Shown here: one piece after another, positions 1 through 64,000 of the stretch
How the letters are laid out: each line of letters starts with the position of its first letter
Position numbering within the stretch: position 1 is the first letter of the stretch
Made by a program: the position numbers and the translations under genes
Origin: Paramoeba atlantica
Taxonomy: Eukaryota > Protista > Discosea
Reading direction: 5' to 3'
Assembly (NCBI GenBank): GCA_977017575.1
Contig: CDRNVI010000004.1
Coordinates: forward strand, 1-64,000
DNA: 64,000 nt
Notes under the pieces: model-generated
The model's database searches: none
The model's input: only the letters and a program-made list of their open reading frames with translations
Told to the model about the DNA's origin: nothing

Positions 1-447
1 ATTGTACCCCGACACCATGTGCGTGTCCCACGTGGGGCGGTAGGCGTGGTCGTGGAGCGCGTCGTACAGCGTGGAGGGGGGGAAGGAGGGGAAGGCGGCG
101 CGGACCTTGACCATCTTAAGCGAACTGGAAGATGAAGATGAAGAAGATGAAACAGAAGATGAAGAGGTACGGGAAGACGTAGAAGTAGAAGACGGAGCAC
201 CGGAGGACGTAGAAACCATGGAAGAGGAAGAAAAAGAGGCCGTCAACGAGGAACCCCCTTTGTGGGGTTCCCGGATCCATACCACGAGACGCTCGGTGCG
301 GTGTTTTTCGCTCCAGGCGGTGTTGTCGAGGGTAAGGTTGCGGAGTTTGCGAAAGTCGGGTTTGCGGAGGAGTTTGTAGGTGATGCCGTCTTTTTCGATG
401 TGGTCGATGGGGGTGGGGGTGGGGGTGGGGGTGGGGGTGGGGGTCAT
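1..447 (-). CDS. START (StAR-related lipid transfer, STARD10/PCTP-like) domain protein, 5' part; runs off left edge; absent from ORF track
   Basis: Manual translation from ATG 447 (frame open from 567): MTPTPTPTPTPTPIDHIEKDGITYKLLRKPDFRKLRNLTLDNTAWSEKHRTERLVVWIREP-(Ser-rich insert)-LKMVKVRAAFPSFPPSTLYDALHDHAYRPTWDTHMVSGYN. Matches the START motif LYDxLHDxxYRxxWD. Confidence 0.8.
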   Translation of the reverse strand, partial: MTPTPTPTPTPTPIDHIEKDGITYKLLRKPDFRKLRNLTLDNTAWSEKHRTERLVVWIREPHKGGSSLTASFSSSSMVSTSSGAPSSTSTSSRTSSSSVSSSSSSSSSSLKMVKVRAAFPSFPPSTLYDALHDHAYRPTWDTHMVSGYN

Positions 448-1087
448 GGAGGAAAGGTCGAGTGTAGGGGGAATAAGGTTTCGGGGAATAAGGTAGGGGG
501 AATAAGGGATAGAGGTGGGTAAAGTTGATAGGCATGTTCTAGGCTTTAGGATACTGTGACCCCCCATTTAATACGGACCCCCCTGATCCCCCCTTTAATA
601 CGCATTTTTTGAAATTTTTTGGAAGGAAGTTGGAAAAGTTTCGTATTTCGTTTTTTTCATTTTTCGATTTTCATTGTTCGAGAGCACGACTCAAAGGGAT
701 GTTTGTCAGCCGAGTGATCGCTTTTGCCCCAAGTCCGTTCTCCATTGAGATCTGTAGCCGGCTACAGAATTGATACCGTATAGGACTTTAAAAAACTGGT
801 TTGCGGTGAGGCCATGTGCGGTCATCAGAAGAGGTTCCAAAAAATAAGTTTTACCGCGGTACTTTCAATCGGAGCATAACCGATGCTCTTTCTTAAGAGT
901 ACGTACCCGTGGCTCACGACCTTTCGAACAAGTAACGGCTTCATACATAAGAGCATATTTTTGTATCCGGAATACATGTATGATGCTGTCTTCCGTTGCC
1001 ATACAACGCAAAGTATAGGACCACTTATCAGTGCATGAAAAATCGGAGCAGCCCGGGCAACCCATTTAGGGTAAAAGAAGAACACTC

Positions 1088-1195
1088 GCTCCCGCGCAAC
1101 CGTCCTCACCCCGCCCAAATCCCCCTCCCCCCTTGAGCCAACCTCCCGAGCCAAATCCTTGTTACGGGGGGGTCTATTACTGGTGGGTCTACGGT
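1088..1195. mobile_element. Right-end fragment of the CCGTA-terminated MITE (homologous to 23122-23289)
   Basis: Shares cgcaaccg.cctcaccccgcccaaa, cctcccgag.caaatccttgttac.ggggg and gtctattactgg.gggtctacggTA with the element at 22975-23287, same orientation. Confidence 0.75.
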
Positions 1196-1384
1196 ATATC
1201 GGAAAAAGGCGACGCAAAATAATCGAACGTTTTACTTCCTGAAGGAAACGTCTCAGTATCCAGTACACGGTCCTGTATTCTGTAAACGGTATTACAGGAC
1301 AACATACTCCCCAGTATGTAGTACTGAACAATAATTAATGGTAATTAGATGTAGTTACAAAATTGTTGAACGCATTGGTAGACC

Positions 1385-2872
1385 TTATTTGCCGAATCCA
1401 CAGGCGCGTAGAACAGCATCTTCCACACTCTTTGCGTTCGCACGACCCACAAGCTCACGGCTCGCAGGCGTTCCGCGTTCTAAACGAGCGCGTTTACGCA
1501 CGACGAGCTCCTGGGCCGATACCCAATCGTCGTAAATGTTAGGAAGAGCGTGCCCAGTATGCGGATCTATACCCTCTGCGTAGGACAACCATAAATTATG
1601 AAGTGCATCGAGCGTTTTCGGTTTCACAAATTTCTTTTGGCCTTGCAAGCAACGTTCCAAGTGCAGTGCTAACTTTGGCGTTACTTTAGGCCATACTAAA
1701 GAAATTTCTACCTCGTAAAACGGGGTGTCTTGTCTTTCAGATAACACTGAAACAAGTGCGTTTAACGAGGGAATCCCGCGCACCGTGCGAGTCGACGGCA
1801 CTAGGGAGCCCGCGGTATAATAGTGTACCATGTGCACTACGTAGTGAAGGTATGAACGCGCGACCTCAACGTCCTCTTGTCCATCGACAATAGAAGAACC
1901 CAATCGATGGAGCAACGTGATTAACTTTTCCGAATGAACTCCGTAAGTGCTTCCCCTTCGTAGGAGCATATCTGTGCTCTGATCGTTATAACCGGACCGT
2001 TTTTTAAGTGAAGTCCAAAGTCTTGTCAAGTCCCAGTAAACGGTAATATCGTCTTTGTGATGAGTTAGAAGACCAACCTTTCCGGTAGTTTTCGAAACCG
2101 AGCGAGAGCTGTTTTTTGTGAGGTGTTTACCAAACAGAAGAACTGTTAGAAATGTAAAATCCATGCATGCATGCGGTCCTCCGATACATTCTTGAAGGTG
2201 AGCCATGTTGCAAACGTCTAGTGCCACGTCGCAACGAACGTTTTCTGCAAGCTTTTTCTGAGGTGCGCTTGGCGACAAGAGCAAGGTAGAATTGGGAAAT
2301 GGTCCTAGTAAGCAACCGAGTAACAAATCGCTATCCTCAGAAAGTAAAACGATAGGTCGTGTAGGGTCGTGCATGAAGAATGTGCGACATAAAATGAGTA
2401 ACGCTGTATCTGCTGAAACCCCTGTTGGACCTATGAATGTTACATTCGGCTCTGAGTTGTATTTTCTAGATTCTGTTTTCTTTTGCTTTCCTTTCTCATT
2501 AGCAGCGCATGAGTGTCCAGCTTGTAAAGATCCTGAGAGTATTTTACGAATTTTTCGCTCCGTAGAATCACTGTCACATACAATAACCAGATTGTGTGTC
2601 GCATCCGCAAAATTTCGTTTATGTGTACAGCTTAACTTATGCAATAGCTGAATAATTCCTTTGTCGTAAGTCGCTTGATCCTCTCGCTTCATACGCAGCT
2701 TGTCCTTTCTCCCCGAACGTCTAAGGAGATTGTCTGCATCAACCAGTATGTGTGCAGGTGGTAGACAATCAAAATTAAAAACCTCTCGACCGCCTTGGAA
2801 GAACTGTTCTACGGTGGCGAATGACTCGGAATATTCAGAACGGATGTAAGTCAGTAAACGCTGCACCCCCAT
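1385..2872 (-). CDS. Divergent XRN-family (PIN-like) 5'-3' exoribonuclease-like protein
   Basis: 495-aa ORF with MGV start, HILVDADNLL, VIVCDS, LLSEDSDLLL, MDFTFL and SYLHYVVHMVHYYTAG (XRN Y..GL.WVL.YY..G-like). The PGEGE and GND motifs are altered. Confidence 0.7.
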   Translation of the reverse strand: MGVQRLLTYIRSEYSESFATVEQFFQGGREVFNFDCLPPAHILVDADNLLRRSGRKDKLRMKREDQATYDKGIIQLLHKLSCTHKRNFADATHNLVIVCDSDSTERKIRKILSGSLQAGHSCAANEKGKQKKTESRKYNSEPNVTFIGPTGVSADTALLILCRTFFMHDPTRPIVLLSEDSDLLLGCLLGPFPNSTLLLSPSAPQKKLAENVRCDVALDVCNMAHLQECIGGPHACMDFTFLTVLLFGKHLTKNSSRSVSKTTGKVGLLTHHKDDITVYWDLTRLWTSLKKRSGYNDQSTDMLLRRGSTYGVHSEKLITLLHRLGSSIVDGQEDVEVARSYLHYVVHMVHYYTAGSLVPSTRTVRGIPSLNALVSVLSERQDTPFYEVEISLVWPKVTPKLALHLERCLQGQKKFVKPKTLDALHNLWLSYAEGIDPHTGHALPNIYDDWVSAQELVVRKRARLERGTPASRELVGRANAKSVEDAVLRACGFGK

Positions 2873-3417
2873 TCTAAGTGAAGAAGAGGAAAGGAGAGTA
2901 GTCGTTGATCAGAAAAAAATAACATCACAAAGTCCAAACTCAACTCTAGAATAATCCTTTAATTCGTGTAGTTTGATGTCGTAAGGGACAAAGTGTACAG
3001 TACTACACTCTAAAACGCATTAATAAGACGCATCTCCAAAAACGCATTAATAAGCAAGGAAGTTGAATAGATGTTGGAGTTGTACAAAGAGGAGAAAATC
3101 ATCGATGTTTCTATCTTCCTTATTGTCTCTAAGTGTGCACGTCAACATTGCTCTTTCTGAGTATTTACCCGGGGGTAAATTACCCCCATGTACGATTTGG
3201 TTCACGCAGTATATATAAGTATATATGGTGTATATATGGTGTACAAAACCGCCATAAAAGCAGTATGGAGCGGTTTACTGACGCTAAAATGCAAGAGCAT
3301 TGAATGTTCTCTGTTGTGTTTCACTCATTCTGAAGTGATTTCTTGGTTGCGCTTCAACAGTCCAAGAGCAGTGTTTAATACTGATAATGACAGTAAGGCT
3401 ACAAAACTGTAGTTGTC

Positions 3418-4035
3418 TTATGCCGTTCGATATGCAAGGTACTGTTCCAGCTTTTTTAATGCCCTTCCACGGTGAGATATTGTATTCTTTTCTTGTTGCG
3501 CCAACTCCGCAAAAGTAAGAGGCGGAAAACCGGGCTCATCAACTTGAAAAATTGGATCAAAACCAAAACCCGAAGATCCTCGAGGTTGTACAAGAGTCCC
3601 ACGTACCTCCCCATGAAATATTTTACATTCATTAGGATCGCTACTCAAGGCCAGAGCGCAAACACAAACGGCCGCGGCACCTTTTTTGTCAAACGGGTCT
3701 ACCATCTTAACGAGATCTCTTGGAGTCAGCTTTTGGAGGAACCATTTGATGTAGGGCCCGGGAAGACCTCCAAGGGCGTCAAAGCACAGACTGGCATCCT
3801 CCACCATACAAGGCGTCTGTAGAATGCGATACGCCTCGACCGCCTTTGCTCTTGCAATCTCTGAGAGGTCTTCGCCCTGTAGCTCGGGAAGGTCTAATTT
3901 TGTGGCATTTACTGTGATGCCGTATTGCGTCAGTATGTTAGATAGCTCTTCAAGCTTTCGGTCGTTTCCGGTGACAACTGTAAGTGTTTTAGTCGTGCAA
4001 ACGGGATCAGGCGCCGGTCTACATGATTGGTCCAT
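3418..4035 (-). CDS. ITPA: Inosine triphosphate pyrophosphatase (HAM1 family)
   Basis: TGNDRKLEE, DLPELQG, VEDASLCFDALGGLPGPYIKWF, GFGFDPIF, ISHRGRAL. Confidence 0.96.
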   Translation of the reverse strand: MDQSCRPAPDPVCTTKTLTVVTGNDRKLEELSNILTQYGITVNATKLDLPELQGEDLSEIARAKAVEAYRILQTPCMVEDASLCFDALGGLPGPYIKWFLQKLTPRDLVKMVDPFDKKGAAAVCVCALALSSDPNECKIFHGEVRGTLVQPRGSSGFGFDPIFQVDEPGFPPLTFAELAQQEKNTISHRGRALKKLEQYLAYRTA

Positions 4036-4541
4036 CAGTTAATTGATTACAGTTAGCCAGAATATCAGTTCTATTGAAATTCTAACTCACTGAAAACTAA
4101 GATCGTATCTTAATTTAATAATTGTATCATCGATTGAAAAGATTAAACAATACGATGATGCAAGCTGGGCACGTGGATTGTTGATTACAAAGTTTGTTGT
4201 AACAAAAAAATACATGCACATTTGTTTTCTGAAAAAGATCATCCAACTATTTTCTGTGTGAACACCACTCTTAAAGCCCTAGAATGTTCGCAGGGTAATT
4301 TTATAAATGAAAGTGTTTTGTCAAAAGTAAACAATGCTAGTCGTTTCAGCATTTAAGTTAATTTAACACAAACCAAAATATAGCTCAAAGCAAAACGAAC
4401 TAGGCAAACTAAAAAACTATGTGCCGTCTGACAATGAAGTATGGACGAATCCGTAGTTCTTCTTATAACCGAGTGGCGTACCTTCTTTTTTTAACACTTG
4501 AGCAAGAAAACGCGACTGCTCCATACTCTTCATTCTCACCG

Positions 4542-7500
4542 TCACGAGTTTCCTTCCCACACCTTTTCCAATTCTGCGCGTCTTTCTAACCCTAAATTTG
4601 TCTGAATATGATCGAGTATACTTAGGACATTATGTGAAACCTCATACAATGCACGATACGCCTCCGACACCGTCGGGGGCTCCGTCCGTTGCGCCTCCTG
4701 CAGCATCTCAATCATATGCACCGCCTGTCGCACCCACGCACACCCCACCTCCAACGCCTCCTTCATATTCTCCACAAACGGGAATTTCTCCACCAGATGC
4801 GCCAGTCTCTCCTCCGATCGACTCAGCCCGTACCCCCGGAACTCCTTCCCCATCCCCAGGACATACTCCAGCACCGCCCCCATCACGGGGGGTGGGGTAT
4901 CCTGAAACGGCAGCCGGCACAGCAACTCCCCGAGGTGCTCGTTCTCCACATCCAGCAACGAGTGATCCGCGGCCGCCACGCTCCCCACAATCGAGCGCAG
5001 ACTCCCACGAACCGCACGGGCCATGGACCAGAACGCAGCAAGGTCCATACTTAGCACCTGCGGGCGGCCCCCGGCCCCCTCTTTGGTCGTTTTCGTTGCA
5101 GCAGTCGTTGTCATCGTTGTCGTTCCCCTACCCCCCTTCGACACACGAACCGGGGAAAGCGAAAACAACCGCGCGAGAAGCAACGCGCTGCGGTTTTGAA
5201 TATCCAACTCGGCAAAACTGGCTGTGGTTTTGGGAAGAGCGGATTGGACCAGGCGCTCGGCTGCGGTTCCCCCGGGAGTACTCCGCGGGGCTGTGCCCCC
5301 GGGGGACTCCCCGGCGCCCTGGCCGGTACGAAACGGGGGGTGGGTCAGCACCTCGCGGGAGCCCTCCGTTTGTGGCAGATTGGGGTGCTGGAGCGGGACT
5401 GCGGTCATGGCACGACAACGGGCGAGCTCGATGAAGAGAACCGTGGAGGGGGCAAAGGGGTCGGGGACGGAGGCCAGGATGCGACCGTAGAGGTTGCAGG
5501 AGGTGCGCTCGTGGGGGTGGGCGGAGCGGGTGATCCCGGGGAGGGTGGAGTGGACAAAGTACCCCAGGAAGTCGAAGAGTTTGAGACAGAGGGAGGCGTA
5601 GATCTCGGCGGGTTGGGTGTACATGAAATCGTGCGGTCGGGGCTCGCGGGGGGTGCGCAGGACTTGGACCATCGAGGGCGTGGAGAGAGGACACTCCTCG
5701 GGGGACTTGAGAGGAGAAAACAAGCTCTTGTCCAGGATCCAATCACCTAATTCGGGACAAGGAGGGCGGGAGATAAGTTCGGGTTCCTTGTCGGATTGGA
5801 ACCATCGGTACCATTTGAGCTTAGCCCCTTTTCCTGTGGTGGGTCGATCTCTTTCAAACTTGGGAAGAACCCGCGAGACAACATGGGCACGGACTCGGAG
5901 CACCTCACGCAGTGCGTTCCGACATTCATGTGAATCTACAGCGGGAGGGACGTCGACTAGAGTACGATTTAGAGATGACTTAAACTCCGCGGTCGACAGA
6001 AGCCCCAGTGAGTGATGCAACAGAAGATCATCCTGAACATCTGCGAATACTTTGGTAGATTCCTCGGCGGGGTTCAACTTCTCTAGCATTCCTTCCGCAT
6101 TCAGCACGAATTCACTAGAGTGTTCCTCATGGCTTGGCGTCACACTATGTTCCCACGGATAGTACCCTGCCAACTGTTCGGGAACAGATAGCGGCTTCTC
6201 TGACGTATTCTCCAGTCCGTAGAACGAGTCGCCATCGATTTCAAGCACAACACGTTCAATTTTCGGTGTTTTTAGCCACAAAAGCATGGGCGGGCCGTAC
6301 ACACATTGAATGGCTTGACGTTCCTTAAAGAAGGCCAATTGACTTGATGCGCCTTGGGGGGCATGTAGCACGTGAATATGATTCGTGCGTCCCGGCTCCT
6401 GGCTCGCACGCCATAGAATACCCTGTACTTCCGATAAAACCTCGTCATTTTCAAGCTGAGGTACCGCGATCGTATCCAACACCCCGGTTTCCCAAGCGTC
6501 TCTTTCAACCTTAACCTTGTCAGAGACTGCATAGGTTCCGTTGGCCACACGCGCCCAAATTTTGTCTTGATACACTTTCCTTTGTTGTCCAATGGCAAGG
6601 TCACACGCTCGGATCCCATCCTCGGAGGTGATACCGCCAAACACAAACAGCATATGCATGCCAAGCCGGTCAAACTTTGCAATTTCCTCCCGAAGGACAC
6701 TTTCCAGAGTAAGGGGCACGCCTCCCGTAATCGCCACCAGAGGGTCCTGTACTTTCTGAATCCCACGCTGGAACGAGAACATCGGAGGCAGCGTAGGCTC
6801 TAGCCGACGCAGCCAGTACCGCACATCGATGCCCATCACGGCCCCGGTGAGCAAGCTGCTGGGGTGCTGCTGCAGAAACGTCTCCACATTCTGCCACAGC
6901 GGTGGGGTCCACGCGGTCTTTGTCTTGGACGGCCCATGCACGGGTTCAATCTTCAGCGTCGGGGGTGACGGCAGCAGCCCGGGAGAGACCCGCGGCAGTG
7001 GCGCCTCCGGCACCGACGGGGGTCGTGGGGTGGCGGGACATTTCAGCCCCCCCGCCGGGTGTTTCTCCGGGGCTCCCCCCTTGTTGGATTCCTGCCGCTC
7101 CACGGCTCGGGGCTCTGTACCCCGATCCCTCCCTCGCTGTACCGAACTACCACTCCCCTCACTTTTTTTAAACCCCCCTTCTTTGTGCCGTACCGGGGAG
7201 GTGGTGTGACTACTACCACTACTCCTTTCCTTTCGGAAGGCGTAGGGCGTCGGTCGGGTCTCCTGGGGAGCGGCTTGGGTCCCGGCGCGCTCATAGTACG
7301 CGCTGTGGCGCTCGGGGTATCCGGGTCGCTCATGGGAGGGCTGCGGGTACCGTGGACCGGGACCAGGTCCCCCACGTAGGGGGTAGCGTCCCCCCGCTCG
7401 GGTCTCGGGGGTTTCCTGGGAAGGTAGCCCCGGCTCTGTCGCGCGCTCCCATGGGGGGTTGTTACGGGTATTGTACATCCCGGTGCTGTTGTGGGTTGGG

Positions 7501-7904
7501 GAGCCATAGGAGCGGTAGGACGGGGAGTAGCGACCGGGTCGACTGGTGGCTCGGCGAAAACTGGTGGGTCCGCGGGATGGTGGTGGAAACGGATTCCCGG
7601 GGTTCCGGGCATCAGGGAGAGGGGTTTTCTCGGGGACGGTGGTGCTGCCGGTAGTCGTCTCCCGGGGATGGGGATAAGCATCGGTGGTTGTTGTTGTTGT
7701 TGTGGTGGTGGTGGTGGTCGAAGGGATTTCAGGATTTCGTAGTGGACGGTCATAGAGGGGGTCGGGACGGCCACGGTGATGGGAGGAGGGGTGGGGTCTG
7801 CGCGGGGGTTCGTTGGAGGAGGGCGGCGGTCGTGAGGATAGGGGGCGTCGGGAAGTGGGGGAGGAAACACGGGAAGTGGGGGAAGTGGATTCTTTATCGG
7901 ACAT
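4542..7904 (-). CDS. MKT1L: MKT1-like protein (XPG/PIN-like fold) with long low-complexity N-terminal extension (MKT1L type)
   Basis: MGIDVRYWLRRL...DPLVAITGGVPLTLESVLREEIAKFDRLGMHMLFVFGG matches the MKT1 N-domain. A ~330-aa Pro/Arg/Ser-rich extension precedes it, as in trypanosome MKT1L. Confidence 0.8.
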   Translation of the reverse strand: MSDKESTSPTSRVSSPTSRRPLSSRPPPSSNEPPRRPHPSSHHRGRPDPLYDRPLRNPEIPSTTTTTTTTTTTTDAYPHPRETTTGSTTVPEKTPLPDARNPGNPFPPPSRGPTSFRRATSRPGRYSPSYRSYGSPTHNSTGMYNTRNNPPWERATEPGLPSQETPETRAGGRYPLRGGPGPGPRYPQPSHERPGYPERHSAYYERAGTQAAPQETRPTPYAFRKERSSGSSHTTSPVRHKEGGFKKSEGSGSSVQRGRDRGTEPRAVERQESNKGGAPEKHPAGGLKCPATPRPPSVPEAPLPRVSPGLLPSPPTLKIEPVHGPSKTKTAWTPPLWQNVETFLQQHPSSLLTGAVMGIDVRYWLRRLEPTLPPMFSFQRGIQKVQDPLVAITGGVPLTLESVLREEIAKFDRLGMHMLFVFGGITSEDGIRACDLAIGQQRKVYQDKIWARVANGTYAVSDKVKVERDAWETGVLDTIAVPQLENDEVLSEVQGILWRASQEPGRTNHIHVLHAPQGASSQLAFFKERQAIQCVYGPPMLLWLKTPKIERVVLEIDGDSFYGLENTSEKPLSVPEQLAGYYPWEHSVTPSHEEHSSEFVLNAEGMLEKLNPAEESTKVFADVQDDLLLHHSLGLLSTAEFKSSLNRTLVDVPPAVDSHECRNALREVLRVRAHVVSRVLPKFERDRPTTGKGAKLKWYRWFQSDKEPELISRPPCPELGDWILDKSLFSPLKSPEECPLSTPSMVQVLRTPREPRPHDFMYTQPAEIYASLCLKLFDFLGYFVHSTLPGITRSAHPHERTSCNLYGRILASVPDPFAPSTVLFIELARCRAMTAVPLQHPNLPQTEGSREVLTHPPFRTGQGAGESPGGTAPRSTPGGTAAERLVQSALPKTTASFAELDIQNRSALLLARLFSLSPVRVSKGGRGTTTMTTTAATKTTKEGAGGRPQVLSMDLAAFWSMARAVRGSLRSIVGSVAAADHSLLDVENEHLGELLCRLPFQDTPPPVMGAVLEYVLGMGKEFRGYGLSRSEERLAHLVEKFPFVENMKEALEVGCAWVRQAVHMIEMLQEAQRTEPPTVSEAYRALYEVSHNVLSILDHIQTNLGLERRAELEKVWEGNS

Positions 7905-8177
7905 GATGGGAAGTGGGGAATGTAAAAGGAATAAGACAAAAATTCTATTGATAATACAGCAGGAAGCTAACTGAATTTAAAGTTGTTGCTCTTCCATTTC
8001 TGAAGGAATTTTTGCCCTTTTTTCGGACATACATCGTAGTACATGTACAGATACATGTACTACGAATAGAAATATGAGTAATGAGAAAATATGAGTCATG
8101 CTTTTTCTGTTTCAATAGCGGCATACGCATACGACTCCACAGTCACGTGCACATAAGGCGTATGAGGTGTTATCACC

Positions 8178-8924
8178 TCACAGAAAACTATCTTGCAAAA
8201 TTATAATCGTGTCTGTAGCGGAATTGACATGATAACCTGTCACTCGAGGATCTACAAAAATTTCATAATCATTTCCACCCACATAAGTTTTGTCGCCAAA
8301 GAAATGTATGGCGGAAACTCTCTTATCTTCTGTCAGAAAAGGCAAGCAGTACGTCTTGTCCCAACCCTTGGGAAAGATATCAATCGAAATTTGACCACCT
8401 ATGCTGAATTGTAAGTGATATTCATCACCGTATGCATTGCGTAACACCTCGATCAAACGTTTACGAACGTTATTTGTCTTGTCATACAATTCGAAAGCTT
8501 CGCGTTCGGCCTGGGTACAATTCCGACCGATGGGACTCACATTTATAAGACCTTTACGCAGCTCAAAAAATGTTCCCCTCTTCTGCGGTATATCCAAATC
8601 GGCAATGGCACGCAGTGTCTCATTTACAATTTTCTTCATCTTATCCTCTCCAAGGTGTGTTGTTAGGGACTGCTCGTGTAAGACTTGCCCACTATCAAAG
8701 GAATACAGCCCGTTTTCTGAAAATACGTAGTCAAACTGATCCAGAACGTCGGTGCCGAGCTGTTCGCGTTGCTTCGCTAGATCTGATCCTCCTACAATAG
8801 CGATAAGATATTTCTTCCGCAGCGCCTGAAGCAAGCCTTTCATTTCCAGTGTAGCTGGGGCGCGAGGAATAGTCAATGTACCATCAACATCAAACAGTAG
8901 GCATATCTCACGGGCACCGGACAT
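8178..8924 (-). CDS. PMM: Phosphomannomutase (HAD family)
   Basis: FDVDGTLT, VGGSDL, FSENGL, KRGTFFELRKGLINVSPIGRN, FSIGGQISIDIFPKGWDKTYCL, FFGDKT...GGNDYEI. ATG 8924 chosen as start. Confidence 0.96.
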   Translation of the reverse strand: MSGAREICLLFDVDGTLTIPRAPATLEMKGLLQALRKKYLIAIVGGSDLAKQREQLGTDVLDQFDYVFSENGLYSFDSGQVLHEQSLTTHLGEDKMKKIVNETLRAIADLDIPQKRGTFFELRKGLINVSPIGRNCTQAEREAFELYDKTNNVRKRLIEVLRNAYGDEYHLQFSIGGQISIDIFPKGWDKTYCLPFLTEDKRVSAIHFFGDKTYVGGNDYEIFVDPRVTGYHVNSATDTIIILQDSFL

Positions 8925-9099
8925 TGAGTAACTGTAGAGTGAGAGGTAGACAGAAAAAAGAAACTGACAATAAATCAAGTAACTGACCATCCTCAGTGTT
9001 ACCCAATGGGCCCCGACATAATTCATAAGTGAGTGCTCACATTAACAAAAGTGCACATCTTACCCACCTCATTCAATGAACAAGCCACCGTTGCCTTCA

Positions 9100-9534
9100 T
9101 CACATGCCCGTGTCTTTCTCTACCTGTTTTTTCTGACCTCTCCTCCTCGATGTCGAGGAGCGTCGTAGGAAATTCTCATAATGCGATGCGGGAAAAAGAT
9201 CCAACCGCAGCGAGTCGACGTGAAGGCTTTCCGATCCCACCCCGCTCTCCCGTGCGAGCTCTATATCCACATCCCGGAGTAACACCGTCGTGTGGCCGTC
9301 AATAATCCGATAGACGGGGTACTCGAGCGTACGGGGCACAGGGGCACGGAGCGTGGCCCTGTGATTCGGGGTAAGATCTTTCAGAACAGTATTCATGGTT
9401 TCCACGAAACACTGTCGAAGGCTGGTAATCACCTCCCCAGGCAACGCCTCGGGGCCGTACTGCTCGATGAGTTGTCCTATGGAGGATTCCAGGGCGGTGG
9501 CAAGCGAGGTGTGGTGATAGGGGTAGGGGTCCAT
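9100..9534 (-). CDS. GTF2A2: Transcription initiation factor IIA gamma (small) subunit
   Basis: YHHTSLATALESSIGQLI (cf. YRxTTLGxSLxxSLDELI), CFVETMNTVL, YRIIDGHTTVLLRDVDI (cf. YRFCDNVWTFVLxDVEF). Confidence 0.8.
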   Translation of the reverse strand: MDPYPYHHTSLATALESSIGQLIEQYGPEALPGEVITSLRQCFVETMNTVLKDLTPNHRATLRAPVPRTLEYPVYRIIDGHTTVLLRDVDIELARESGVGSESLHVDSLRLDLFPASHYENFLRRSSTSRRRGQKKQVEKDTGM

Positions 9535-9850
9535 TTGAGGGAAAAGATGGACAGGGTGGTTGTAAAAAGATGGAAAAATAACATATACTAAATGAGAAAT
9601 TAGTCACAGAAGGTGTTTATATAAAAGGTTGATAATATCTAGATAATTACACTCAAATTCATGGTGCACATTGTACTCTTGCGCACATTATGGACGAGGG
9701 TCAAAATCCTCATTCATGTTTAAAAGAAGTTTCATTATACATTTCAGTGTTCCGTTATTGGTACACTGAAAATTTAGAAAATGAGAGCCATACAGAACCG
9801 TAAATGGCGCATGCCATTTTTTCTTAGTTTCCAGCTAGAGTTCATTTTCT

Positions 9851-10447
9851 TTATTTTTGTTGCTTCCTGTGGACCCCTTCATTGTATACTCGTGCCATAT
9901 TCACCTCAAGAACTATAATTTGTTCACGCAAGAACGCTAAATCTTCCGCAATCACAACTAAATTCTCTGTACAGGATGACAAATTTTTCTGCAACAGTGT
10001 CAAGGCCTCCGGAAGCTCATATTCCGCCATAACATTTGCGCCGAGCCACAGCCCGACCTTTGGGGATGAATCTGTTTTTCTGGGGTGAAGCACTGCATCA
10101 ACGAACGTCGTCTCGGTAAGAGCAAAGGAGACGGGAATGTCGCAAGTACGACTCGCCTGGTCGGCGACCTGCTTTTCTAAAAATTGCAGTGCTTCCAAGG
10201 TTTTTTCTATTTCTGGCTCTTTCGCACTCAGTGCAGACTTTCGCTGCTGGAGTTTCGTCTCGAGGAGCTTGTATTTACTGTATTCACGTTGGAGCTCGTT
10301 GAGAAGGTCTTCCGTGGTGATGCTCTTTTCGCTTACATGACTTCGGACATGCTGCAGAAAAGTTACACGTGGGATGCCTCGAGCATTGGTATATTTCTCA
10401 CTAAATTCTGCACTTTCCGGAGAATAAGCTACCTCGGATGCACTCAT
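9851..10447 (-). CDS. PFDN3: Prefoldin subunit 3
   Basis: NARGIPRVTF, YSKYKLLE, PEIEKTLEAL, VGLWLGANVMAEY, LAFLREQIIVLEVNMARVYN. Confidence 0.95.
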   Translation of the reverse strand: MSASEVAYSPESAEFSEKYTNARGIPRVTFLQHVRSHVSEKSITTEDLLNELQREYSKYKLLETKLQQRKSALSAKEPEIEKTLEALQFLEKQVADQASRTCDIPVSFALTETTFVDAVLHPRKTDSSPKVGLWLGANVMAEYELPEALTLLQKNLSSCTENLVVIAEDLAFLREQIIVLEVNMARVYNEGVHRKQQK

Positions 10448-10786
10448 ATATTCATATATTAAGCACTCATATATTAATCTAGGGGAGTAAAAGGAAGTCC
10501 AAAAAACAGAACGCTGCCCTAAAGTAGGATGAAATATATTACAAGTAATCTATTGGCTAACTCTAGAAGCGTTACCTCTACATTTACTTCTCTTTGGTGT
10601 ATGATGAATATGAGCCGAATATTGTTTTTTCCTACAAAAACGGGAAACCCATTCAACACCTGAACCATTCAAGTGGGCAACCCATTTAAGCCACCGGAAC
10701 AACGACATACTATCTCGATCGCTCCCTCAGCATGCACAACTCAACATCCCGAATTCCTCTTTCACCCCCCCTACCCACTCTCCCTC

Positions 10787-12307
10787 CTATCGAAACGACC
10801 ACGTGCTTGGATTCACTGGCGTACTCGCACTCAACGTTCCCACCTTCACCTGCGGGGTAGAGGGCAACGCCCCGGCCCCCGGGAACGCGCTACTCCCCGG
10901 GGTAGTCGTGAGCCCCCCCGGGGCCCCACTCCCCGACCCGAACAACGATGTCGAGGAGGGGAGCCCTGTCGTGGAAGCAGCCCCCAGGGGGGCGCTACCC
11001 CCCCTACTGCCGAATCCCCCCCCGGGGGGTCCCCCCTGGGGAATTCCCGGAGCCCCGGGCAGTGCTCGACTCAGGCTGGGGTCATAGACCAGCCGACGAG
11101 GGCTGGAGGCCATGAGCTCCGAGGGGAGCGGCCTGCGCTCTGTGGGGAGCCCCGAGCCCCGGTGTCGTGGAAGAGGGAGAGGCGGGAACACGGGCTGGGT
11201 GGCCGATTTAGGATTTGTGTTTCGCATACCCAAAGAATGGGTTTGTTGTTGTTGTTGTTGTTGTTGTGTCGCGCGGTGCACAAGTTCATGGGTGGCCGCA
11301 TGACGCTGGGTAACGAGTTTGGAGACTTTACGAAAAAGCTCCTCCTCGGTGCGCATGGCACGGACGAGAACATTTCCGGGTAGGGGAACGGGGTGGGTGG
11401 GGTGTAGAGGTGGGGGTTCGGGTCGTGGGGTTACGCCCCGGGTTATGGTCTGGGTGGTGCGTAGGAGGGTACGCCAGTGGTGACGCATTTGATGGAGTGT
11501 GTGGGAGATAAAGCGTAGGGAGACGTCGTCTTCATGACTCGAACAGGGTTGTGGAACGTTATCCAATGTTTTCTTTACTCGAGGCTGAGCGTCGGTGTCA
11601 ACGATTTGCTTTAGATGCTCCACTTTCGTACGTAATTCTTTTATCTGGTCGTTGAGGTTTTCACCATTGGCATGTAAGGAATCAAGCGACAGCGCACCTG
11701 TGGTTAAGGCACTCATGGTTTGCTCTAAACCCTGGGCCTCACCGACAGGGCGAGCGAGTTCATTCGCAGCAGATTTGGACATGGGTAGCAGCTGAGCACT
11801 CGGTTCCGTACTCGAACGTTTTCCGCTTTGAAGTAACGCGGCATATTCCATTCGCACGGCCTCCATCCCAGAATGCTCCGTGTGGATTTTCCGATTTAAC
11901 TCACGAATCTTCTCCTGCAAGGCGGGTGGCAGAGTTTCAAACCGAGAGGTCTCATTGAGGGTGCTAGTATCGAAAGAAGCGTACCACGGAGCTTGAGGAG
12001 CTGATGTGCCGGAAGCGGATGTGATTGGGCCACCAACGTTTGGTGCGCCAAACAAAGAGGGCTGCGTGGTTGTGGGTTGGGATGTGTTCTGTGAACCGAA
12101 AAGCGCTGTAGTGGACGAGAACGGGCCCGCAGCAGAACTTCCTGATGGTTGAGACGGTGCGGTGCCCCAGGGCAGCGTTGCAGTCGTCTTTGTCCCACCG
12201 GTTCCCCACGGAGTGGAACTTGTACTGGGGGCGAAAGGTGTTGTATTCGATGTGGTTGTTGTGGGGTTCCATCCCCCTGATGCCGTGTTAGTTCCAAACG
12301 GGGCCAT
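10787..12307 (-). CDS. FG-nucleoporin, Nup58/Nup49-like
   Basis: N-terminal PFG/PWG/LFG repeats, SRFETLPPALQEKIREL (Nup49/58 TRFxDLP-like), coiled coil, C-terminal FG/LFG tail. ATG 12307. Confidence 0.7.
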   Translation of the reverse strand: MAPFGTNTASGGWNPTTTTSNTTPFAPSTSSTPWGTGGTKTTATLPWGTAPSQPSGSSAAGPFSSTTALFGSQNTSQPTTTQPSLFGAPNVGGPITSASGTSAPQAPWYASFDTSTLNETSRFETLPPALQEKIRELNRKIHTEHSGMEAVRMEYAALLQSGKRSSTEPSAQLLPMSKSAANELARPVGEAQGLEQTMSALTTGALSLDSLHANGENLNDQIKELRTKVEHLKQIVDTDAQPRVKKTLDNVPQPCSSHEDDVSLRFISHTLHQMRHHWRTLLRTTQTITRGVTPRPEPPPLHPTHPVPLPGNVLVRAMRTEEELFRKVSKLVTQRHAATHELVHRATQQQQQQQQTHSLGMRNTNPKSATQPVFPPLPLPRHRGSGLPTERRPLPSELMASSPRRLVYDPSLSRALPGAPGIPQGGPPGGGFGSRGGSAPLGAASTTGLPSSTSLFGSGSGAPGGLTTTPGSSAFPGAGALPSTPQVKVGTLSASTPVNPSTWSFR

Positions 12308-12616
12308 AAAGGTGAAATAAAAGAAAGAGAAGTGTCGAAAAAGAAACAACTATACGCCAATTTACATGAACTCAACTTGTATTTGACATTGACAAAGGCA
12401 AGGGTGAGTCAGAACCTATACAAACTAAAGTTATGCAGTTGTTTGTGATATTCAAGTTATTCGACTAGTTAAAGTTCTTCTATTTCTATTTTTCGCGAAC
12501 GTTGCAGATAATCGCTGACCTACCTATGAAAGATGAGTTATCGGAGAAGACTTTAACGGGGCCAATAAAATTCGTTAATCGCCAATAAAATTAATGTAGC
12601 ACAATTCGCGTGCTCA

Positions 12617-13024
12617 TCAATGTTCAAGCTTGAGGCCATAATTTTCTACGAGTTGAAGGCACTCCTTCGCTTTATGCACAGCTTCCATGCTGTCCGTATC
12701 CTTCTTTCCCTGCGACAAGGTATTTATACTATTTTTACCTTCTCCTACCCCAATAGTGTCAAGGAATAAGCTCAAGTCATCTTGTGCCTGCTGCAGGCGT
12801 AGCGAGGAGTCAGATATCATCATTTCACTTTCGGAGATAACACGTCGTTGTTGGTTTTGGCGCGCGACTAGCTCCTCTTCGTCACCCTCAGGGGCGCGCA
12901 ACAAAGATAAACGTTTGCGTTCTGTATCTAACTCACGTGCAGCGTACTGACAATCACTCAGAATACGGGTCAGAGATTGTGTCTTAATGCGTAATTGACG
13001 CAGACAGTCTTCAGAAAGTTCCAT
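12617..13024 (-). CDS. TBCA: Tubulin-specific chaperone A
   Basis: LRQLRIKTQSLTRIL...RRVISESEMMISDSSLRLQQAQDDLSLFL, the TBCA three-helix pattern. Confidence 0.88.
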   Translation of the reverse strand: MELSEDCLRQLRIKTQSLTRILSDCQYAARELDTERKRLSLLRAPEGDEEELVARQNQQRRVISESEMMISDSSLRLQQAQDDLSLFLDTIGVGEGKNSINTLSQGKKDTDSMEAVHKAKECLQLVENYGLKLEH

Positions 13025-13409
13025 GGATTAAAAAAGTGTAAGAACAAGGACCCAAATTAAGTGTCAATGGGGCTAAATTAATACTAGCTCTCTGACGTAA
13101 TGCGAAATCGAATACCTGAGTCGAAACCTGTCTTGGTAAAAAATAGTGACTGTATCCGTTACTCATTCCAAAAACAACTTTTATAACACTGTATGCGGAA
13201 CCGAAATTACAATCATCTTTATCTCGTAGCACAGGGAATCCGGTTATCTCGGTTATCCCGTAGTCAATGTCTTCACATTCAGACCCAAAGGGGGGTGGTA
13301 GGCAAACAAACGCCCGGAAGGTTTTTCGAGATCTGTTGAAAGGAATTTGGTCAAAAGCTCTTACGATGCGCTCTGTAGCCTGGGGGGAACCGGTGCCTGG
13401 ACTATACAT
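13011..13409 (-). CDS. Possible small hypothetical protein (132 aa from first ATG)
   Basis: Open frame on the polycistron strand filling a 600-bp gap, protein-like composition, no recognised motif. Overlaps the TBCA start by 14 bp. Confidence 0.3.
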   Translation of the reverse strand: MYSPGTGSPQATERIVRAFDQIPFNRSRKTFRAFVCLPPPFGSECEDIDYGITEITGFPVLRDKDDCNFGSAYSVIKVVFGMSNGYSHYFLPRQVSTQVFDFALRQRASINLAPLTLNLGPCSYTFLIHGTF

Positions 13410-13632
13410 GTACAAATGTAATGTGATGGGTTCACACTCTTTTCCCGTGAACAAGTGATTGCATAGACGAATAAGCTAAACATACAATGTATAAATACAT
13501 CTACAATGTATAAATAAGAATACACGGGCTCTTCCGAAATACGTTCTTCCACTTATCCTTTTCTACCAAGAATTTACTGCTACTATTTTGCTAGTCGCAT
13601 CTTCTGAACCCGTAACGGATTTATCAAGTACA

Positions 13633-14337
13633 CTATTCTGCGGTTCTTAATATGAATTTCAGTTGGACATTTCCTCCCAAACTCATTAATGTTTTTTGGT
13701 TTACTTCTGTAAGATTGATTTCTCCGCTCAGTCGGTTATGTGCCAGGCTTAGAACAATCAAAGATTCTGGAATAAGCTTTAATGATAGAGTTCCGTCCAG
13801 TAAATTGTCCTCTGCTGTCAGCTCTTCCAGGTTTGGAGGCAGGCGACTTAAATCTATTGTACCATTGAATAAATTTTTCCCTAACCGACATTGCAGCAGA
13901 CTTCTAGGCAACTCACGAAGATTTATATTACCGCAAAATCTGTTGCGTTCAATGTGAAGGTGTTGGAGTTTATTGGGAAGCGTCTCAGTGAAGAACTCAC
14001 CATAGAACAGGTTGTCTTGAATATCAAAACTACGAAGGCCTCTCGGTAGTAGGTCCGTAGGTACCCTGCCCTCTAATCGGTTTCCGCGTATCGTCAATGT
14101 AGACAGGGACCAGGGCAAGTGTTGCCACAAAACTGAACCCTTCAGAGACAGTTCGTGCCAAAAGATAGAGATCACACGATGTTCTTTGTCGCAAGTGACT
14201 CCATGCCACTCTCGCACCGACCATTTCTCGTTCCATGAGGGCAGTGGGTTCGACACATCGCTCAGTAATCGTATTAGTTCGTATTCGGCAGGCAATTCGC
14301 TCCCGTGAGCACCTTTAGCAAGGCGAACCGAACTCAT
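13633..14337 (-). CDS. Leucine-rich repeat protein (plant-like LRRNT cap plus LPxxLxxLxLxxNxLxG repeats)
   Basis: WHGVTCDKEHRVISIFW cap; repeats such as LPWSLSTLTIRGNRLEG and LPPNLEELTAEDNLLDG. ATG 14337. Confidence 0.9.
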   Translation of the reverse strand: MSSVRLAKGAHGSELPAEYELIRLLSDVSNPLPSWNEKWSVREWHGVTCDKEHRVISIFWHELSLKGSVLWQHLPWSLSTLTIRGNRLEGRVPTDLLPRGLRSFDIQDNLFYGEFFTETLPNKLQHLHIERNRFCGNINLRELPRSLLQCRLGKNLFNGTIDLSRLPPNLEELTAEDNLLDGTLSLKLIPESLIVLSLAHNRLSGEINLTEVNQKTLMSLGGNVQLKFILRTAE

Positions 14338-14584
14338 GCAATATATACACAATATATAGAATTGGAAAAAACGTAGCCGACAAGCAAAATAAACAAAAGG
14401 CAACCGTCTACGACACATGTATTTGAAATCCACATCGGGAAAGAAATTTATATTGTGGAACCCCTCATCATACAATCGTACATACGGAGTTGTACTAATG
14501 TAACGTACTCAATACATTAAAGAAGCGATAAAATTATTTATTCGGCAAGCTCAGCACGAAAAACGTGCATGATTACTCGACGTC

Positions 14585-16093
14585 CTAACTGGAAGTTCTG
14601 TCATCTGATCGACTAGTTCGGAGTGAGGCTTCTAATTTTCCAAACGCCCCGCTAAGATCAGAGTAAAATATCCTGTATGCGGCAGCCGTGGCTTCGTTCC
14701 GGGGCAGTATCATTGATAACGATTCTTCAGGATTACTCTTCTTAATAAGAATACTATCATGATCTACCGAGGTCTCAATATTTCGTAGAATAGCCTCTCT
14801 TTCTGTAGCAGAAAGTGAAAAATGATTCGGCACATCGTGCAAAGCGGAGTCCTTTACAGGTTCCGTTTCTGTCAGCGAGGTACCTGTTCTGTTGTTCATT
14901 CTCGCTAAATATTCCTGATACGCTGCTTCCATATCCTCAACATTCGATGCGTAAGACTGCTGTGCGTCCATTTTTTTCGGCACCTGACTTTGCTGACTTT
15001 CCGACACTTGCTGCGTCCAGTCCCTCCGTATGCGGACGACTGGCCGTTTCTTGCGTCTCATCTTTTCTAACGCCACACTCACAAAGTCACGCCTACATAT
15101 TGGACAATTCTGATCTTTCTCGACGAAACGGTACAAGCACTCCGTGTGTAGCACATGACCACACGGAAGCTTTCGTGTGGTACAGCTCCCAGATACCCCT
15201 CCCCCGGTCATCTCCTCCATACATATCACACAACTCGGATCCTTTGCAATCTCATCCTCCTGCGGAACCTCACACTCCCGCACAACCCTACAATGCGTGC
15301 GATACACCAACACCCGTCGCAGGGTCTGCATCAGGCCACGAATCGTTAGATAAAGCTCCCGCAGTAAATGCACCGGAACCCCAACATGCTGGAACAGCAC
15401 CGCAAAAAACACAAGCTCCAGCACACACGCCACTAAGGTACACCCTAACGTAAGATAATACTTCGCGGCAATACTTGAACGGTGAAATCTTCGATCCGCG
15501 ATGTGCAACATCAGCCTTAATGAGATCCCGGTCGCGGCCACCAACATCAGGGCCCAATCCAGGGCTATCACCACCCACACACAGCACCCCTCGTTTCGAA
15601 TCACCTCCGTGGCGTACAGCAACATCCGCACCGCGGCATGGAGAAGAAAACTCAAACACAGGGATAGCCGCAACACCTCCCGCGGGTTGGTCTCCGCACT
15701 GGACTCAATCGTGTCGCCCCGGGCGTGCGCGAGCAAATGGAGCGCTTTCGCGAATGCGGTCCCGAGAAGCACCGCGGCGAGACCTGCGGTAAGGTGGAAA
15801 TCGAAATAGGACAGCGCGAAGAGGGATTGCAGGGCGTGGAGGGTGACGGTGTCCGCGACCCCCTCCCCCTCGTGGTCGCGTACGGTTCCGAGCAGAAGGC
15901 GACGGGTGAGGAGGAAACCCCAGAGGGCGGCGAGGAGGGCGTTGTTGGCGGTGAGCGCGGCAAAGGGTTTCGAACGGGTGAGGGCGAGGGCGGTGGGGAA
16001 GTAGGCCGCGGTGGGGTGGGTGGAGTAGGCAGTGTGGACGATGTAGGCCAGGGTGGCGAGGAGACTGTAGAGGGTGTACGAGGAGAGTTTCAT
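14585..16093 (-). CDS. HRD1: HRD1/synoviolin-type ERAD E3 ubiquitin ligase
   Basis: Multi-pass hydrophobic N-half with KALHLL and VPVHLLRELY motifs, then RING-H2 CVICMEE...LPCGHVLHTECL...CPICR. Confidence 0.9.
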   Translation of the reverse strand: MKLSSYTLYSLLATLAYIVHTAYSTHPTAAYFPTALALTRSKPFAALTANNALLAALWGFLLTRRLLLGTVRDHEGEGVADTVTLHALQSLFALSYFDFHLTAGLAAVLLGTAFAKALHLLAHARGDTIESSAETNPREVLRLSLCLSFLLHAAVRMLLYATEVIRNEGCCVWVVIALDWALMLVAATGISLRLMLHIADRRFHRSSIAAKYYLTLGCTLVACVLELVFFAVLFQHVGVPVHLLRELYLTIRGLMQTLRRVLVYRTHCRVVRECEVPQEDEIAKDPSCVICMEEMTGGGVSGSCTTRKLPCGHVLHTECLYRFVEKDQNCPICRRDFVSVALEKMRRKKRPVVRIRRDWTQQVSESQQSQVPKKMDAQQSYASNVEDMEAAYQEYLARMNNRTGTSLTETEPVKDSALHDVPNHFSLSATEREAILRNIETSVDHDSILIKKSNPEESLSMILPRNEATAAAYRIFYSDLSGAFGKLEASLRTSRSDDRTSS

Positions 16094-16532
16094 GGGGGGA
16101 AGGTTGAAAAAATATGTTGGTTTGTTGTGGGAGTGTGGAGTGAATGTCTTTTTTTACGATTTTATGGCTTTCATGAAGCGATGAATAGAGTTGTGCGAAA
16201 CATAGCTGTAATAATAATTTTTGTAATAATAATTATCATTATTTCAAAAAATCAAATTATTAATATTATTAATAACCCCCCCACAGCGAAAAGTCACCCT
16301 CTCTAACTTTTCAGTCAAGTGTCCGTTTGAGTTCATTTTTGTTGCATTTTGCTGTTCCCAACACAAAGATTTTGCGCGTTATAGCATGGAACCAAAACTC
16401 TCAAATGCGTGCATCCCATAGATGGATTATCACTTTCTTCACGTTTTTCAAGAGACCAATTTCTCACACTTTAACTAATTAAATATTCTCCTCCCATGAG
16501 GAAATCAATTATTTCTGTCCGTTTTTGCTGAT

Positions 16533-17173
16533 TTTTGTTGCAAACGAGAGATCTCGTTCTCCTAGCAAAGATCTTTGCCGCTATTTTTAATATTGACCCA
16601 CTTGTGCCCCCTGTCCGCAGAGTGTTTGTTTTCTTAAATTAGTGTGGTATGACGATGCAAAAAAATAGAACCTAAAAACAATTTTTTTTTTCAGTTTCTA
16701 AAATGATCTAAAAATGGTGGGAACGTGTAGATCTCAGAATTTTGAACGAGAAAATGATATCCTAACCCCCTTAGGCCCCTTCAAGCAAAAAGTAAAGGGG
16801 ACAGCTTAAAAAAGTTGATTTATCACTGTTTCAAGAAAGAACCAATCAAAGACAAATATTCCACCACGTGACAAATTGAATGTTTGTTATCTGTTTATGA
16901 TCATTTTTGTTGCAATCGAGAGATCGCGTTCCCCTAGCGAAGATCTGTGACACCATTTTCATGTTGACCCCCTTCTCCCCCCCTGGTCGAGGAACATGAG
17001 ATTTTTCAGGTAATGTTGGCAAGACTATGCAAAAACTTCATTAAAAAAATGAGTTTTAATTTGTTATCTGTGAAGAGGTCTAAAAACAGCGGGAACGTGC
17101 GGATCTCAAAATTTTGAACGAAAAAGTTGTGCAGCAACCCCCCTAAGCCTCGTTGTACCAAAAAAAGAGGGGG
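16533..17173. repeat. Diverged tandem duplication of a ~270-bp module (period ~372 bp)
   Basis: ttttgttgcaa.cgagagatc.cgttc.cctagc.aagatct at 16533 and 16905; gggaacgtg..gatctca.aattttgaacga.aaa at ~16719 and ~17090. Confidence 0.85.
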
Positions 17174-18303
17174 GTGACTTATTCGCTGTGGGGGGTTTAT
17201 TAATATGGGTAATGCCCACTTATATTGCACCCACTTTTCTATTTTTTGGGTCAAACTGTGCCACAGAGTTGAAGTGGACAGCATAACCTAAAAAGCTACT
17301 GGATCACACGCCCGGTCACACAACATAGGGAAACAAGTACACAATCCTGCGGAAGGGACAAACGTTGGTTCTGAGAACGCGCCCCCACTCCCTTCAGTGC
17401 GCGGGGGCGCTAAAATATAATTCTGTCTCAGGGCTACACCCACAGTTGGGCTTTGCTCACAGACGTTCAAAGTTGGGCCTTACCTCCAGACAGGTAAACT
17501 AGGAGTCTTCTCAATATTTCCCACAGCCCTAACATGGGGCAGCATGGTCCAACATGGGACCTCCTAGCGGTCTTCCCCGCCACTGCCATGTGGCACTGAC
17601 GCCAAGCTTTTTTATTGTGGCATTTTATCTGCCCGCAGGCATTTTATCTGCGCATGGGCATTTGACGTGTAATGTGGTGAACTATAAGCATACTGCAACA
17701 TTTTTTTGACGTAAAGTAGGCGGAAGGAGGAAATGAGATAAAGTGTGTGAAGTTACGCTGCGCAAGAAAACATTTCAATGCATTCATATCATTATTTTGA
17801 AAGTGGGTGCAATATAAGTGGTCTGTACCCATTAATATTATTAATAATTCAATATGCATTTATACGAGCGGCTGCGAGTGACACACGAGGAGCCCCTCGC
17901 ATGTGGAGGAGCCCCGACATGTGGTCGGCGTCATTTGCAGCAGTATGGTGGCAGTACCAGGGAAAACTGCGGGGAGATCCAGAAAGCTCATTTTACACAT
18001 CACACAAATACAGAGTTTGGCATTTCCCGGCCCTCGGTATCAGCACTTCATAAGGAGTTGTCGTTGGTACAGCCCATTTACCTGCGTCAGGCGTAGGCTC
18101 CTACCTACTTCCCGCGTAGGTTGAGGTGTATATAATGATGCTGGAAGCATCATCATCGACTCCATAAGGAGATCCCCATCAATGCTCCTTTTCGGGATGA
18201 AAATATTGTTTGATACAAAATTAAGAGCGAGAAATCTGAGTGTTAAAGCCCAATAAAAAATTTTGATAATATATTAATAATTCTTTTTTAGGCTCTGGCG
18301 CCC

Positions 18304-19210
18304 GCACATTGATAATGCATACTAAGCGGCACATTGATAATGCATATAGCACAGCGATATTGCATATAGCACATTGATAATGCATATAGCACATTGATAA
18401 TGCATATAGCACATTGATAATGCATATAGCACATTGATAATGCATATAGCACATTGATAATGCATATAGCACATTGATAATGCATACTAAGCGGCACATT
18501 GATAATGCATATTAAGCGGCACATTGATAATGCATATAGCACATTGATAATGCATATAGCCCATTGATAATGCATATAGCACATTGATAATGCATATAGC
18601 ACATTGATAATGCATATAGCACATTGATAATGCATATAGCCCATTGATAATGCATATAGCACATTGATAATGCATATAGCACATTGATATTGCATATAGC
18701 ACATTGATAATGCATACTAAGCGGCACATTGATAATGCATATTAAGCGGCACATTGATAATGCATATAGCACATTGATAATGCATATAGCCCATTGATAA
18801 TGCATATAGCACATTGATAATGCATATAGCACATTGATAATGCATATAGCACAGCGATATTGCATATAGCACATTGATAATGCATATAGCACATTGATAA
18901 TGCATATAGCACATTGATAATGCATATAGCACATTGATAATGCATATAGCACATTGATAATGCATATAGCACATTGATAATGCATACTAAGCGGCACATT
19001 GATAATGCATATTAAGCGGCACATTGATAATGCATATAGCACATTGATAATGCATATAGCCCATTGATAATGCATATAGCACATTGATAATGCATATAGC
19101 ACATTGATAATGCATATAGCACATTGATAATGCATATAGCCCATTGATAATGCATATAGCACATTGATAATGCATATAGCACATTGATATTGCATATAGC
19201 ACATTGATAA
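18304..19210. repeat. Tandem array of 20-bp unit GCACATTGATAATGCATATA (~44 units) with 500-bp higher-order periodicity
   Basis: Seen directly. Variant units recur 500 bp apart (18351/18851, 18486/18986, 18561/19061, 18641/19141, 18681/19181). Confidence 0.97.
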
Positions 19211-19437
19211 GAGTGACAAAGACATCCGATTCTTATCCATAAATGTGCGTCCTTTATATACACGGGCATGTACTTATGCGCGTTACACTAATATCACACA
19301 GCCTTTCGACTTCGCAAATTGCTTCCCACTAACGACACACATTCTTGTCTTGCAAACGGGTAAACAAGGTCTAGGCTTTGCTAGGGGTTGGGTATGGTGT
19401 CTGGGTTCATTGGCCCGGCCGGCCCCTCCGTGCGTTC

Positions 19438-19549
19438 GGCCTCTCATATTCCCCAAAACAACTACCACCTTCCCCCCATTTATCAGGGGTCGCTCGCGCG
19501 ACCCCCGCTAAATAGGGGGGGAAGGTGGTAGTTGTGGGGTATGGAGGCC
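19438..19549. other. Long GC-rich hairpin (~110 nt) in the foldback core
   Basis: acaactaccaccttcccccc (19458-77) pairs perfectly with 19516-35. Inner stem ggggtcgc/gcgacccc; outer pairing cccc/gggg and ggcct.tcat/atggaggcc. Confidence 0.9.
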
Positions 19550-19626
19550 TCTCGCAACTCCGGGGCCTCACCGGGAGCAGAGACGAGTGTTCACTATTTC
19601 TTGAAAACACCTTTAATTTCCAAACA

Positions 19627-19921
19627 ATGCATCATCAATGTGCTGTATGCATTATCAATGTGCTGTATGCATTATCAATGTGCTGTATGCATTATCAATG
19701 TGCTGTATGCAATATCAATGTGCTATATGCATTATCAATGTGCTATATGCATTATCAATGTGCAGTAACTATGCAATATCAATGTGCCGCTTAGTATGCA
19801 CTATCAATGTGCTATATGCATTATCAATGTGCTATATGCATTATTAATGTGCTATATGCATTATCAATGTGCGGTACGTTATGCATTATCAATGTGCAGT
19901 AACTATGCATTATCAATGTGC
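19627..19921. repeat. Inverted array of the same 20-bp unit (about 14 units)
   Basis: (tatatgcattatcaatgtgc)n, including the reverse complement of the left-array variant gcatactaagcggcac at ~19783. Confidence 0.95.
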
Positions 19922-20829
19922 GAGTGGGTCTTCGTTAAACGCGGTGGTTGTTTTCAACTTAGAAGTCACTCATGCTGCGCGCTTCGCGTTGAAAACTACC
20001 GCTGCGTTTAACGAAGAGCTTAAAAAAGAAAATTTAGCCTGGAAAACGGAAAGATCATAGCCAAAAATAGCCGAATTTTGGGTAAAAATGGGGTGATTTT
20101 CGCGTATTTTTGCTGTCAGAGCACTAAATCCGACATTTGCGCGTGGGAAATCACTCGTAGGCATGAATGAAAGCCTACCGAACGTATTAGGTAGAGAATA
20201 CGACTCCAACCATACCATTCTTTCGACATAAAAATGCCCCTCAAGGTCCGAAAAATACGGTTTCACATTTTTTAGTCAAAAATGGGTCATTTTGAGGGGC
20301 GCACCACGGTTTGAGAAAGTAATGCCTTGCGAAAACAACGGCGTAGAAAGCTAGTGTTGGTCCCAAACTATCAAAATACAATAGGGGAAACGATTTTGGA
20401 AAAATATTTTTTTTGCCATTTTTTTCGCCAAGTTGAATTTTTTTTCAAAATTTTTTTTCCGAAAAATTCCAACTTGGCGGACCCGTCCTGCTGATACGCG
20501 GGGGGGTCACCCCCGGGTAGGGGCGTGGAAAATGCGCGCCAACACCCCGGCTACCCTTTCTGCGGTTTTTTATCGAAAACTAATTTTTTCGAAAAAAATT
20601 GCTCGACCATGACACCCCCCCCTGGACCCCCCATTTTTTTCAATTTTTTTTTTCAGTTTTGGACGACCGGAGCCCCCTTTTGTATTTTTTTCTTCTATTA
20701 TATTACTGTGTTCCCCTTTATATTTTCACTGTTTTTGTTCACTTTTTTTTCAATAATCGAGTGTAGAGCGGTAGTTTTACAACCACCGCAATCTATCAAA
20801 AATAATTTTGTTCAATAATAATTGTTTCG

Positions 20830-21034
20830 AAAAAAAAAATTCTAAAAAAAAATTCGTGCGGTATGCCCCCTCATGGACCCCCCAAGGGTTTTGGACCACC
20901 GGAGCCCCTTTTATATATTTTTCTTCTGTTATAATAGAAGAATTTATTACTGTCTTCCCCTTTATATTTTCACTGTTTTTGTTCACTTTCTTTTTTAATA
21001 ATCGAGGGTAGAGCGGTAGTTATACAACCACCGC
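20830..21034. repeat. Partial extra copy of the P-unit 3' module
   Basis: ggacc.ccggagcccctttt...tttatattttcactgtttttgttcac...atcgagggtagagcggtagttatacaaccaccgc, as at 20640-20789 and 21610-21747. Confidence 0.85.
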
Positions 21035-21044
21035 AATTGATCAA

Positions 21045-21747
21045 TTTTCTTTTTTAGGCTCTTCGTTAAACGCGGTGGTCGTTTTCAACTTCGAAGTCAC
21101 TCATGATGCGCGCTTCGCGTTGAAAACCACCGCGTTTAACGAAGAGCCTAAAAAAGAAAAATCGTGAAAAGATCATGAATAATCTACTTTTTTGGGGGAA
21201 AAGTTCGATTTTTCGGCAAAAATTGCGAAATTTTACACCGAATTTGGGCCGTTTTGGATGCCTTCCCAGTAGGGGCAGGAGTCGACTCTGTCGAAAAAAG
21301 CGTCGTAGAATGGTAGCTGAGGTCCCAAACTCTCCGAATACGATTTAGGAGTCGATAATAATAATATTTTTACTTTTTTTGGGGTCAAAAAAAAACAATT
21401 GGTCACCCTAAAAATTTCGGAAATTTTGACCTTGTCGGACCCCTCCTGCGTGTACCAGGGTGGGGTACCCCCAGGGGGGCGGTGGAAAATTATCGCCGCG
21501 GCCTACTCTACCACTTCCCTGCGCTCGATTTTAAAAAGCAAAAAATTCGAAAAAAAATTCGCGACGTATACCCCCCCCCCATGGACCCCACATTTTTTTG
21601 AATTTTTTTTTTCAGTTTTGGACCACCGGGGCCCCTTTTTATATTTTTTTCTTCTATTATATTACTGTGTTTCTCTTTATATTTTCACTGTTTTTGTTCA
21701 CTTTTTTTTTATAATCGAGGGTAGAGCGGTAGTTATACAACCACCGC
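21045..21747. mobile_element. P-unit copy B with intact 116-bp terminal palindrome
   Basis: 35-bp perfect inverted repeat (21045-21079 / 21126-21160); 3' hairpin at 21726-21747. Confidence 0.85.
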
Positions 21748-21824
21748 ATTTATTATTACCGAACTGACTTATTAACAATCCTGCGGTAGTTATACAAGAA
21801 ATTAGACATTTTTTTTCACCGTGG

Positions 21825-21882
21825 CCCAGTTAGCGCACGCCCCTCCGGTACCAATTTTGAACCGCGGCGTGCGCTATCTGGG
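21825..21882. other. Hairpin, 17-bp stem (1 mismatch), 24-nt loop
   Basis: cccagttagcgcacgcc / ggcgtgcgctatctggg. Confidence 0.8.
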
Positions 21883-22089
21883 CGTTCCCCTTTTGGATGG
21901 CTACCCCAATTGCCATGATGAGGTAAAATAAATTTTCGCGTCGCTTCGCGGCGTGTGATATGTTAACATGCGATAGTGATTTTCATATTGTAAACATAAT
22001 TTATTATGATACATTGAACAGTTTCAAAAAGCACTTTTCAGCCATTATAGCATCATTTTTCGTATCCAGCATTTAAAAAACTTTGAGGA

Positions 22090-22892
22090 ATGATTGTCAC
22101 CCGCTCGCAAGCACGAGAAGCCGCGGATCGGGGTGAGCCCTAACTCCCCCCAGCACCCCCCGCACGTCATCGCCGAAATCTTGGGCCTCACGACCTACGC
22201 GACAGGTGGAGACGCCTCCAGTCAAAGCCCGGAGGAATGCCAATCAAGAAGATCCAGTCAGCGGCAGCAGCGCAGAATTCTCTTGAACAAATAGTACAGC
22301 AGCTCGCTGCGCAAGTTTCAAATTTATCCTCCCAACTTGCATGAGTACAGTCCTCCTGGGCGAATTGCTAACCTCCTCTTAATCCTCCTGCTAACCTCGT
22401 CTTAATGTCGCCATTTCCATCTCCGCAGAACACGCTGCCACACGAGCGTGTGAGCTGCAACAACGATTTCAGGAACATAGCGTTGCGCAACAATACAGGC
22501 CTGCGGATACCGTTTCAGAACCGCCGCGTCCGACATCTCATGCGCAACGACTACCAACGGTCCGTCCAACGCAAACTGCGGAGCAAACGTCATCGTCCAA
22601 CGTGGATATGCCCACTCCACTGACCGGACAAGAGATACAGGGCAAAATCGATGAAATCGCAGCTATCCTGCGCATTCGCCCGGTAATCATTGAAATCAAG
22701 TGGTACCCGACTGACGGCAGCCCACAAGCAGAAACGTGGCGAGGCACACCACGAATATTTATATACGAGGAAGGCAGAGAGATTATGGAACTAAATAACA
22801 TCTCGGTGGTGCCGCACGCTGGTGCACTGATCATTTCGAAGGCGTACAGTAGGTGGCAGGAGAGCTCCTCTGATGTACAGTACACTGGATAG
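22090..22892 (+). pseudogene. Decayed + strand ORF, possible retroelement gag/ORF1-like remnant
   Basis: Reads MIVTRSQAREAA...*...LEQIVQQLAAQVSNLSSQLA*... then a frameshift into ...DMPTPLTGQEIQGKIDEIAAILRIRPVIIEIKWYPTDGSPQAETWRG... Three in-frame stops and one frameshift; antisense to the polycistron. Confidence 0.4.
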
Positions 22893-22974
22893 TATGCAAA
22901 TATTCGCCGTGCAGGTCGGTGGAGATCAGTGTGGATCAGAAGAGACCGGTAATCATTTTCGAACGCCCAAAGGG

Positions 22975-23287
22975 CCGTAGACCCCCCAGTAATAGAATCC
23001 ATTTTGGACCAAAATGGCCAAATCCTTGTTACTGGGGGGTATACTTTTTGGGTGAGAAAGGACCTTTTTTGTTCATTAGTGCGTTGATTTTCAGACCATC
23101 CAACCCCGCAACCACGCGATTCCCTCCCTCGCAACCGCCCTCACCCCGCCCAAACACCCCTACCCGGCCAAACACCCCCTCCCCCCTCCAACGACCCTCC
23201 CGAGACAAATCCTTGTTACTGGGGGTCAGCCGAGAAAGGGTCAAATCCTTGTTACTGGAGGCAGTCTATTACTGGGGGGGTCTACGG
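22975..23287. mobile_element. ~313-bp MITE with 22-bp TIRs (CCGTAGACCCCCCAGTAATAGA), probable TA target
   Basis: TIRs at 22975-96 and 23265-87 (1 indel). Three internal aaatccttgttact repeats. A paralogous empty site gaacgctcaaagggacTAcctggagactctcc lies at ~23367-23400. Confidence 0.8.
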
Positions 23288-24107
23288 TACCTGCAGACTC
23301 TCCATTGCAGGAGAATTTCAACAGCGGCGAAATCATTCAACAACATCAGCAGCGGTGATGATTTTTGAACGCTCAAAGGGACTACCTGGAGACTCTCCAT
23401 TGCAGGAGAATTTCAACGGCGGCGAAAGTTAGTACAAAAATTCGTATCGCAAAAAATATGCCGCCAGTTATCCCCAGAAAAGTGTTCTTATCCTGTTCGC
23501 ATTCTCTACGCATACGAAAGACCGCGTGATAACTACTGCCGATACAGCACGCATGATGAACCGTCTCTCGGAGAGCTCTGTCTCTGGGAGTGCGTTTTTT
23601 TGAACGAGTGTCACGAAGCGTATACGTGTATGAACACGTTATAGAATATTCCCACGCGCCTCGTTGTAAATTTACAATGCGAGCGTGGAGGTGGGAATAC
23701 TGGGTATGAAGACCTACTTTTCGAGTACTTTTTGGAGTGTAGGCAGGAAAAATTACTATTTTAGACCCATTTTCCACATTGCAAAATCTTAATATTTTCA
23801 GTTTTCCGACTCGTTGGAAACGTTTTCCGGCGAATGTTTTTGTACTTTAAATAGTGTAGAATTTTTTCAGAATGAGATCTTTCGTTGGCAACAAAAATGA
23901 GCTCATACGGCCTCATAAGGTTAAAATGCGAGGCTAATCAGTTTTCGTGGCCCCACTTATACACACTGTATGTGTCCACTGTATGTGGATTGTCATACTC
24001 AGTGCAACACATTTTTGTCGTACTCAGCGTAACAAAAATTTGAAAAATATGGGTGTGTTCCGGATATCAAGATTTTCGCATACTCAGTGTAACATTGTTT
24101 GGGTATT

Positions 24108-25061
24108 CTATGGTGAAAATGTACCCTAAAAGTTTTATTTTTTCATGAAAAAAAATTGAAGAAAAATGTTCTCATATTCATCGCATTCGGTTATTTTATT
24201 GACTGCACCCGTTTTTTCTTGAGTTTTTGATCCGTTCTTCTCTGTATGGATTGTCCGGGGTGCACCACGTTGGCTTGCCTAGTCTTTGTCACTTCAATTT
24301 TGCAAATAATAGCGGAAAATGTCTTTCTCTGGCTAAAGAACCACTGTTTTGGGGCAAATACACCTTGTATTCGCTGCGGAGAGAGGCCTCGTAAAAAGCA
24401 AAGCTTCAAGAAGCTTGAAGATGGCTCTAAATGCTATTTAAACATACCCGAATTTGACCCTTTTTTCCGTTCTAAATCCCAAATAGTCGCCAAATTTCGG
24501 AGTTGGCTGCTGATTGCTCAAGGAAATAGCGCAGTGTACGAAAATGAATCGAATTCATGCGACTCGAACGATATAACTGAAGGCCCTGTTGACATGGATT
24601 CTGATGACCTGAGTGATGACTCCGACCCTGAGGCACCCAGTACACGATTAGGCCGAGCAATGTCGGAGCACATCCGCCTAAAGCGTAGATATGGAATGAC
24701 TGAGATGGGAAATTATAAGTACATGATTCAAGGATCTACGGACCGCCATTATACGATATACATGTACATTGGTACTGGGGGCACTGAATGCACTTGTCCT
24801 GACGGACGTCGCGGTAATAGATGTAAGCATGTTTACTTCGTTTTAATGAAGAAACTCCTTGTCAATGAAGATCACCCAGTTTTTTCGAAATCTGAGTTTA
24901 CGCGTGGTGATCTTAGAGGGCTACGATAATTATTATTGCGTATATGGCGGAAAATCGTCTTAAAGTGTCTTAGAATATCTTGGAATAACCTAAAATCACA
25001 TTCGTTTTTCATTACAACGAAATTTAAAAATTTCTATTTTTAGGGTACATTTTCACCATAG
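24108..25061. mobile_element. Segment bounded by 24-bp perfect inverted repeats, carrying a SWIM-finger ORF
   Basis: ctatggtgaaaatgtaccctaaaa (24108-31) / ttttagggtacattttcaccatag (25038-61), with degenerate outward extension (c.gtgtaa). No clear TSD. Confidence 0.65.
24246..24929 (+). CDS. SWIM zinc-finger protein (ZSWIM2/MEKK1-type SWIM), no RING domain
   Basis: RLGRAMSEHIRL...YMIQGSTDRHYTI...ECTCPDGRRGNRCKHVYFVLMKKL (CxC-x-CxH). 227-aa intact ORF on the antisense strand. Confidence 0.8.
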   Translation: MDCPGCTTLACLVFVTSILQIIAENVFLWLKNHCFGANTPCIRCGERPRKKQSFKKLEDGSKCYLNIPEFDPFFRSKSQIVAKFRSWLLIAQGNSAVYENESNSCDSNDITEGPVDMDSDDLSDDSDPEAPSTRLGRAMSEHIRLKRRYGMTEMGNYKYMIQGSTDRHYTIYMYIGTGGTECTCPDGRRGNRCKHVYFVLMKKLLVNEDHPVFSKSEFTRGDLRGLR

Positions 25062-25231
25062 TTAACCCCATTGTTTTTACACGGACAACAAACCTACTCT
25101 GCCGTTCACAAAGGGTCAGGATCACTTTAACTTTTCTTTGCACCTTCAATTAAATCTGCTTCCCAGCCACCATAGTGACGTCGTGTGATTATTATTTGCG
25201 GGCGATATTTGTATCCGGCTTCGCTTTCGCG

Positions 25232-26407
25232 TTACTTAACCTCCTCGTACAGAAGGTGGGCTAAATAGTATCGAGTAAAAAATGCAAAAAGCGAGCAGAA
25301 AAATTGAAAAATCATTACTACAACAGTAAGAGAACGCTCATGCATGTCTCCCATGACATAAAGCAACGCGTTGAGAAGAGTGTAATTATGAGAGTTCGTT
25401 AGCGCATCTTTTTCCTTGATCCAGCGTGGTACTCGGTGCTTAGGACAGTGCATGATACCAAACAACTGTGGCAAGCTAATAAGAAAATTCAAGATTTGAG
25501 GCACAAAGAACAGTAACATTGTTTTTGGGCATTGGCCAATAAAGGAACTTACGGCAAGAAGCATTCCAGCAAAATATGTGAAGCTGTCTCCAGGAAAAAT
25601 ACGAGCCGGATATTTATTATATTTTAAAAGTGCGAGCGTCGTTGAAATAAACGGAAGCAACAAAGTGAGAGTCAAAGTGAGTTTCGAGGCCTCTTGTTCA
25701 CCTTTGATAAACTGGACAATACAGTGTATTGAAAGGGAAAATGCAATTAGAATAGACTGTCCGGCTTCTACTCCATTCACACCAGCTAAAATATTAATTG
25801 AATTTGCACAGAAGACACAAAGAGACATTAGAACCAAAAGATAGACCCATCCAAGGTTTACACTCTCATGTGAAGGCATGTGAAAAAAAAATCCGAGGAT
25901 GTTGGCAATCAGTCCTCCACGCATTGGTATGGGGAGTAAAAGTGTGGTACTTCCGGAATAACTCGTCACAAGGGGAACAGTGGATAATATCGAGAGAATA
26001 AGTTTATATCGCCAACGGACATCCAGCACATCATCCACAAAGCCAAGAAGAAGCGTCAGGGAAAGAGAGCAAAGTGCGGCGTGTAGCTCTCGAAGTGGGA
26101 TGGAAAAAAATAATGCACATAGAATTATTGTGACAATACAAAAACATCCTGTGATAAGTCCAGCGCTCTCCGGTATGAGGCGCGGAGCAAAAGACACTTG
26201 TTGCAGTAAAAATGCCGTGCTGCGCACGTCACGTAGTTTTCTCAGTCTGTTGAGCTCCTCAGTGGTAATCTTATTAATGTCGATACCATAAATACCGCGC
26301 CTCTTAAGGATCTCACAACACGGAGGAAGAAAGCGGGATGTTAGCTGGTAGCACAAAAGACTAAAAACCGCAAGTGGTAACAAAATATCGAACAGAGGTG
26401 AAGGCAT
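25232..26407 (-). CDS. DPAGT1: UDP-GlcNAc:dolichyl-phosphate GlcNAc-1-phosphate transferase
   Basis: GIYGIDINK, IPESAG, LLGFVDDVLDVRWRYKL, NSINILAGVNGVEAGQS, YPARIFPGDSFTYFAG, PQILNFLISLPQLF, CPKHRVP. Confidence 0.96.
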   Translation of the reverse strand: MPSPLFDILLPLAVFSLLCYQLTSRFLPPCCEILKRRGIYGIDINKITTEELNRLRKLRDVRSTAFLLQQVSFAPRLIPESAGLITGCFCIVTIILCALFFSIPLRELHAALCSLSLTLLLGFVDDVLDVRWRYKLILSILSTVPLVTSYSGSTTLLLPIPMRGGLIANILGFFFHMPSHESVNLGWVYLLVLMSLCVFCANSINILAGVNGVEAGQSILIAFSLSIHCIVQFIKGEQEASKLTLTLTLLLPFISTTLALLKYNKYPARIFPGDSFTYFAGMLLAVSSFIGQCPKTMLLFFVPQILNFLISLPQLFGIMHCPKHRVPRWIKEKDALTNSHNYTLLNALLYVMGDMHERSLTVVVMIFQFFCSLFAFFTRYYLAHLLYEEVK

Positions 26408-26740
26408 GGAGAATTATTTATTAAAATGTACAGGTTTGATCGTAAATATCATATTCAGAGAGTGCTTTACCACCTCATTATTTTTAGGGTTCTGCTGCAC
26501 TAAGTGATTGATTAGTGGGGCGAATAAAGGAATTGTACAGATTTTCTGAACGTGTATGCCATGCAGCATCATGAGTGAAAAAATACAGTGAATATAGTGT
26601 ATGAATATACACGACATGAAGACAACCTTCGCGAACACCTGTGGAGACAACCGAGGTTAAGATCCATGAACAAACTTAACTCAAGTTGAACTACAACAAG
26701 ATCAACTGAAACCCTTTATAAATAAACCTTTCATTGTAGT

Positions 26741-27981
26741 TTACACCGTATCAAGACTTACAAACGAAGGAACGGGTGAAGAAACGATTAGATGCTCATT
26801 CTGCGACAAATTAAGGGAAGTAAGGGAAGGTGGAAGGTTTGAAAAATTCACACGGCCTGAGAAATCATTCGCGCTCAGGGACAGTACTTGTAAACCTGGT
26901 GGAAGGCAACTAAAATCGAGCCCCCCGGACAACTTGTTGTATGAAAGGTTATGATCATACGCTCGTGGCGCAGAGATACGTCTCTCTGTGTGACGGCCGA
27001 TACCATCGGCGCATGACCCGCATACGACGGGTGTCACACAGAGAGTGGAGTGCGAGGTAGGAGACGAGTCGCCCATCGGTCATGCTACAGCACGTATAGC
27101 CATGGTTCATGCTGCAACACGGTCAAGCCGTGGGTTCATGCTGTCAGATGGTCTATCGTGGATCATGATGCATCATGGGGAGGTCCGTTACCGCCGCACT
27201 CGCTACAGCATGTAGGGAGAGAGGGGTGCAAGTTCGCATCCCCTATACACGCATACAACGTGTCCTCCCGCTGTAGCACGCCCAGTGGTCCTCAAAGGAG
27301 GCCACCATGGCGCATAGCTCCCGGGATAAGAAAGCACGAGAAGTAGAGAGCCGGGGAGGGAAGAAAGCTCACTCGAAGAGAGCGAGCCGGGGAGGGGTGA
27401 AGAGTGCGAAGTGCGTCCCCTACTTCCGCGACAAAGAGGGACAGTTCCAGCTAGCCGTCAGCCGGAAACGGGCATTTAAAAGTAAGAATATGCCCGTTTC
27501 CGGGAAAAGAAAGGAAGGGCAACAAGGTACAGATTCGATTTGTGGAGGTAAGACTGTAAGATCTATTTCGCCATGATGAGAATTACACATAACTTCAAAT
27601 TCGATCAAGGAAGCTACGAAGTCAGAGAGACAAATCTGGCCAACCAGCTCGGCCTGCCCAAGTGAAGAAAATTCTTGCACTGTACGGGGCATAAACTTCC
27701 ATGTCAATGGCGGGGCTTTTCCCGTGAATGGCGGGGCTTTGATCAAGTGTACCATTATGAGAACGGATCCAGTATGACCAAAATATCTTACGAATCGCCC
27801 CACTCTTGTCGCACTTAATGCCATGCCACGAGCAAACATCCGCCGCCAACGTCCAGGAAGGATCTGGATTCGTAATATTCCCAACAAAACGTACTTAATC
27901 GTATTCATGAGGCATGGCATTCCCTCGGATTTTCCCTGAACACTGGCGCCCACCGTCTGCGCATCGAAAAATAGAATTCAT
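26741..27981 (-). pseudogene. LRR-family pseudogene (nonsense codon, frameshift, 577-bp insertion)
   Basis: MNSIFRCADGGRQCSGKIRGNAMPHEYD*VRFVGNITNPDPSWTLAADVCSWHGIKCD (TAA at 27897-95). Frameshift near a 14-bp direct repeat at 27706-40. Then ...LPPQIESV|insertion|NLSYNKLSGGLDFSCLPP. Confidence 0.85.
26951..27527. mobile_element. 577-bp non-coding insertion with a T-shaped hairpin at one end and a 14-bp perfect stem at the other
   Basis: Removing it restores in-frame IESV-NLSYN. 13-bp stem 26982-94/27033-45 encloses two small hairpins (gccgat/atcggc, acccg/cgggt). 14-bp stem 27462-75/27490-503. Confidence 0.8.
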
Positions 27982-28159
27982 ACAATCCAAAAGGAGCTAA
28001 TAAAAAGATTGAAATGAGTAACAATATTAAAAGGCTTCTCAAACTATGGGATACAACTCACTGCTGTATACTATTACGTAGTGTGACCAAAAAAAGGTAT
28101 ATTTGACAAAAAATGAAAACAAAATTATTTTCTGCAATTGACTCCTACAACGTATTTTG

Positions 28160-28432
28160 AGTGTTTGGGGCCGGAGCTACCGTTCTCCGACGTTTTTTCT
28201 ATCAGATGTTCCTCCTACCCCTACTTGTGAGGCTCCAAAAACGACCGAAATCTGGAGGGCGGGGGCGGTATTTTTTGGTCTAGAAATTGTATTTTTACAC
28301 CCAAACAATGGACTTTCGTTTCTCCCATTTATTTTCTTTTTTAGTTCCTTCGTTAAACTCAGAGGATTGTTCGTCTCGAAAGTAGTGCCTAAGTTGTAAA
28401 ACAACCACCACTTTTAACGAAGCGAGTAAAAA
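28160..28432. mobile_element. Inverted, degenerate P-unit copy
   Basis: Palindrome remnant ttttcttttttagttccttcgttaaac (28332) ... ttttaacgaagcgagtaaaaa (to 28432). The reverse complement of 28160-200 matches 21295-21330. Confidence 0.7.
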
Positions 28433-28589
28433 TGGAATTTTCAATGTAACTCTACTACATACACGCATTATTACTATACCCTCCCTGCTTTGAACGAAGT
28501 GTAACGATTGCGGTTGTGATGGGGTTGCGCTGGCATATCCTCGATGGAGGTCGTTTGGCGCCTGGGGGGCGTTGGGGGAGGTGTGGGTA

Positions 28590-28870
28590 GGCATGCCCCG
28601 AGTGGGGATAACAGTTAGTACGATAAATCAACACACCCTGCGCCACGATACACCCTGCGCCACGATTTGGTGCTAAGGGCTCTAGCTAAAGCCGTTATGA
28701 GCTCAAATGAGACCCACAGCATACACTTTGATCTCCCAGGTCTCAGGAACCCCCCACATTGGCTTGTCGAGGCCGGGACCCTGCAGCGCCCTGACGCGGT
28801 AGTCTCACTGCAACAAGAGCCCGGCGAGCGCGTGTCGAGAATCAATGGTCTACAGGGTACTACGCGGTAG
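28590..28870 (+). pseudogene. Fragment of a non-LTR retrotransposon restriction-like endonuclease (REL) domain
   Basis: ACP...HTLRHD|LVLRALAKAV...FDLPGLRNPPHWLVEAGTLQRPDAVV (RHxxV and DL..P..RPD motifs). A 17-bp tandem duplication at 28633-66 shifts the frame. Confidence 0.5.
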
Positions 28871-28877
28871 TTATATA

Positions 28878-30250
28878 CAGGGGTGAAAACCTCGTGGTGG
28901 GGGGGGTCTAAAATTCGTAAAAATTATCCAATTTTGGAAAGTAATAGCGCATTCGAGAGATCTCACAGAGTTGTATGTTTTAGCACTATTTGCGGCCTGT
29001 GACTCAACATGAAACGATGAGACAAAAAAAATTATGATTTTGTTTCTTGCCCAAATTTACGTTTTTTCAGTTTTTAGCTGTTTTTCAGTCAATATTAGCA
29101 CTATATGCCCCAGAAACGGATTCGTTCCCGAACCTCACGTGGAGTACTCAGCGACAGGTCCTATTCCTCCCCCGCACGGGTGATACCAAGTCACCGTATG
29201 CTTCTTGTCTCAGATTATCTTGAGACAGGGTCCTATTCTCGGACAGCCCAAAACTTCGGCGTCCACGAAAATACAGTAAAACATCTTGTGATACGCTATG
29301 AGAACACTGGAGACGTGGAAAGCTCTCCTATTTCACGCCCATCTCCTGTCAGTACCCCTGCGCTGCACGAAGCAGCTATCCGCCTCATTGATGAGGGATA
29401 CCGTGACCTCCCGTACGGGACTGAGAACTGGTGTGCACTCCATAGAGTTGTGCTTTCTCTTGGATTTCAGTGTTCAAGACCAACTTTGGTTAACGCCATG
29501 AAGAGCCATGGTATGATCATGCGAACTTTAAAAAGAAAGCCCGCACTGACCGATGAACACAAGAGGAAACGAGTGCATTTTTGTTCTGAGATGCTCACTT
29601 GGTCAGATACCCAACTGAGACAAATTGTTTTCTGCGATGAGAAGAAGTTCACTTGCGGTAGGGGACGAAACAAAATTACTTACCTTTGCCGGAAGACTGA
29701 CCCCGCCAAGGAACAGCAGGGAGAGCTAGAACCTTGGTATCCTTGATAATTGTCCTGTTCATAATTCTGCGCGAACAACCTTTCGCAACGAAGGTATTAA
29801 TGTACTCTCTTGGCCTGCAAAATCCCCCGATTTAAACACCATTGAAAACCTTTGGGGGACCATGGACAGGATCAAAAATGATCTTCGACCCAAGAATCGG
29901 GCTGAATTAGTATCGGCCATTGAGACAGCGTTCGAAAGATTACAATCAGAACGCAAGCAAGAATGTATTAACACGATGAGCAGTTTCCGCAAGCGTTGTC
30001 GCATCGTTATTGAGCGAAACGGGTCTTCCTGTGGGTATTAAGGGTAATGTTTGACCATTTTTTACAGTTTTTCAAATTTGCAAATCGTGTTTTTGACCCT
30101 TCCATCAAAGGGGGGTACCCCCCTAACCCCCGCAAACTGCCTATCTTAAAACATACAACTCTGCGAGAGCTCTCGAACGCGCTATTATTTTCCAAAATTG
30201 GACAAATTTTACGAATTTTAGACCCCCCCACCATGGGATTTTCACCCCTG
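28878..30250 (+). mobile_element. Tc1/IS630-mariner DNA transposon, internally deleted (1373 bp)
   Basis: ~105-bp TIRs starting CAGGGGTGAAAA (about 90% identical), TA at 28876-77 and 30251-52, transposase remnants inside. Confidence 0.95.
29105..30041 (+). pseudogene. Tc1-like transposase, frameshifted and deleted between D1 and D2
   Basis: HTH region, KPALTDEHKRKRVHFC, IVFCDEKKF (D1), stop at 29746. The +1 frame gives GILDNCPVH (D2)...WPAKSPDLNTIENLW (E)...NGSSCGY*. Confidence 0.92.
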
Positions 30251-30422
30251 TATGTATTATCTTTCAAAACCGTGATTCTCCTTCTTGGAACGCGAATGAC
30301 GCTGCGGCGGGTGATGGGGAATGATAGTCGTCGGAAAGCGCGTATTGTGCGCGCATTATTAAGTTCGCTTAATTTTTCCGATGAAGCTTAAATATCTGTA
30401 CTATAAGTAAATGAACACTTAA

Positions 30423-30745
30423 CTCCCTGCTTATGAGTTCCCCGGTTTTGAGAAAAAGGTACTCATAAGGTACCATGCCAGAAATCGAGCCATGAAAACG
30501 CGAAAATTCGGGCCCGTGGCGCTTCGCGTCGCGGGTTCTCCTTGACAATGATACTGGCGCTAAAAAGATTATCCGCTCTGTGAGCGAGTCTGTAGAGCAG
30601 CCTGACGTACAGTTGTTGGGAATTTTATGAATTTTCGTTCCGAGCCAAAAAAATCGCTTCGCGAAAAGTGGGTACAAAAACATTCGCCTTAGAAAAAAGA
30701 ACTCATAAGCGTACCAGAATTGGGGGAACTCATAAGCGGGAGGGG
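30423..30745. mobile_element. ~320-bp MITE-like element with ~21-bp TIRs
   Basis: ctccctgcttatgagttcccc (30423-43) / ggggaactcataagcgggag (30723-42). Internal actcataag sub-repeats at 30461 and 30700. TA near both ends. Confidence 0.7.
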
Positions 30746-30906
30746 TATAGTATTATTATGCTTTCTCCTTGTAACTGAAAGAAATAAGAAGGGTTACAAG
30801 GCAGTAACAGAAATTTGGAATATCGTACAATAAGGTCTTCCTTTAAGAGAGAGAGAGAGAGAAACGTGCACAATCCGTCAATATAACCAAAAATAAGTTG
30901 ACTTTT

Positions 30907-32766
30907 TCATTCGGGCGGTGTAAGTGAGGGCTGAGAAAGTTGCATTTGCGCAACCTCTCGCCGTGTAATAGATGACTCCAGGGCTCGACGTTTCATACTA
31001 GGCGTAAAGTTCATCGTTGGGACAGGGGTTGAGAAAAGTTCACAATTGTCTTCTTTCCACGCCTCAAAGGCTAGCGTGACTGGAAGTAAATGCTCCGGAG
31101 CCTTGGCATACACAAACACTGTACTTTCCTCAAATGCTGTGGGAGTAAAAAGAGGGCTTTTTCGCTTGGCACTCAAGTGAAATGCCTCGTCTTGGTTCTT
31201 TTTGGGGTTAAAAAATCCTACATGGCTTATGGGATCATCCGCGGCTCCCTGATGGTCACTGCTACCGTACGTGATGCGCGTCACGTGAACAACCACGTCG
31301 CTCATCGTTATCACCGTGCTCTGTGGTGGAAGATGGGTTAAAATCTCATGCGTAATCTCAATCTCCGCGCGAGGTACTTCCCCACTGCGATAGGCCGCGA
31401 TTCCGGCTAAGTGGTAGAAGTCCCGGGCCCGTATACGGGAAATTATCGCCTGAGCGGGTAAAAGAGCCGTCGAGGGGCAGGCCTCCAAGGCGTCCAGTAT
31501 CCAGTCACCCAGGCGGACATACGCGTCAATGTCATCGACACATGCCCCGATACTGTAGGACTGGCCCCCGCCGCCCAGAATCATGTAGTGACCCTCCGCA
31601 AGCTCTAAGACATTCAAAATCATGTGGTCAATTACTTTCACAATGCGGTGTTGGTACACGTACTTGTGCAACTTCGCTCGAAGACTGAAAATGTCTCCAA
31701 GGCTCAGCGCCATTTTCTCCTCAAAGCAAATTTGCCACTCACTGTTGAAATTGACCGCACGGGTTGACTTAATCAAACGATTGATGTGACAGTCCACAGC
31801 AACGCGACCCCAGCAACACGCACTGTCCCGCATAAAGTAGTCCAGCTTATCCACATCTATCCCATTTCGCTTGTTGGAGACAATATCAAATAAGAACCGT
31901 TTCGTCTCGGATCGGCTTCCCATCGGAGCCCGATGTCCTGGCTTCACCCCTTTAATCAGATGTGTCACAAACTGTATGTCCTCCTCCAGCAATCCAAAAT
32001 CCTCAAACCGAATCTCATGCTTTTGTATAATATGCCGAAACACACGGACCGACATATCCTCATGACGCCATCGTGGGAAGGACGTACCACTCCCACCACC
32101 ACTATTATTCCCCGGACTACCCCTTGTGCGATTCACAAACTCCTCAAACAGATGGGAGAACGGGCCATGTCCTAAATCATGACACAGGCCCGCGAGCATC
32201 ACGGCCATCTCATCACGGTAATCCACCCGGAGCTCGGGCTGGTGCTTCCGGATGTGTCGTACCATTACGCCGCCGAGGAAGGCGACGCCCAGGGAGTGTT
32301 CGAATCGGGTGTTGGTGGCACCGGGGTAGAGGTAGTGGGTGGAGCCGAGCTGTCGCAGCCCACGGAGCCGTTGGAACTCGGGGGTGTCAATAAACGTGAT
32401 CAGGAGGGGGGGCATGGTGATGTGGTCATGGACCCGGTCTTGGAGAACCTTGCCCTTGTGGGCCCACTGTTGGGAGAACCGTTGTGGTCCTTGGGCGTGG
32501 GGGGTGATGAGGGAGTCGTCCTGGGTGGGGCTTGAGGGGGTGGAGGCGGAGGTGGCGGTGGAGGTGAGGTGGGGGAGGAGGGAGTTAGCCCCGGGGAGGG
32601 TGTAGTGGGTTTCCTCGGCGGTGAGGAGGAGATCGCCGTTGGGGGAGGGGAAGATGGGGATACCGGAGGATGTGGTGAGGCCCAGGATGCCTTTGGGGAA
32701 TAGGGATCGGATTTGCTTTTCGGTTAGCCGTTCGGGGACGGGGTACCCGTTAATGAAGTGGGACAT
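30907..32766 (-). CDS. SAMHD1: SAMHD1-like HD-domain dNTP triphosphohydrolase
   Basis: QDRVHDHI, FIDTPEFQRLRGLRQLG, YPGATNTRFEHSLGV, GLCHDLGHGPFSHLFE, GIDVDKLDYFMRD, HKYVYQHR. Confidence 0.93.
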   Translation of the reverse strand: MSHFINGYPVPERLTEKQIRSLFPKGILGLTTSSGIPIFPSPNGDLLLTAEETHYTLPGANSLLPHLTSTATSASTPSSPTQDDSLITPHAQGPQRFSQQWAHKGKVLQDRVHDHITMPPLLITFIDTPEFQRLRGLRQLGSTHYLYPGATNTRFEHSLGVAFLGGVMVRHIRKHQPELRVDYRDEMAVMLAGLCHDLGHGPFSHLFEEFVNRTRGSPGNNSGGGSGTSFPRWRHEDMSVRVFRHIIQKHEIRFEDFGLLEEDIQFVTHLIKGVKPGHRAPMGSRSETKRFLFDIVSNKRNGIDVDKLDYFMRDSACCWGRVAVDCHINRLIKSTRAVNFNSEWQICFEEKMALSLGDIFSLRAKLHKYVYQHRIVKVIDHMILNVLELAEGHYMILGGGGQSYSIGACVDDIDAYVRLGDWILDALEACPSTALLPAQAIISRIRARDFYHLAGIAAYRSGEVPRAEIEITHEILTHLPPQSTVITMSDVVVHVTRITYGSSDHQGAADDPISHVGFFNPKKNQDEAFHLSAKRKSPLFTPTAFEESTVFVYAKAPEHLLPVTLAFEAWKEDNCELFSTPVPTMNFTPSMKRRALESSITRREVAQMQLSQPSLTPPE

Positions 32767-32977
32767 GGATGAAAGGGTAAACGAGAAGAGGAAAAGGCGT
32801 CGTTATCAGAAATAGTGGAATCGTGGTGAGTATATTCTTCTTATTCTCCGCGTGTTCTAAAATAAGCAATGCAGAAGGTACATATGAATTTGATAATTCC
32901 ATTCCTTTAGCTGTAAAAATCCATCCTCTGCAAAGTTTGTTGACCTACAGGCTGTACGTCCTACCTCCGAGACAGGC

Positions 32978-33127
32978 CAGGGGGTGAAAAATTCTATAAA
33001 ATTCTAGAATAATTATAGGAGGTGGCACTTAAATGTGGGGGTGGGGGTCAAATTGTGCAAAATTTGTTCTGTTTCAGGAAATAATAGCGCCCTTTGGATG
33101 GGATTGGAGAGCTCTCACAGAGTTGTA
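32978..33127. mobile_element. Degenerate solo TIR of the Tc1-like element
   Basis: cagggggtgaaaa...ggggtcaaatt...aataatagcgc...gagagctctcacagagttgta; the last 21 bp are 20/21 identical to the right TIR. Confidence 0.75.
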
Positions 33128-33393
33128 CGTCAACAATCAAAAGTTAATATGTTCCGTGCACTGCAGCAGCTTCTCATTTCTAAGACGCAACGACTTTTGA
33201 AAAATCGTTTCAAAGGATTCGAGCTAATTCGAATGGAGATTGGGGAAATGCATGTTCCAGCTATTTTGATATAAGTAAACCTCTGTCTGTTTAGAATACT
33301 GTAATATTGGAGACTATTGTATGTCAAAGTAGGTCTTATTTGCCACACTTTTTGCTAAAGTTAAAATAAAATTTTGGATTGAGTCCTGAAATT

Positions 33394-34678
33394 TCAGGAC
33401 TCGGTGGGTACATTTCTTAAAGGTCGCCTACTAGCTGACTTAAACTGAGCATCCTTTAGCCCTGAATTTTTCCTGAATTCTTTTTTTATATCATTTGTTG
33501 AGTGAGTATTAAGCCAGTTATCACGATGACTATGCCAATGTATAATCTCGGACGCTTGTTTCTCTAAGGCTATTGAGACGCCTTCTTCATGCTTCTGATT
33601 CGTTGCGCATTTATGAGTAGAAGCTCCACTGAAATCAAGGGTGTCGTACTCTTTCCCTAAAAAATTATCTTCTATTACACGACGCACCTCATGGCCGTAT
33701 TTCAAGGTTTGATGAAGGAACCGCAGCTCGTGATCGCTCCTGAGTTGAAAAGTGGCGTTATCTTCGTATTCATTTCTACGCCTTCCATCTGAAAGTGAGT
33801 GAGGCATAGCGTTGGATTGATTCTTCGTAACGTCCAGCAGCTTGAAGAAAAGTTTGACGAATTCTGTCCAAGTAGCCACATATGCCATCAAAGTCTGTTT
33901 GCATGACACAGTGAAATGCCACCTGCGCCGTCCGAAACAAGTATCGTGTGGATTTTGAAGATACACGATCATTTCGTATAGAGGTCTGCCCGTCATCAGG
34001 GGCACATAAGCCGCAAGCCTGCATTGAACGGCGAAACGTTGTAGCGAAATACGCAGCTATCTGCGACTCCTCGGAACACACAAGGAACACCAAATAAGGT
34101 GTCTCAGAACGGCATGAACCCACGCTCTGATTCATTTCATCAGATGTAACATGAAGCTCACTTGAACCTCTGTGTGTCAAAGTCTTTGAGTCGCTCTCGC
34201 CCACATGCATCGCGAGTAAGCCTTTCGGATTCCTTTTTAATGCATACAAAGTTCTAAAAACCTGAAGTTCGGAGACACTGATCGTCACCCCGGGAATTAG
34301 AACACACACAATATCGCACGAACGGAACAAATCAGCCGCCAAACAGGTTTGTAGAGCCACCATTAGGCGAGAAAACAACTTGAATGAATATTCTTCATTC
34401 CTTTTCTGTGATTGCACCCGCAGCCGATTTACCGATTCTTACGAATCGTCGCTCTTTTCCCTGGTTAAAAATTGGGTCTTACAAAATGGTAAAAAGCGGG
34501 GATCCATAATATTTCCTACGAACAGCCAAAGAATAGACCTCGATTCATCAAAATGTCACAAAACAGATGTTTCAATTCCCTTGGGATCATGAAAGGCCGT
34601 TCTTCTTGATATAGCATTTGCTTTCTCGGCAGCTCCGCGAAAAGTGCCCCAGAGACCAATCACTGACAGTGCAGTCAT
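33394..34678 (-). pseudogene. Probable decayed gene of unknown function
   Basis: ATG 34678 frame continues through TGA (34558) and TAA (34441) into ORF 34417-33776, with an apparent frameshift near 34.0 kb into ORF 34005-33394. No recognised motif. Confidence 0.4.
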
Positions 34679-35221
34679 AATGGTCCGCTTTTCCAACAAA
34701 ACGACTTAAAAATTCAACTCCCTGTAGACTAAGGCAAGTAAAAAAAATCTACGACTTTCTTGTTCCAGCAACATTCAATGTTGCTACCTTTTATTCAATG
34801 TTTTACCTCACACATCTGAATATCTTCGCAGCTAAATTCATCACAGGAAAATTTCATCACAAACTTCTTCTTCGACTGAACAACGAATGACATGTAGAGG
34901 AATGCTAGAAACAAAGATAGAGCAACCTAATGATTCTTGAGTAGAAGAACACTTCTTCACCGACAATCTAATAAGTATAGTCCGCATCCGAAGTACTAAT
35001 GGCCTTTCGAACTTTGAAAAATACTTTTTTAGTTTAGCAAAAAATTTCCTTTATTTCTGTGAACCGAAGCCTAATACAATATAGGAAAACATACATTCGC
35101 AGACCTTTTTCTACGCTAAACATTACAAATGACTTGAATACTTTTTACCCACTTCTTGACCGCGTTGCAGCTCGCTGTGCGAATTGTTTTTTCGCAGGAT
35201 GTGTCTTCATTAAAATGGCGC

Positions 35222-35416
35222 TTATTTGGTAACGCTTTGAGGATTGGCGCGCCTCTTTTGACCGGGAACCATAGCAGTCATTATGTTTCGCTTCTTATAA
35301 AGCAGTCTTTTCTTTGCCCTTCCACGCGGCGCCTTCATTTTCTCTTTCTTGGCAACCTTTGGGGTTTGATTCCGGACCTTTCCTGCACGAGCGAGTGATC
35401 CGTGTACTTTGCCCAT
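35222..35416 (-). CDS. RPS30: 40S ribosomal protein S30 (eS30), no ubiquitin-like fusion
   Basis: [23 protein letters not shown]...[11 protein letters not shown]. Confidence 0.97.
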
Positions 35417-35863
35417 AAATTAGACTATTGAAATTAATCGGAACTTTGGAACGATGTTGAAGTGTGTTTAATTGGCACGTTTTCTAGCTTACGTGGCTTG
35501 TGAGAAGTAGCAAATATTGTACTAAGATACAGGCTTACTGTACATAAGCGAATACTAAAGACACATACAGGTAACTAACTTGATACAAAGGACGATAAAA
35601 CAATATCTTCTGTCTGGCGAAAAAAAGTTGCGCAACCTTTGACAAGCCTGTTCAACCCATATATCCGCTTCAAGGGAGGCAGTACGAATGCTGTACAGCT
35701 GTCTACACGACGATTACACGAAAAAGGCGGTACATCTGCGCCACAAGTCTTCAACATTCACTGCCACGACTTCAAACATACGAAGACGGGGGTCACTTTA
35801 TCACTTACTACACGTGTAGCACACGTGTAGTAATTCAAAGTTTGGAATATGGAGACCCGACAT

Positions 35864-36163
35864 CTACTCAAGCCTCAACTCAGCATCAGGCTTCCAGTAA
35901 CCCGACGTCAAGTGAGAATCTGATCCGCCAAGGACGGAGTAGAACGAGCTGTAACTTTGCATATGGGTTGGATTGTAGTGTGCTCGGATAAACTGTAGCG
36001 CATCCGTGAGTGATACGGAAACCTGGTGCCGTTCGGCAATAACATCCCGCACGGCGAGCGCTGCGATCCAAAGAAACGGCCCGTGTGGAGGAACAGAAAT
36101 AAGTTGTTCCAAAGCTGTGGCGCAAATAATTGGGTCACATTCCGAAAGTGACACAGTTTTCAT
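35864..36163 (-). CDS. Small protein resembling Eaf7/MRGBP (CT20 domain)
   Basis: From ATG 36163 (99 aa): ALEQLISVPPHGPFLWIAALAVRDVIAERHQVSVSLTDALQFIRAHYN aligns essentially gaplessly with recalled MRGBP [48 protein letters not shown]. Confidence 0.5.
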   Translation of the reverse strand: MKTVSLSECDPIICATALEQLISVPPHGPFLWIAALAVRDVIAERHQVSVSLTDALQFIRAHYNPTHMQSYSSFYSVLGGSDSHLTSGYWKPDAELRLE

Positions 36164-36333
36164 GCAAGTGTTCTTAAAAGATATTTTCCAATTTCTGATA
36201 TACCAATTTTCCCTCGGTAGTTCAATAGAATCCACTCAATGTCCATATGTTTGATTCAAAAAGTATGAATTCTTTTTTTATTTTCTCCCGGACAAATAAC
36301 CTGAAAAAATAACCGTGAGTGCACATTCTCTTT

Positions 36334-37602
36334 TTATGTAAAATGATAAGACGAATTTGTATTAGTAACATGACCTGTAGAAATCATATTGCTCTGTAGA
36401 AATCGTAGGGCAGTCGAACCAAACCGACAAAACAAATAACCTGGCGTCAGGTGTACAGAGTCAACATAGGGCTCTAGTGAAGGCGGGAGGCTCTCAAACG
36501 TGGTCAACGTTGCTACGGGATCTGTAGGTAAGAATAGATTTGAGAAGACCGTCTTTAGTGGTGCATGCTTGTGCACAAGATACGATAGGTAGGGTGAATA
36601 GTAACACGATGGGACAAATCTATATAAGAAAAGCAGAGCACCGACAGTTGCTCCAAGAAGACAGTAACTTCTCTTGACCCCGTCTATCTGAGAGGGAATC
36701 AATACGTCATTATTTCGTGCATTAAATGCTAATGCCATAGAGACGCCTGAAAAATCTTTTTTACTGAACTGTCTCCTACCATTCACTGAATTTTGAGCAT
36801 CGCAATATTCTTGGTAACTTAGAAATGGCATTTCTGTGGACCCGCTAGCATGATTTTTTCTTCTATCATCAGATAGAGCACATAGATACCGTGTGGTAAC
36901 TGAACGCGCGCAGGGGGACTCAAGCGGACCGTCCAGAGAATAAGACGGACGTGTATCCTGAAATAAGTATCTTGAGGCAGATAAGTCGTCGCGCACTGCT
37001 TTTCGCCGTAGAAATTCTACACAGGATTCGAATTCTGTCTCAGAAATGGGCAAGAGTAGCGAAGGACCTGCACAGGATACTCTTAAAGCAAAGTATCGAC
37101 CTACAAAGGACGGGCCGTACCACTTCGTTCTACGGGATTCCATGGGAAAATGTTTTCGTCCATAAAAACTCGGATCTCTTCCTTCAATAATGTAAAATCT
37201 GTCCTCCAAGAAGTCAGACAAGTAAAAACTCGCTAAACTTTCGCTTTCGATTGAGACGTCTCTATTAAGTTCAAAAAGATGAGCTTGCTGGTTTAATGAG
37301 CACAGGAATCGAGCAGCGCAAAGATTTAGTTTGTGACCTTCGAAATCGTAGTAATTTGACAGCAGTTCCTGTGTGGGACGGGTACACAAAGGAATGCCAA
37401 AGGGAAAAGAATCTTTCCTTGAATCACAGTATTCGATAATCCCAACATGGAAAGGACACACGGATTTCCATAAGGTAGGGTAACCGAACAGCTCGTGCCA
37501 CAAGATGGCTAGAAGTGACGATGACGTTTCACTACAAACATTCCCGTCAAGAAACTCCAACAATCGTTTCTCGGTTGCACGTCGCTCTGCAATTTCGCAC
37601 AT
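36334..37602 (-). CDS. Hypothetical protein (422 aa)
   Basis: Long ATG-initiated ORF on the coding strand; no recognised motif. Confidence 0.75.
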   Translation of the reverse strand: MCEIAERRATEKRLLEFLDGNVCSETSSSLLAILWHELFGYPTLWKSVCPFHVGIIEYCDSRKDSFPFGIPLCTRPTQELLSNYYDFEGHKLNLCAARFLCSLNQQAHLFELNRDVSIESESLASFYLSDFLEDRFYIIEGRDPSFYGRKHFPMESRRTKWYGPSFVGRYFALRVSCAGPSLLLPISETEFESCVEFLRRKAVRDDLSASRYLFQDTRPSYSLDGPLESPCARSVTTRYLCALSDDRRKNHASGSTEMPFLSYQEYCDAQNSVNGRRQFSKKDFSGVSMALAFNARNNDVLIPSQIDGVKRSYCLLGATVGALLFLYRFVPSCYYSPYLSYLVHKHAPLKTVFSNLFLPTDPVATLTTFESLPPSLEPYVDSVHLTPGYLFCRFGSTALRFLQSNMISTGHVTNTNSSYHFT

Positions 37603-37991
37603 TGTATCCTTCCCTGAGATTCATGTTTGCTTCATATCAAATTATCAGTTTTATCATGATTATTTTCTGTTACTCACGTACATACACATGTATTTACTTT
37701 CTTAAATGCATATTTACCACCTGAAATGATAAATTAAACACGTCGGAAGCTTGATGGCTTTATGTTCTCGTAGCTAATACAACATGTTTATCGTCTCCTC
37801 ACCTACATACATGTACATGTAGCTGCTCATACTCGCATGTGTTGGATGTATTCAAATGTCTTCAAAATAAAAAACGGCCTTCAAGACGAATAAGGCGAGA
37901 TTTTTTATTAATAATCTGTTAAACGACGCCCATTTTCCGAGAACATGTAGTTTACGTATTCCAGTGTGCTACGTCCACGATTTGCCTTTTA

Positions 37992-38630
37992 CTATGCCAC
38001 GATTTGGTGTCCAACTCGCACGTTGTCCGGTATATCCTCAGGAGCAAAGCCTCGGAAACCGTTGTGCGTTAAATCCAATGTAATTAAAGTTACAGGTAGG
38101 TGCTCTACATCTGCTATGCCTCCGAACCGATTACTTCCCAAGTGAAGAAACTGGATGTTAGATGGCAGTGATGCCAACCTCACGGGGCCAGAGAAATGGT
38201 TATGATTGAGATACAAATGGAGCAATTCCGGTGGACATGCGTTTAAATCGATGTGTCCGTGAAACTCATTGTAGCAAAGATACAAGTGCCTCATTTCTCG
38301 TGGAAACGCAGCAAGATCAATCTCCCCCGTCAGACTGTTACTCCCGACATCCAATTTTCGGACCGATTTGGGAAGTAAAGACCACTGCGGGATCCCACGG
38401 ATACGCTGAGAACGCCAATTCACTTCTAACACTGCGGAGGCCTTCGAGCCCTTCCCTACCTCGATCCCATGCCACTCAGCGATGGGAATGTGCGCACTCC
38501 ATGAGTTGTGTTGTTCAAACACCCCTTGCAGAAAACGCTCCATCTCGTATTCTACAGGAAATCCGACGTGACGGATTTTGGACGTCCGGAGAAGCGGAAG
38601 GTCGTCCTGGAAGGTACAAAGGCGTGACAT
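37992..38630 (-). CDS. Leucine-rich repeat protein (same family)
   Basis: EWHGIEV cap; LPKSVRKLDVGSNSLTGEIDL, LPSNIQFLHLGSNRFGG. Confidence 0.9.
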   Translation of the reverse strand: MSRLCTFQDDLPLLRTSKIRHVGFPVEYEMERFLQGVFEQHNSWSAHIPIAEWHGIEVGKGSKASAVLEVNWRSQRIRGIPQWSLLPKSVRKLDVGSNSLTGEIDLAAFPREMRHLYLCYNEFHGHIDLNACPPELLHLYLNHNHFSGPVRLASLPSNIQFLHLGSNRFGGIADVEHLPVTLITLDLTHNGFRGFAPEDIPDNVRVGHQIVA

Positions 38631-38936
38631 TGTAGTACTTTAAAAAAGCTCTTTAAAAGTGAAAAAGGAGCTGTAAGTTCAATGATATTTCTTTCCACAT
38701 CTGTAGTGCTGTTAAATAGCCATAATGATTCGAACTTGATTCCTGAACATGAAGTTTGTATGTCGACTGTAATTGTGAAAAACATATGCGTATTTATACA
38801 GAGTTTGTTGAGTTTCAAACGCTAGTTCCAAATGCTTGTGGCGGGAGACCCAGTGTCCCAATGATTACGTAATTTTACATGCAATAAAACGGGAGTATAA
38901 TCGTCATAAAAACTATAAAAAAATTGCTAAAAAAGA

Positions 38937-39134
38937 CTAAGACGACGCTTCCCTGACCCTTTTCTTTCGACGGAGAATTCGAAATCGTCTTTTGATCATC
39001 AGGCGCTGCTCGCTGTACGGGTCGTGAGGAGAAAATTTCGCAGGATGAGCAGAAATAGTAGCTTCGCCGCTCGGAGAAACTTTCTTTAGAGTGTAAACAC
39101 GCTTTCCGTTTTCCAGGTAATACTGAAGGTGCAT
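38937..39134 (-). CDS. NOP10: H/ACA snoRNP subunit Nop10
   Basis: [18 protein letters not shown]...[24 protein letters not shown]. Confidence 0.96.
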
Positions 39135-39442
39135 GCGTTAATTGTTAGATTATTAACAAAAAAAGGGGCTCGGGTTTTCTAATTTACTCCCACAAATCCG
39201 AATGTACATTACTATTACGTACTTCATAAATAAAAAGAATTATCTCCCCCTTTGTACAAAATTTGGTCATCCACATACGGGCAACCAATCTAGAGGTCAA
39301 TCTAGAGAACTCTTTTTTTTTCTACATTGGCAATTTGGATGTATTTTATGACGGAAGCATCAAATACCGGGGCAAGCACTTCAAGTAAAGCCTCGTCATC
39401 GCCACTTTCAGTTCTAAGTTTGTGGAAGAAGGCAGAACCATC

Positions 39443-40822
39443 TCATGTCTTTGGCGGTACAGTAAAAGATGCTAATAAAGCTTTTTCATAAGTCTCCGTA
39501 CGTTGTAAACGACAGGCTTTCTCAGTGGCAATCGACGCCAATGGCTTCTCACGTTCACCACTGATTCGATGCATCGTACTAATTTCCAGTTTCAGTGCAC
39601 TGATTTCCTCTCTTAGGGCTATGTGAGACTCGTGGTACTCGCGTAGTTCCACATTTTGTGACATTTTCTCGATCAATACTTCACGCAACAGGCTACGAAA
39701 CAGGTCACGTTCCTGCATCAGTTTATTTTCCATCGTAGTCTCATACACCTGTGACTTCTGTTCCGCGAGATTAATTGTGTCATGATCTGCACCCAATGAA
39801 TCACGAGATGCGAACGCAGCACCCAAGGTAGGATCTCCTTTCGCTTTCGGTATACTCCTTTGGTCGCTTTTGAGAGGATTGCCACTGACTTTGTCGATTC
39901 CACCTGATTTCCTTGCGTTTCCATATAGAGGTGGCGCCAGTTTACGAATTCGCATATCTGCTAGAATTTTTTCAGCTTGGTTAATGGCAAGATCGCCTAT
40001 TTGTCCCAATATGCCGTAACGTAATGAAAGGGTAGAGTTCGCAACATGCGCAACATCTCTTTTGGATTCTGAAGTTCGAAGAAGCGTTTTCAAGTGTAAT
40101 ATTCGTTTCCTAAGTTCGGTGTTTCTCCCCTGCAGACAAATTTTCTCGTGGATTAGTTTCTGTTTTTCCTCTAAACAATCCTGCCACTTCTTGTAGTATG
40201 ATAGTGGAGCCGCAGTGCTCTCTTTTCTTGCCGATCTTTGAGCTTTTGGAGTTGGAGTCGCACGTTTTACATTGTGTAAAGAGGAAGTGTTCTCCTTATC
40301 TGCTTGACTCTCTTTTTGAATCGGCGTTCTTACAAAGTGACTGAATTGTTTCTCGATCGTGCCGGGGGTGAAATTCAACTGGCGAGGAAAAGATGAGATA
40401 GGAGATACAGCTTTGACCCGAGGGCTTGACTCAAGGTTGCCTATGCTTTCTTCGGCTTTTATATCCGGATTCTCTGTCGTGTGATTTAGCAAAGTGTCAC
40501 CTAAGTTTGATTGTTCGGAGGAAGCCCCTGGGCACAACTTTTCAGGTTCGGCAGCTATCAAAGGGCACTGCACTTGGGGTGAATTCCCCGAAAAAGTGCG
40601 AAGGGAAGAGAACGCAACGTCTTTTCTTTCATAGCCAGGGTAGGGAGTTGCAGACTGCATTTGTCTGTGTGGAACTCGAGGCTTAATGAAGTCGTTCGGG
40701 GATGAATCAATTTTCCTCGGGATTATTTTCGAAAATCGGGAAGCAGGAATGCTAATAGTCGAACCGTATGACCGACGAATACTTTTCTCTTCCTGTGACT
40801 TAATTGGAAGTTTACTATTCAT
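39443..40822 (-). CDS. Hypothetical protein: disordered N-half, two coiled-coil segments
   Basis: 459-aa ORF with heptad-like CLEEKQKLIHEK..LRKRILHLK and LREEISALKLEISTM. Confidence 0.75.
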   Translation of the reverse strand: MNSKLPIKSQEEKSIRRSYGSTISIPASRFSKIIPRKIDSSPNDFIKPRVPHRQMQSATPYPGYERKDVAFSSLRTFSGNSPQVQCPLIAAEPEKLCPGASSEQSNLGDTLLNHTTENPDIKAEESIGNLESSPRVKAVSPISSFPRQLNFTPGTIEKQFSHFVRTPIQKESQADKENTSSLHNVKRATPTPKAQRSARKESTAAPLSYYKKWQDCLEEKQKLIHEKICLQGRNTELRKRILHLKTLLRTSESKRDVAHVANSTLSLRYGILGQIGDLAINQAEKILADMRIRKLAPPLYGNARKSGGIDKVSGNPLKSDQRSIPKAKGDPTLGAAFASRDSLGADHDTINLAEQKSQVYETTMENKLMQERDLFRSLLREVLIEKMSQNVELREYHESHIALREEISALKLEISTMHRISGEREKPLASIATEKACRLQRTETYEKALLASFTVPPKT

Positions 40823-41125
40823 TACGTCGCTTTCAGGCCAACAGGTTACTGCAAACCTCAGACACCTTCTAGCATAAATTTTGTAAAATACAAAATGGAT
40901 AGCTATGCAATTGGATAACTACGCAATTGGGAAAAATTAAATTTTACATTATGCTTCTCTGCATTACCCTTTAAAAATTGTTCGAATGACAGAGGCTAAA
41001 TTAATAGTTCGACAAGTGCATGTATCTGACCAAAGTCTCTTACTTAAGTGTAACCTACGTGCTCTTCACACCCAAACTATAGTATGTGACAGAGTACCTC
41101 TGACATCTACTATACCCCTCGACAA

Positions 41126-41374
41126 TTAAGAAGTTTCCACAGCGCTATCCTCTTCACCGGAACGTACAGTCAGCACATTGTTACATCTGATGAGGACTTC
41201 TCCAACATACCCCTGCAACGCGTTACCAATGTATTCAGAGCATTCTGTCAAATGAATGTTCATGTACTCGTCTGTCGATATCAAGTGTCCCACGTACTGC
41301 ATTCCCCATTTAAGACGAATGATCACACGCTTCCCTATCAACGATTTCAGGAACGGTTTCGGGTTCAACACCAT
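41126..41374 (-). CDS. SNRPF: Small nuclear ribonucleoprotein Sm F
   Basis: [37 protein letters not shown]...[11 protein letters not shown]. Confidence 0.92.
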
Positions 41375-41572
41375 TGGTAACAATAAGTAAGTAACAGAAA
41401 AATATATGCGAAAATTTATTTATTATTGTGGTAGACTCTAAATTGATAAAAATGCGCTATATTAAGTGCATTATACGTTGCATGCAGTGATAGAATAACT
41501 TCAAAAAGTAACAAATGACTTACAAATTTTCTATTCTGCACAACACCACAATACTTACCTGGAAGAAACTGT

Positions 41573-42853
41573 TCAATTCGTAGGTACCCCGTACGACGGT
41601 GGATACACGTATGCTTCAGGTGCTTCTACAATTTGTTTAGGTTCTCTATATGCATTGATGAGAAGAAATAAAGGAATGTGTAATCCAAACAACGTGGGAG
41701 TATAAAGAACGTTTTTGTTATCACTGACTTCGGCACTGGAAAACATGTATAGTGCGCAACACAAGTCAGGGGGTGTTCGTGCCGACGTTGCCGCAGCAAG
41801 TATTCCTTTGCAAATGTTTTGCTCCTGCATTGCTCTGCATACGTGATACTTTATCGCAGAAAAGGGTGTGTGAAAAGCAAGATGCCAACAAAGCATTGTT
41901 TGGACAATCTTCAAATCTTCAGAATCTCGACCTTCTGTTTGCGTAGGCAAACCCTGCCCCATGTGTTCGGTAAAAACCATAGGATCCCAAAAAGCCTCCC
42001 TCGCAACCATAACCCCTGAACACTGCGTTTCGTGCCGTAGCTGATCAAACTTTCGTGGCATGACATCTCCATTTAAAATCAGTGAAGGAGCAAAATCTCC
42101 CCCCAGAGCGTCTCGAATCACGCGGAATCTGCAATGTAGCGCCTCTGTGGAGCTACGCTGCTCCACAGTTCGTGCATGGAGTGTCACCGCATGTACCCCG
42201 GTCTCCGCCAGTTGCCGAATCAACGCAACACTCTGCTCATCGGTCTCGCATAATCTTGTCTTTACACTAATCGGGACTTTGATATTTTGTACCAGCGTAG
42301 AAAGAATCTCACACGCTCTCTCCGGATGTTTCATCAGCTCCGCTCCCATCCCACTCCCTGTGGCGGATCGTTTCGGGCACCCCATATTTAAATCAATCCC
42401 CTGCACGTCGTGCTGGACGAGTCTTGCCGCAGCCAGGGCGGTTTCAGCGTTACTGGCCGCGAGTTGCAGAATTAAAGGAACAGCTTCCCCTCCGAGAAGC
42501 GTGGTGAACACTGGGACTCGTTTTACCGTTTTATTGGCTTTCTTCCCGACAGGTTCGTAGACAACATACTCAACGCGGTCCCGCAGTAATGCAGAGCAGG
42601 GGGGAATGAGATAATCGAGTTGACAAGAATCTTTAGAAATCTCTTTAGATTCCGTACCACAGGCCTCGGAGAGCGCAGATTGGTAGATCGGGAGAATGTG
42701 GGAGGGAACAACCTCTCGAGTCGCCTTCATTAGTCGCGGCGCCATGATTTCCTCGGTGAATACGACCTGAGCTCCATAGTAAGCGCATTGTTGTCGAAAG
42801 CCAAGATGGGAGACGCGTACCATAGGGGCGGCAATTACTTTGTTGTCAAACAT
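41573..42853 (-). CDS. DUS2: tRNA-dihydrouridine(20) synthase, DUS2-like
   Basis: IAAPMVRV, YGAQVVFTEEI, IDLNMGCPK, GMGAELM, ISVKTRL, VTLHART. Confidence 0.88.
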   Translation of the reverse strand: MFDNKVIAAPMVRVSHLGFRQQCAYYGAQVVFTEEIMAPRLMKATREVVPSHILPIYQSALSEACGTESKEISKDSCQLDYLIPPCSALLRDRVEYVVYEPVGKKANKTVKRVPVFTTLLGGEAVPLILQLAASNAETALAAARLVQHDVQGIDLNMGCPKRSATGSGMGAELMKHPERACEILSTLVQNIKVPISVKTRLCETDEQSVALIRQLAETGVHAVTLHARTVEQRSSTEALHCRFRVIRDALGGDFAPSLILNGDVMPRKFDQLRHETQCSGVMVAREAFWDPMVFTEHMGQGLPTQTEGRDSEDLKIVQTMLCWHLAFHTPFSAIKYHVCRAMQEQNICKGILAAATSARTPPDLCCALYMFSSAEVSDNKNVLYTPTLFGLHIPLFLLINAYREPKQIVEAPEAYVYPPSYGVPTN

Positions 42854-43213
42854 GGAGGAACAAAGGGTTGGCGCTTTGCTAGCTATCAAGGTGTAGAGTT
42901 CGGCTCGTCGGGATATATTTTACATAGTTGAGTTTAAAGAAAGATGCAAGACTTCTTGTTTCTATTTTGCGAGTCAGAAGAATTAGATTCATAATTATAC
43001 GCTCTCAAAAAACACTAACTCTGAAAAAATATAGGGTACCACTGGTGTTCAAAAGCATTTAACCAATATTGTTCTGACATCATCTGACTACGTCTACTAA
43101 TCATTTGAAATGTTGACTCCTGAGAGCATCAATGTAAAACCGAAATAAATGCCAATTAGTAGAAGTGCTTCCTCTCCACGTTGCGTTTTTCACACATTTC
43201 GGAGATAGCGAAA

Positions 43214-43705
43214 TTATTCCTCGTCTGGGGTTAGGAGATATCGAAATCCATAGTATGTTGTAAGCCCGAATCCAGTCCAACTACTTAACCCGGCGTACGC
43301 CAGACGGCGATGGATCATAAATTGCCGCAGCGAACACGCCATCCATAGTGTCGCGGCCACGGCGTTATTTCCATACTCCTTACGCACAGACCAGCCCTTC
43401 CGAGGAATATTTTCGCCGAGCTTCTCAGCCTGAGCTCGGTTAACACCATTTATGAAGAAATATGTGCCCGCCATCCACATGCTCAGCGTAGTAAAAGGTC
43501 TAGATTGATTTGTGACGGACATGGCAGCGCTAAAGCCATAGCAGGTGAGTCCCCAACAAAGGCAGGGCTGGGGGAAGCCGGAGGATCCGAAGAACACATC
43601 GCGCATAGAAGGGCCAGATGTATTCTTCATTGTTATGGAAGTATCATCTTGCTCTGACGTCGGATTTACGGCTGTTTGCGTCTCCTGCGTGGGTGTGTCT
43701 GACAT
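43214..43705 (-). CDS. Small multi-pass membrane protein, unknown function
   Basis: 163 aa with 3-4 Gly/Ala-rich hydrophobic segments. Confidence 0.7.
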   Translation of the reverse strand: MSDTPTQETQTAVNPTSEQDDTSITMKNTSGPSMRDVFFGSSGFPQPCLCWGLTCYGFSAAMSVTNQSRPFTTLSMWMAGTYFFINGVNRAQAEKLGENIPRKGWSVRKEYGNNAVAATLWMACSLRQFMIHRRLAYAGLSSWTGFGLTTYYGFRYLLTPDEE

Positions 43706-44101
43706 GGAAAGAAGGGGTTTATAAAAAGTCGATTTTGGGATAAATTATTTTTCTAACTTCTGCGTGAATTCAATGCTTACCAACTCATCGCGCAGATTTC
43801 GGACAAAAAGAATTAGTATCCGCTACGAGACACTTTTAAAACTTTATGTAAATTTGAATACTCTTCCTTTATTTCCTACAACACAATTAATTCCTACAAC
43901 ACATGTATGCGATATAGATATTCGGACACCCAGAACCAGTTTTCTATATGTTCTTGCGGTGACTTATTTGTGAGATATTGAACAGGGGATCTGAGGTGCG
44001 TAATTAACACGTAAAGCATAATCTACGTCTCGCGGCGATTTAAAAATGTGACGTGTATGAAAATAATCGAACCGAAAAAAAATCGAAAAGCCTCACTTAA
44101 G

Positions 44102-46834
44102 CTACCACCATCCATCTGCTTTACGCTGTAAGTCATAATAACTCCCATGGGATTCTGGTACTTTTTCCCTTGAAAACAGGGAAAAATAGGACTTCGACCT
44201 GGCGGAACCCTGCTCGTGAGAATTCGACGCTGTCTCTCGCTTAAACGCCTGTAAAGATCCTTCCAACACTCGATGAATGACTTGGGGAGCACGCAACACT
44301 TGTTCCCGAGTCCCCACCCCTTTCTCCAGCCCCGATAATAACCGAAACACGAAAGGCATAAAGGGGTGAGCAGAGGTATAAGCAAAGTGTACAATCTCGT
44401 CCGGAGTTAAGCCCGACGCCGCACAGCGCTGCACAGTATACACCGACAACGCGACTCGCGAAATTGTCTGCGAGGAGAATCCAAACCGACGAAGTACGGA
44501 GTAGTACTTGTACCATGGGTCTTCAATCGAGTTCAGGAAGCGCAACACATCGGGGTGCCAGGACTCGAGCTCGTAGGCGTCACTATCCTCGGAGCCCGCG
44601 CTCACATTGGGAACGGAGCCACGACCATCTTGACTTCCCGGCGTCCCTTTTCCAGGGGTCCGACCACACCCGTAGGCATTTCGAAAACTCGCAATAAGCT
44701 CATCATACCGTGGAAATGTCTCCGGTAAGATGTAGGAGTTGTGTAAGTAGTAGTGCCCCGTACGACCCTGAGGCAACGGCGTGCGGCCTCCTCGCGTACC
44801 GCTCCCTCCGGTCATGGAGCCTTCCTCCTCCACCCCATCCGGCTCGGGCCGTTCCCCGGGACTATGCCGTGTAGCCCACAGATTCTTCCCAAACATCGGC
44901 TCCCTTCGAGCGTCACCGTTCATAAAAAACAGATCAAACAACAGCCGAAATTGTCGCGCCCGGGTACGTTCCAATCCCAAATGGGGGGTGGCATCGGAAT
45001 TCGCAGGGGTAATATACTCCGAGAGCACCCCCTCCCCGAGTCCCTCCATGTGGGACACCGTCGTCACCGGGATGTGGAACACCCCGGCACTGTGCTGGTC
45101 CAGCGCGTACGCCACCGCATCCCGCAGGTAGAACTCCCCGGAGGGGAACACGCAGTGGCCGTCCCCCCCGCCGTAGAGGTTCTTTCGTCCCTGCGGGTTG
45201 ACCGCGTTGCCGCGCTCCTGGGCGAGCGGCTTGAACAGGGCAACCTGGCTGGGGTAGAAGTACTCGTGGACGCGCTGCCACACCCCCCAGGACCCGTTCT
45301 GGATCACGTAGGCCTGCCCGCTGGGCGTCTCCTTCGCTTTCAGGCGGTAGTCAAAGGGTTGGCTAAGGCGCTGGGAGACGGCCTCTACGAGGTACCCCAC
45401 CGCGGGGTCCATTTCGGGCGGGTGGGTCCCGAGGGGGCTTACCACGTGACAGCTCCGGGCCCGGGCATTGTCCAGGGAGTCACGTAGGATCTTGGCGGGG
45501 GCATCCATCCGGGTACGAAAGCTGTGCGGACTCACGGGGTACTCCGCGGCATGGGTCGCGACCGCCTCCTCGGCCAGGGCGTGGAGAAGATGCTGCATCG
45601 CGTCCCCCTCCTCGGCCTCATCTTTTCCCAGCGGAAGGTGTTGCGGGGCGGGATAAACCATCGGAGGATTCTCCCCGTACTGTCCCTCCTTCAAATATTG
45701 CGGAAACGGATTCGCGTACCCTGTGGGACACGACCCGACTCCCTTTTTCCCCATACACTGCTCCCCGTACTCCTGATCGGGCAACGGCGACGGGCAGGGG
45801 GGTTGCTCGAGGTTGAAAATCGCAGCCAGCTCGCGCCGTACCTCCAGCTCCTCCTCCGTCATGGTACGACGAGGGGTACCCGCGAGATTTCCCCCCGCGG
45901 AACCCCCCAAGGTCGCGGGGCTCGGGGCTCGCGAAAGAAACCGACTCCCGGGGTTCTCCGGGGTCGTACCCACCGGGACATCCGCAAACGGGGAATACGG
46001 GAGATTACGCGGAGAGGGCAAATGGGCGGTAGGTCGAGCCACCTTCACAGCCTCCCCTTCTTGATTCGTTGTACTACGACTTGTACTTGTCGTAGCTGCC
46101 GTAGTGTTCGCCACTGCCACAGTAGCAGCAGCATACCGTTTCAAAAAAGGATGGGACGCTGTCTCTTCCGAGCTTCCCCCGTGCCCCCCTTTTATCATGG
46201 TCTCATCCACCGACTCAGGAGACGAACCACAGGGGGTAGGGTACGGCACACGGTACAACGGAGGCCCGGGCCACGGGTAGGCGCCCCGCGCGGGGCTGTA
46301 CGCCTCGGGGGGATTCGGGGCGCCTGTGTGGGATTCGGGATAGGGATCACGGGAGTTACGGCTACGGCTACTCCCATTCCCACGGCTTTGTGGGTTAGGA
46401 TAGCCCGCAAGGGTCTCACGCGGGGGGAGCCAACGTAGGGGGGGTGGGGGCTGGGGGTCCGCGCTGCCACGGGAGGGTCCATGGGAGGGGTGGGTGAGCG
46501 GATGAGCGTAGGGGAGAGAGGACGCATTTTCGAGGCTCCCCGGGTGGGGTTGCAGGTAGGACTCGTAGGAACGGGTAAGGTTTGTGACATGGGCGGGGGG
46601 GAGGGCGAAGGTGGGGCTGCGGTGCGGGTGAGTCTCACGAGGGGGTTGGTGGTGTCGGGGTTGGACCTCGGCGGCGGTGATGGGGGGAAGAGAAATGCGT
46701 GGGGTGAGGGTGGGGAGAGGGTTACCGATTCCCGTTCTAGGGGGTGCCCGAGTAGCGGACAAGAAAAGGGTTAAGCACAGGAGCACGCGGATAGGGCTCG
46801 GAAAGGAGCACTTGGGAATTAGCAATCGCGGCAT
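44102..46834 (-). CDS. Signal-peptide protein with PI4K type II (PI4K-gamma)-like pseudokinase domain, paralogue 1
   Basis: N-term IRVLLCLTLFLSATRA; GQAYVI, VALFKPLAQERGNAVNPQG, GEFYLRDAVAYALD, IPVT, LFDLFFMNGDAR, LHNSYILPETF, GLTPDEI. Confidence 0.8.
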   Translation of the reverse strand: MPRLLIPKCSFPSPIRVLLCLTLFLSATRAPPRTGIGNPLPTLTPRISLPPITAAEVQPRHHQPPRETHPHRSPTFALPPAHVTNLTRSYESYLQPHPGSLENASSLPYAHPLTHPSHGPSRGSADPQPPPPLRWLPPRETLAGYPNPQSRGNGSSRSRNSRDPYPESHTGAPNPPEAYSPARGAYPWPGPPLYRVPYPTPCGSSPESVDETMIKGGHGGSSEETASHPFLKRYAAATVAVANTTAATTSTSRSTTNQEGEAVKVARPTAHLPSPRNLPYSPFADVPVGTTPENPGSRFLSRAPSPATLGGSAGGNLAGTPRRTMTEEELEVRRELAAIFNLEQPPCPSPLPDQEYGEQCMGKKGVGSCPTGYANPFPQYLKEGQYGENPPMVYPAPQHLPLGKDEAEEGDAMQHLLHALAEEAVATHAAEYPVSPHSFRTRMDAPAKILRDSLDNARARSCHVVSPLGTHPPEMDPAVGYLVEAVSQRLSQPFDYRLKAKETPSGQAYVIQNGSWGVWQRVHEYFYPSQVALFKPLAQERGNAVNPQGRKNLYGGGDGHCVFPSGEFYLRDAVAYALDQHSAGVFHIPVTTVSHMEGLGEGVLSEYITPANSDATPHLGLERTRARQFRLLFDLFFMNGDARREPMFGKNLWATRHSPGERPEPDGVEEEGSMTGGSGTRGGRTPLPQGRTGHYYLHNSYILPETFPRYDELIASFRNAYGCGRTPGKGTPGSQDGRGSVPNVSAGSEDSDAYELESWHPDVLRFLNSIEDPWYKYYSVLRRFGFSSQTISRVALSVYTVQRCAASGLTPDEIVHFAYTSAHPFMPFVFRLLSGLEKGVGTREQVLRAPQVIHRVLEGSLQAFKRETASNSHEQGSARSKSYFSLFSREKVPESHGSYYDLQRKADGWW

Positions 46835-47495
46835 AAAAAATTCTTTAAAAAGCTCTATAGAAACCGTCTCGTGTAGAAAAAATATACATTTTAAGCTGAA
46901 GTTATCAAAATAGATCTCTCGCTATAGTGTGTAAACGGCCGTATAGCCTACGGTACCAATAGTCTCGAAATATACATCAATCATACGAACATCAATCGCA
47001 TACACATGAATAATTATATTCAGTACATTAGCCACTGAAAAAGTGAATTATTCGAGCCTTTTTTGCTTCGCTGGGTCCCTCCAGAAATCACATCGCCTTT
47101 TGCTGCACGTTACATTCAATGCAAATAAGCCGTCCTTCCCAGGAAGTGAGAGGGAGTCATCCTGCAAGCGTAATGCTATTGGATCATTGAAAAGGCTGCA
47201 CCTTGCTTTCTTAGGGAAAGAAATTCAAGCCCCCTCCTAAATATTCCGCACAATGAACATCATAATGCACTAAAAAATAATCACGTAAACTTTTCTTCGC
47301 ATGGAGCGCCGGATCGCGAAAAAATTGATTCACGACAGGAAATACAACGTCTAAAAATCATACCCACTGAGAAAGGCACCATTTCCTACCAACGAAAAAT
47401 GAGAGTAGAAAAACTGCATTGTATCGAGTAGATGTGACAGTCCATGGTCGGGAAGTTTTACGTCATGGGCTATCACCCATGGCAAAAGAAGAGAC

Positions 47496-48917
47496 TTAGC
47501 ATCCTGTGAGCACGCCTCGGTAATCATGTTCAGATACTCCATCGTATTCGTACTTGTATTTATTAGACGGCTTGACTCGCTGGCTAAACAAAGTAAGCAT
47601 TTCGCGCACAAAGGTACGTGTGTCGGCCTCCTCGCTCCCTTCGAGTTGTGAGAATATAAAGGGAAGGAAAGCAATGGGCTCTTCAGTTAGCGCGAAGCGT
47701 ATCGTTTGCAAAGGTGTAAACTTCTTTTTCCTTACACAGAACTGTATGGCCTCAAGTGCTATCTCGAAATTTATACACACTGCTGTGGAAAATCCAAAAA
47801 CTCGCAGCATTGGAACGTACTCTTCTGCTTTCAAGCCCAAAACTATAGCACGGACCTTAGGATCAAACGTCTCCTTCATATAAGGAACTCTAAGAGCACG
47901 GAACCCCATGGTGGTAACATTCATGATATGCTTTGAATCGGGAAAACTCAATACATGCTTTGAAAAAAATAGAGCATTTCGTTTGTTTCGTTGGACTTCC
48001 TCTCTCCGGGTTTTTGAAGAAAGCTTTCCTATGCAGCCCAGGTCTTCCTCTGGATTCAACGTTAGTATCTGGAAAAGGACTCGTAGTTGGTATTCCGCCG
48101 TAAGATTCGGAGGATGATCGGGTGTAGAGCACCCGAGTGATGGTTTTTGGACTTCTTGCTGTAGTATTCCAGTACCAAAGCCTTCAATCCATACAGGGAT
48201 AGTTGGAGGGATGCTGAACAGGAAATTGCACCCTCTTGCCGCCATTAGGGCATGTAGTCGATAGGAAGCATATTCTCGCACGGCACCTAACCCCGGGGTG
48301 TACTCTTTTTCAAAAGGGAATCGACCTGCGTGAGTATGCATGCGGTAGTTCAGTGTTCCGACCTCCAAATTCGTTGGTCGGAAATTAAATAGAATATCCG
48401 GCTGACTCCATAAATCCAGAATTCTATGTGATGCACGGACGGTATAAGAATTGCCTGACATCGGTCGTCCCTCCTCCTTTTCAATGTGGTAGCCCCGCTT
48501 GTTGCCAAACACTTCTTGAGCTTTGCGCAACAAAGCTATTTCGAACTCGTTCAGAGAACTTTCTTCGACTAGAGACTGAACGGCTCGAGAAATAGAGTTA
48601 TCAAAATTCGGTGATACGAATTGAGTCGCAAGTCGGAAAGGCGACGCGAATAGTGGTTGACCCCCAAGAGGGGAGTTAGAAGAGTCTTCACGTGGGGGAA
48701 GGATGGGGGAGAGCTCTTCAATATCATGCGGCATCGGTGGAGCTAATGTTTCTCTTAGAGAGCGCACATTTTCATGAACTTTTGGCCGCGAACGGGAAGC
48801 AGATTTCTCTCTGTTCCCATGTTTCGAAATTCTCGGGACGGGGGTTCTCGTTTGAAACGTTTTCTCCTCATGGCAGCACAGCCCAAGACAGCTGAGTAGG
48901 CCAACGAAGATCAGCAT
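47496..48917 (-). CDS. Signal-peptide PI4K type II-like pseudokinase, paralogue 2
   Basis: N-term MLIFVGLLSCLGLCC; GNSYTV, FNFRPTNLE, GLGAVREYASYRL, IPPTIPV, GILQQ, FQILTLNPEE, SKHVLSFPDS, FTPLQT. Confidence 0.75.
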   Translation of the reverse strand: MLIFVGLLSCLGLCCHEEKTFQTRTPVPRISKHGNREKSASRSRPKVHENVRSLRETLAPPMPHDIEELSPILPPREDSSNSPLGGQPLFASPFRLATQFVSPNFDNSISRAVQSLVEESSLNEFEIALLRKAQEVFGNKRGYHIEKEEGRPMSGNSYTVRASHRILDLWSQPDILFNFRPTNLEVGTLNYRMHTHAGRFPFEKEYTPGLGAVREYASYRLHALMAARGCNFLFSIPPTIPVWIEGFGTGILQQEVQKPSLGCSTPDHPPNLTAEYQLRVLFQILTLNPEEDLGCIGKLSSKTRREEVQRNKRNALFFSKHVLSFPDSKHIMNVTTMGFRALRVPYMKETFDPKVRAIVLGLKAEEYVPMLRVFGFSTAVCINFEIALEAIQFCVRKKKFTPLQTIRFALTEEPIAFLPFIFSQLEGSEEADTRTFVREMLTLFSQRVKPSNKYKYEYDGVSEHDYRGVLTGC

Positions 48918-49227
48918 TCGCGTTAGAAAAAGGCTGGGAATTCACTGCAAGAAATCTTTGAAAAGGTAAAAATAATCTATAGATACCTGTGATTGACTTA
49001 TCAGTGTAGTGGTTCAGACGACTTATGCTAGTTTATAAAATTTGGTACGACAAAATTTTAGTTTAACCGTCCTACTTCTAGTTCAAAGTTATGTACAAAA
49101 TAACGAAAAAAGGATATACACAAAATGCAAGTAGATAATAAGAGCGCAAACGCAAACTTACCATGAAAATACACAGAAAAGCTCAAAGATGGTTGGTTAG
49201 GTATTTACAAAGTGAAGGCTTCTAACT

Positions 49228-52200
49228 CTACCACCGGTATTCCTCACGCATGAGTCTACGGAAATTCCACACGTAGGGCCGCAAAAATTGTTTTATATTG
49301 TAGAGCCAACGTCGCCACCATGAAATTTTAGAACCTGAAACCGTGTGCTCAAAGGCCATTTTTGTGTAGGCAGAGGGAATGACTTTTTCGTCCCCCTCGT
49401 AGTGTGTGAGAGCTCTGCCCCAGCTCACCGCAGAACGATCAATTAACTGTCCGTCGGGACCCGTTCGAAGGCGTGAGGGACAAACCTCAAGGCCCCTCGG
49501 ACTTTTGCTGTAGTCCGGTTGGGCTATCGTATCACAATGGTACGCATTGGGTACAAAGATTTCATTTAACGAATGATCAAGAATGCGTTCAAAGTGTTGC
49601 CATTGTTCCTCACTGAACGCTCCGTTTTCCCGCGGTAGACGGATGTATAAAATAGCGAAAAAATTAACAGGACGTTGTGTGTAAAGGAATCGCATGGCTT
49701 GAATCGGAGTAAGGCCTCGCAACGCGCACGCTTGGATGACACGAATCGCGATTTGAACATTGGTTTGTATTGTAGGCGAGAACTTCAGATTCTCCAGCAG
49801 TTCCTGAAACTGGTCCATTTTTAACGCACGGAGAAAGGCATCTACGGGGGGTAGGAATGGAATGTCAAGGTATGGCGTCCTGGTTAAGCGTAGTGACAGA
49901 TCGGTAATACTCAGCATTTTTTCGGTGTCTGGGAGAATGTACGCGTTGTTCGTACTGTACAGACCGGGACGAAAAAATGTTTGCGCGGCATGGGTTTGTT
50001 CCTGCGCGATAACCCCCGCGGTTAGGAGCTCTCGTATGTGACCGTAAATTGTGCCTTGCGTATAGGAGTTCATGGTTAGCAGGTTGAATATGTGGTTCAT
50101 TTGACAATCAACCATGTAGTCAAGTGACATGGGGTGGTGAAAATCGGGAACGGTAACTGGTAGAACTCTTTCCTGTAAGTAGCCGCCACCTAAACCACCA
50201 ATGCGCAAGGGGAGACCGGTAGGAATACGGAAACCCACGCGTACTGCGGTCATCGCATTCACTATTGGGTTCAAACGATGGGCCGCTATCTCACGATGAA
50301 CACCTTGACCCTTCGGAAAGGCACGGTGAAATGCAAACTTGTACCCGGAATGATATTTTCTGAACATCGTTGTGCCCATTTCTAGATTTACGGGCTTGAA
50401 TGTTGCAATCGGGGTACCATAATAACCTTCTAAAGGAGGTAGCTCGTGGATGATGTATGCAATACCGGGTAGGTAGTTTTTGCAAACACTCAGGAAGTAG
50501 CGCTGCGGTGTGAGTATGTGTCGTACATGCTGTCCAAGAATTGCCTGCCGAGCGCTTAACGTGTCGTCGGCAAGCCCATCCACAAGCAGAAGCTCACGCA
50601 CGAAGTCTTGTCGCGGTTGGATGGTTACTTTTTCTTCTGGGAGTCGCACCGGAATCTCGCCCTCTACGGTCGTTCGGACAATGGAAAGAGCGTACTGCAA
50701 CGCCTCTCGGGGATCTAAGTCTGGAGTTTCCTCAGATTCCTTTTCTTCAAAGACTGGCGTAAGCGACGGTGAGCTATCCGTGTCTGACAATTTCGACGAG
50801 GACGCTAGTTCTCGACTCCTCGGTTGATGAGGTGATGACACACCCATGTCTAGGTCCTCCAAAGCTTCTTCCTCATTCTCACTCTCCTCTTCAATCCTAT
50901 TTTCTGTCCTCCGCGGGCGCGTTGAGGGTCGAGTCAGCCTCATTAAATCACTCGAGGAGCTGCTTCTCGAAAGCGACGAGTGCAGACGATTTATTTTCTC
51001 CGGAGCCATCGAGCGTGGTCGTCGAAGCTCGCTACCCCAGCGCTCTCGCATTCTCTCCGCGACGTTGGGTAAACTGGACATGGGGCTTAAATCTCCCGCC
51101 TCTTTCTTTTGCACATACTGGTGCACATCCGAGAGGGAGGAGTATTTGCTTCGTCGGGACAAGGGGGCTGTGAATCGCTTATCTTTAGTAAGACCTCCCA
51201 TCGTAAGCAATGCTACCGGTCCCAATGACTCCCTTCTCTTTGGTGTTTGGGAAGGAGAAGGCATCGGAGGGGTCATGGGAGGGAGACTTCGTGAGGCACT
51301 ACTCTCCGGTGTGCGTTGCAGACGCGGACTCTGTCGTGGACTGGCTCGTGGGGTTGACCGCGTTTTTAACTCACGCTCCTCGTTCTCTAGTTTGTTTTGT
51401 AATTCTTGCTTCCACCATCCACGGTGTTGTTGGGGTTCGGAGGAAGACAGAGTGGCTCCCAAAGCGACGCTTTGAGATCGCTGGATCGGAGGAACAGGTT
51501 TTTGGGCGTGCGGTGGTTCAATCGAGCGCCTCCTTCGCGGGGTTTCTTTTCCCGTGATCTTTGTAGGGTCGACAGGAGGTTTCGCAGCTTTCTGCGCAGG
51601 CAATGTACCTTCTTTTCGTCCAATTCGTGGAGGGGTTGCTTGAGGTTTGAAATACCTGTTTATGCTAAATATGCCATGTTTCTCTCGAGGAGACTTCTTT
51701 CGGGTAGAGCCCTGGGATGGGTGTGTTGGGCTGCTCAGTTCAGATGTACTTTGCGAAAACACAGAGGTTAACGGCTTCGATCGAAGTGGTACTTGTTCTG
51801 TAATCGGTGCTGAGGTAGGTCGAGGAGGAGGAATGCGACGTCCTTGAAAAGTCTCCTCTACAGAGGTCTGTGAAGGTAAGGAAGCATTGTCAGAGGAGCC
51901 CTCCACGTTCAAAGGCTTGGATGATCGCCTCGACCCGAATTTTCCGATGGCGGAGAGAACTTTTTCCTGAGATTTACGTCGGGGAGCAAGTGTTTCGCGG
52001 AGTTCAAAGCTTCGTACACGTTGCGGTTCCTTAAAAACAGGCTGTGCTTGTGTCTTTTCCGTAGTCGGAGTTACTGGTGTCTGCCGCCCAACAGACGACC
52101 GGTTAGTATCATCAAGATTTTGTTGTTCTTGTGCCCTAGAAACTGACATGCGCCTTAGACGAGCGTCTCGTGAAGGATTGCTCTCGGCAGATTCCCGGAG

Positions 52201-52875
52201 TATTCGCTCTGCGCCGTACGGCACTTTGCGTTGAAAGGAGGTTTGCAACGAGGGAAGTGTCGAGTACTGGAAACGACCCAGCATCGTTGTGCTGGACGGA
52301 GGACCCATATACTGCCTTGGAATTCCTATTTGATGCACAGGTAGTTCCCCTTCAAAGCGAGGCGGGCTTTCCTCCGGAGAAGATGCACCTGGTCGTTCAG
52401 GCATTGGATACGGCTGTGATGCATTCCTACGACCGGATTTGGGGGCCGGAATATATGGTCGACCGGATCGAGCAATCTTGCGTCGATCTTGAACAGGGTG
52501 TGGAACAGGGCTATCAATCGACAAGCGACGCCTTTGTTGCGGATCTTTCGGAAGCATCGTCACAGGCGCAGGGATTAACTCCTCAGAAGGCGAATGTAAA
52601 TGTGCTTCAACAGACGAATCAGCGACACCATGCGGGGTCGTGGCGGGTTCCGTAACCTGCGAATGCTCCTTGGTATCTGGATGTTGAACATCCGACTGAG
52701 GACTCTTCGAACTACCTTCCTTTTCAATAAAGGGGAGAGAAGCATTTCCGAGTCTTGCGGCGTCTTGTTGTTTGGGAAGTCCGGCGCTCTCCTTCGATGT
52801 GTTTTTAGTAGTGTCATGTAAATCGCTTCCAAGGAGATTCGACAGCAACAGCAATATTATCAGACTTCTCCTCAT
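49228..52875 (-). CDS. Signal-peptide PI4K type II-like pseudokinase, paralogue 3 (long disordered linker)
   Basis: ATG 52875: MRRSLIILLLLSNLLGS; GIAYII, IATFKPVNLE, GQGVHREIAAHRL, GYLQE, FNLLTMNSYT, TNNAYILPDT, GLTPIQA. Confidence 0.78.
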   Translation of the reverse strand: MRRSLIILLLLSNLLGSDLHDTTKNTSKESAGLPKQQDAARLGNASLPFIEKEGSSKSPQSDVQHPDTKEHSQVTEPATTPHGVADSSVEAHLHSPSEELIPAPVTMLPKDPQQRRRLSIDSPVPHPVQDRRKIARSGRPYIPAPKSGRRNASQPYPMPERPGASSPEESPPRFEGELPVHQIGIPRQYMGPPSSTTMLGRFQYSTLPSLQTSFQRKVPYGAERILRESAESNPSRDARLRRMSVSRAQEQQNLDDTNRSSVGRQTPVTPTTEKTQAQPVFKEPQRVRSFELRETLAPRRKSQEKVLSAIGKFGSRRSSKPLNVEGSSDNASLPSQTSVEETFQGRRIPPPRPTSAPITEQVPLRSKPLTSVFSQSTSELSSPTHPSQGSTRKKSPREKHGIFSINRYFKPQATPPRIGRKEGTLPAQKAAKPPVDPTKITGKETPRRRRSIEPPHAQKPVPPIQRSQSVALGATLSSSEPQQHRGWWKQELQNKLENEERELKTRSTPRASPRQSPRLQRTPESSASRSLPPMTPPMPSPSQTPKRRESLGPVALLTMGGLTKDKRFTAPLSRRSKYSSLSDVHQYVQKKEAGDLSPMSSLPNVAERMRERWGSELRRPRSMAPEKINRLHSSLSRSSSSSDLMRLTRPSTRPRRTENRIEEESENEEEALEDLDMGVSSPHQPRSRELASSSKLSDTDSSPSLTPVFEEKESEETPDLDPREALQYALSIVRTTVEGEIPVRLPEEKVTIQPRQDFVRELLLVDGLADDTLSARQAILGQHVRHILTPQRYFLSVCKNYLPGIAYIIHELPPLEGYYGTPIATFKPVNLEMGTTMFRKYHSGYKFAFHRAFPKGQGVHREIAAHRLNPIVNAMTAVRVGFRIPTGLPLRIGGLGGGYLQERVLPVTVPDFHHPMSLDYMVDCQMNHIFNLLTMNSYTQGTIYGHIRELLTAGVIAQEQTHAAQTFFRPGLYSTNNAYILPDTEKMLSITDLSLRLTRTPYLDIPFLPPVDAFLRALKMDQFQELLENLKFSPTIQTNVQIAIRVIQACALRGLTPIQAMRFLYTQRPVNFFAILYIRLPRENGAFSEEQWQHFERILDHSLNEIFVPNAYHCDTIAQPDYSKSPRGLEVCPSRLRTGPDGQLIDRSAVSWGRALTHYEGDEKVIPSAYTKMAFEHTVSGSKISWWRRWLYNIKQFLRPYVWNFRRLMREEYRW

Positions 52876-53078
52876 GTTCACGTTTCGGCCGTCGAGTAGT
52901 TCGCCGTGACTAACTATTGATGCATTTTATAGTCAGAAGTACAAGCGTGAAAGCATAACCGATTATTAGCCCAATGATTTTTAATATTACGTTCCTGAAC
53001 ACCGTAAATCAGGTGCTAATATTTATAGTTTTCTGATCACCCCTATGTAAGATACCATGTATTATACGCACTCCACCT

Positions 53079-53849
53079 TCAATGAATCATACACAACCCC
53101 GTCCCCCCGATTCCCTCCTTCATTGCCTGGAACTGGTCTAGAATCCTCCCATCCCAGGCGCGCACGCACACAATGCGTATCGCCCCCGCGGCGGTCGAGG
53201 ACGCCAGCCTCCGTACCATCATCGGGGACCACTCCGTCTCATTGGTCTCCTCATTGCATCGCACCGCAGTAAAGAACTGCAAAACCCCAGCGCCCTGGTA
53301 GTACTTCAGCTCAACCGCGAACGCCCGGCGGTTGTTAAAATCCCGCATCCCGGCGATGATCCCATGGTAGTGCATAATCCGAGCCACCCCACGAGTCTCC
53401 ACAGTACTCGGGACCACCACAAAGCGTTTCATCCGCTCCGTAGCCTCCATCAGTCGAGCGCCCATGTCATACACCGGTAGCCGCGGTCGTGTACGCAGTG
53501 TGGGCCGGTCCCCATCCATACTCGTGTGATCCTGGACTCTAGAAAACGAATTCCCGTTCTCCTCCTCAAACGAGGTCTGGTAGAGCGCCTGGTGTCCTTT
53601 AACTTGAAAGAACAGCCGGGTTAACGGGTCCGCGGGGAGCTCACTGGAGAACCGCACCCCAGGGAGCCCGGAGCAGTGCCGGGAGAGCTCCGCGGGGTCG
53701 TCCAGGAACATGGTGAGGGAACGCTTGATGGCGTCCACACGAGCCCCGTGGCGTTGCTTGTGGGTGTTCTCCGCGGCAAGGGTGGTGGGGTTCACCGGGC
53801 GCGTTCCCATGTTGAATACACGGGCGTGGAGGGGGAGGGAGGGGCGCAT
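53079..53849 (-). CDS. MRPS8: Mitochondrial ribosomal protein uS8m with N-terminal extension
   Basis: C-terminal S8 domain: VYDMGARL...VPST...HGIIAG...VELKYYQG...DG...AMKEGIGGTGLCMIH. ATG 53849 gives a presequence-like MRPSLPLHARVF. Confidence 0.85.
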   Translation of the reverse strand: MRPSLPLHARVFNMGTRPVNPTTLAAENTHKQRHGARVDAIKRSLTMFLDDPAELSRHCSGLPGVRFSSELPADPLTRLFFQVKGHQALYQTSFEEENGNSFSRVQDHTSMDGDRPTLRTRPRLPVYDMGARLMEATERMKRFVVVPSTVETRGVARIMHYHGIIAGMRDFNNRRAFAVELKYYQGAGVLQFFTAVRCNEETNETEWSPMMVRRLASSTAAGAIRIVCVRAWDGRILDQFQAMKEGIGGTGLCMIH

Positions 53850-54180
53850 GGGGGAGGGGGGAAGAGCAAGATAGGATAACGAAGGACTTTTTTTTTGAGG
53901 AGGGAGGAGTATGTAAGTAAGGGGGGTCAACTGGCTACCAGTTTATTGCACGGGATAAAATAAAAATTTTAAAAAAAACGAGGGGCTGCGGGTGTGCATC
54001 ACCGAACCCGCACCGAACCCGCGTTTCGCATTTGGGGCCAAAATGAACTATTCTAGTCCGAAAAAGTACGTTTAGCGTGCAAAGAGTAGCTTGAAATGCG
54101 GTCTTTTTGCGCTTTACATGGGCCCAATTGTTCTTCTAAATCACTCTTGACGTTTTTTCCGACACTGTTCTTTTTTAGTG

Positions 54181-54236
54181 CCCCCCCTGATTTAGTGTTG
54201 AGTGAAATTCGAAAAAATTCACACTAAATAGGGGGG
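54181..54236. other. Imperfect hairpin (ccccc..atttagtgt / acactaaataggggg)
   Basis: Seen directly; ctaaatagggggg also occurs in the foldback core hairpin (~19508). Confidence 0.6.
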
Positions 54237-55077
54237 TAAGAAATCTCCTCCCTTAAAAAAGGCGCGCCACAAGATAATGGAATCTTTTTTCTTTTAAGTT
54301 TTTGTGGTATCATATTCATGCAAAATAAGAAATCATCTTCGGAATAACTAGGCTCTACAACTACTAGACTCTGCGCTACGCCTGAAGATGGTTACATTCA
54401 AGGAAAATTGCATACTTTTCCCTTTTCTCCAAATTTACATAACTTATCACCTCGTACTTATCAATCGCTTCTTGAGCATCGAATTGCCTCATTCAATTAT
54501 TTTTGTGTGCACACCTTCTGGTGTTACCCATTCATTCCGATGGAATACGTGGATCCAGCGGTACTTGCCTGAGAAACCTGTCTGGTTGTGGCGTGCTCCA
54601 TCGGTCGAGATGCGACAACGGAGTGCACGAGCCTTTTCTTCAACGAGTGGTATCAACGTTTCCGCTCTCCTATCGGGTACGGAAGTCCGCCAAATTTTGT
54701 ATGAGATCTTAATCACACAAGAGCACTTGTATCATTCCAAGCACCCACGTCCGTTAAAGCCAACTGCTCTGCGCATCTCGTGTCGGGGCATCCAGAGCAG
54801 ACCATTGAGATACAAGAATAGCGAGAAAAAAATGTTCTTAGTGAATAGCAATAAGTAAAGTTTATATCACTTCGTAAGATGCTTTTCTGCACAATTTTTG
54901 TTCAGAATAAACAGATATTACTTATTTTTTAAAAAGTGTACAATCTTCCTTGAATTCCACCATAAAATTCAAGGGAGGATCGTGGACAGATGAGAAAATG
55001 CATCGTTCGCAAGCGCCTTGTCAAGTTTTGCCGGGTTTTGCTTGGTTTGTCAGGACACCTATTTTTTTTGGGGGGGG

Positions 55078-55240
55078 GGTCATTTTGGGGAGGCGTGCCA
55101 CGGCTTCAAGAAGAGGTATTTTGTGAAAACAACGGCGTAGAAAGCAGGTAGAGGTCTCAAACTCTCAAAACACAATATGTGAAACGTTTTTGAAAAACTC
55201 TTTTTTATGCCATGTTTTTTGCGAAGTTGATTTGTTTTTG
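55078..55240. mobile_element. Internal fragment of the P-unit family
   Basis: ggtcattttg.gg.ggcg..ccacgg...gaaaacaacggcgtagaaagc...ggtc.caaact.tcaaaa.acaat, as at 20285-20375. Confidence 0.8.
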
Positions 55241-55269
55241 AATTTTCAAAAACTTCTCTCGAATGGCTA

Positions 55270-56128
55270 CGCAAGAGTAGTGTCGAGAAGAATACCATCA
55301 AATACGCCCCGGACCGTCTTCCTCCTCCTGATCTTACCCAGCGAATGGAGGATAACATCATTGAGATGTGCGCACAGTCGATAACGACGCGCATTCGCCA
55401 ACTCTCTGATCCGGAGAGTAATGTTCTCATGTCCTTATGTAATGTCCCAATCGACATTGACATTTTGTTGCAGGGACTCCTCCTTTTGACGAAGGCGCGA
55501 TAAGCAGGACTTCTTTGTTAAAGACGCCGAAAAGTCGGAAATACATGGCGTAAAGGGAGCCGAAATACCCGGACACTGGCGCTGGAATCCGACAAAACAG
55601 GCTGGAACTTAGATGTCAGTGAGGTTCCATTTGATGCCATCACAATTTTTCGAATCAACGTATGATGTAATTTTTAAAGAAGTGTTATGGTGGGGTATAT
55701 GAAGATAGCAAGCGGGATCGGGAGGTTGTAATTCAATGGTTCAAAACAAGGTGGCGTAGTCCACGAGGTGGTACTACTGAGTACGGCAGAGTGCACCTCG
55801 ATAACAGTAAAAATCTTAAGGAGAAGGTGCAAGAAACACTGCATTGATTTTGTTAAATACGACTTTGGACTGCTTTGGAAAGCAGAATGCATCTGTGGAA
55901 ATTTTGCGAGCGAGAATTCTATCGCGACACGATGGTTATGTTATGTTAGATGCTGAGTCGAAGTATGCAAACAAGTGGAAATCTAGGAAGATTGCTCGTG
56001 TACATTTCTTAAAGATGATACTTAGTATTACTGGAGACCTAATAATACTGGAGACAAAGAAGCAACAAAAGATTACCGCGACAGTACATACACATGAAAC
56101 GAGAACTTCACACTGCTGGGGTCAGTAA
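55270..56128 (+). pseudogene. Possible decayed + strand coding remnant
   Basis: Protein-like stretches broken by stops (NTIKYAPDRLPPPDLTQRMEDNIIEMC...; ALILLNTTLDCFGKQNASVEILRARIL...); no family recognised. Confidence 0.25.
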
Positions 56129-56743
56129 TGCAGGAAAGTGTCCAGCACATGCCAAGAAATCGGATGTAACATACAAAGCTAGTGAAAAGTGAAACTCAGG
56201 AAAAACAAAATGCTGAAACTCCTACACGATGAAGAACAAACTTTCAAGAGAAAGTTTCGCAAAGCATGAACAAGAAAATGTTTAAGCAGAACGAATAATG
56301 TTATCAGAATAATGTCAGTAACGACGGGGGCCAACTATCCTTCACTATTTTTGGCCAAGTACTTTTTTTCACTACGTAAGAGTGGGCTTTGTGGGCTTTG
56401 CCCGGTTTTGCCTTTCATAGGGTTCAGCCCTCTAAATTAAGTGAATTTTTTCATCTGAGCTGGTCTAAAATTTGTAAATGGAAGAGGGGAAGAGGAAAGA
56501 GTCGTATGTAGCGGATGATGCAACGTTGTTAAGGAGAAATAAGGAGAGGGTGGATGTGCTTACCCGTTTATTACAGGGGATAAACGGTGTGGAAATAAAG
56601 AGTAGTATAAGAAGGACGATAAATTTCGCTCTTGGATTCAAGTTTTGAGCATGTGTGAAATGTAGTCTTACTTCCAAAAAAAATTAATGTCCTGGAATCT
56701 GTAACATGGGGAGGGTTTGTTGTGACTAATACTCATTTAGACA

Positions 56744-57556
56744 TCAAAGACAAGATGACTTTTGAGTGAGTAGACGCTCTCGTGTGCTAATCTCTTGTTT
56801 CTCAATGGCAAAAAATTCAGCAAGTTCTTCAGAAGTTAAAGTGCGCTTCTGCAAACGTTCTGAGTTACTTTCAGCGCATTGTTGCGTGTCTCCACGTTTT
56901 CGATACCTCTCGAGGCAGATCCTTTTGTATCCAAAAAGATCATCAATAGCTTTGAAGTTTTCTGAAACGTATGAAATGTCATCGTTCAGCAAATTTGTAT
57001 CCATGTGGGGTTCAGCGTTTCCTTCGTCTTTTCTGCGCTTTCTTTGATGTGGGCTTTTGCATTTCTCCCTACTAACTATAATTCTTTCTTTGAGAAGGCT
57101 TAATCCGGAATTGTCTTTTGAGTGGCAACATTTCGTTGCTATGATACGTCGCTCAGTCGCAAGTTGACAACGGGTTCTACAGTTGTGATGTACTAAGACA
57201 GGAATTTTTGTGGTTTTATTGATCGTAGAGCTCATTTGAGAAGACCTCTCTTTTGCAGCGCCATTTTCCCACTCATTTATCTGCTCTATGTGACTTACAC
57301 CAAATTTCTGGAAAACGTACAAAGAGCAACTCGAGCGGTCGGTATTGTACTGAACAATCTTCGAGAAATCAATGTGAAGGTCGGAAAGAGTGACCAATGA
57401 TGTTTGTCGACTGAGAAATCGAGCCCATACAGGAAGGTGGTCGCTTTCGTGATGCGGAAAAAGACCAAGCTGTACCATCATCTTCCAGTTTCCGCAGCCG
57501 AATACTTGCACAGCTGTTTCGAAACTCTTCCGCAGAAAGGAATCTGAGAGGTCCAT
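56744..57556 (-). CDS. SANT/Myb-like domain protein
   Basis: AVQVFGCGNWKMMVQLGLFP...LSRQTSL..L.DLHIDFSKI..YN, like the FGxGNW...GQQS...GLHID family recalled from protists and fungi. Confidence 0.6.
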   Translation of the reverse strand: MDLSDSFLRKSFETAVQVFGCGNWKMMVQLGLFPHHESDHLPVWARFLSRQTSLVTLSDLHIDFSKIVQYNTDRSSCSLYVFQKFGVSHIEQINEWENGAAKERSSQMSSTINKTTKIPVLVHHNCRTRCQLATERRIIATKCCHSKDNSGLSLLKERIIVSREKCKSPHQRKRRKDEGNAEPHMDTNLLNDDISYVSENFKAIDDLFGYKRICLERYRKRGDTQQCAESNSERLQKRTLTSEELAEFFAIEKQEISTRERLLTQKSSCL

Positions 57557-57924
57557 TGCACCTAACGAAGTTGCACTAAAATATGCTAGTAATTAAAACA
57601 TAATGATAATTCATGAATCATACAGTTGTTCAGTTATGGTAATTCATTTCCAATGCAATGGTAACAAATTTGTTACCATTTGTTGTTCTATTCTGTCTGC
57701 ATACTTTTAGAATATGCTAGAAGTTAGCTTTGTAAAAATAATGCTATAGGTTTTGTAACAATGCCACATAGTGCACCATGAAAGATGACAATATTTGTAT
57801 TTGTTGAGTCTATAAAAAGATACTGAAATAGGCACTGATGACATTGAGTACCCTATGAAAGAGGCCACTCGGCTAAACTACTGTGTCCCCCTCGAGTTCG
57901 AGATGCCTGCACGACCTGATAAAA

Positions 57925-59952
57925 CTAAGTCAAAGGTAGGCACGCGTCCTTCAGCCATTGTAGTTCATCATTCAATTTTTTCTCCTGCAGTTTCTCTCCA
58001 ATCTTCTGTAATACCGTTTCGTGGTAGCTATCCACCCACGTTCTTTCCTCCTCAGTCAGCATCTGAGTTGCAATCAGGCATCGGCATAGGGGCACCATTG
58101 TAAGCACTTCAAACCCAAGGTAGGCATCTCTCTTTACTCTGTCGGAGGATGTCGTAGCAGTTTCGCAACTGCTATGGCCATACTTCGTGTCCCTCGCCAC
58201 TACGGCCATTAAATTTTCGATTCTAATGCCAAACTGTCCTGGAAGGTAGCACCCAGGTTCATTGGAGAGCACATTACCCGCTCGCATAACCACATTGGGA
58301 CGCGCCCCAGGTTTTGCGGCGATACTCATGGGCCCTTCATGGACGTTGAGATAATGCCCGACGCCGTGGCCGGTGCCGTGGGCATAGTTATATCCCTGCC
58401 TCCAAAGAAATTGGCGTGCCAGGACATCTAAGGCATGACCTGACGTTGTCTCGGATGGAAATATAGCTAACTGTAAGGCAATATTACCTTTCAAGACCAA
58501 CGTGTAGGCCTCTTTTTCCTGTTCCGTTGGGTTCCCCAAGTGGACCGTACGTGTTACATCGGTTGTTCCATTCAAGTACTGTCCCCCACTGTCAACAAGG
58601 TAAATAGCTTGATTGGTGATGCAAGCGATAGGTGGGTTCTCGGTAACTTTATCACCACTTCTCAAAGATTGTGTCACAGTCATGACTTCCGGTGGGGAGT
58701 AGTGAATCACAGCCGAGTTTTCTCCTGCCGCAGAGATTGTGGGGAAAGACAGTCCCAAATAGTGTTTTCCCAAACTCCGAAAGTGGCGTAGTTGTTCCGC
58801 CCCTGCAAACTCGGTGAGAGGACTTATCTCTTTTGTCATGTTTTCAGGAATAAAACGTTTTTCCAGCCAGTAAAGGTAACGCGTCACAGCTACTCCGTCC
58901 TCTATGTGACTAGCACGAAACCCTTCAACTTCTGATTCATTCTTTACACTTTTGGCCATCATGGCTATAGAAGGCACTTCAAGTGTATCCACTGCCCTCG
59001 AAAAATTGTCAATTATATGACTCAGGAAGTAACTAGTTTGCAGAGGGTCATACGCTACGCGAACCTTACAACTCTCTCCAGTGAGATCCCGGAGTTCAGA
59101 TTCTAGCCAATTTGCAATATGATCGTACGCATGAGTGTGAATCTCAAAGGCCGCTTGGTCGTTTCCAGACCCTTGTAAAGATGCATGTATGTCGGGAGAA
59201 AGTTTTGCTTTGTCTAGAAACAGGTGGAGCTCTCCGCCGGGCTTGTCACGATATATTCTTATTACCGCATAGGAAAAGAACACAGAGTTATACGGAATAT
59301 CGTTGCCGCGTAGGTTGGTGATCCACGCGATGTCGTCTAATGCACTTAGCACGAAATAGTTAACATCTAATTTTAGCATCTCTGCATGCATATCTTTCAG
59401 CTTTGCTTGCATAGATTTACCTGTGAATACATCAGAAAGTATATGAATTTGGTTCCAGACATCCAGTGAGTTTTCAAAAATCACAGAATCTTCAGATTTC
59501 CTAACTACGTCAACCAAATTGTCAGTCACCGGAACAAGCTGTATCTGCTTCTTTTTATATTCTTCCCATGCCTTGGCTGTAAACAACCTGGGGTCCGCAC
59601 CAATACGTTTCTCAACAAAGGATGAAGGTGAATCTCCTTTTGTGATATCTTTGTGGAGATAATCAACGATACTTGGTGTGTTCGGCAAACCTTGTCTCAT
59701 AAGAACCCAGGGTTTACTTAGTTCCTGTTCAGCTTGCACATAGTACCTCCCGTCGGTCCACAAAAAGGCAGAGGACGGTGTCACTACAGCGGTTCCCGCA
59801 CTTCCTGTGAATCCGGTAAGGTATTCTCTGCGCGCGTCACATGCAGCGACGTACTCAGAATTATGGGCGTCGCTTGTGGGGATGATGTACGCGTATAGAT
59901 TCCTCTCGCGAAGTACTCGCCGTAAGCGCTCTAATCGATGAAATAAACACAT
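57925..59952 (-). CDS. XPNPEP1: Xaa-Pro aminopeptidase (aminopeptidase P1, M24B)
   Basis: PTSDAHNSEY, TGFTGSAG, LWTDGRYY, LVDSGGQYLNGTTDVTRT, HGTGHGVG..LNVHEGP, SNEPG, GIRIEN. ATG 59952 preferred. Confidence 0.95.
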   Translation of the reverse strand: MCLFHRLERLRRVLRERNLYAYIIPTSDAHNSEYVAACDARREYLTGFTGSAGTAVVTPSSAFLWTDGRYYVQAEQELSKPWVLMRQGLPNTPSIVDYLHKDITKGDSPSSFVEKRIGADPRLFTAKAWEEYKKKQIQLVPVTDNLVDVVRKSEDSVIFENSLDVWNQIHILSDVFTGKSMQAKLKDMHAEMLKLDVNYFVLSALDDIAWITNLRGNDIPYNSVFFSYAVIRIYRDKPGGELHLFLDKAKLSPDIHASLQGSGNDQAAFEIHTHAYDHIANWLESELRDLTGESCKVRVAYDPLQTSYFLSHIIDNFSRAVDTLEVPSIAMMAKSVKNESEVEGFRASHIEDGVAVTRYLYWLEKRFIPENMTKEISPLTEFAGAEQLRHFRSLGKHYLGLSFPTISAAGENSAVIHYSPPEVMTVTQSLRSGDKVTENPPIACITNQAIYLVDSGGQYLNGTTDVTRTVHLGNPTEQEKEAYTLVLKGNIALQLAIFPSETTSGHALDVLARQFLWRQGYNYAHGTGHGVGHYLNVHEGPMSIAAKPGARPNVVMRAGNVLSNEPGCYLPGQFGIRIENLMAVVARDTKYGHSSCETATTSSDRVKRDAYLGFEVLTMVPLCRCLIATQMLTEEERTWVDSYHETVLQKIGEKLQEKKLNDELQWLKDACLPLT

Positions 59953-60184
59953 TATTGTATATTTACTTTGTAAAACGAGATTAATTGAACGAAATCTGTA
60001 TTGTACGGAACACTTTACGAAACTTTTGGATCCCCCATAGGTTCTAGCGCCATCGCCTGTAAATAGATGTACATGTAGATACATGATACATGATGTGCAT
60101 GTAGATTATGCAACCATGGAGAGTGTGTCTTAATTATTAAAAGTTTAGACTTTCTCAACATGTCCTGTCTTTGTTTTGTCTACC

Positions 60185-60823
60185 TTAGAGGGGGTCTTCC
60201 ATATAGACACATTCAGGTGCGGTTTCTTGTAGCAGCTGTAACTGATTTCCATAGAGCTCTACCATTTTTAATTTCGGGGGAAGGCGCGATACATCCACAA
60301 CTCCAGAGAAATTGTTATGACACATACTTATCAATTCGATGCCTCGGGGTAACTCTGTCAGATCGACAGGCCCAGACAAGAGATTTCTTCCTACGGCAAA
60401 GAACCCTAATTTTGGTGGAAGGTGCGAAAAGTCAATGCTACCCACAAAACGAGACGTGGCAGCTATAAACTTTTCCAACGAGTTCGGCAAACTCGCGGTG
60501 TCGATCTGGCCCGTGAGTTGCGTAGGGTATGGGAAATTAAAACTCAGCTCCAGTACTGTCACAGTAGATGGCAAATCACTCCACGAAAGGCTTCCAGAAA
60601 GCCGAAGATTGCCCCAGTGCAGCTCTTTAACATTCCCTTCCATGTCGCAGTGTACGTGCCTCCAGTTGCACGCAGGCGTTGCTGTTGTCCAAGTATCTTT
60701 AAAATACGAACTCTCGTAAATGACCGACCTTCCTCCAGAAATGTTTCCCACAAAGCGTGACATTTTCACTTCCTGGGGGAGCACACTTCCTCTAACCTTA
60801 CCAGCGCGAACTTGTCCGTCCAT
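60185..60823 (-). CDS. Leucine-rich repeat protein (same family)
   Basis: CNWRHVHCD cap, LHWGNLRLSGSL, LPPKLGFFAVGRNLLSGPVDL. Confidence 0.9.
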   Translation of the reverse strand: MDGQVRAGKVRGSVLPQEVKMSRFVGNISGGRSVIYESSYFKDTWTTATPACNWRHVHCDMEGNVKELHWGNLRLSGSLSWSDLPSTVTVLELSFNFPYPTQLTGQIDTASLPNSLEKFIAATSRFVGSIDFSHLPPKLGFFAVGRNLLSGPVDLTELPRGIELISMCHNNFSGVVDVSRLPPKLKMVELYGNQLQLLQETAPECVYMEDPL

Positions 60824-60992
60824 GATAGAGTACTGTTAGAATAATTGGTTGCCTATTTTCGCATTAAGATACACTAATCACAAAGATACAGAGTATTTCT
60901 CGTGAATATATTGGGCCCCAGTAATATTATTGATATGATTCGTACCAGAAAACGTACATGTATGCCTCTAGGTAAGACCTTTCGCAGACATG

Positions 60993-62840
60993 TCACGTTT
61001 TCATTAAAGCAAGTAGAGTTTGCATCATTCTGTCGAACTCTTCCTTGTTACTACTTAAATACTTTTCAGCGCAGGTCTTCAACGCTCTCATGTTTTCACC
61101 TTCCGCATTATCAATAGGTCCTCGTTCCGGGGGCAGAGGGGGTTGAAACCGAAAATATTGTGAGCCGCAAAAATTGCTTGAACAAACACGTTTTTGGCTA
61201 TGTTGGCTCTGAACGCTTAGCTTTTGTTGATGGACGTTCCCCAGTAGTTGCGTCATCTGGCGATGCACCATTTCAGAACTGCTGTCTACGAAGATATCAA
61301 CCGCAGGGGAAGCCCACTGCAGGACGCCCCAGGAGGCGCTTTCTTTCGGTAATATCGGTTGTACGTGACGTCCTGTCCCCAAGGAGACGACCACCATGGA
61401 GGACCCCATGCTTCTGCCCGGTTGCTGGGCTTCAAGTAAAGCTAGCAGTGCCGGGTTGTTCGCATACACACACCCGTCAACGTACGCGTCTCCGTTAATA
61501 TTATGAGGTGCAAAAAACGTGGGTGCAGCGCACGTCGCGCGCAGAACGTCGCGAAGGTAATAATTAACTGAGATGTGATCCATTTCTTTGTCGGTTCCTT
61601 CGCTTATTTCCTCCCTATTTGTTTTCTCTCTGCCGTTCAGATCTTTCGATACCTTATGGCCTGTTTTTCGCTTTGAGTGGTACATCCCATTTGCGATTTC
61701 ACGACTCAGGCAGCGTCCTGTTGAGAATAACGCTGGACGATGCTTTGTGATATTATACGCGGGAACCAATAAAGGCTTTCTTAAGTCCAGCAAAGTGTCG
61801 TCTCCGCAAAATTCCAAAAGCAACTCCTCGAGACGTCGGGAACAGTACGCTGGGCGGATAAGTCGAGTGCTTCGAGATCGGACTTTGTCGACCAGCCGAG
61901 TAACGGACTGGGCGACGGCACTGGGCGCCACGGCCGTGGTGCTCTTGAGTGATTCTTTTACGGAGTGAAGCGAGGAGGCACTGAGATTTGTAAACCGTCG
62001 TACCCAGACATCCGCCTCGGTGTACAGAATACGATCCGCGAGCTTGGTTTCCTCACATGCAGTGGTGTGCAAAGTAATGGGTTCTTCCACGGAGAAGGGG
62101 GGGGAATCAAACGTTTCCTTTTTCTTCACTCGTGTATTAGGAATATTCTTATATTGTGGGTGCGACATGTTGGGCTGTTTGGGAAGGCGCGATTGGAACA
62201 TGGAAAGAAATGGCTCGAACAGTGTAGACCATGGTGGATTGTTCTTGTCCCTCCTAGAGTATCTGTTTAAAATTATTCTATTTCGTCTTCTCAGCTCAGA
62301 TATTACGAGTGATCCAGAATTGAACCGCATTGGAGGTGAACGGATATGTAACACTTTCCTGTCCGAAAGGCGACGCACAATACGTACACGAGAATTTCTG
62401 TTTCCTGACGTTACTTTTAAGGGCCTTCTGAGAACATTGAAGTTTTTTGTTCTATTTTTCGTATGATTATTGCTCTGATTTCTTTCGTACTGAGTCCTCT
62501 CTTTATCTGTTGCACAACTTTCACACGAAGAAACGCTGGATTGAAGAGGCTCAGAATCCGACTCATAAGTAGGAAATATTTGGGGAGCCATATTGCAATA
62601 AAACTTCACCATATTTTCAGCCTTCCATAAATCACGCACGTGACCAGGAGTGTCCCGGTGCCGAGAGACCACCATACTCGCCAAAAGTGCGCCAGTGCTG
62701 GTTCCTGCAACAAGATCAAACATTTCGTAGATCGGTCGGCCTGCGTACCTTTCCATATGAAGAAGAATCACAGCTGGAACCAAACCCCTTACTCCACCTC
62801 CGTCGATGCATAGAACACGAAAAGGTCTACCAGCGTTCAT
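60993..62840 (-). CDS. Patatin-like phospholipase with a large basic insertion
   Basis: VLCIDGGGVRG, FDLVAGTSTG (GxSxG), LRATCAAPTFF, YVDGCVYANNP, SLGTG. Confidence 0.92.
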   Translation of the reverse strand: MNAGRPFRVLCIDGGGVRGLVPAVILLHMERYAGRPIYEMFDLVAGTSTGALLASMVVSRHRDTPGHVRDLWKAENMVKFYCNMAPQIFPTYESDSEPLQSSVSSCESCATDKERTQYERNQSNNHTKNRTKNFNVLRRPLKVTSGNRNSRVRIVRRLSDRKVLHIRSPPMRFNSGSLVISELRRRNRIILNRYSRRDKNNPPWSTLFEPFLSMFQSRLPKQPNMSHPQYKNIPNTRVKKKETFDSPPFSVEEPITLHTTACEETKLADRILYTEADVWVRRFTNLSASSLHSVKESLKSTTAVAPSAVAQSVTRLVDKVRSRSTRLIRPAYCSRRLEELLLEFCGDDTLLDLRKPLLVPAYNITKHRPALFSTGRCLSREIANGMYHSKRKTGHKVSKDLNGREKTNREEISEGTDKEMDHISVNYYLRDVLRATCAAPTFFAPHNINGDAYVDGCVYANNPALLALLEAQQPGRSMGSSMVVVSLGTGRHVQPILPKESASWGVLQWASPAVDIFVDSSSEMVHRQMTQLLGNVHQQKLSVQSQHSQKRVCSSNFCGSQYFRFQPPLPPERGPIDNAEGENMRALKTCAEKYLSSNKEEFDRMMQTLLALMKT

Positions 62841-63328
62841 CAACTTCACTGCAATGTCGCTGAATTCCTGAGCAAGGGTGTCAGCTCAGACATGCTAACT
62901 TGATACACCATGCAAAAATTGGTAAACTCGAAACATCATGCAAATTAGCCTGTGACCAGGCCATGGGGACTATTGAGAAAAAAACTTTTCTAATCTTTCA
63001 AAAAGACAACATCCAATGTAGTCCTACTTCAGAAAAGAAGCTAAGTTTTCTTACTTGCAAGAGCAAATGACATTCTTTTGTTTTTCCATTTAATGTATTG
63101 TACTATTCATAACAGAAATCAGTTTATCCGATAGCGTTCAGCTTTTCGTGTCAAACCATGGAATACAGGCCATTGACTTATGGGGGAAGTGTTCAGATAC
63201 ACGTCCGGACCTTTAAAATGATTTCGCATGAACAAGTTTTGCGTCATTTCATAGGCCACAGCAAAGCACGCACAGCTCACACTACGTTTTCGTACTTCGC
63301 CCCAAAAATGTCATGAAATCTCTTAGCT

Positions 63329-64000
63329 TCACTCGTCCAGGACTTTTAAGGAGAGATCTTTATGTAGGCGAATTAAATTAGATCGATTTGCATCTAATGT
63401 GTCAGGATCAATAATAGAATGTTTCATTTTCTTAACCAGAGTGCGTACTGTCTTAATGAGATGACTACGAGACGTAGTTTGCTCCTGTTGGGGCACTGAC
63501 AGATTTTTTGACGCAGTTTTTGGGTCTGTTTCTGGGGATTCTATTTCGAAGCATAATCGTTTTAATGGCTTCAGAACCCAGACCTCAATGCGATTGAGCA
63601 GTGCTCGATTCGGATGTCTTGTCAATGTCCGTAGGACGACAGTCTCCAACACTTCGTCAAGCACGCCATTGGAAAGTCTAGGGGCTCGCAAACACTCGTC
63701 AAGAAGCACGTCAACGACATGCATACAAAGGTCCTGTACATCGTCATGAGCGAATAAACTTCGAACGAGGGTGCTGAACTCGTCGATTGGGATAGTTCGC
63801 AAAAGATGGAAAACATATCGTCGCACAAAGTACATGTACTTGTTCAATCTCCACTTATCGATGTGAGGCCACTCGCGCGTAAGTGCAACCCAGCCTACCT
63901 TTGCCCACAACACGCACGACTTCAAAGTAGTTTCCTTAGAGAACACTTCAGACGTCCACCGGGTGATCGTGTCAGCGGCAGCATCCTGGGCTTTCCAGCC
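63329..64000 (-). CDS. RRP1: Nucleolar protein RRP1/Nop52, 3' part; 5' end beyond the window
   Basis: Frame open to the window end (GWKAQDAAADTI...); GWVALTREWPHIDKWRLNKYMYFVRR matches Nop52 REWxxIDxxRLDKF. Confidence 0.85.
   Translation of the reverse strand, partial: GWKAQDAAADTITRWTSEVFSKETTLKSCVLWAKVGWVALTREWPHIDKWRLNKYMYFVRRYVFHLLRTIPIDEFSTLVRSLFAHDDVQDLCMHVVDVLLDECLRAPRLSNGVLDEVLETVVLRTLTRHPNRALLNRIEVWVLKPLKRLCFEIESPETDPKTASKNLSVPQQEQTTSRSHLIKTVRTLVKKMKHSIIDPDTLDANRSNLIRLHKDLSLKVLDE

What the first reader, a model, noticed from the sequence alone, without database searches (positions are those of the whole stretch)
18297..19928. Foldback-like transposon made of inverted satellite arrays, with a clean 3-bp TSD
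Seen: ~44 head-to-tail copies of a 20-bp unit, a ~415-bp ORF-free core, then ~14 copies in the opposite orientation. TCT flanks the block on both sides, and excising it exactly rebuilds the palindrome found intact at 21045-21160, so it entered as a unit. Each 20-mer is two quasi-palindromes (CATTgatAATG and TGCatataGCA), like repeated protein-binding sites. Established: Drosophila FB/Galileo and sea-urchin TU elements have modular long inverted repeats, and CMC/CACTA and PIF/Harbinger elements make 3-bp TSDs. I do not know of such an element in kinetoplastids. The outermost 6 bp of the two ends (GGCGCC versus CCCACT) do not match, so the superfamily is unresolved.
Basis: partly seen in the sequence, partly recalled or inferred. 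Interest (0 to 1): 0.75.

Follow-up and report, generated by a model that had tools for sequence, protein, structure and literature searches.

The report
Enzyme-less IS30-type transposon with repeat arms
This 1.6-kb block is a real mobile element: a transposase-less offshoot of a bacterial-type (IS30) jumping-gene family that has multiplied in the chromosomes of a kinetoplastid-like protist. I found no eukaryotic IS30 lineage in the papers I could search.

Summary

It is a transposon that entered as a unit and makes 3-bp duplications. Five informative independent insertions in the genome have exact 3-bp TSDs.

It is not a Foldback, CACTA or PIF element. Its ends, its units and 291 bp of its core are 96.6-98.6% identical to copies that carry an IS30-family transposase gene. 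Intact sister genes score 214-253 bits against a cut-off of 80 and have a DD(33)E triad.

All transposase-less copies share one deletion junction, so one deletion derivative multiplied.

The terminal 25 bp matches the inverted repeat of a verrucomicrobial IS30 relative at 16 of 25 positions. The arrays are therefore amplified inner parts of that repeat, probably transposase-binding sites.

Array length changes after insertion: a 99.5-99.9% identical sister locus lacks 505 bp of array.

All four transposase copies of this subfamily that I read are broken.

Earlier notes of this scan report the IS30 lineage elsewhere in this genome. This report adds the non-autonomous member, its origin and the link to bacterial inverted repeats.

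The parts
18294..18296 (.). left copy of the 3-bp target-site duplication (TCT)
18297..18321 (+). A-end: tip GGCGCC plus the first unit. This is the terminal 25 bp that resembles the inverted repeat of bacterial IS30 relatives.
   Evidence: The exact 23-mer occurs at 26 places in the genome. It matches the Akkermansiaceae IS inverted repeat at 16 of 25 positions; shuffle p about 1e-5 for the best of 20 comparisons.
18303..19211 (+). A-side array, about 44 units of 20-25 bp, organised in about 230-bp higher-order blocks
   Evidence: The sister locus on C9 lacks 505 bp of it.
19211..19212 (.). deletion junction where about 1.25 kb holding the transposase gene is missing
   Evidence: The same junction is found in L001, L003, L004, L005, L006, L007 and L068. 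Transposase-bearing copies L042 and L052 show both flanks of the deleted piece.
19212..19406 (+). remnant of the region downstream of the transposase gene
   Evidence: The 291 bp from 19212 to 19502 is 96.6-98.6% identical to L042, L051 and L052, where it follows the IS30-type ORF.
19407..19579 (.). 173-bp hairpin module with sharp borders
   Evidence: 96.6-100% identical in elements whose transposases are only about 65% identical to this subfamily's, with unalignable flanks. DNA fold -62.2 kcal/mol, z -9.0. No Rfam family reaches its threshold.
19627..19921 (-). B-side array, about 14 units, inverted relative to the A side
19906..19928 (-). B-end: tip CCCACT plus the first unit (read on the minus strand)
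   Evidence: The exact 23-mer occurs at 18 places in the genome.
19929..19931 (.). right copy of the TSD (TCT)
18281..18296 (.). left piece of the interrupted host palindrome
19929..20032 (.). right piece of the interrupted host palindrome
21047..21160 (.). intact paralogue of the host palindrome (empty-site reference), one copy of a very abundant repeat
   Evidence: The genome search gave 1129 first-look candidates, and all 40 scored matched at 93-100%.

Best explanation
The block is a non-autonomous member of an IS30-derived DNA-transposon lineage that lives in this eukaryotic (kinetoplastid-like) nuclear genome.

Shown:
- It arose from a transposase-bearing element of the same subfamily by one internal deletion of about 1.25 kb.
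- That deletion derivative then spread to at least five independent loci.
- Insertions make 3-bp target duplications.
- The arms are arrays of a 20-bp unit that is also the inner part of each terminal repeat, and every subfamily has its own unit variant.
- The arrays change length after insertion by gain or loss of multi-unit blocks.

Inferred:
- The units are binding sites for the HTH domains of the IS30-type transposase, which is supplied in trans.
- The enzyme cuts at the conserved tips (GGCGCC at one end, CCCACT at the other) and joins them to a target cut with a 3-bp stagger.
- By analogy with bacterial IS30 members, movement may go through a copy-out-paste-in circle. That step is untested.
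- The 173-bp hairpin inside the core is most likely a separately spreading passenger, not part of the transposition machinery.

All four transposase copies of this subfamily that I could read are broken. This copy is therefore probably immobile now, unless a sister subfamily's enzyme cross-mobilises it.
For: Family and ends:
- 63 A-ends and 37 B-ends lie in the genome, against 0 for reversed controls.
- At least 11 A/B pairs of 250-1717 bp sit in inverted arrangement.

TSDs:
- Exact 3 bp with a differing fourth base at five informative independent sites: TCT, GTC, GTT, GGT, CAT. Chance is about (1/64)^5.
- GGG and CCC at two G-run sites.

Empty site: rebuilt without a gap.

Partner enzyme:
- L042 carries A-end, 5 units, an IS30-like gene and then core 19212-19502.
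- L066 carries the 3' part of the gene, the hairpin, the B array and the B-end.
- Intact sister ORFs hit NF033563 (IS30 family) at 214-253 bits against a cut-off of 80, over 257-266 of the 267 profile positions.
- D178, D232 and E266 are conserved, with 33 residues between the second D and the E, in an alignment with verrucomicrobial IS30 transposases.

Origin and spread:
- One shared deletion junction in seven loci.
- Subfamily-specific units flank every transposase subfamily.
- The terminal 25 bp matches the inverted repeat of an Akkermansiaceae IS30 relative at 16 of 25 positions, shuffle p about 1e-5 for the best of 20 comparisons.
- A Verrucomicrobiaceae relative has GGCGG tips and a 3-bp TSD.
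- The C9 sister locus is 99.5-99.9% identical but 505 bp shorter in the A array, and its unit string is a sub-string of the window's.
Against: - No binding or transposition was measured; the role of the units is inferred.
- No intact transposase of this subfamily was found. L042 has three frameshifts and G in place of the first catalytic D. L051 and L052 each have one in-frame stop. L066 is 5'-truncated with one stop.
- No abutted B-end/A-end junction, the hallmark of IS30 circles or dimers, exists in the assembly.
- Two pairs have 2-of-3 TSD matches: C211, an old duplicate of the window insertion, and the composite C29/C49.
- Array lengths rest on the assembly alone.
- That the host is a kinetoplastid was not tested here. 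I showed only that the window carries eukaryotic genes.
Confidence: 0.85

Rival explanations
1. It belongs to a classical eukaryotic superfamily with 3-bp TSDs or foldback arms (CACTA/CMC, PIF/Harbinger, Foldback/Galileo).
For: 3-bp TSD and subterminal repeat arrays recall CACTA. Arms of tandem repeats recall Foldback.
Against: The termini are GGCGCC and CCCACT, not CACTA. The TSDs are not TWA. The only coding partner that shares the ends, units and core is an IS30-family gene. Pfam hits on partner ORFs are HTH_38, HTH_32 and rve, with no Transposase_21 or DDE_Tnp_4 hit.
Confidence: 0.03
2. It is IS30-mobilised, but the long arrays have no role in transposition. They would be neutral by-products of slippage and unequal exchange of the inner terminal repeat, and only the outermost unit would matter.
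For: Copy number varies from 4 to 44 between copies and differs by about 25 units between two 99.5-99.9% identical loci. Pairs only 250-275 bp long exist, which can hold only a few units.
Against: Arrays are present next to every transposase subfamily examined, and their units have diverged along with the enzyme. That pattern is easier to explain if the units are recognised. The compact bacterial relatives have none.
Confidence: 0.25
3. It is not a transposon insertion. It would be a satellite block spread by segmental duplication or gene conversion between copies of the host palindrome.
For: The C9 and C211 copies share flanks with the window copy, so some copies did spread by duplication.
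Against: Other copies have unrelated flanks, constant ends and different exact 3-bp TSDs. An uninterrupted paralogue of the target exists.
Confidence: 0.02
4. The size or arrangement of the arrays is an assembly artefact.
For: Arrays of 20-bp units are hard to assemble. Two near-identical loci differ only in array length. No reads were available.
Against: The same plus-array, core, minus-array arrangement recurs at ten or more loci on different contigs. The longer array is an ordered higher-order duplication of the shorter one, not noise.
Confidence: 0.08

Closest known systems
Bacterial IS30 family (IS30, ISApl1, and the verrucomicrobial relatives found here)
   Same: The partner transposase matches the family profile almost end to end, with HTH domains and a DD(33)E triad. 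TSDs are short: 3 bp here and in relative L074, 2 bp for ISApl1 (PMC5821093). The terminal 25 bp resembles a relative's inverted repeat, including the GGCG tip.
   Different: It sits in eukaryotic chromosomes. Autonomous members are about 2.1-2.5 kb, against 1.08-1.23 kb for the bacterial relatives. The inner part of the repeat is amplified into arrays of up to 44 units. The outer six bases of the two ends differ. Non-autonomous deletion derivatives have multiplied. No circle-type junction was seen.
Foldback (Drosophila FB), Galileo, sea-urchin TU elements
   Same: Long inverted arms made of tandem short repeats, variable in length between copies, around a non-coding or optional middle.
   Different: Those elements use MULE-like or P-type enzymes and make 7-9 bp TSDs (my own knowledge). 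Here the enzyme is IS30-type and the TSD is 3 bp.
CACTA / En-Spm subterminal repeats and Ac/Ds-type deletion derivatives
   Same: Multiple short transposase-binding motifs inside both ends. Non-autonomous members arise by internal deletion and are moved in trans. CACTA elements also make 3-bp TSDs.
   Different: No CACTA termini and an unrelated transposase. The units form strict head-to-tail arrays rather than scattered motifs.
Merlin relics in Bodo saltans and Perkinsela (Lopes et al. 2021, PMC8101967)
   Same: A DNA-transposon enzyme of a type related to bacterial IS elements, found in non-trypanosomatid kinetoplastids.
   Different: Those copies lack recognisable TIRs and TSDs and were judged ancient and immobile. 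This family has defined ends, exact TSDs, copies 96-100% alike and intact ORFs in sister subfamilies.

Membership tests
IS30 family | Transposase matching the IS30 family profile (HTH domains plus DDE catalytic core) | tested here: met
   The window element has no gene. Copies that share its ends, units and core carry one. Intact sister ORFs score 214-253 bits on NF033563 against a cut-off of 80.
IS30 family | Catalytic D, D, E with 33 residues between the second D and the E | tested here: met
   D178, D232 and E266 of the L056 ORF are conserved in an alignment with verrucomicrobial IS30 transposases.
IS30 family | Short target-site duplication (2-3 bp in most members) | tested here: met
   Exact 3 bp at five informative independent sites and two G-run sites. 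Bacterial relative L074 also has 3 bp. ISApl1 has 2 bp (PMC5821093).
IS30 family | Terminal inverted repeats of about 20-40 bp | tested here: inconclusive
   The ends match each other at 21 of the first 25 positions. Four of the outer six bases differ. The A-end matches a bacterial relative's repeat at 16 of 25 positions.
IS30 family | Compact 1.0-1.25 kb element with one ORF filling it | tested here: not met
   Autonomous members are 2090-2539 bp and carry arrays. The bacterial relatives are 1075-1226 bp.
IS30 family | Copy-out-paste-in through abutted ends (circle or dimer junction) | tested here: inconclusive
   No B-end/A-end junction with a 0-8 bp spacer exists in the assembly. Transient circles would not be assembled in any case.
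IS30 family | Prokaryotic host | tested here: not met
   The window holds eukaryotic genes (synoviolin-type RING ligase, MKT1, aminopeptidase P). The unit 40-mer is absent from 185,579 prokaryotic species genomes.
Foldback / Galileo | Long inverted arms built of tandem repeats | tested here: met
Foldback / Galileo | MULE-like or P-type transposase and 7-9 bp TSD | tested here: not met
   The partner enzyme is IS30-type and the TSD is 3 bp.
CACTA / CMC | CACTA...TAGTG termini with a CACTA-type transposase | tested here: not met
   The termini are GGCGCC and CCCACT. No such enzyme is linked to these ends.
PIF / Harbinger | TWA target duplication and a DDE_Tnp_4 transposase | tested here: not met
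   The TSDs are TCT, GTC, GTT, GGT, CAT and GGG. No such enzyme was found.

The most novel reading that the evidence does not exclude
The IS30-derived elements of this protist form an undescribed eukaryotic DNA-transposon superfamily. On this reading it was acquired once from Verrucomicrobiota-like bacteria. It was then rebuilt for life in a nucleus by amplifying the transposase-binding part of its inverted repeat into arrays. It now has its own parasites: transposase-less derivatives such as this one, and a 173-bp hairpin that hops or converts between subfamilies.
Probability: 0.55. Interest if true: 0.85.

Novelty: new variant of a known kind. Interest (0 to 1): 0.72.

Why it matters
Eukaryotic cut-and-paste superfamilies each have a bacterial IS cousin, but I know of none for IS30 and found none in the papers I could search. 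Published surveys also treat kinetoplastids as nearly free of DNA transposons: only Merlin relics are reported (PMC8101967), and none in 57 trypanosomatid genomes (PMC12278014).

This genome shows a bacterial IS lineage caught after the jump. It has defined ends, exact TSDs, several subfamilies, and a non-autonomous derivative whose single origin can be read from one deletion junction. The link between the bacterial inverted repeat and the 20-bp unit gives a concrete, testable account of how foldback-like arms of binding sites can arise from a simple IS end.

Tried and rejected
- Candidate long elements: I looked for an autonomous copy between distant end pairs (C10/C58, C44 638-648 kb, C30, C53). 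Those stretches hold unrelated genes (LRR proteins, a Tc1-like gene, a CENP-B-type gene) and are not single elements.
- B-ends facing each other on C53 have no matching TSD.
- Rfam on the window and, at a permissive threshold, on the element gave only weak hairpin-type miRNA matches far below threshold.
- A search for abutted ends found nothing.
- The exact unit 40-mer was absent from JGI metagenomes and from prokaryotic genomes.
- Literature searches for a eukaryotic or kinetoplastid IS30 found nothing relevant.
The short pairs on C34, C69, C6, C26 and C59, the C87 tandem run and wider C9 flanks were therefore not read.
- The aminopeptidase search showed only that the host is a deep-branching eukaryote: the best named hits are 40-43% identical, in fungi, animals and Trypanosoma.
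Full report
**1. The observation**

- Tandem Repeats Finder reports a 20-bp array of 43.6 copies at 18304-19210. It also has a 230-bp higher-order period.
- A second array of 13.9 copies lies at 19627-19921. The two are inverted relative to each other, with arms up to 137 nt at 93-95% complementarity.
- The element runs from 18297 (GGCGCC...) to 19928 (...GAGTGGG), with TCT on each side.
- After removing the element and one TCT, the flanks align without a gap at the junction to the intact palindrome at 21047-21160, at 109 of 117 positions.
- That palindrome belongs to a very abundant repeat. The genome search gave 1129 first-look candidates, and all 40 that were scored matched at 93-100%.
- The core has no credible ORF.

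**2. It is a family with fixed ends and 3-bp duplications**

The assembly is 45.7 Mb in 248 contigs.
- The 426-bp core gives 109 matches.
- A two-unit 40-mer gives 304 matches, against 0 for the reversed control.
- The A-end 23-mer occurs 63 times and the B-end 23-mer 37 times at up to 2 mismatches, again against 0 for controls.
- Ends pair up as A...B in inverted arrangement at many loci, spanning 250 to 1717 bp.
- Reading the flanks gives exact 3-bp duplications whose fourth base differs: TCT in the window, GTC on C38, GTT on C51, GGT for a sister subfamily on C70, and CAT for an autonomous sister element on C67.
- Two insertions into G-runs (C44, C19) give GGG and CCC.
- Two pairs match at only 2 of 3 bases. 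C211 is an old duplicate of the window insertion: it sits at the same palindrome site and its right flank is 86-88% identical. C29/C49 is a composite.

**3. The superfamily**

One A-end, on C44 (locus L042), is followed by five units and then a degenerate gene. After the gene comes core 19212-19502 at 96.6% identity.
- The same 1.66-kb piece recurs on C38 and C87 (L052, L051). There the 291-bp core piece is 98.6% identical to the window.
- Locus L066 on C30 carries the 3' part of the gene, the hairpin, a B-side array and the CCCACT end.
- The gene is an IS30-family transposase. A search with its longest open piece gives 142 matches in the genome, falling into several subfamilies at 45-100% identity.
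- Intact sister ORFs of 315-362 aa hit NCBIfam NF033563 (IS30 family transposase) at 214-253 bits against a cut-off of 80. The hits cover 257-266 of the 267 profile positions. Pfam gives HTH_38, HTH_32 and rve.
- In an alignment with verrucomicrobial IS30 transposases, the triad D178, D232, E266 is conserved, with 33 residues between the second D and the E.
- The nearest proteins outside this organism are 42-48% identical, and every one that carries a name is an IS30-family transposase. The closest genomic loci come from aquatic Verrucomicrobiota.
- On a quick maximum-likelihood tree, 17 copies from this organism form one side of a branch with 100% support, against 45 of the closest outside proteins. 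Those outside proteins were sampled by similarity to the query and are mostly unnamed.

**4. Origin of the window element**

All transposase-less copies that I could read (L001, L003, L004, L005, L006, L007, L068) share one junction. A unit is joined directly to AGTGAC, the six bases that lie about 1.25 kb further on in the transposase-bearing copies.
- A single deletion derivative therefore multiplied.
- The loci with unrelated flanks number at least five: C4/C9, C67, C38, C29/C49 and C44.
- Their cores are 96-100% identical.
- The four transposase-bearing copies of this subfamily are all broken. L042 has three frameshifts and a G at the first catalytic D. L051 and L052 each have one in-frame stop. 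L066 is 5'-truncated and has one stop.
- Sister subfamilies keep intact, nearly identical ORFs at several loci.

**5. The arrays**

Every subfamily has 19-24-bp arrays next to the start of its transposase gene and at the far end, each with its own unit variant.
- The compact bacterial relatives are 1075-1226 bp, have 25-41-bp inverted repeats and have no arrays.
- One of them (L074) has GGCGG tips and a 3-bp TSD, GAG.
- The first 25 bp of the window's A-end matches the inverted repeat of the Akkermansiaceae element L071 at 16 of 25 ungapped positions. The shuffle p is about 1e-5 for the best of 20 comparisons, and other end/arm pairs reach 12-15 of 25.
- The 20-bp unit is therefore the inner part of an ancestral IS30 inverted repeat, copied many times. 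In bacterial IS30 the inverted repeat is where the transposase binds (established knowledge). This is the best available support for reading the units as binding sites. Binding itself was not measured.

**6. Array dynamics**

Contig C9 carries the same insertion with the same flanks at 99.5-99.9% identity, but its A-side array is 505 bp shorter.
- Written as strings of unit variants, the C9 array is a sub-string of the window array. The window array repeats a block of about 11 units.
- The arrays thus grow or shrink in place by multi-unit steps.
- The 44 copies need not have been present at insertion.
- Whether C4 and C9 are alleles or a recent duplication could not be settled.

**7. The hairpin in the core**

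Positions 19407-19579 fold into a long hairpin: -62.2 kcal/mol as DNA, z -9.0.
- This 173-bp module is 96.6-100% identical in elements whose transposases are only about 65% identical to this subfamily's.
- Its borders are sharp and its flanks cannot be aligned between those elements.
- Some subfamilies lack it altogether: no match in L055, L056, L059 or L067.
- I read it as a passenger that spreads between subfamilies by insertion or conversion. A conserved cis-element is the alternative.
- The three A-side transposase copies all break at the centre of this hairpin.

**8. Mechanism and limits**

- The 3-bp stagger and the fixed ends are shown.
- Trans-mobilisation by an IS30-type enzyme is inferred from the shared ends.
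- The copy-out-paste-in route is taken from bacterial IS30 members (PMC5821093) and is untested. No abutted-end junction is present in the assembly.
- The host is eukaryotic. The window carries a synoviolin-type RING ligase, MKT1, aminopeptidase P and other genes, mostly on one strand.
- The label "kinetoplastid" comes from earlier notes of this scan and was not tested here.

**9. Earlier notes of the scan, and tools**

I reached the IS30 assignment, before opening the notes. Notes s1-369804, s1-389479, s1-369910 and others report the same IS30 lineage elsewhere in this genome, so the lineage was found before on other DNA of this genome.

New in this report:
- the non-autonomous member and its single deletion origin;
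- the clean empty site;
- the growth of the array in place;
- the near-identity of the hairpin across subfamilies;
- the similarity of the element's end to bacterial inverted repeats.

Noticed in passing
window 21047-21160, 19929-20032; genome-wide: The host palindrome (about 118 bp) is a very abundant repeat, with 1129 first-look candidates. On contig C71 it recurs at a 3420-bp spacing, so there it is part of a larger tandem unit.
   Followed up: partly
window 19407-19579; L053, L060-L063, L065, L066: The 173-bp hairpin module is 96.6-100% identical across IS30 subfamilies that are otherwise far diverged. It has sharp borders and no TSD that I could see. It may be a second-order mobile passenger or a conversion tract.
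   Followed up: partly
G000:C87:199294-203853: Ten A-ends in the same orientation at about 560-580 bp spacing: a tandem run built from part of the element.
   Followed up: no
flanks in L005, L007, L008/L009, L011, L047, L054: About six of sixteen distinct A-end flanks lie in the same G-run motif (GGTCCAGGGGGG or its complement) of another repeat. This suggests a target preference.
   Followed up: partly
L044:350 and L045:5107 (G000:C30:180349-195106): Two B-ends face each other 14.7 kb apart, with similar flanks and LRR-protein genes between them. This is probably a large inverted duplication, not one element.
   Followed up: partly
L042:1880-1926: In the transposase-bearing copy, the loop of the hairpin is inverted relative to the window copy. 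This copy and its two sisters all end at the centre of the hairpin.
   Followed up: no
L041:4915-5850; L042:4501-5478: There is a Tc1/IS630-like ORF (HTH plus weak DDE_3) and an ORF with a CENP-B N-terminal DNA-binding domain near IS30-type ends. Other DNA-transposon types share these regions.
   Followed up: no
L074:1098-2172: A Verrucomicrobiaceae IS30-family element of 1075 bp has 41-bp near-perfect inverted repeats, GGCGG tips and a 3-bp TSD (GAG).
   Followed up: partly
L048:547 and L048:2001 (G000:C3): Two A-ends with identical 12-bp flanks lie 1454 bp apart in the same orientation: a local tandem duplication that includes an element end.
   Followed up: no

Follow-up and report, generated by a model that had tools for sequence, protein, structure and literature searches.

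In the stretch of DNA analyzed here (64,000 nucleotides of a Paramoeba atlantica contig, hereafter the window), three neighboring genes raise the question of what kinase-like domains with eroded catalytic motifs do behind hydrophobic N-termini, and whether they act in their own cell or on a host. The original prediction described them as secreted pseudokinases resembling type II phosphatidylinositol 4-kinases (PI4K-II).

Gene Organization and Architecture

The window's gene array is intronless and lies on one strand. As predicted, it includes an adjacent trio of shared architecture, whose reading frames lie on the minus strand where they had been placed. P1, P2, and P3 are intronless, encode proteins of 910, 473, and 1215 aa, and are mutual paralogs (P3/P2, E 3e-32; P3/P1, E 3e-10; P1/P2, E 4e-7). 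Each combines a hydrophobic N-terminus, a low-complexity linker, and a C-terminal domain of ~370 aa.

44102..46834, minus strand: P1, 910 aa; orthologs P0007 (Perkinsela KNH05665.1) and P0009
44195..45442, minus strand: predicted pseudokinase domain of P1; FKP Lys present, NGDA loop, LHNS Mg-site
47496..48917, minus strand: P2, 473 aa; orthologs P0005/P0024 (Perkinsela KNH05176.1), P0008, and P0011
47499..48602, minus strand: predicted pseudokinase domain of P2; FRP, NPEE loop, SKHV Mg-site
49228..52875, minus strand: P3, 1215 aa from the ATG; ortholog P0004
49231..49491, minus strand: C-terminal extension of P3, Trp/Tyr/Phe/Arg-rich; last residues Y-R-W
49492..50610, minus strand: predicted pseudokinase domain of P3; FKP Lys present, NSYT loop, TNNA Mg-site
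8178-9026: PMM
14585-16093: HRD1
25232-26407: DPAGT1

In P1, a hydrophobic region (~aa 17-28) precedes a Pro/Ser/Gly/Arg-rich linker (~aa 30-465) and the PI4K-II-like domain (~aa 465-880), which is interrupted by two low-complexity inserts. P2 has an uncharged N-terminus of 15 residues and a short linker (~aa 16-105) before the domain. P3, whose mechanical reading frame begins at a GTG two codons before the ATG, has a Leu-rich N-terminus preceded by Arg-Arg, a Ser/Pro/Arg-rich linker of 750 aa, the domain, and an aromatic-rich C-terminal tail; the tail of P0004 is similar and ends in Y-R-F.

Genes of N-glycosylation and ERAD are present in the window, where PMM, HRD1, and DPAGT1 were found as claimed. 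High GC in P1 was considered as a trait specific to the trio and rejected, as GC3 of the window genes spans 0.35 to 0.75. Rfam and tRNA scans of the whole window returned no matches. A neighboring aminopeptidase P is ~40% identical to those of fungi, animals, and trypanosomes alike.

Homology to Type II PI 4-Kinases

Pfam scans of the complete proteins (E cutoff 1) and of nine family domains (E cutoff 10) were empty; the gathering score of PF00454 was not reached. PDB sequence searches with P2, a three-sequence profile, and a nine-sequence profile gave no matches. P2 and the family profile, when used in a word-indexed protein search, recovered nothing beyond a same-species contig and P0011. 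In the family profile search, all 11 real remote matches carry PF00454; a 12th remote row, P0010, was discarded as a repeat artifact. The top-scoring canonical matches (E 4e-8) are Apiculatamorpha spiralis P0013/P0029 and Papus ankaliazontas P0019. Alignment of the family with canonical PF00454 proteins by hhalign gave a probability of 99.65% (E 4.9e-25, 260 columns), and the canonical set matches only PI4K2A/2B in the PDB.

Structure prediction points the same way. The AlphaFold model of the P3 domain (pLDDT 81, pTM 0.84), built from an alignment that included canonical kinases, has PI4K2A/2B as its top 12 Foldseek matches (best E 2.6e-6, TM 0.4-0.5), with VPS34/PI3K next. A low-confidence model of P2 (pLDDT 55) from a family-only alignment likewise has PI4K2A/2B as its best match. 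Profile comparisons and predicted models thus show that the C-terminal domain of the trio retains the PI4K-II fold, as the original prediction held. On the same structure searches, FAM20, HipA, and protein-kinase folds were discarded as the nearest relatives; FAM20 appears at rank 31 (E 1.3) in the weaker search with the P2 model and falls outside the top 50 in the better search with the P3 model.

Catalytic Site

Catalytic motifs were read from an alignment of nine family members with canonical type II-like kinases, in which all of the predicted substitutions are present. The FKP position is K in P1, P3, P0004, and P0005, R in P2, P0008, and P0011, and C or A in P0007 and P0009. N-x-D-R is replaced by NGDA in P1, NPEE in P2, and NSYT in P3. 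The catalytic-loop Asp (N-x-D-R-x-x-x-N) is retained only in P1, which has lost the Arg and whose orthologs have N; its position is E in P2, Y in P3 and P0004, and F in P0005, P0008, and P0011. IDHG becomes LHNS, SKHV, and TNNA in P1, P2, and P3, and the Mg-binding Asp is missing from all nine members (H in P1, K in P2, N in P3; H, N, or P in the Perkinsela proteins). The Mg-binding Asp is gone from every member, P1 alone keeps the loop Asp, and several members lack the ATP lysine, which by sequence excludes ordinary phosphotransfer. As judged from these motifs, the trio are pseudokinases, with a kinase fold in which at least one canonical catalytic residue is missing, in agreement with the status first assigned to them.

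SelO and SidJ were first labeled pseudokinases, yet they are catalytic, and the substrates of plant PI4K-gamma are proteins rather than lipids. A rearranged active site that performs phosphotransfer or another nucleotide-dependent reaction would suit the near-invariant first Asn of the catalytic loop (N of L/M-N), the Asn or His that most members have at or beside the lost Mg-site Asp, and the Lys or Arg at the FKP position in seven of the nine. We nevertheless consider such an enzyme improbable: no polar residue consistently substitutes for the lost Asps across the three orthogroups, P0007 and P0009 have Cys or Ala at the FKP position, and the invariant columns of the family alignment are structural (the Phe and Pro of F-x-P, a Gly, and a Pro).

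Distribution and Divergence of the Family

Close relatives come exclusively from Perkinsela sp. CCAP 1560/4 and three other Perkinsela-type assemblies, where they are unannotated; together with the one-strand intronless array, this fits the earlier guess of a Perkinsela-like kinetoplastid. NCBI names for family members are “hypothetical protein” and, wrongly, “replicase.” A comparison of free-living and symbiotic kinetoplastids had been proposed as a check; in a library of 1.84 billion proteins, no family members were found in free-living prokinetoplastid or other kinetoplastid proteomes. Papus and Apiculatamorpha, which belong to the same kinetoplastid subclass as Perkinsela (PMC7859406), yielded only canonical relatives, intact and signal-less. 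JGI metagenome scans gave no family relatives. Genes of 414-436 aa upstream of the Perkinsela P1-like gene were considered, and are neither family members nor mutually homologous. The trio appears, from these searches, to belong to a small old family so far known only from the Perkinsela lineage of prokinetoplastids. By sequence the family is derived from a type II PI 4-kinase-like gene; in the tree with canonical clades its stem is long, at 1.88 changes per site.

The tree resolves three orthogroups, with one window gene in each and at most one gene recovered per Perkinsela-type assembly. Since every orthogroup holds one window gene, the triplication is old: the tree shows it to be older than the divergence of Perkinsela from the window organism, and recent expansion is not the case. 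The suggested analogy to ROP5/FIKK-type expansion therefore fails. The tandem arrangement is not conserved either, as Perkinsela family genes are dispersed.

Between Perkinsela genomes, family members are 37-48% identical, matching the neighboring Pelota, topoisomerase II, SNARE, and MIF4G proteins. HRD1 is just 36% identical across the window organism/Perkinsela split, and at between-species protein identities of 30-48%, synonymous sites are saturated. The low gene number per assembly and the neighbor-like divergence fit a housekeeping role too.

At shorter range, comparison with a 99.8% identical public contig gives 13 nonsynonymous and 4 synonymous differences for the trio (pN/pS ~1.05; 17 changes) vs. 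a pN/pS of 0.40 for neighbors (7 changes), and in that contig three length differences of one base each break P3 into three reading frames. Both observations would be expected of decaying remnants, relics of a dispensable kinase drifting toward loss in a reduced genome. We regard decay as very improbable, however, as the replacement excess is not significant (Fisher p 0.09), and the length differences, which fall at short runs of C in an assembly of long metagenomic reads, may be errors. The three window frames are intact over up to 1215 codons, intact orthologs are found in no fewer than three further Perkinsela-type assemblies (over the locus, one of these is identical to the NCBI genome record of CCAP 1560/4), and the domain is still alignable across the split that left HRD1 so diverged.

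N-Termini and Linkers

The N-termini of the trio carry hydrophobic stretches of 8-15 residues, with uncharged h-regions of 9-15 residues, and rank as the top three of 31 ATG-started reading frames on the window's coding strand by 10-residue hydrophobicity maximum. P0004, P0007, and P0009 likewise have hydrophobic N-termini; canonical relatives (Papus, Apiculatamorpha, and environmental) do not. N-terminal hydrophobicity is weak in the Perkinsela orthologs of Group 2 (P2-type), and P0005 read from an internal Met has a possible acylation site. A trans-splice site may be positioned 3' of the hydrophobic codons, and the signal peptides are putative.

Order-promoting residues make up 15-25% of the linkers, in which no tandem repeats were found. 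All three linkers contain RETLA, a newly noticed detail:

46406..46420, minus strand: RETLA in the P1 linker, aa 139-143
48741..48755, minus strand: RETLA in the P2 linker, aa 55-59
51985..51999, minus strand: RETLA in the P3 linker, aa 293-297

This is the sole 5-mer that P1, P2, and P3 have in common in their linkers (1 of 2000 shuffles). It was found in no other reading frame of the loci examined, nor in the Perkinsela orthologs, bar a loose ELRQLA in P0004.

Alternatively, the proteins might remain within the organism and never act on the host. Residing in the lumen of its endomembranes, or tethered there by an N-terminal anchor that is not cleaved, they would be non-catalytic and would assist or regulate either membrane traffic or an active kinase still present; FAM20A, the non-catalytic partner of FAM20C, is a model for such a scaffold. 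Retention of three orthogroups without expansion across deeply diverged Perkinsela genomes, the housekeeping-like divergence, the weakly hydrophobic Group-2 N-termini, and the possible acylation site of P0005 all agree with this explanation, which we consider possible if somewhat unlikely. The absence of the family from the free-living and other kinetoplastid proteomes searched is unexpected for general housekeeping, and a long disordered linker that carries a lineage-specific motif is what one would sooner expect in an exported or surface protein.

Proposed Role

Our overall reading, held tentatively and at a little under even chances, is of an old, lineage-restricted family of dead type II PI4Ks that is secreted and acts at the host side as a binding module. 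The hydrophobic N-termini, as putative signal peptides, would direct the proteins to the ER and from there at least as far as the cell surface. In the host cytoplasm, Perkinsela is enclosed by just one membrane, so exocytosis would bring a trio protein up against host membranes from their cytosolic side, and the cytosolic membrane face is the usual workplace of the PI4K-II fold. No Cys position is conserved in all nine aligned domains, which fits a reducing destination. The dead kinase domain may bind a phosphoinositide, a nucleotide, or a partner of the host PI4K-II, with the long disordered linkers serving as spacers or stalks and RETLA possibly used in processing, sorting, or docking.

Because it is restricted to an amoeba-endosymbiont lineage, the family is a candidate, though unproven, for symbiont-host contact. 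According to the Perkinsela genome paper, the symbiont is bounded by one membrane and has a set of exocytosis genes; the paper goes no further than proposing that the symbiont may secrete proteins into its host (PMC5601477). The more specific proposal, that the trio is exported over the single symbiont membrane into the amoeba cytoplasm, where the dead fold occupies membrane sites or partners of the host type II PI4K, is doubtful and in our estimate unlikely. If true, host PI4P-dependent traffic or autophagy might be steered off the symbiont, or the symbiont anchored beside the host nucleus; the trio would then give non-photosynthetic eukaryote-in-eukaryote endosymbiosis its first molecular effectors, and would be the first described pseudokinase effectors with a lipid-kinase fold.

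Among the hosts of Perkinsela is the cause of amoebic gill disease in farmed salmon, and to our knowledge no protein has been described that acts where symbiont and host meet. A full-text literature search found no report of type II PI4K-derived pseudokinases. The family, invisible to Pfam, offers three concrete, conserved, lineage-restricted candidates for localization and assay.

Comparison with Known Systems

ROP5/ROPK of Toxoplasma and FIKK of Plasmodium share with the trio an eroded kinase-like domain in an intracellular eukaryote, behind a signal-type N-terminus that in the trio is putative. They have eukaryotic protein-kinase folds, however, and form large, fast-evolving, lineage-expanded families, whereas the trio has a PI4K-II fold, at most one recovered gene per assembly in each of three orthogroups, ordinary divergence, and putative export. 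FAM20C/FAM20A and Four-jointed also have an atypical kinase fold, after a signal sequence that in the trio is putative, with a pseudokinase member acting as partner, but they have no specific structural relation to the trio.

The type II PI4Ks (human PI4K2A/PI4K2B, plant PI4K-gamma, PF00454) are alike in fold and motif order: a G-x-x-Y loop, F-K-P, an R-E-x-A-A-Y helix, V-P-x-T, G-S-L-Q, an L-N-x-D-R loop, I-D-H-G-Y-x-L-P, and C-lobe helices with G-x-T. The trio family differs from them in falling below Pfam detection even at E 10, and in the loss of the Mg-binding Asp from all members and of the loop Asp from all but P1. Apiculatamorpha spiralis P0013/P0029 and Papus ankaliazontas P0019, unlike the trio, have all catalytic motifs intact and no hydrophobic N-terminus. 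Cytosolic type II PI4Ks have N-terminal regions of their own (a ubiquitin-like domain in some canonical matches), while the trio has hydrophobic N-termini and long disordered linkers in their place.

Gene Layout and Shared Architecture

Every gene-like ORF of at least 200 aa in the window is intronless and lies on the minus strand, a one-strand array of the kind seen in kinetoplastid polycistrons. Within the single transcription direction, GC3 ranges from 0.35 to 0.75 gene to gene (e.g., mitoribosomal S8-like 0.75, P1 0.68, MKT1-like 0.64, P2 0.44, and DPAGT1 0.40). The three genes of the pseudokinase-like trio are consecutive:

44102-46834, minus strand: P1, 910 aa
47496-48917, minus strand: P2, 473 aa
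49228-52875, minus strand: P3, 1215 aa counted from the ATG

Their shared similarity is limited to a C-terminal domain of ~370 residues, in which P3 matches P2 at E 3e-32 (263 residues aligned) and P1 at E 3e-10, with E 4e-7 for P1 against P2; judged by these alignments, the three are paralogous. The P1 domain is longer than the others because of two low-complexity inserts. Linkers of ~435 (P1), ~90 (P2), and ~735 (P3) residues precede the domain; order-promoting residues make up just 15–25% of them, and no tandem repeats were found there.

The window also contains two arrays of 20-nt units in opposite orientation (18289-19358 and 19605-19896), with arms of up to 137 nt that are 95% complementary. 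A 242-aa ORF at 18512-19240 (GC 0.33) lies inside an array and was rejected as an artefact. The surrounding 16–24 kb has few genes and low GC, with more dispersed repeats at 19.9–21.8 kb. Dispersed non-coding elements include a C-rich one (1086-1171 and 23121-23225; 79–87% identity) and one of 159 nt (20290-20448 and 55084-55242; 77% identity). A family of small related proteins (about 210–280 aa) is encoded at 13633-14475, 37992-38630, and 60185-60823, with Pfam leucine-rich-repeat matches in two copies and none in the third; the same family occurs in Perkinsela, as two copies in one 21-kb locus (652-1413 and 16298-16945 of L002/L003).

A Diverged Type II PI4K Domain

Pfam returned no match for the trio and, even at E 10, none for any of the nine family members (the trio plus six close relatives); PDB sequence and profile searches with the family domain also gave none. 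Four indirect lines of evidence all point to type II PI4K as the identity of the domain. A profile built from the three window domains and scored against 1.84 billion representative proteins produced 23 hits in all, among them four from the same genes on a public contig and six close relatives without a Pfam domain; one was dismissed as a repeat artefact. The other 11 (E 4e-8 to 7e-4) all contain PF00454, PI3_PI4_kinase, and two of these additionally have a ubiquitin-like domain. The original prediction had proposed a type II PI4K likeness for the C-terminal domains, and it is borne out by hhalign, which matched the nine-member alignment to these canonical PF00454 proteins with 99.65% probability (E 4.9e-25, 260 columns), and by the structural comparisons below. 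In the PDB, the canonical set matches PI4K2A and PI4K2B only (E 1e-24 to 1e-20).

AlphaFold predicted the P3 domain with a pLDDT of 81 and a pTM of 0.84, and the first 12 Foldseek matches of this model are PI4K2A/2B (best E 2.6e-6, TM about 0.5), with VPS34 and class I PI3Ks ranking next. Because the input alignment for P3 included canonical kinases, a second prediction took full-length P2 and an alignment restricted to family members; that model was poor (pLDDT 55), and its first nine matches were nevertheless PI4K2A/2B. Homology and predicted fold together place the trio in the type II PI4K branch, of which it lacks the defining catalytic features and falls short of the Pfam threshold.

Erosion of the Active Site

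Catalytic erosion differing from gene to gene, also part of the original prediction, is evident in the family alignment. None of the nine members keeps the Mg-binding Asp of I-D-H-G-Y: P1 has H at this position, P2 has K, P3 has N, and the six relatives have H, N, or P. In the N-x-D-R catalytic loop, P1 retains the Asp but its orthologues have N, P2 has E, and P3 has Y. At the F-K-P lysine, four members have K, three have R, and the other two have C or A. Invariant columns are structural: the Phe and Pro of F-x-P, glycines, prolines, and C-lobe aromatics. We conclude that, judged by sequence, these are pseudokinases, with a predicted PI4K-II fold and a dead active site. The substitutions argue against ordinary phosphotransfer by the trio, and the alternative of a rewired enzyme appears improbable.

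Distribution and Age of the Family

The six close relatives comprise KNH05176.1 (“hypothetical”) and KNH05665.1 of Perkinsela sp. CCAP 1560/4, and others encoded on contigs of chromosome size in three ENA assemblies, one of which is identical to CCAP 1560/4 across the locus fetched. KNH05665.1 is a P1-type member; its public name, “replicase” (L002 10001-11536), is baseless, and it has no Pfam domain. The public contig carrying the trio itself (ENA ERZ24900291) is 99.8% identical to the window. No family member was found in other kinetoplastids in the 1.84-billion-protein profile search, nor in JGI metagenomes. The top canonical profile matches belong to two free-living prokinetoplastids, Apiculatamorpha spiralis and Papus ankaliazontas (PMC7859406); these relatives keep all catalytic motifs and have no hydrophobic N-terminus. 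The comparison with free-living species, suggested at the outset as a check, yielded only intact canonical forms. The shared family points to the window organism being a Perkinsela-related prokinetoplastid.

In a maximum-likelihood tree the whole family sits on a single long stem (support 100/100) and divides into three orthogroups: P1 with P0007 and P0009 (99/97), P3 with P0004 (99/95), and P2 with P0005, P0008, and P0011 (93/87). Because each orthogroup holds one window gene, the triplication is placed by the tree before the split of the window organism from these Perkinsela, which is deep enough that HRD1 is just 36% identical. The tandem arrangement holds in the window but not in Perkinsela, where the three gene types occupy three unrelated loci.

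Tempo of Evolution

Between Perkinsela genomes, family identity is 37–48%, against 48% for the neighboring Pelota, 47% for topoisomerase II, 41–44% for a SNARE, and 42–45% for an MIF4G protein; NOP2 and PA28 are better conserved (68–69%). This divergence is ordinary and shows no sign of an arms race. Comparing the window with the 99.8% identical contig, the trio differs by 13 replacement and 4 silent substitutions (pN/pS 1.05), compared to 4 and 3 (0.40) for seven neighboring genes pooled, with aminopeptidase P counted only across the portion covered by the contig; the replacement excess has p 0.09 on small counts.

In that contig three single-base indels break P3 (L001 7258-9687) into three frames; each falls in a short run of C, at about window positions 51507, 50410, and 50131. 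The other genes are unaffected: the three remaining indels of the 19-kb overlap miss every listed gene, and two of those three are in poly-A stretches. The P3 breaks may be assembly error or real decay; that the trio represents decaying relics is very unlikely.

Termini, Linkers, and Proposed Role

By N-terminal hydrophobicity maximum, the trio ranks first to third among 31 coding-strand ORFs. The uncharged N-terminal runs of 9–15 residues would suit cleavable signal peptides and are probably too short to span a membrane. P0004, P0007, and P0009 also have a hydrophobic N-terminus, which is weaker in the P2 orthologues. The latter (P0024, P0008, and P0011; L006, L007, and L008 from 10001) share a short pre-domain motif, P-F-(Q/S)-C-(I/V)-(R/Q)-P, and P0005 read from an internal Met begins M-G-x-x-x-G-x-C-C, resembling a possible acylation site.

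RETLA, a new observation, is the sole 5-mer that all three linkers contain (P1 aa 139, P2 aa 55, P3 aa 293); a common 5-mer arose in 1 of 2000 shuffles. It is absent from all other ORFs of the window and fetched loci, the nearest string being ELRQLA, in P0004 only. P3 and P0004 have a common aromatic, Arg-rich C-terminal tail.

The trio would enter the secretory pathway and then be exposed at the surface or released. Perkinsela is reported to lie in the host cytoplasm within a single bounding membrane; its genome encodes exocytosis machinery, and the authors of that genome put forward secretion toward the host (PMC5601477). A released cytosolic-type domain would meet the cytosolic side of host membranes, and a reducing destination would fit the Cys pattern, as no Cys position is held in all nine aligned domains. 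Given the single membrane, the exocytosis genes, the cytosolic-side encounter, and the lack of conserved Cys, we tentatively favor a binding module without catalytic activity that is secreted or displayed at the surface. The main rival, a scaffold within the endomembranes of the symbiont itself, fits the conserved orthogroups (no more than one gene per assembly) and the ordinary rates equally well, and we rate it as somewhat unlikely.

Comparison With Known Systems

We found no paper tying Perkinsela to PI 4-kinases, and none on type II PI4K pseudokinases. The trio consists of strongly diverged type II PI4K relatives, new as a variant, and provides candidates that could be tested at the interface of a unique endosymbiosis. 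The original analogy to the ROP5 and FIKK effector families does not carry over: the likeness is solely one of concept, a signal plus a dead kinase, whereas fold, copy number, and tempo all differ. From its sequence, the trio would work like pseudokinases.
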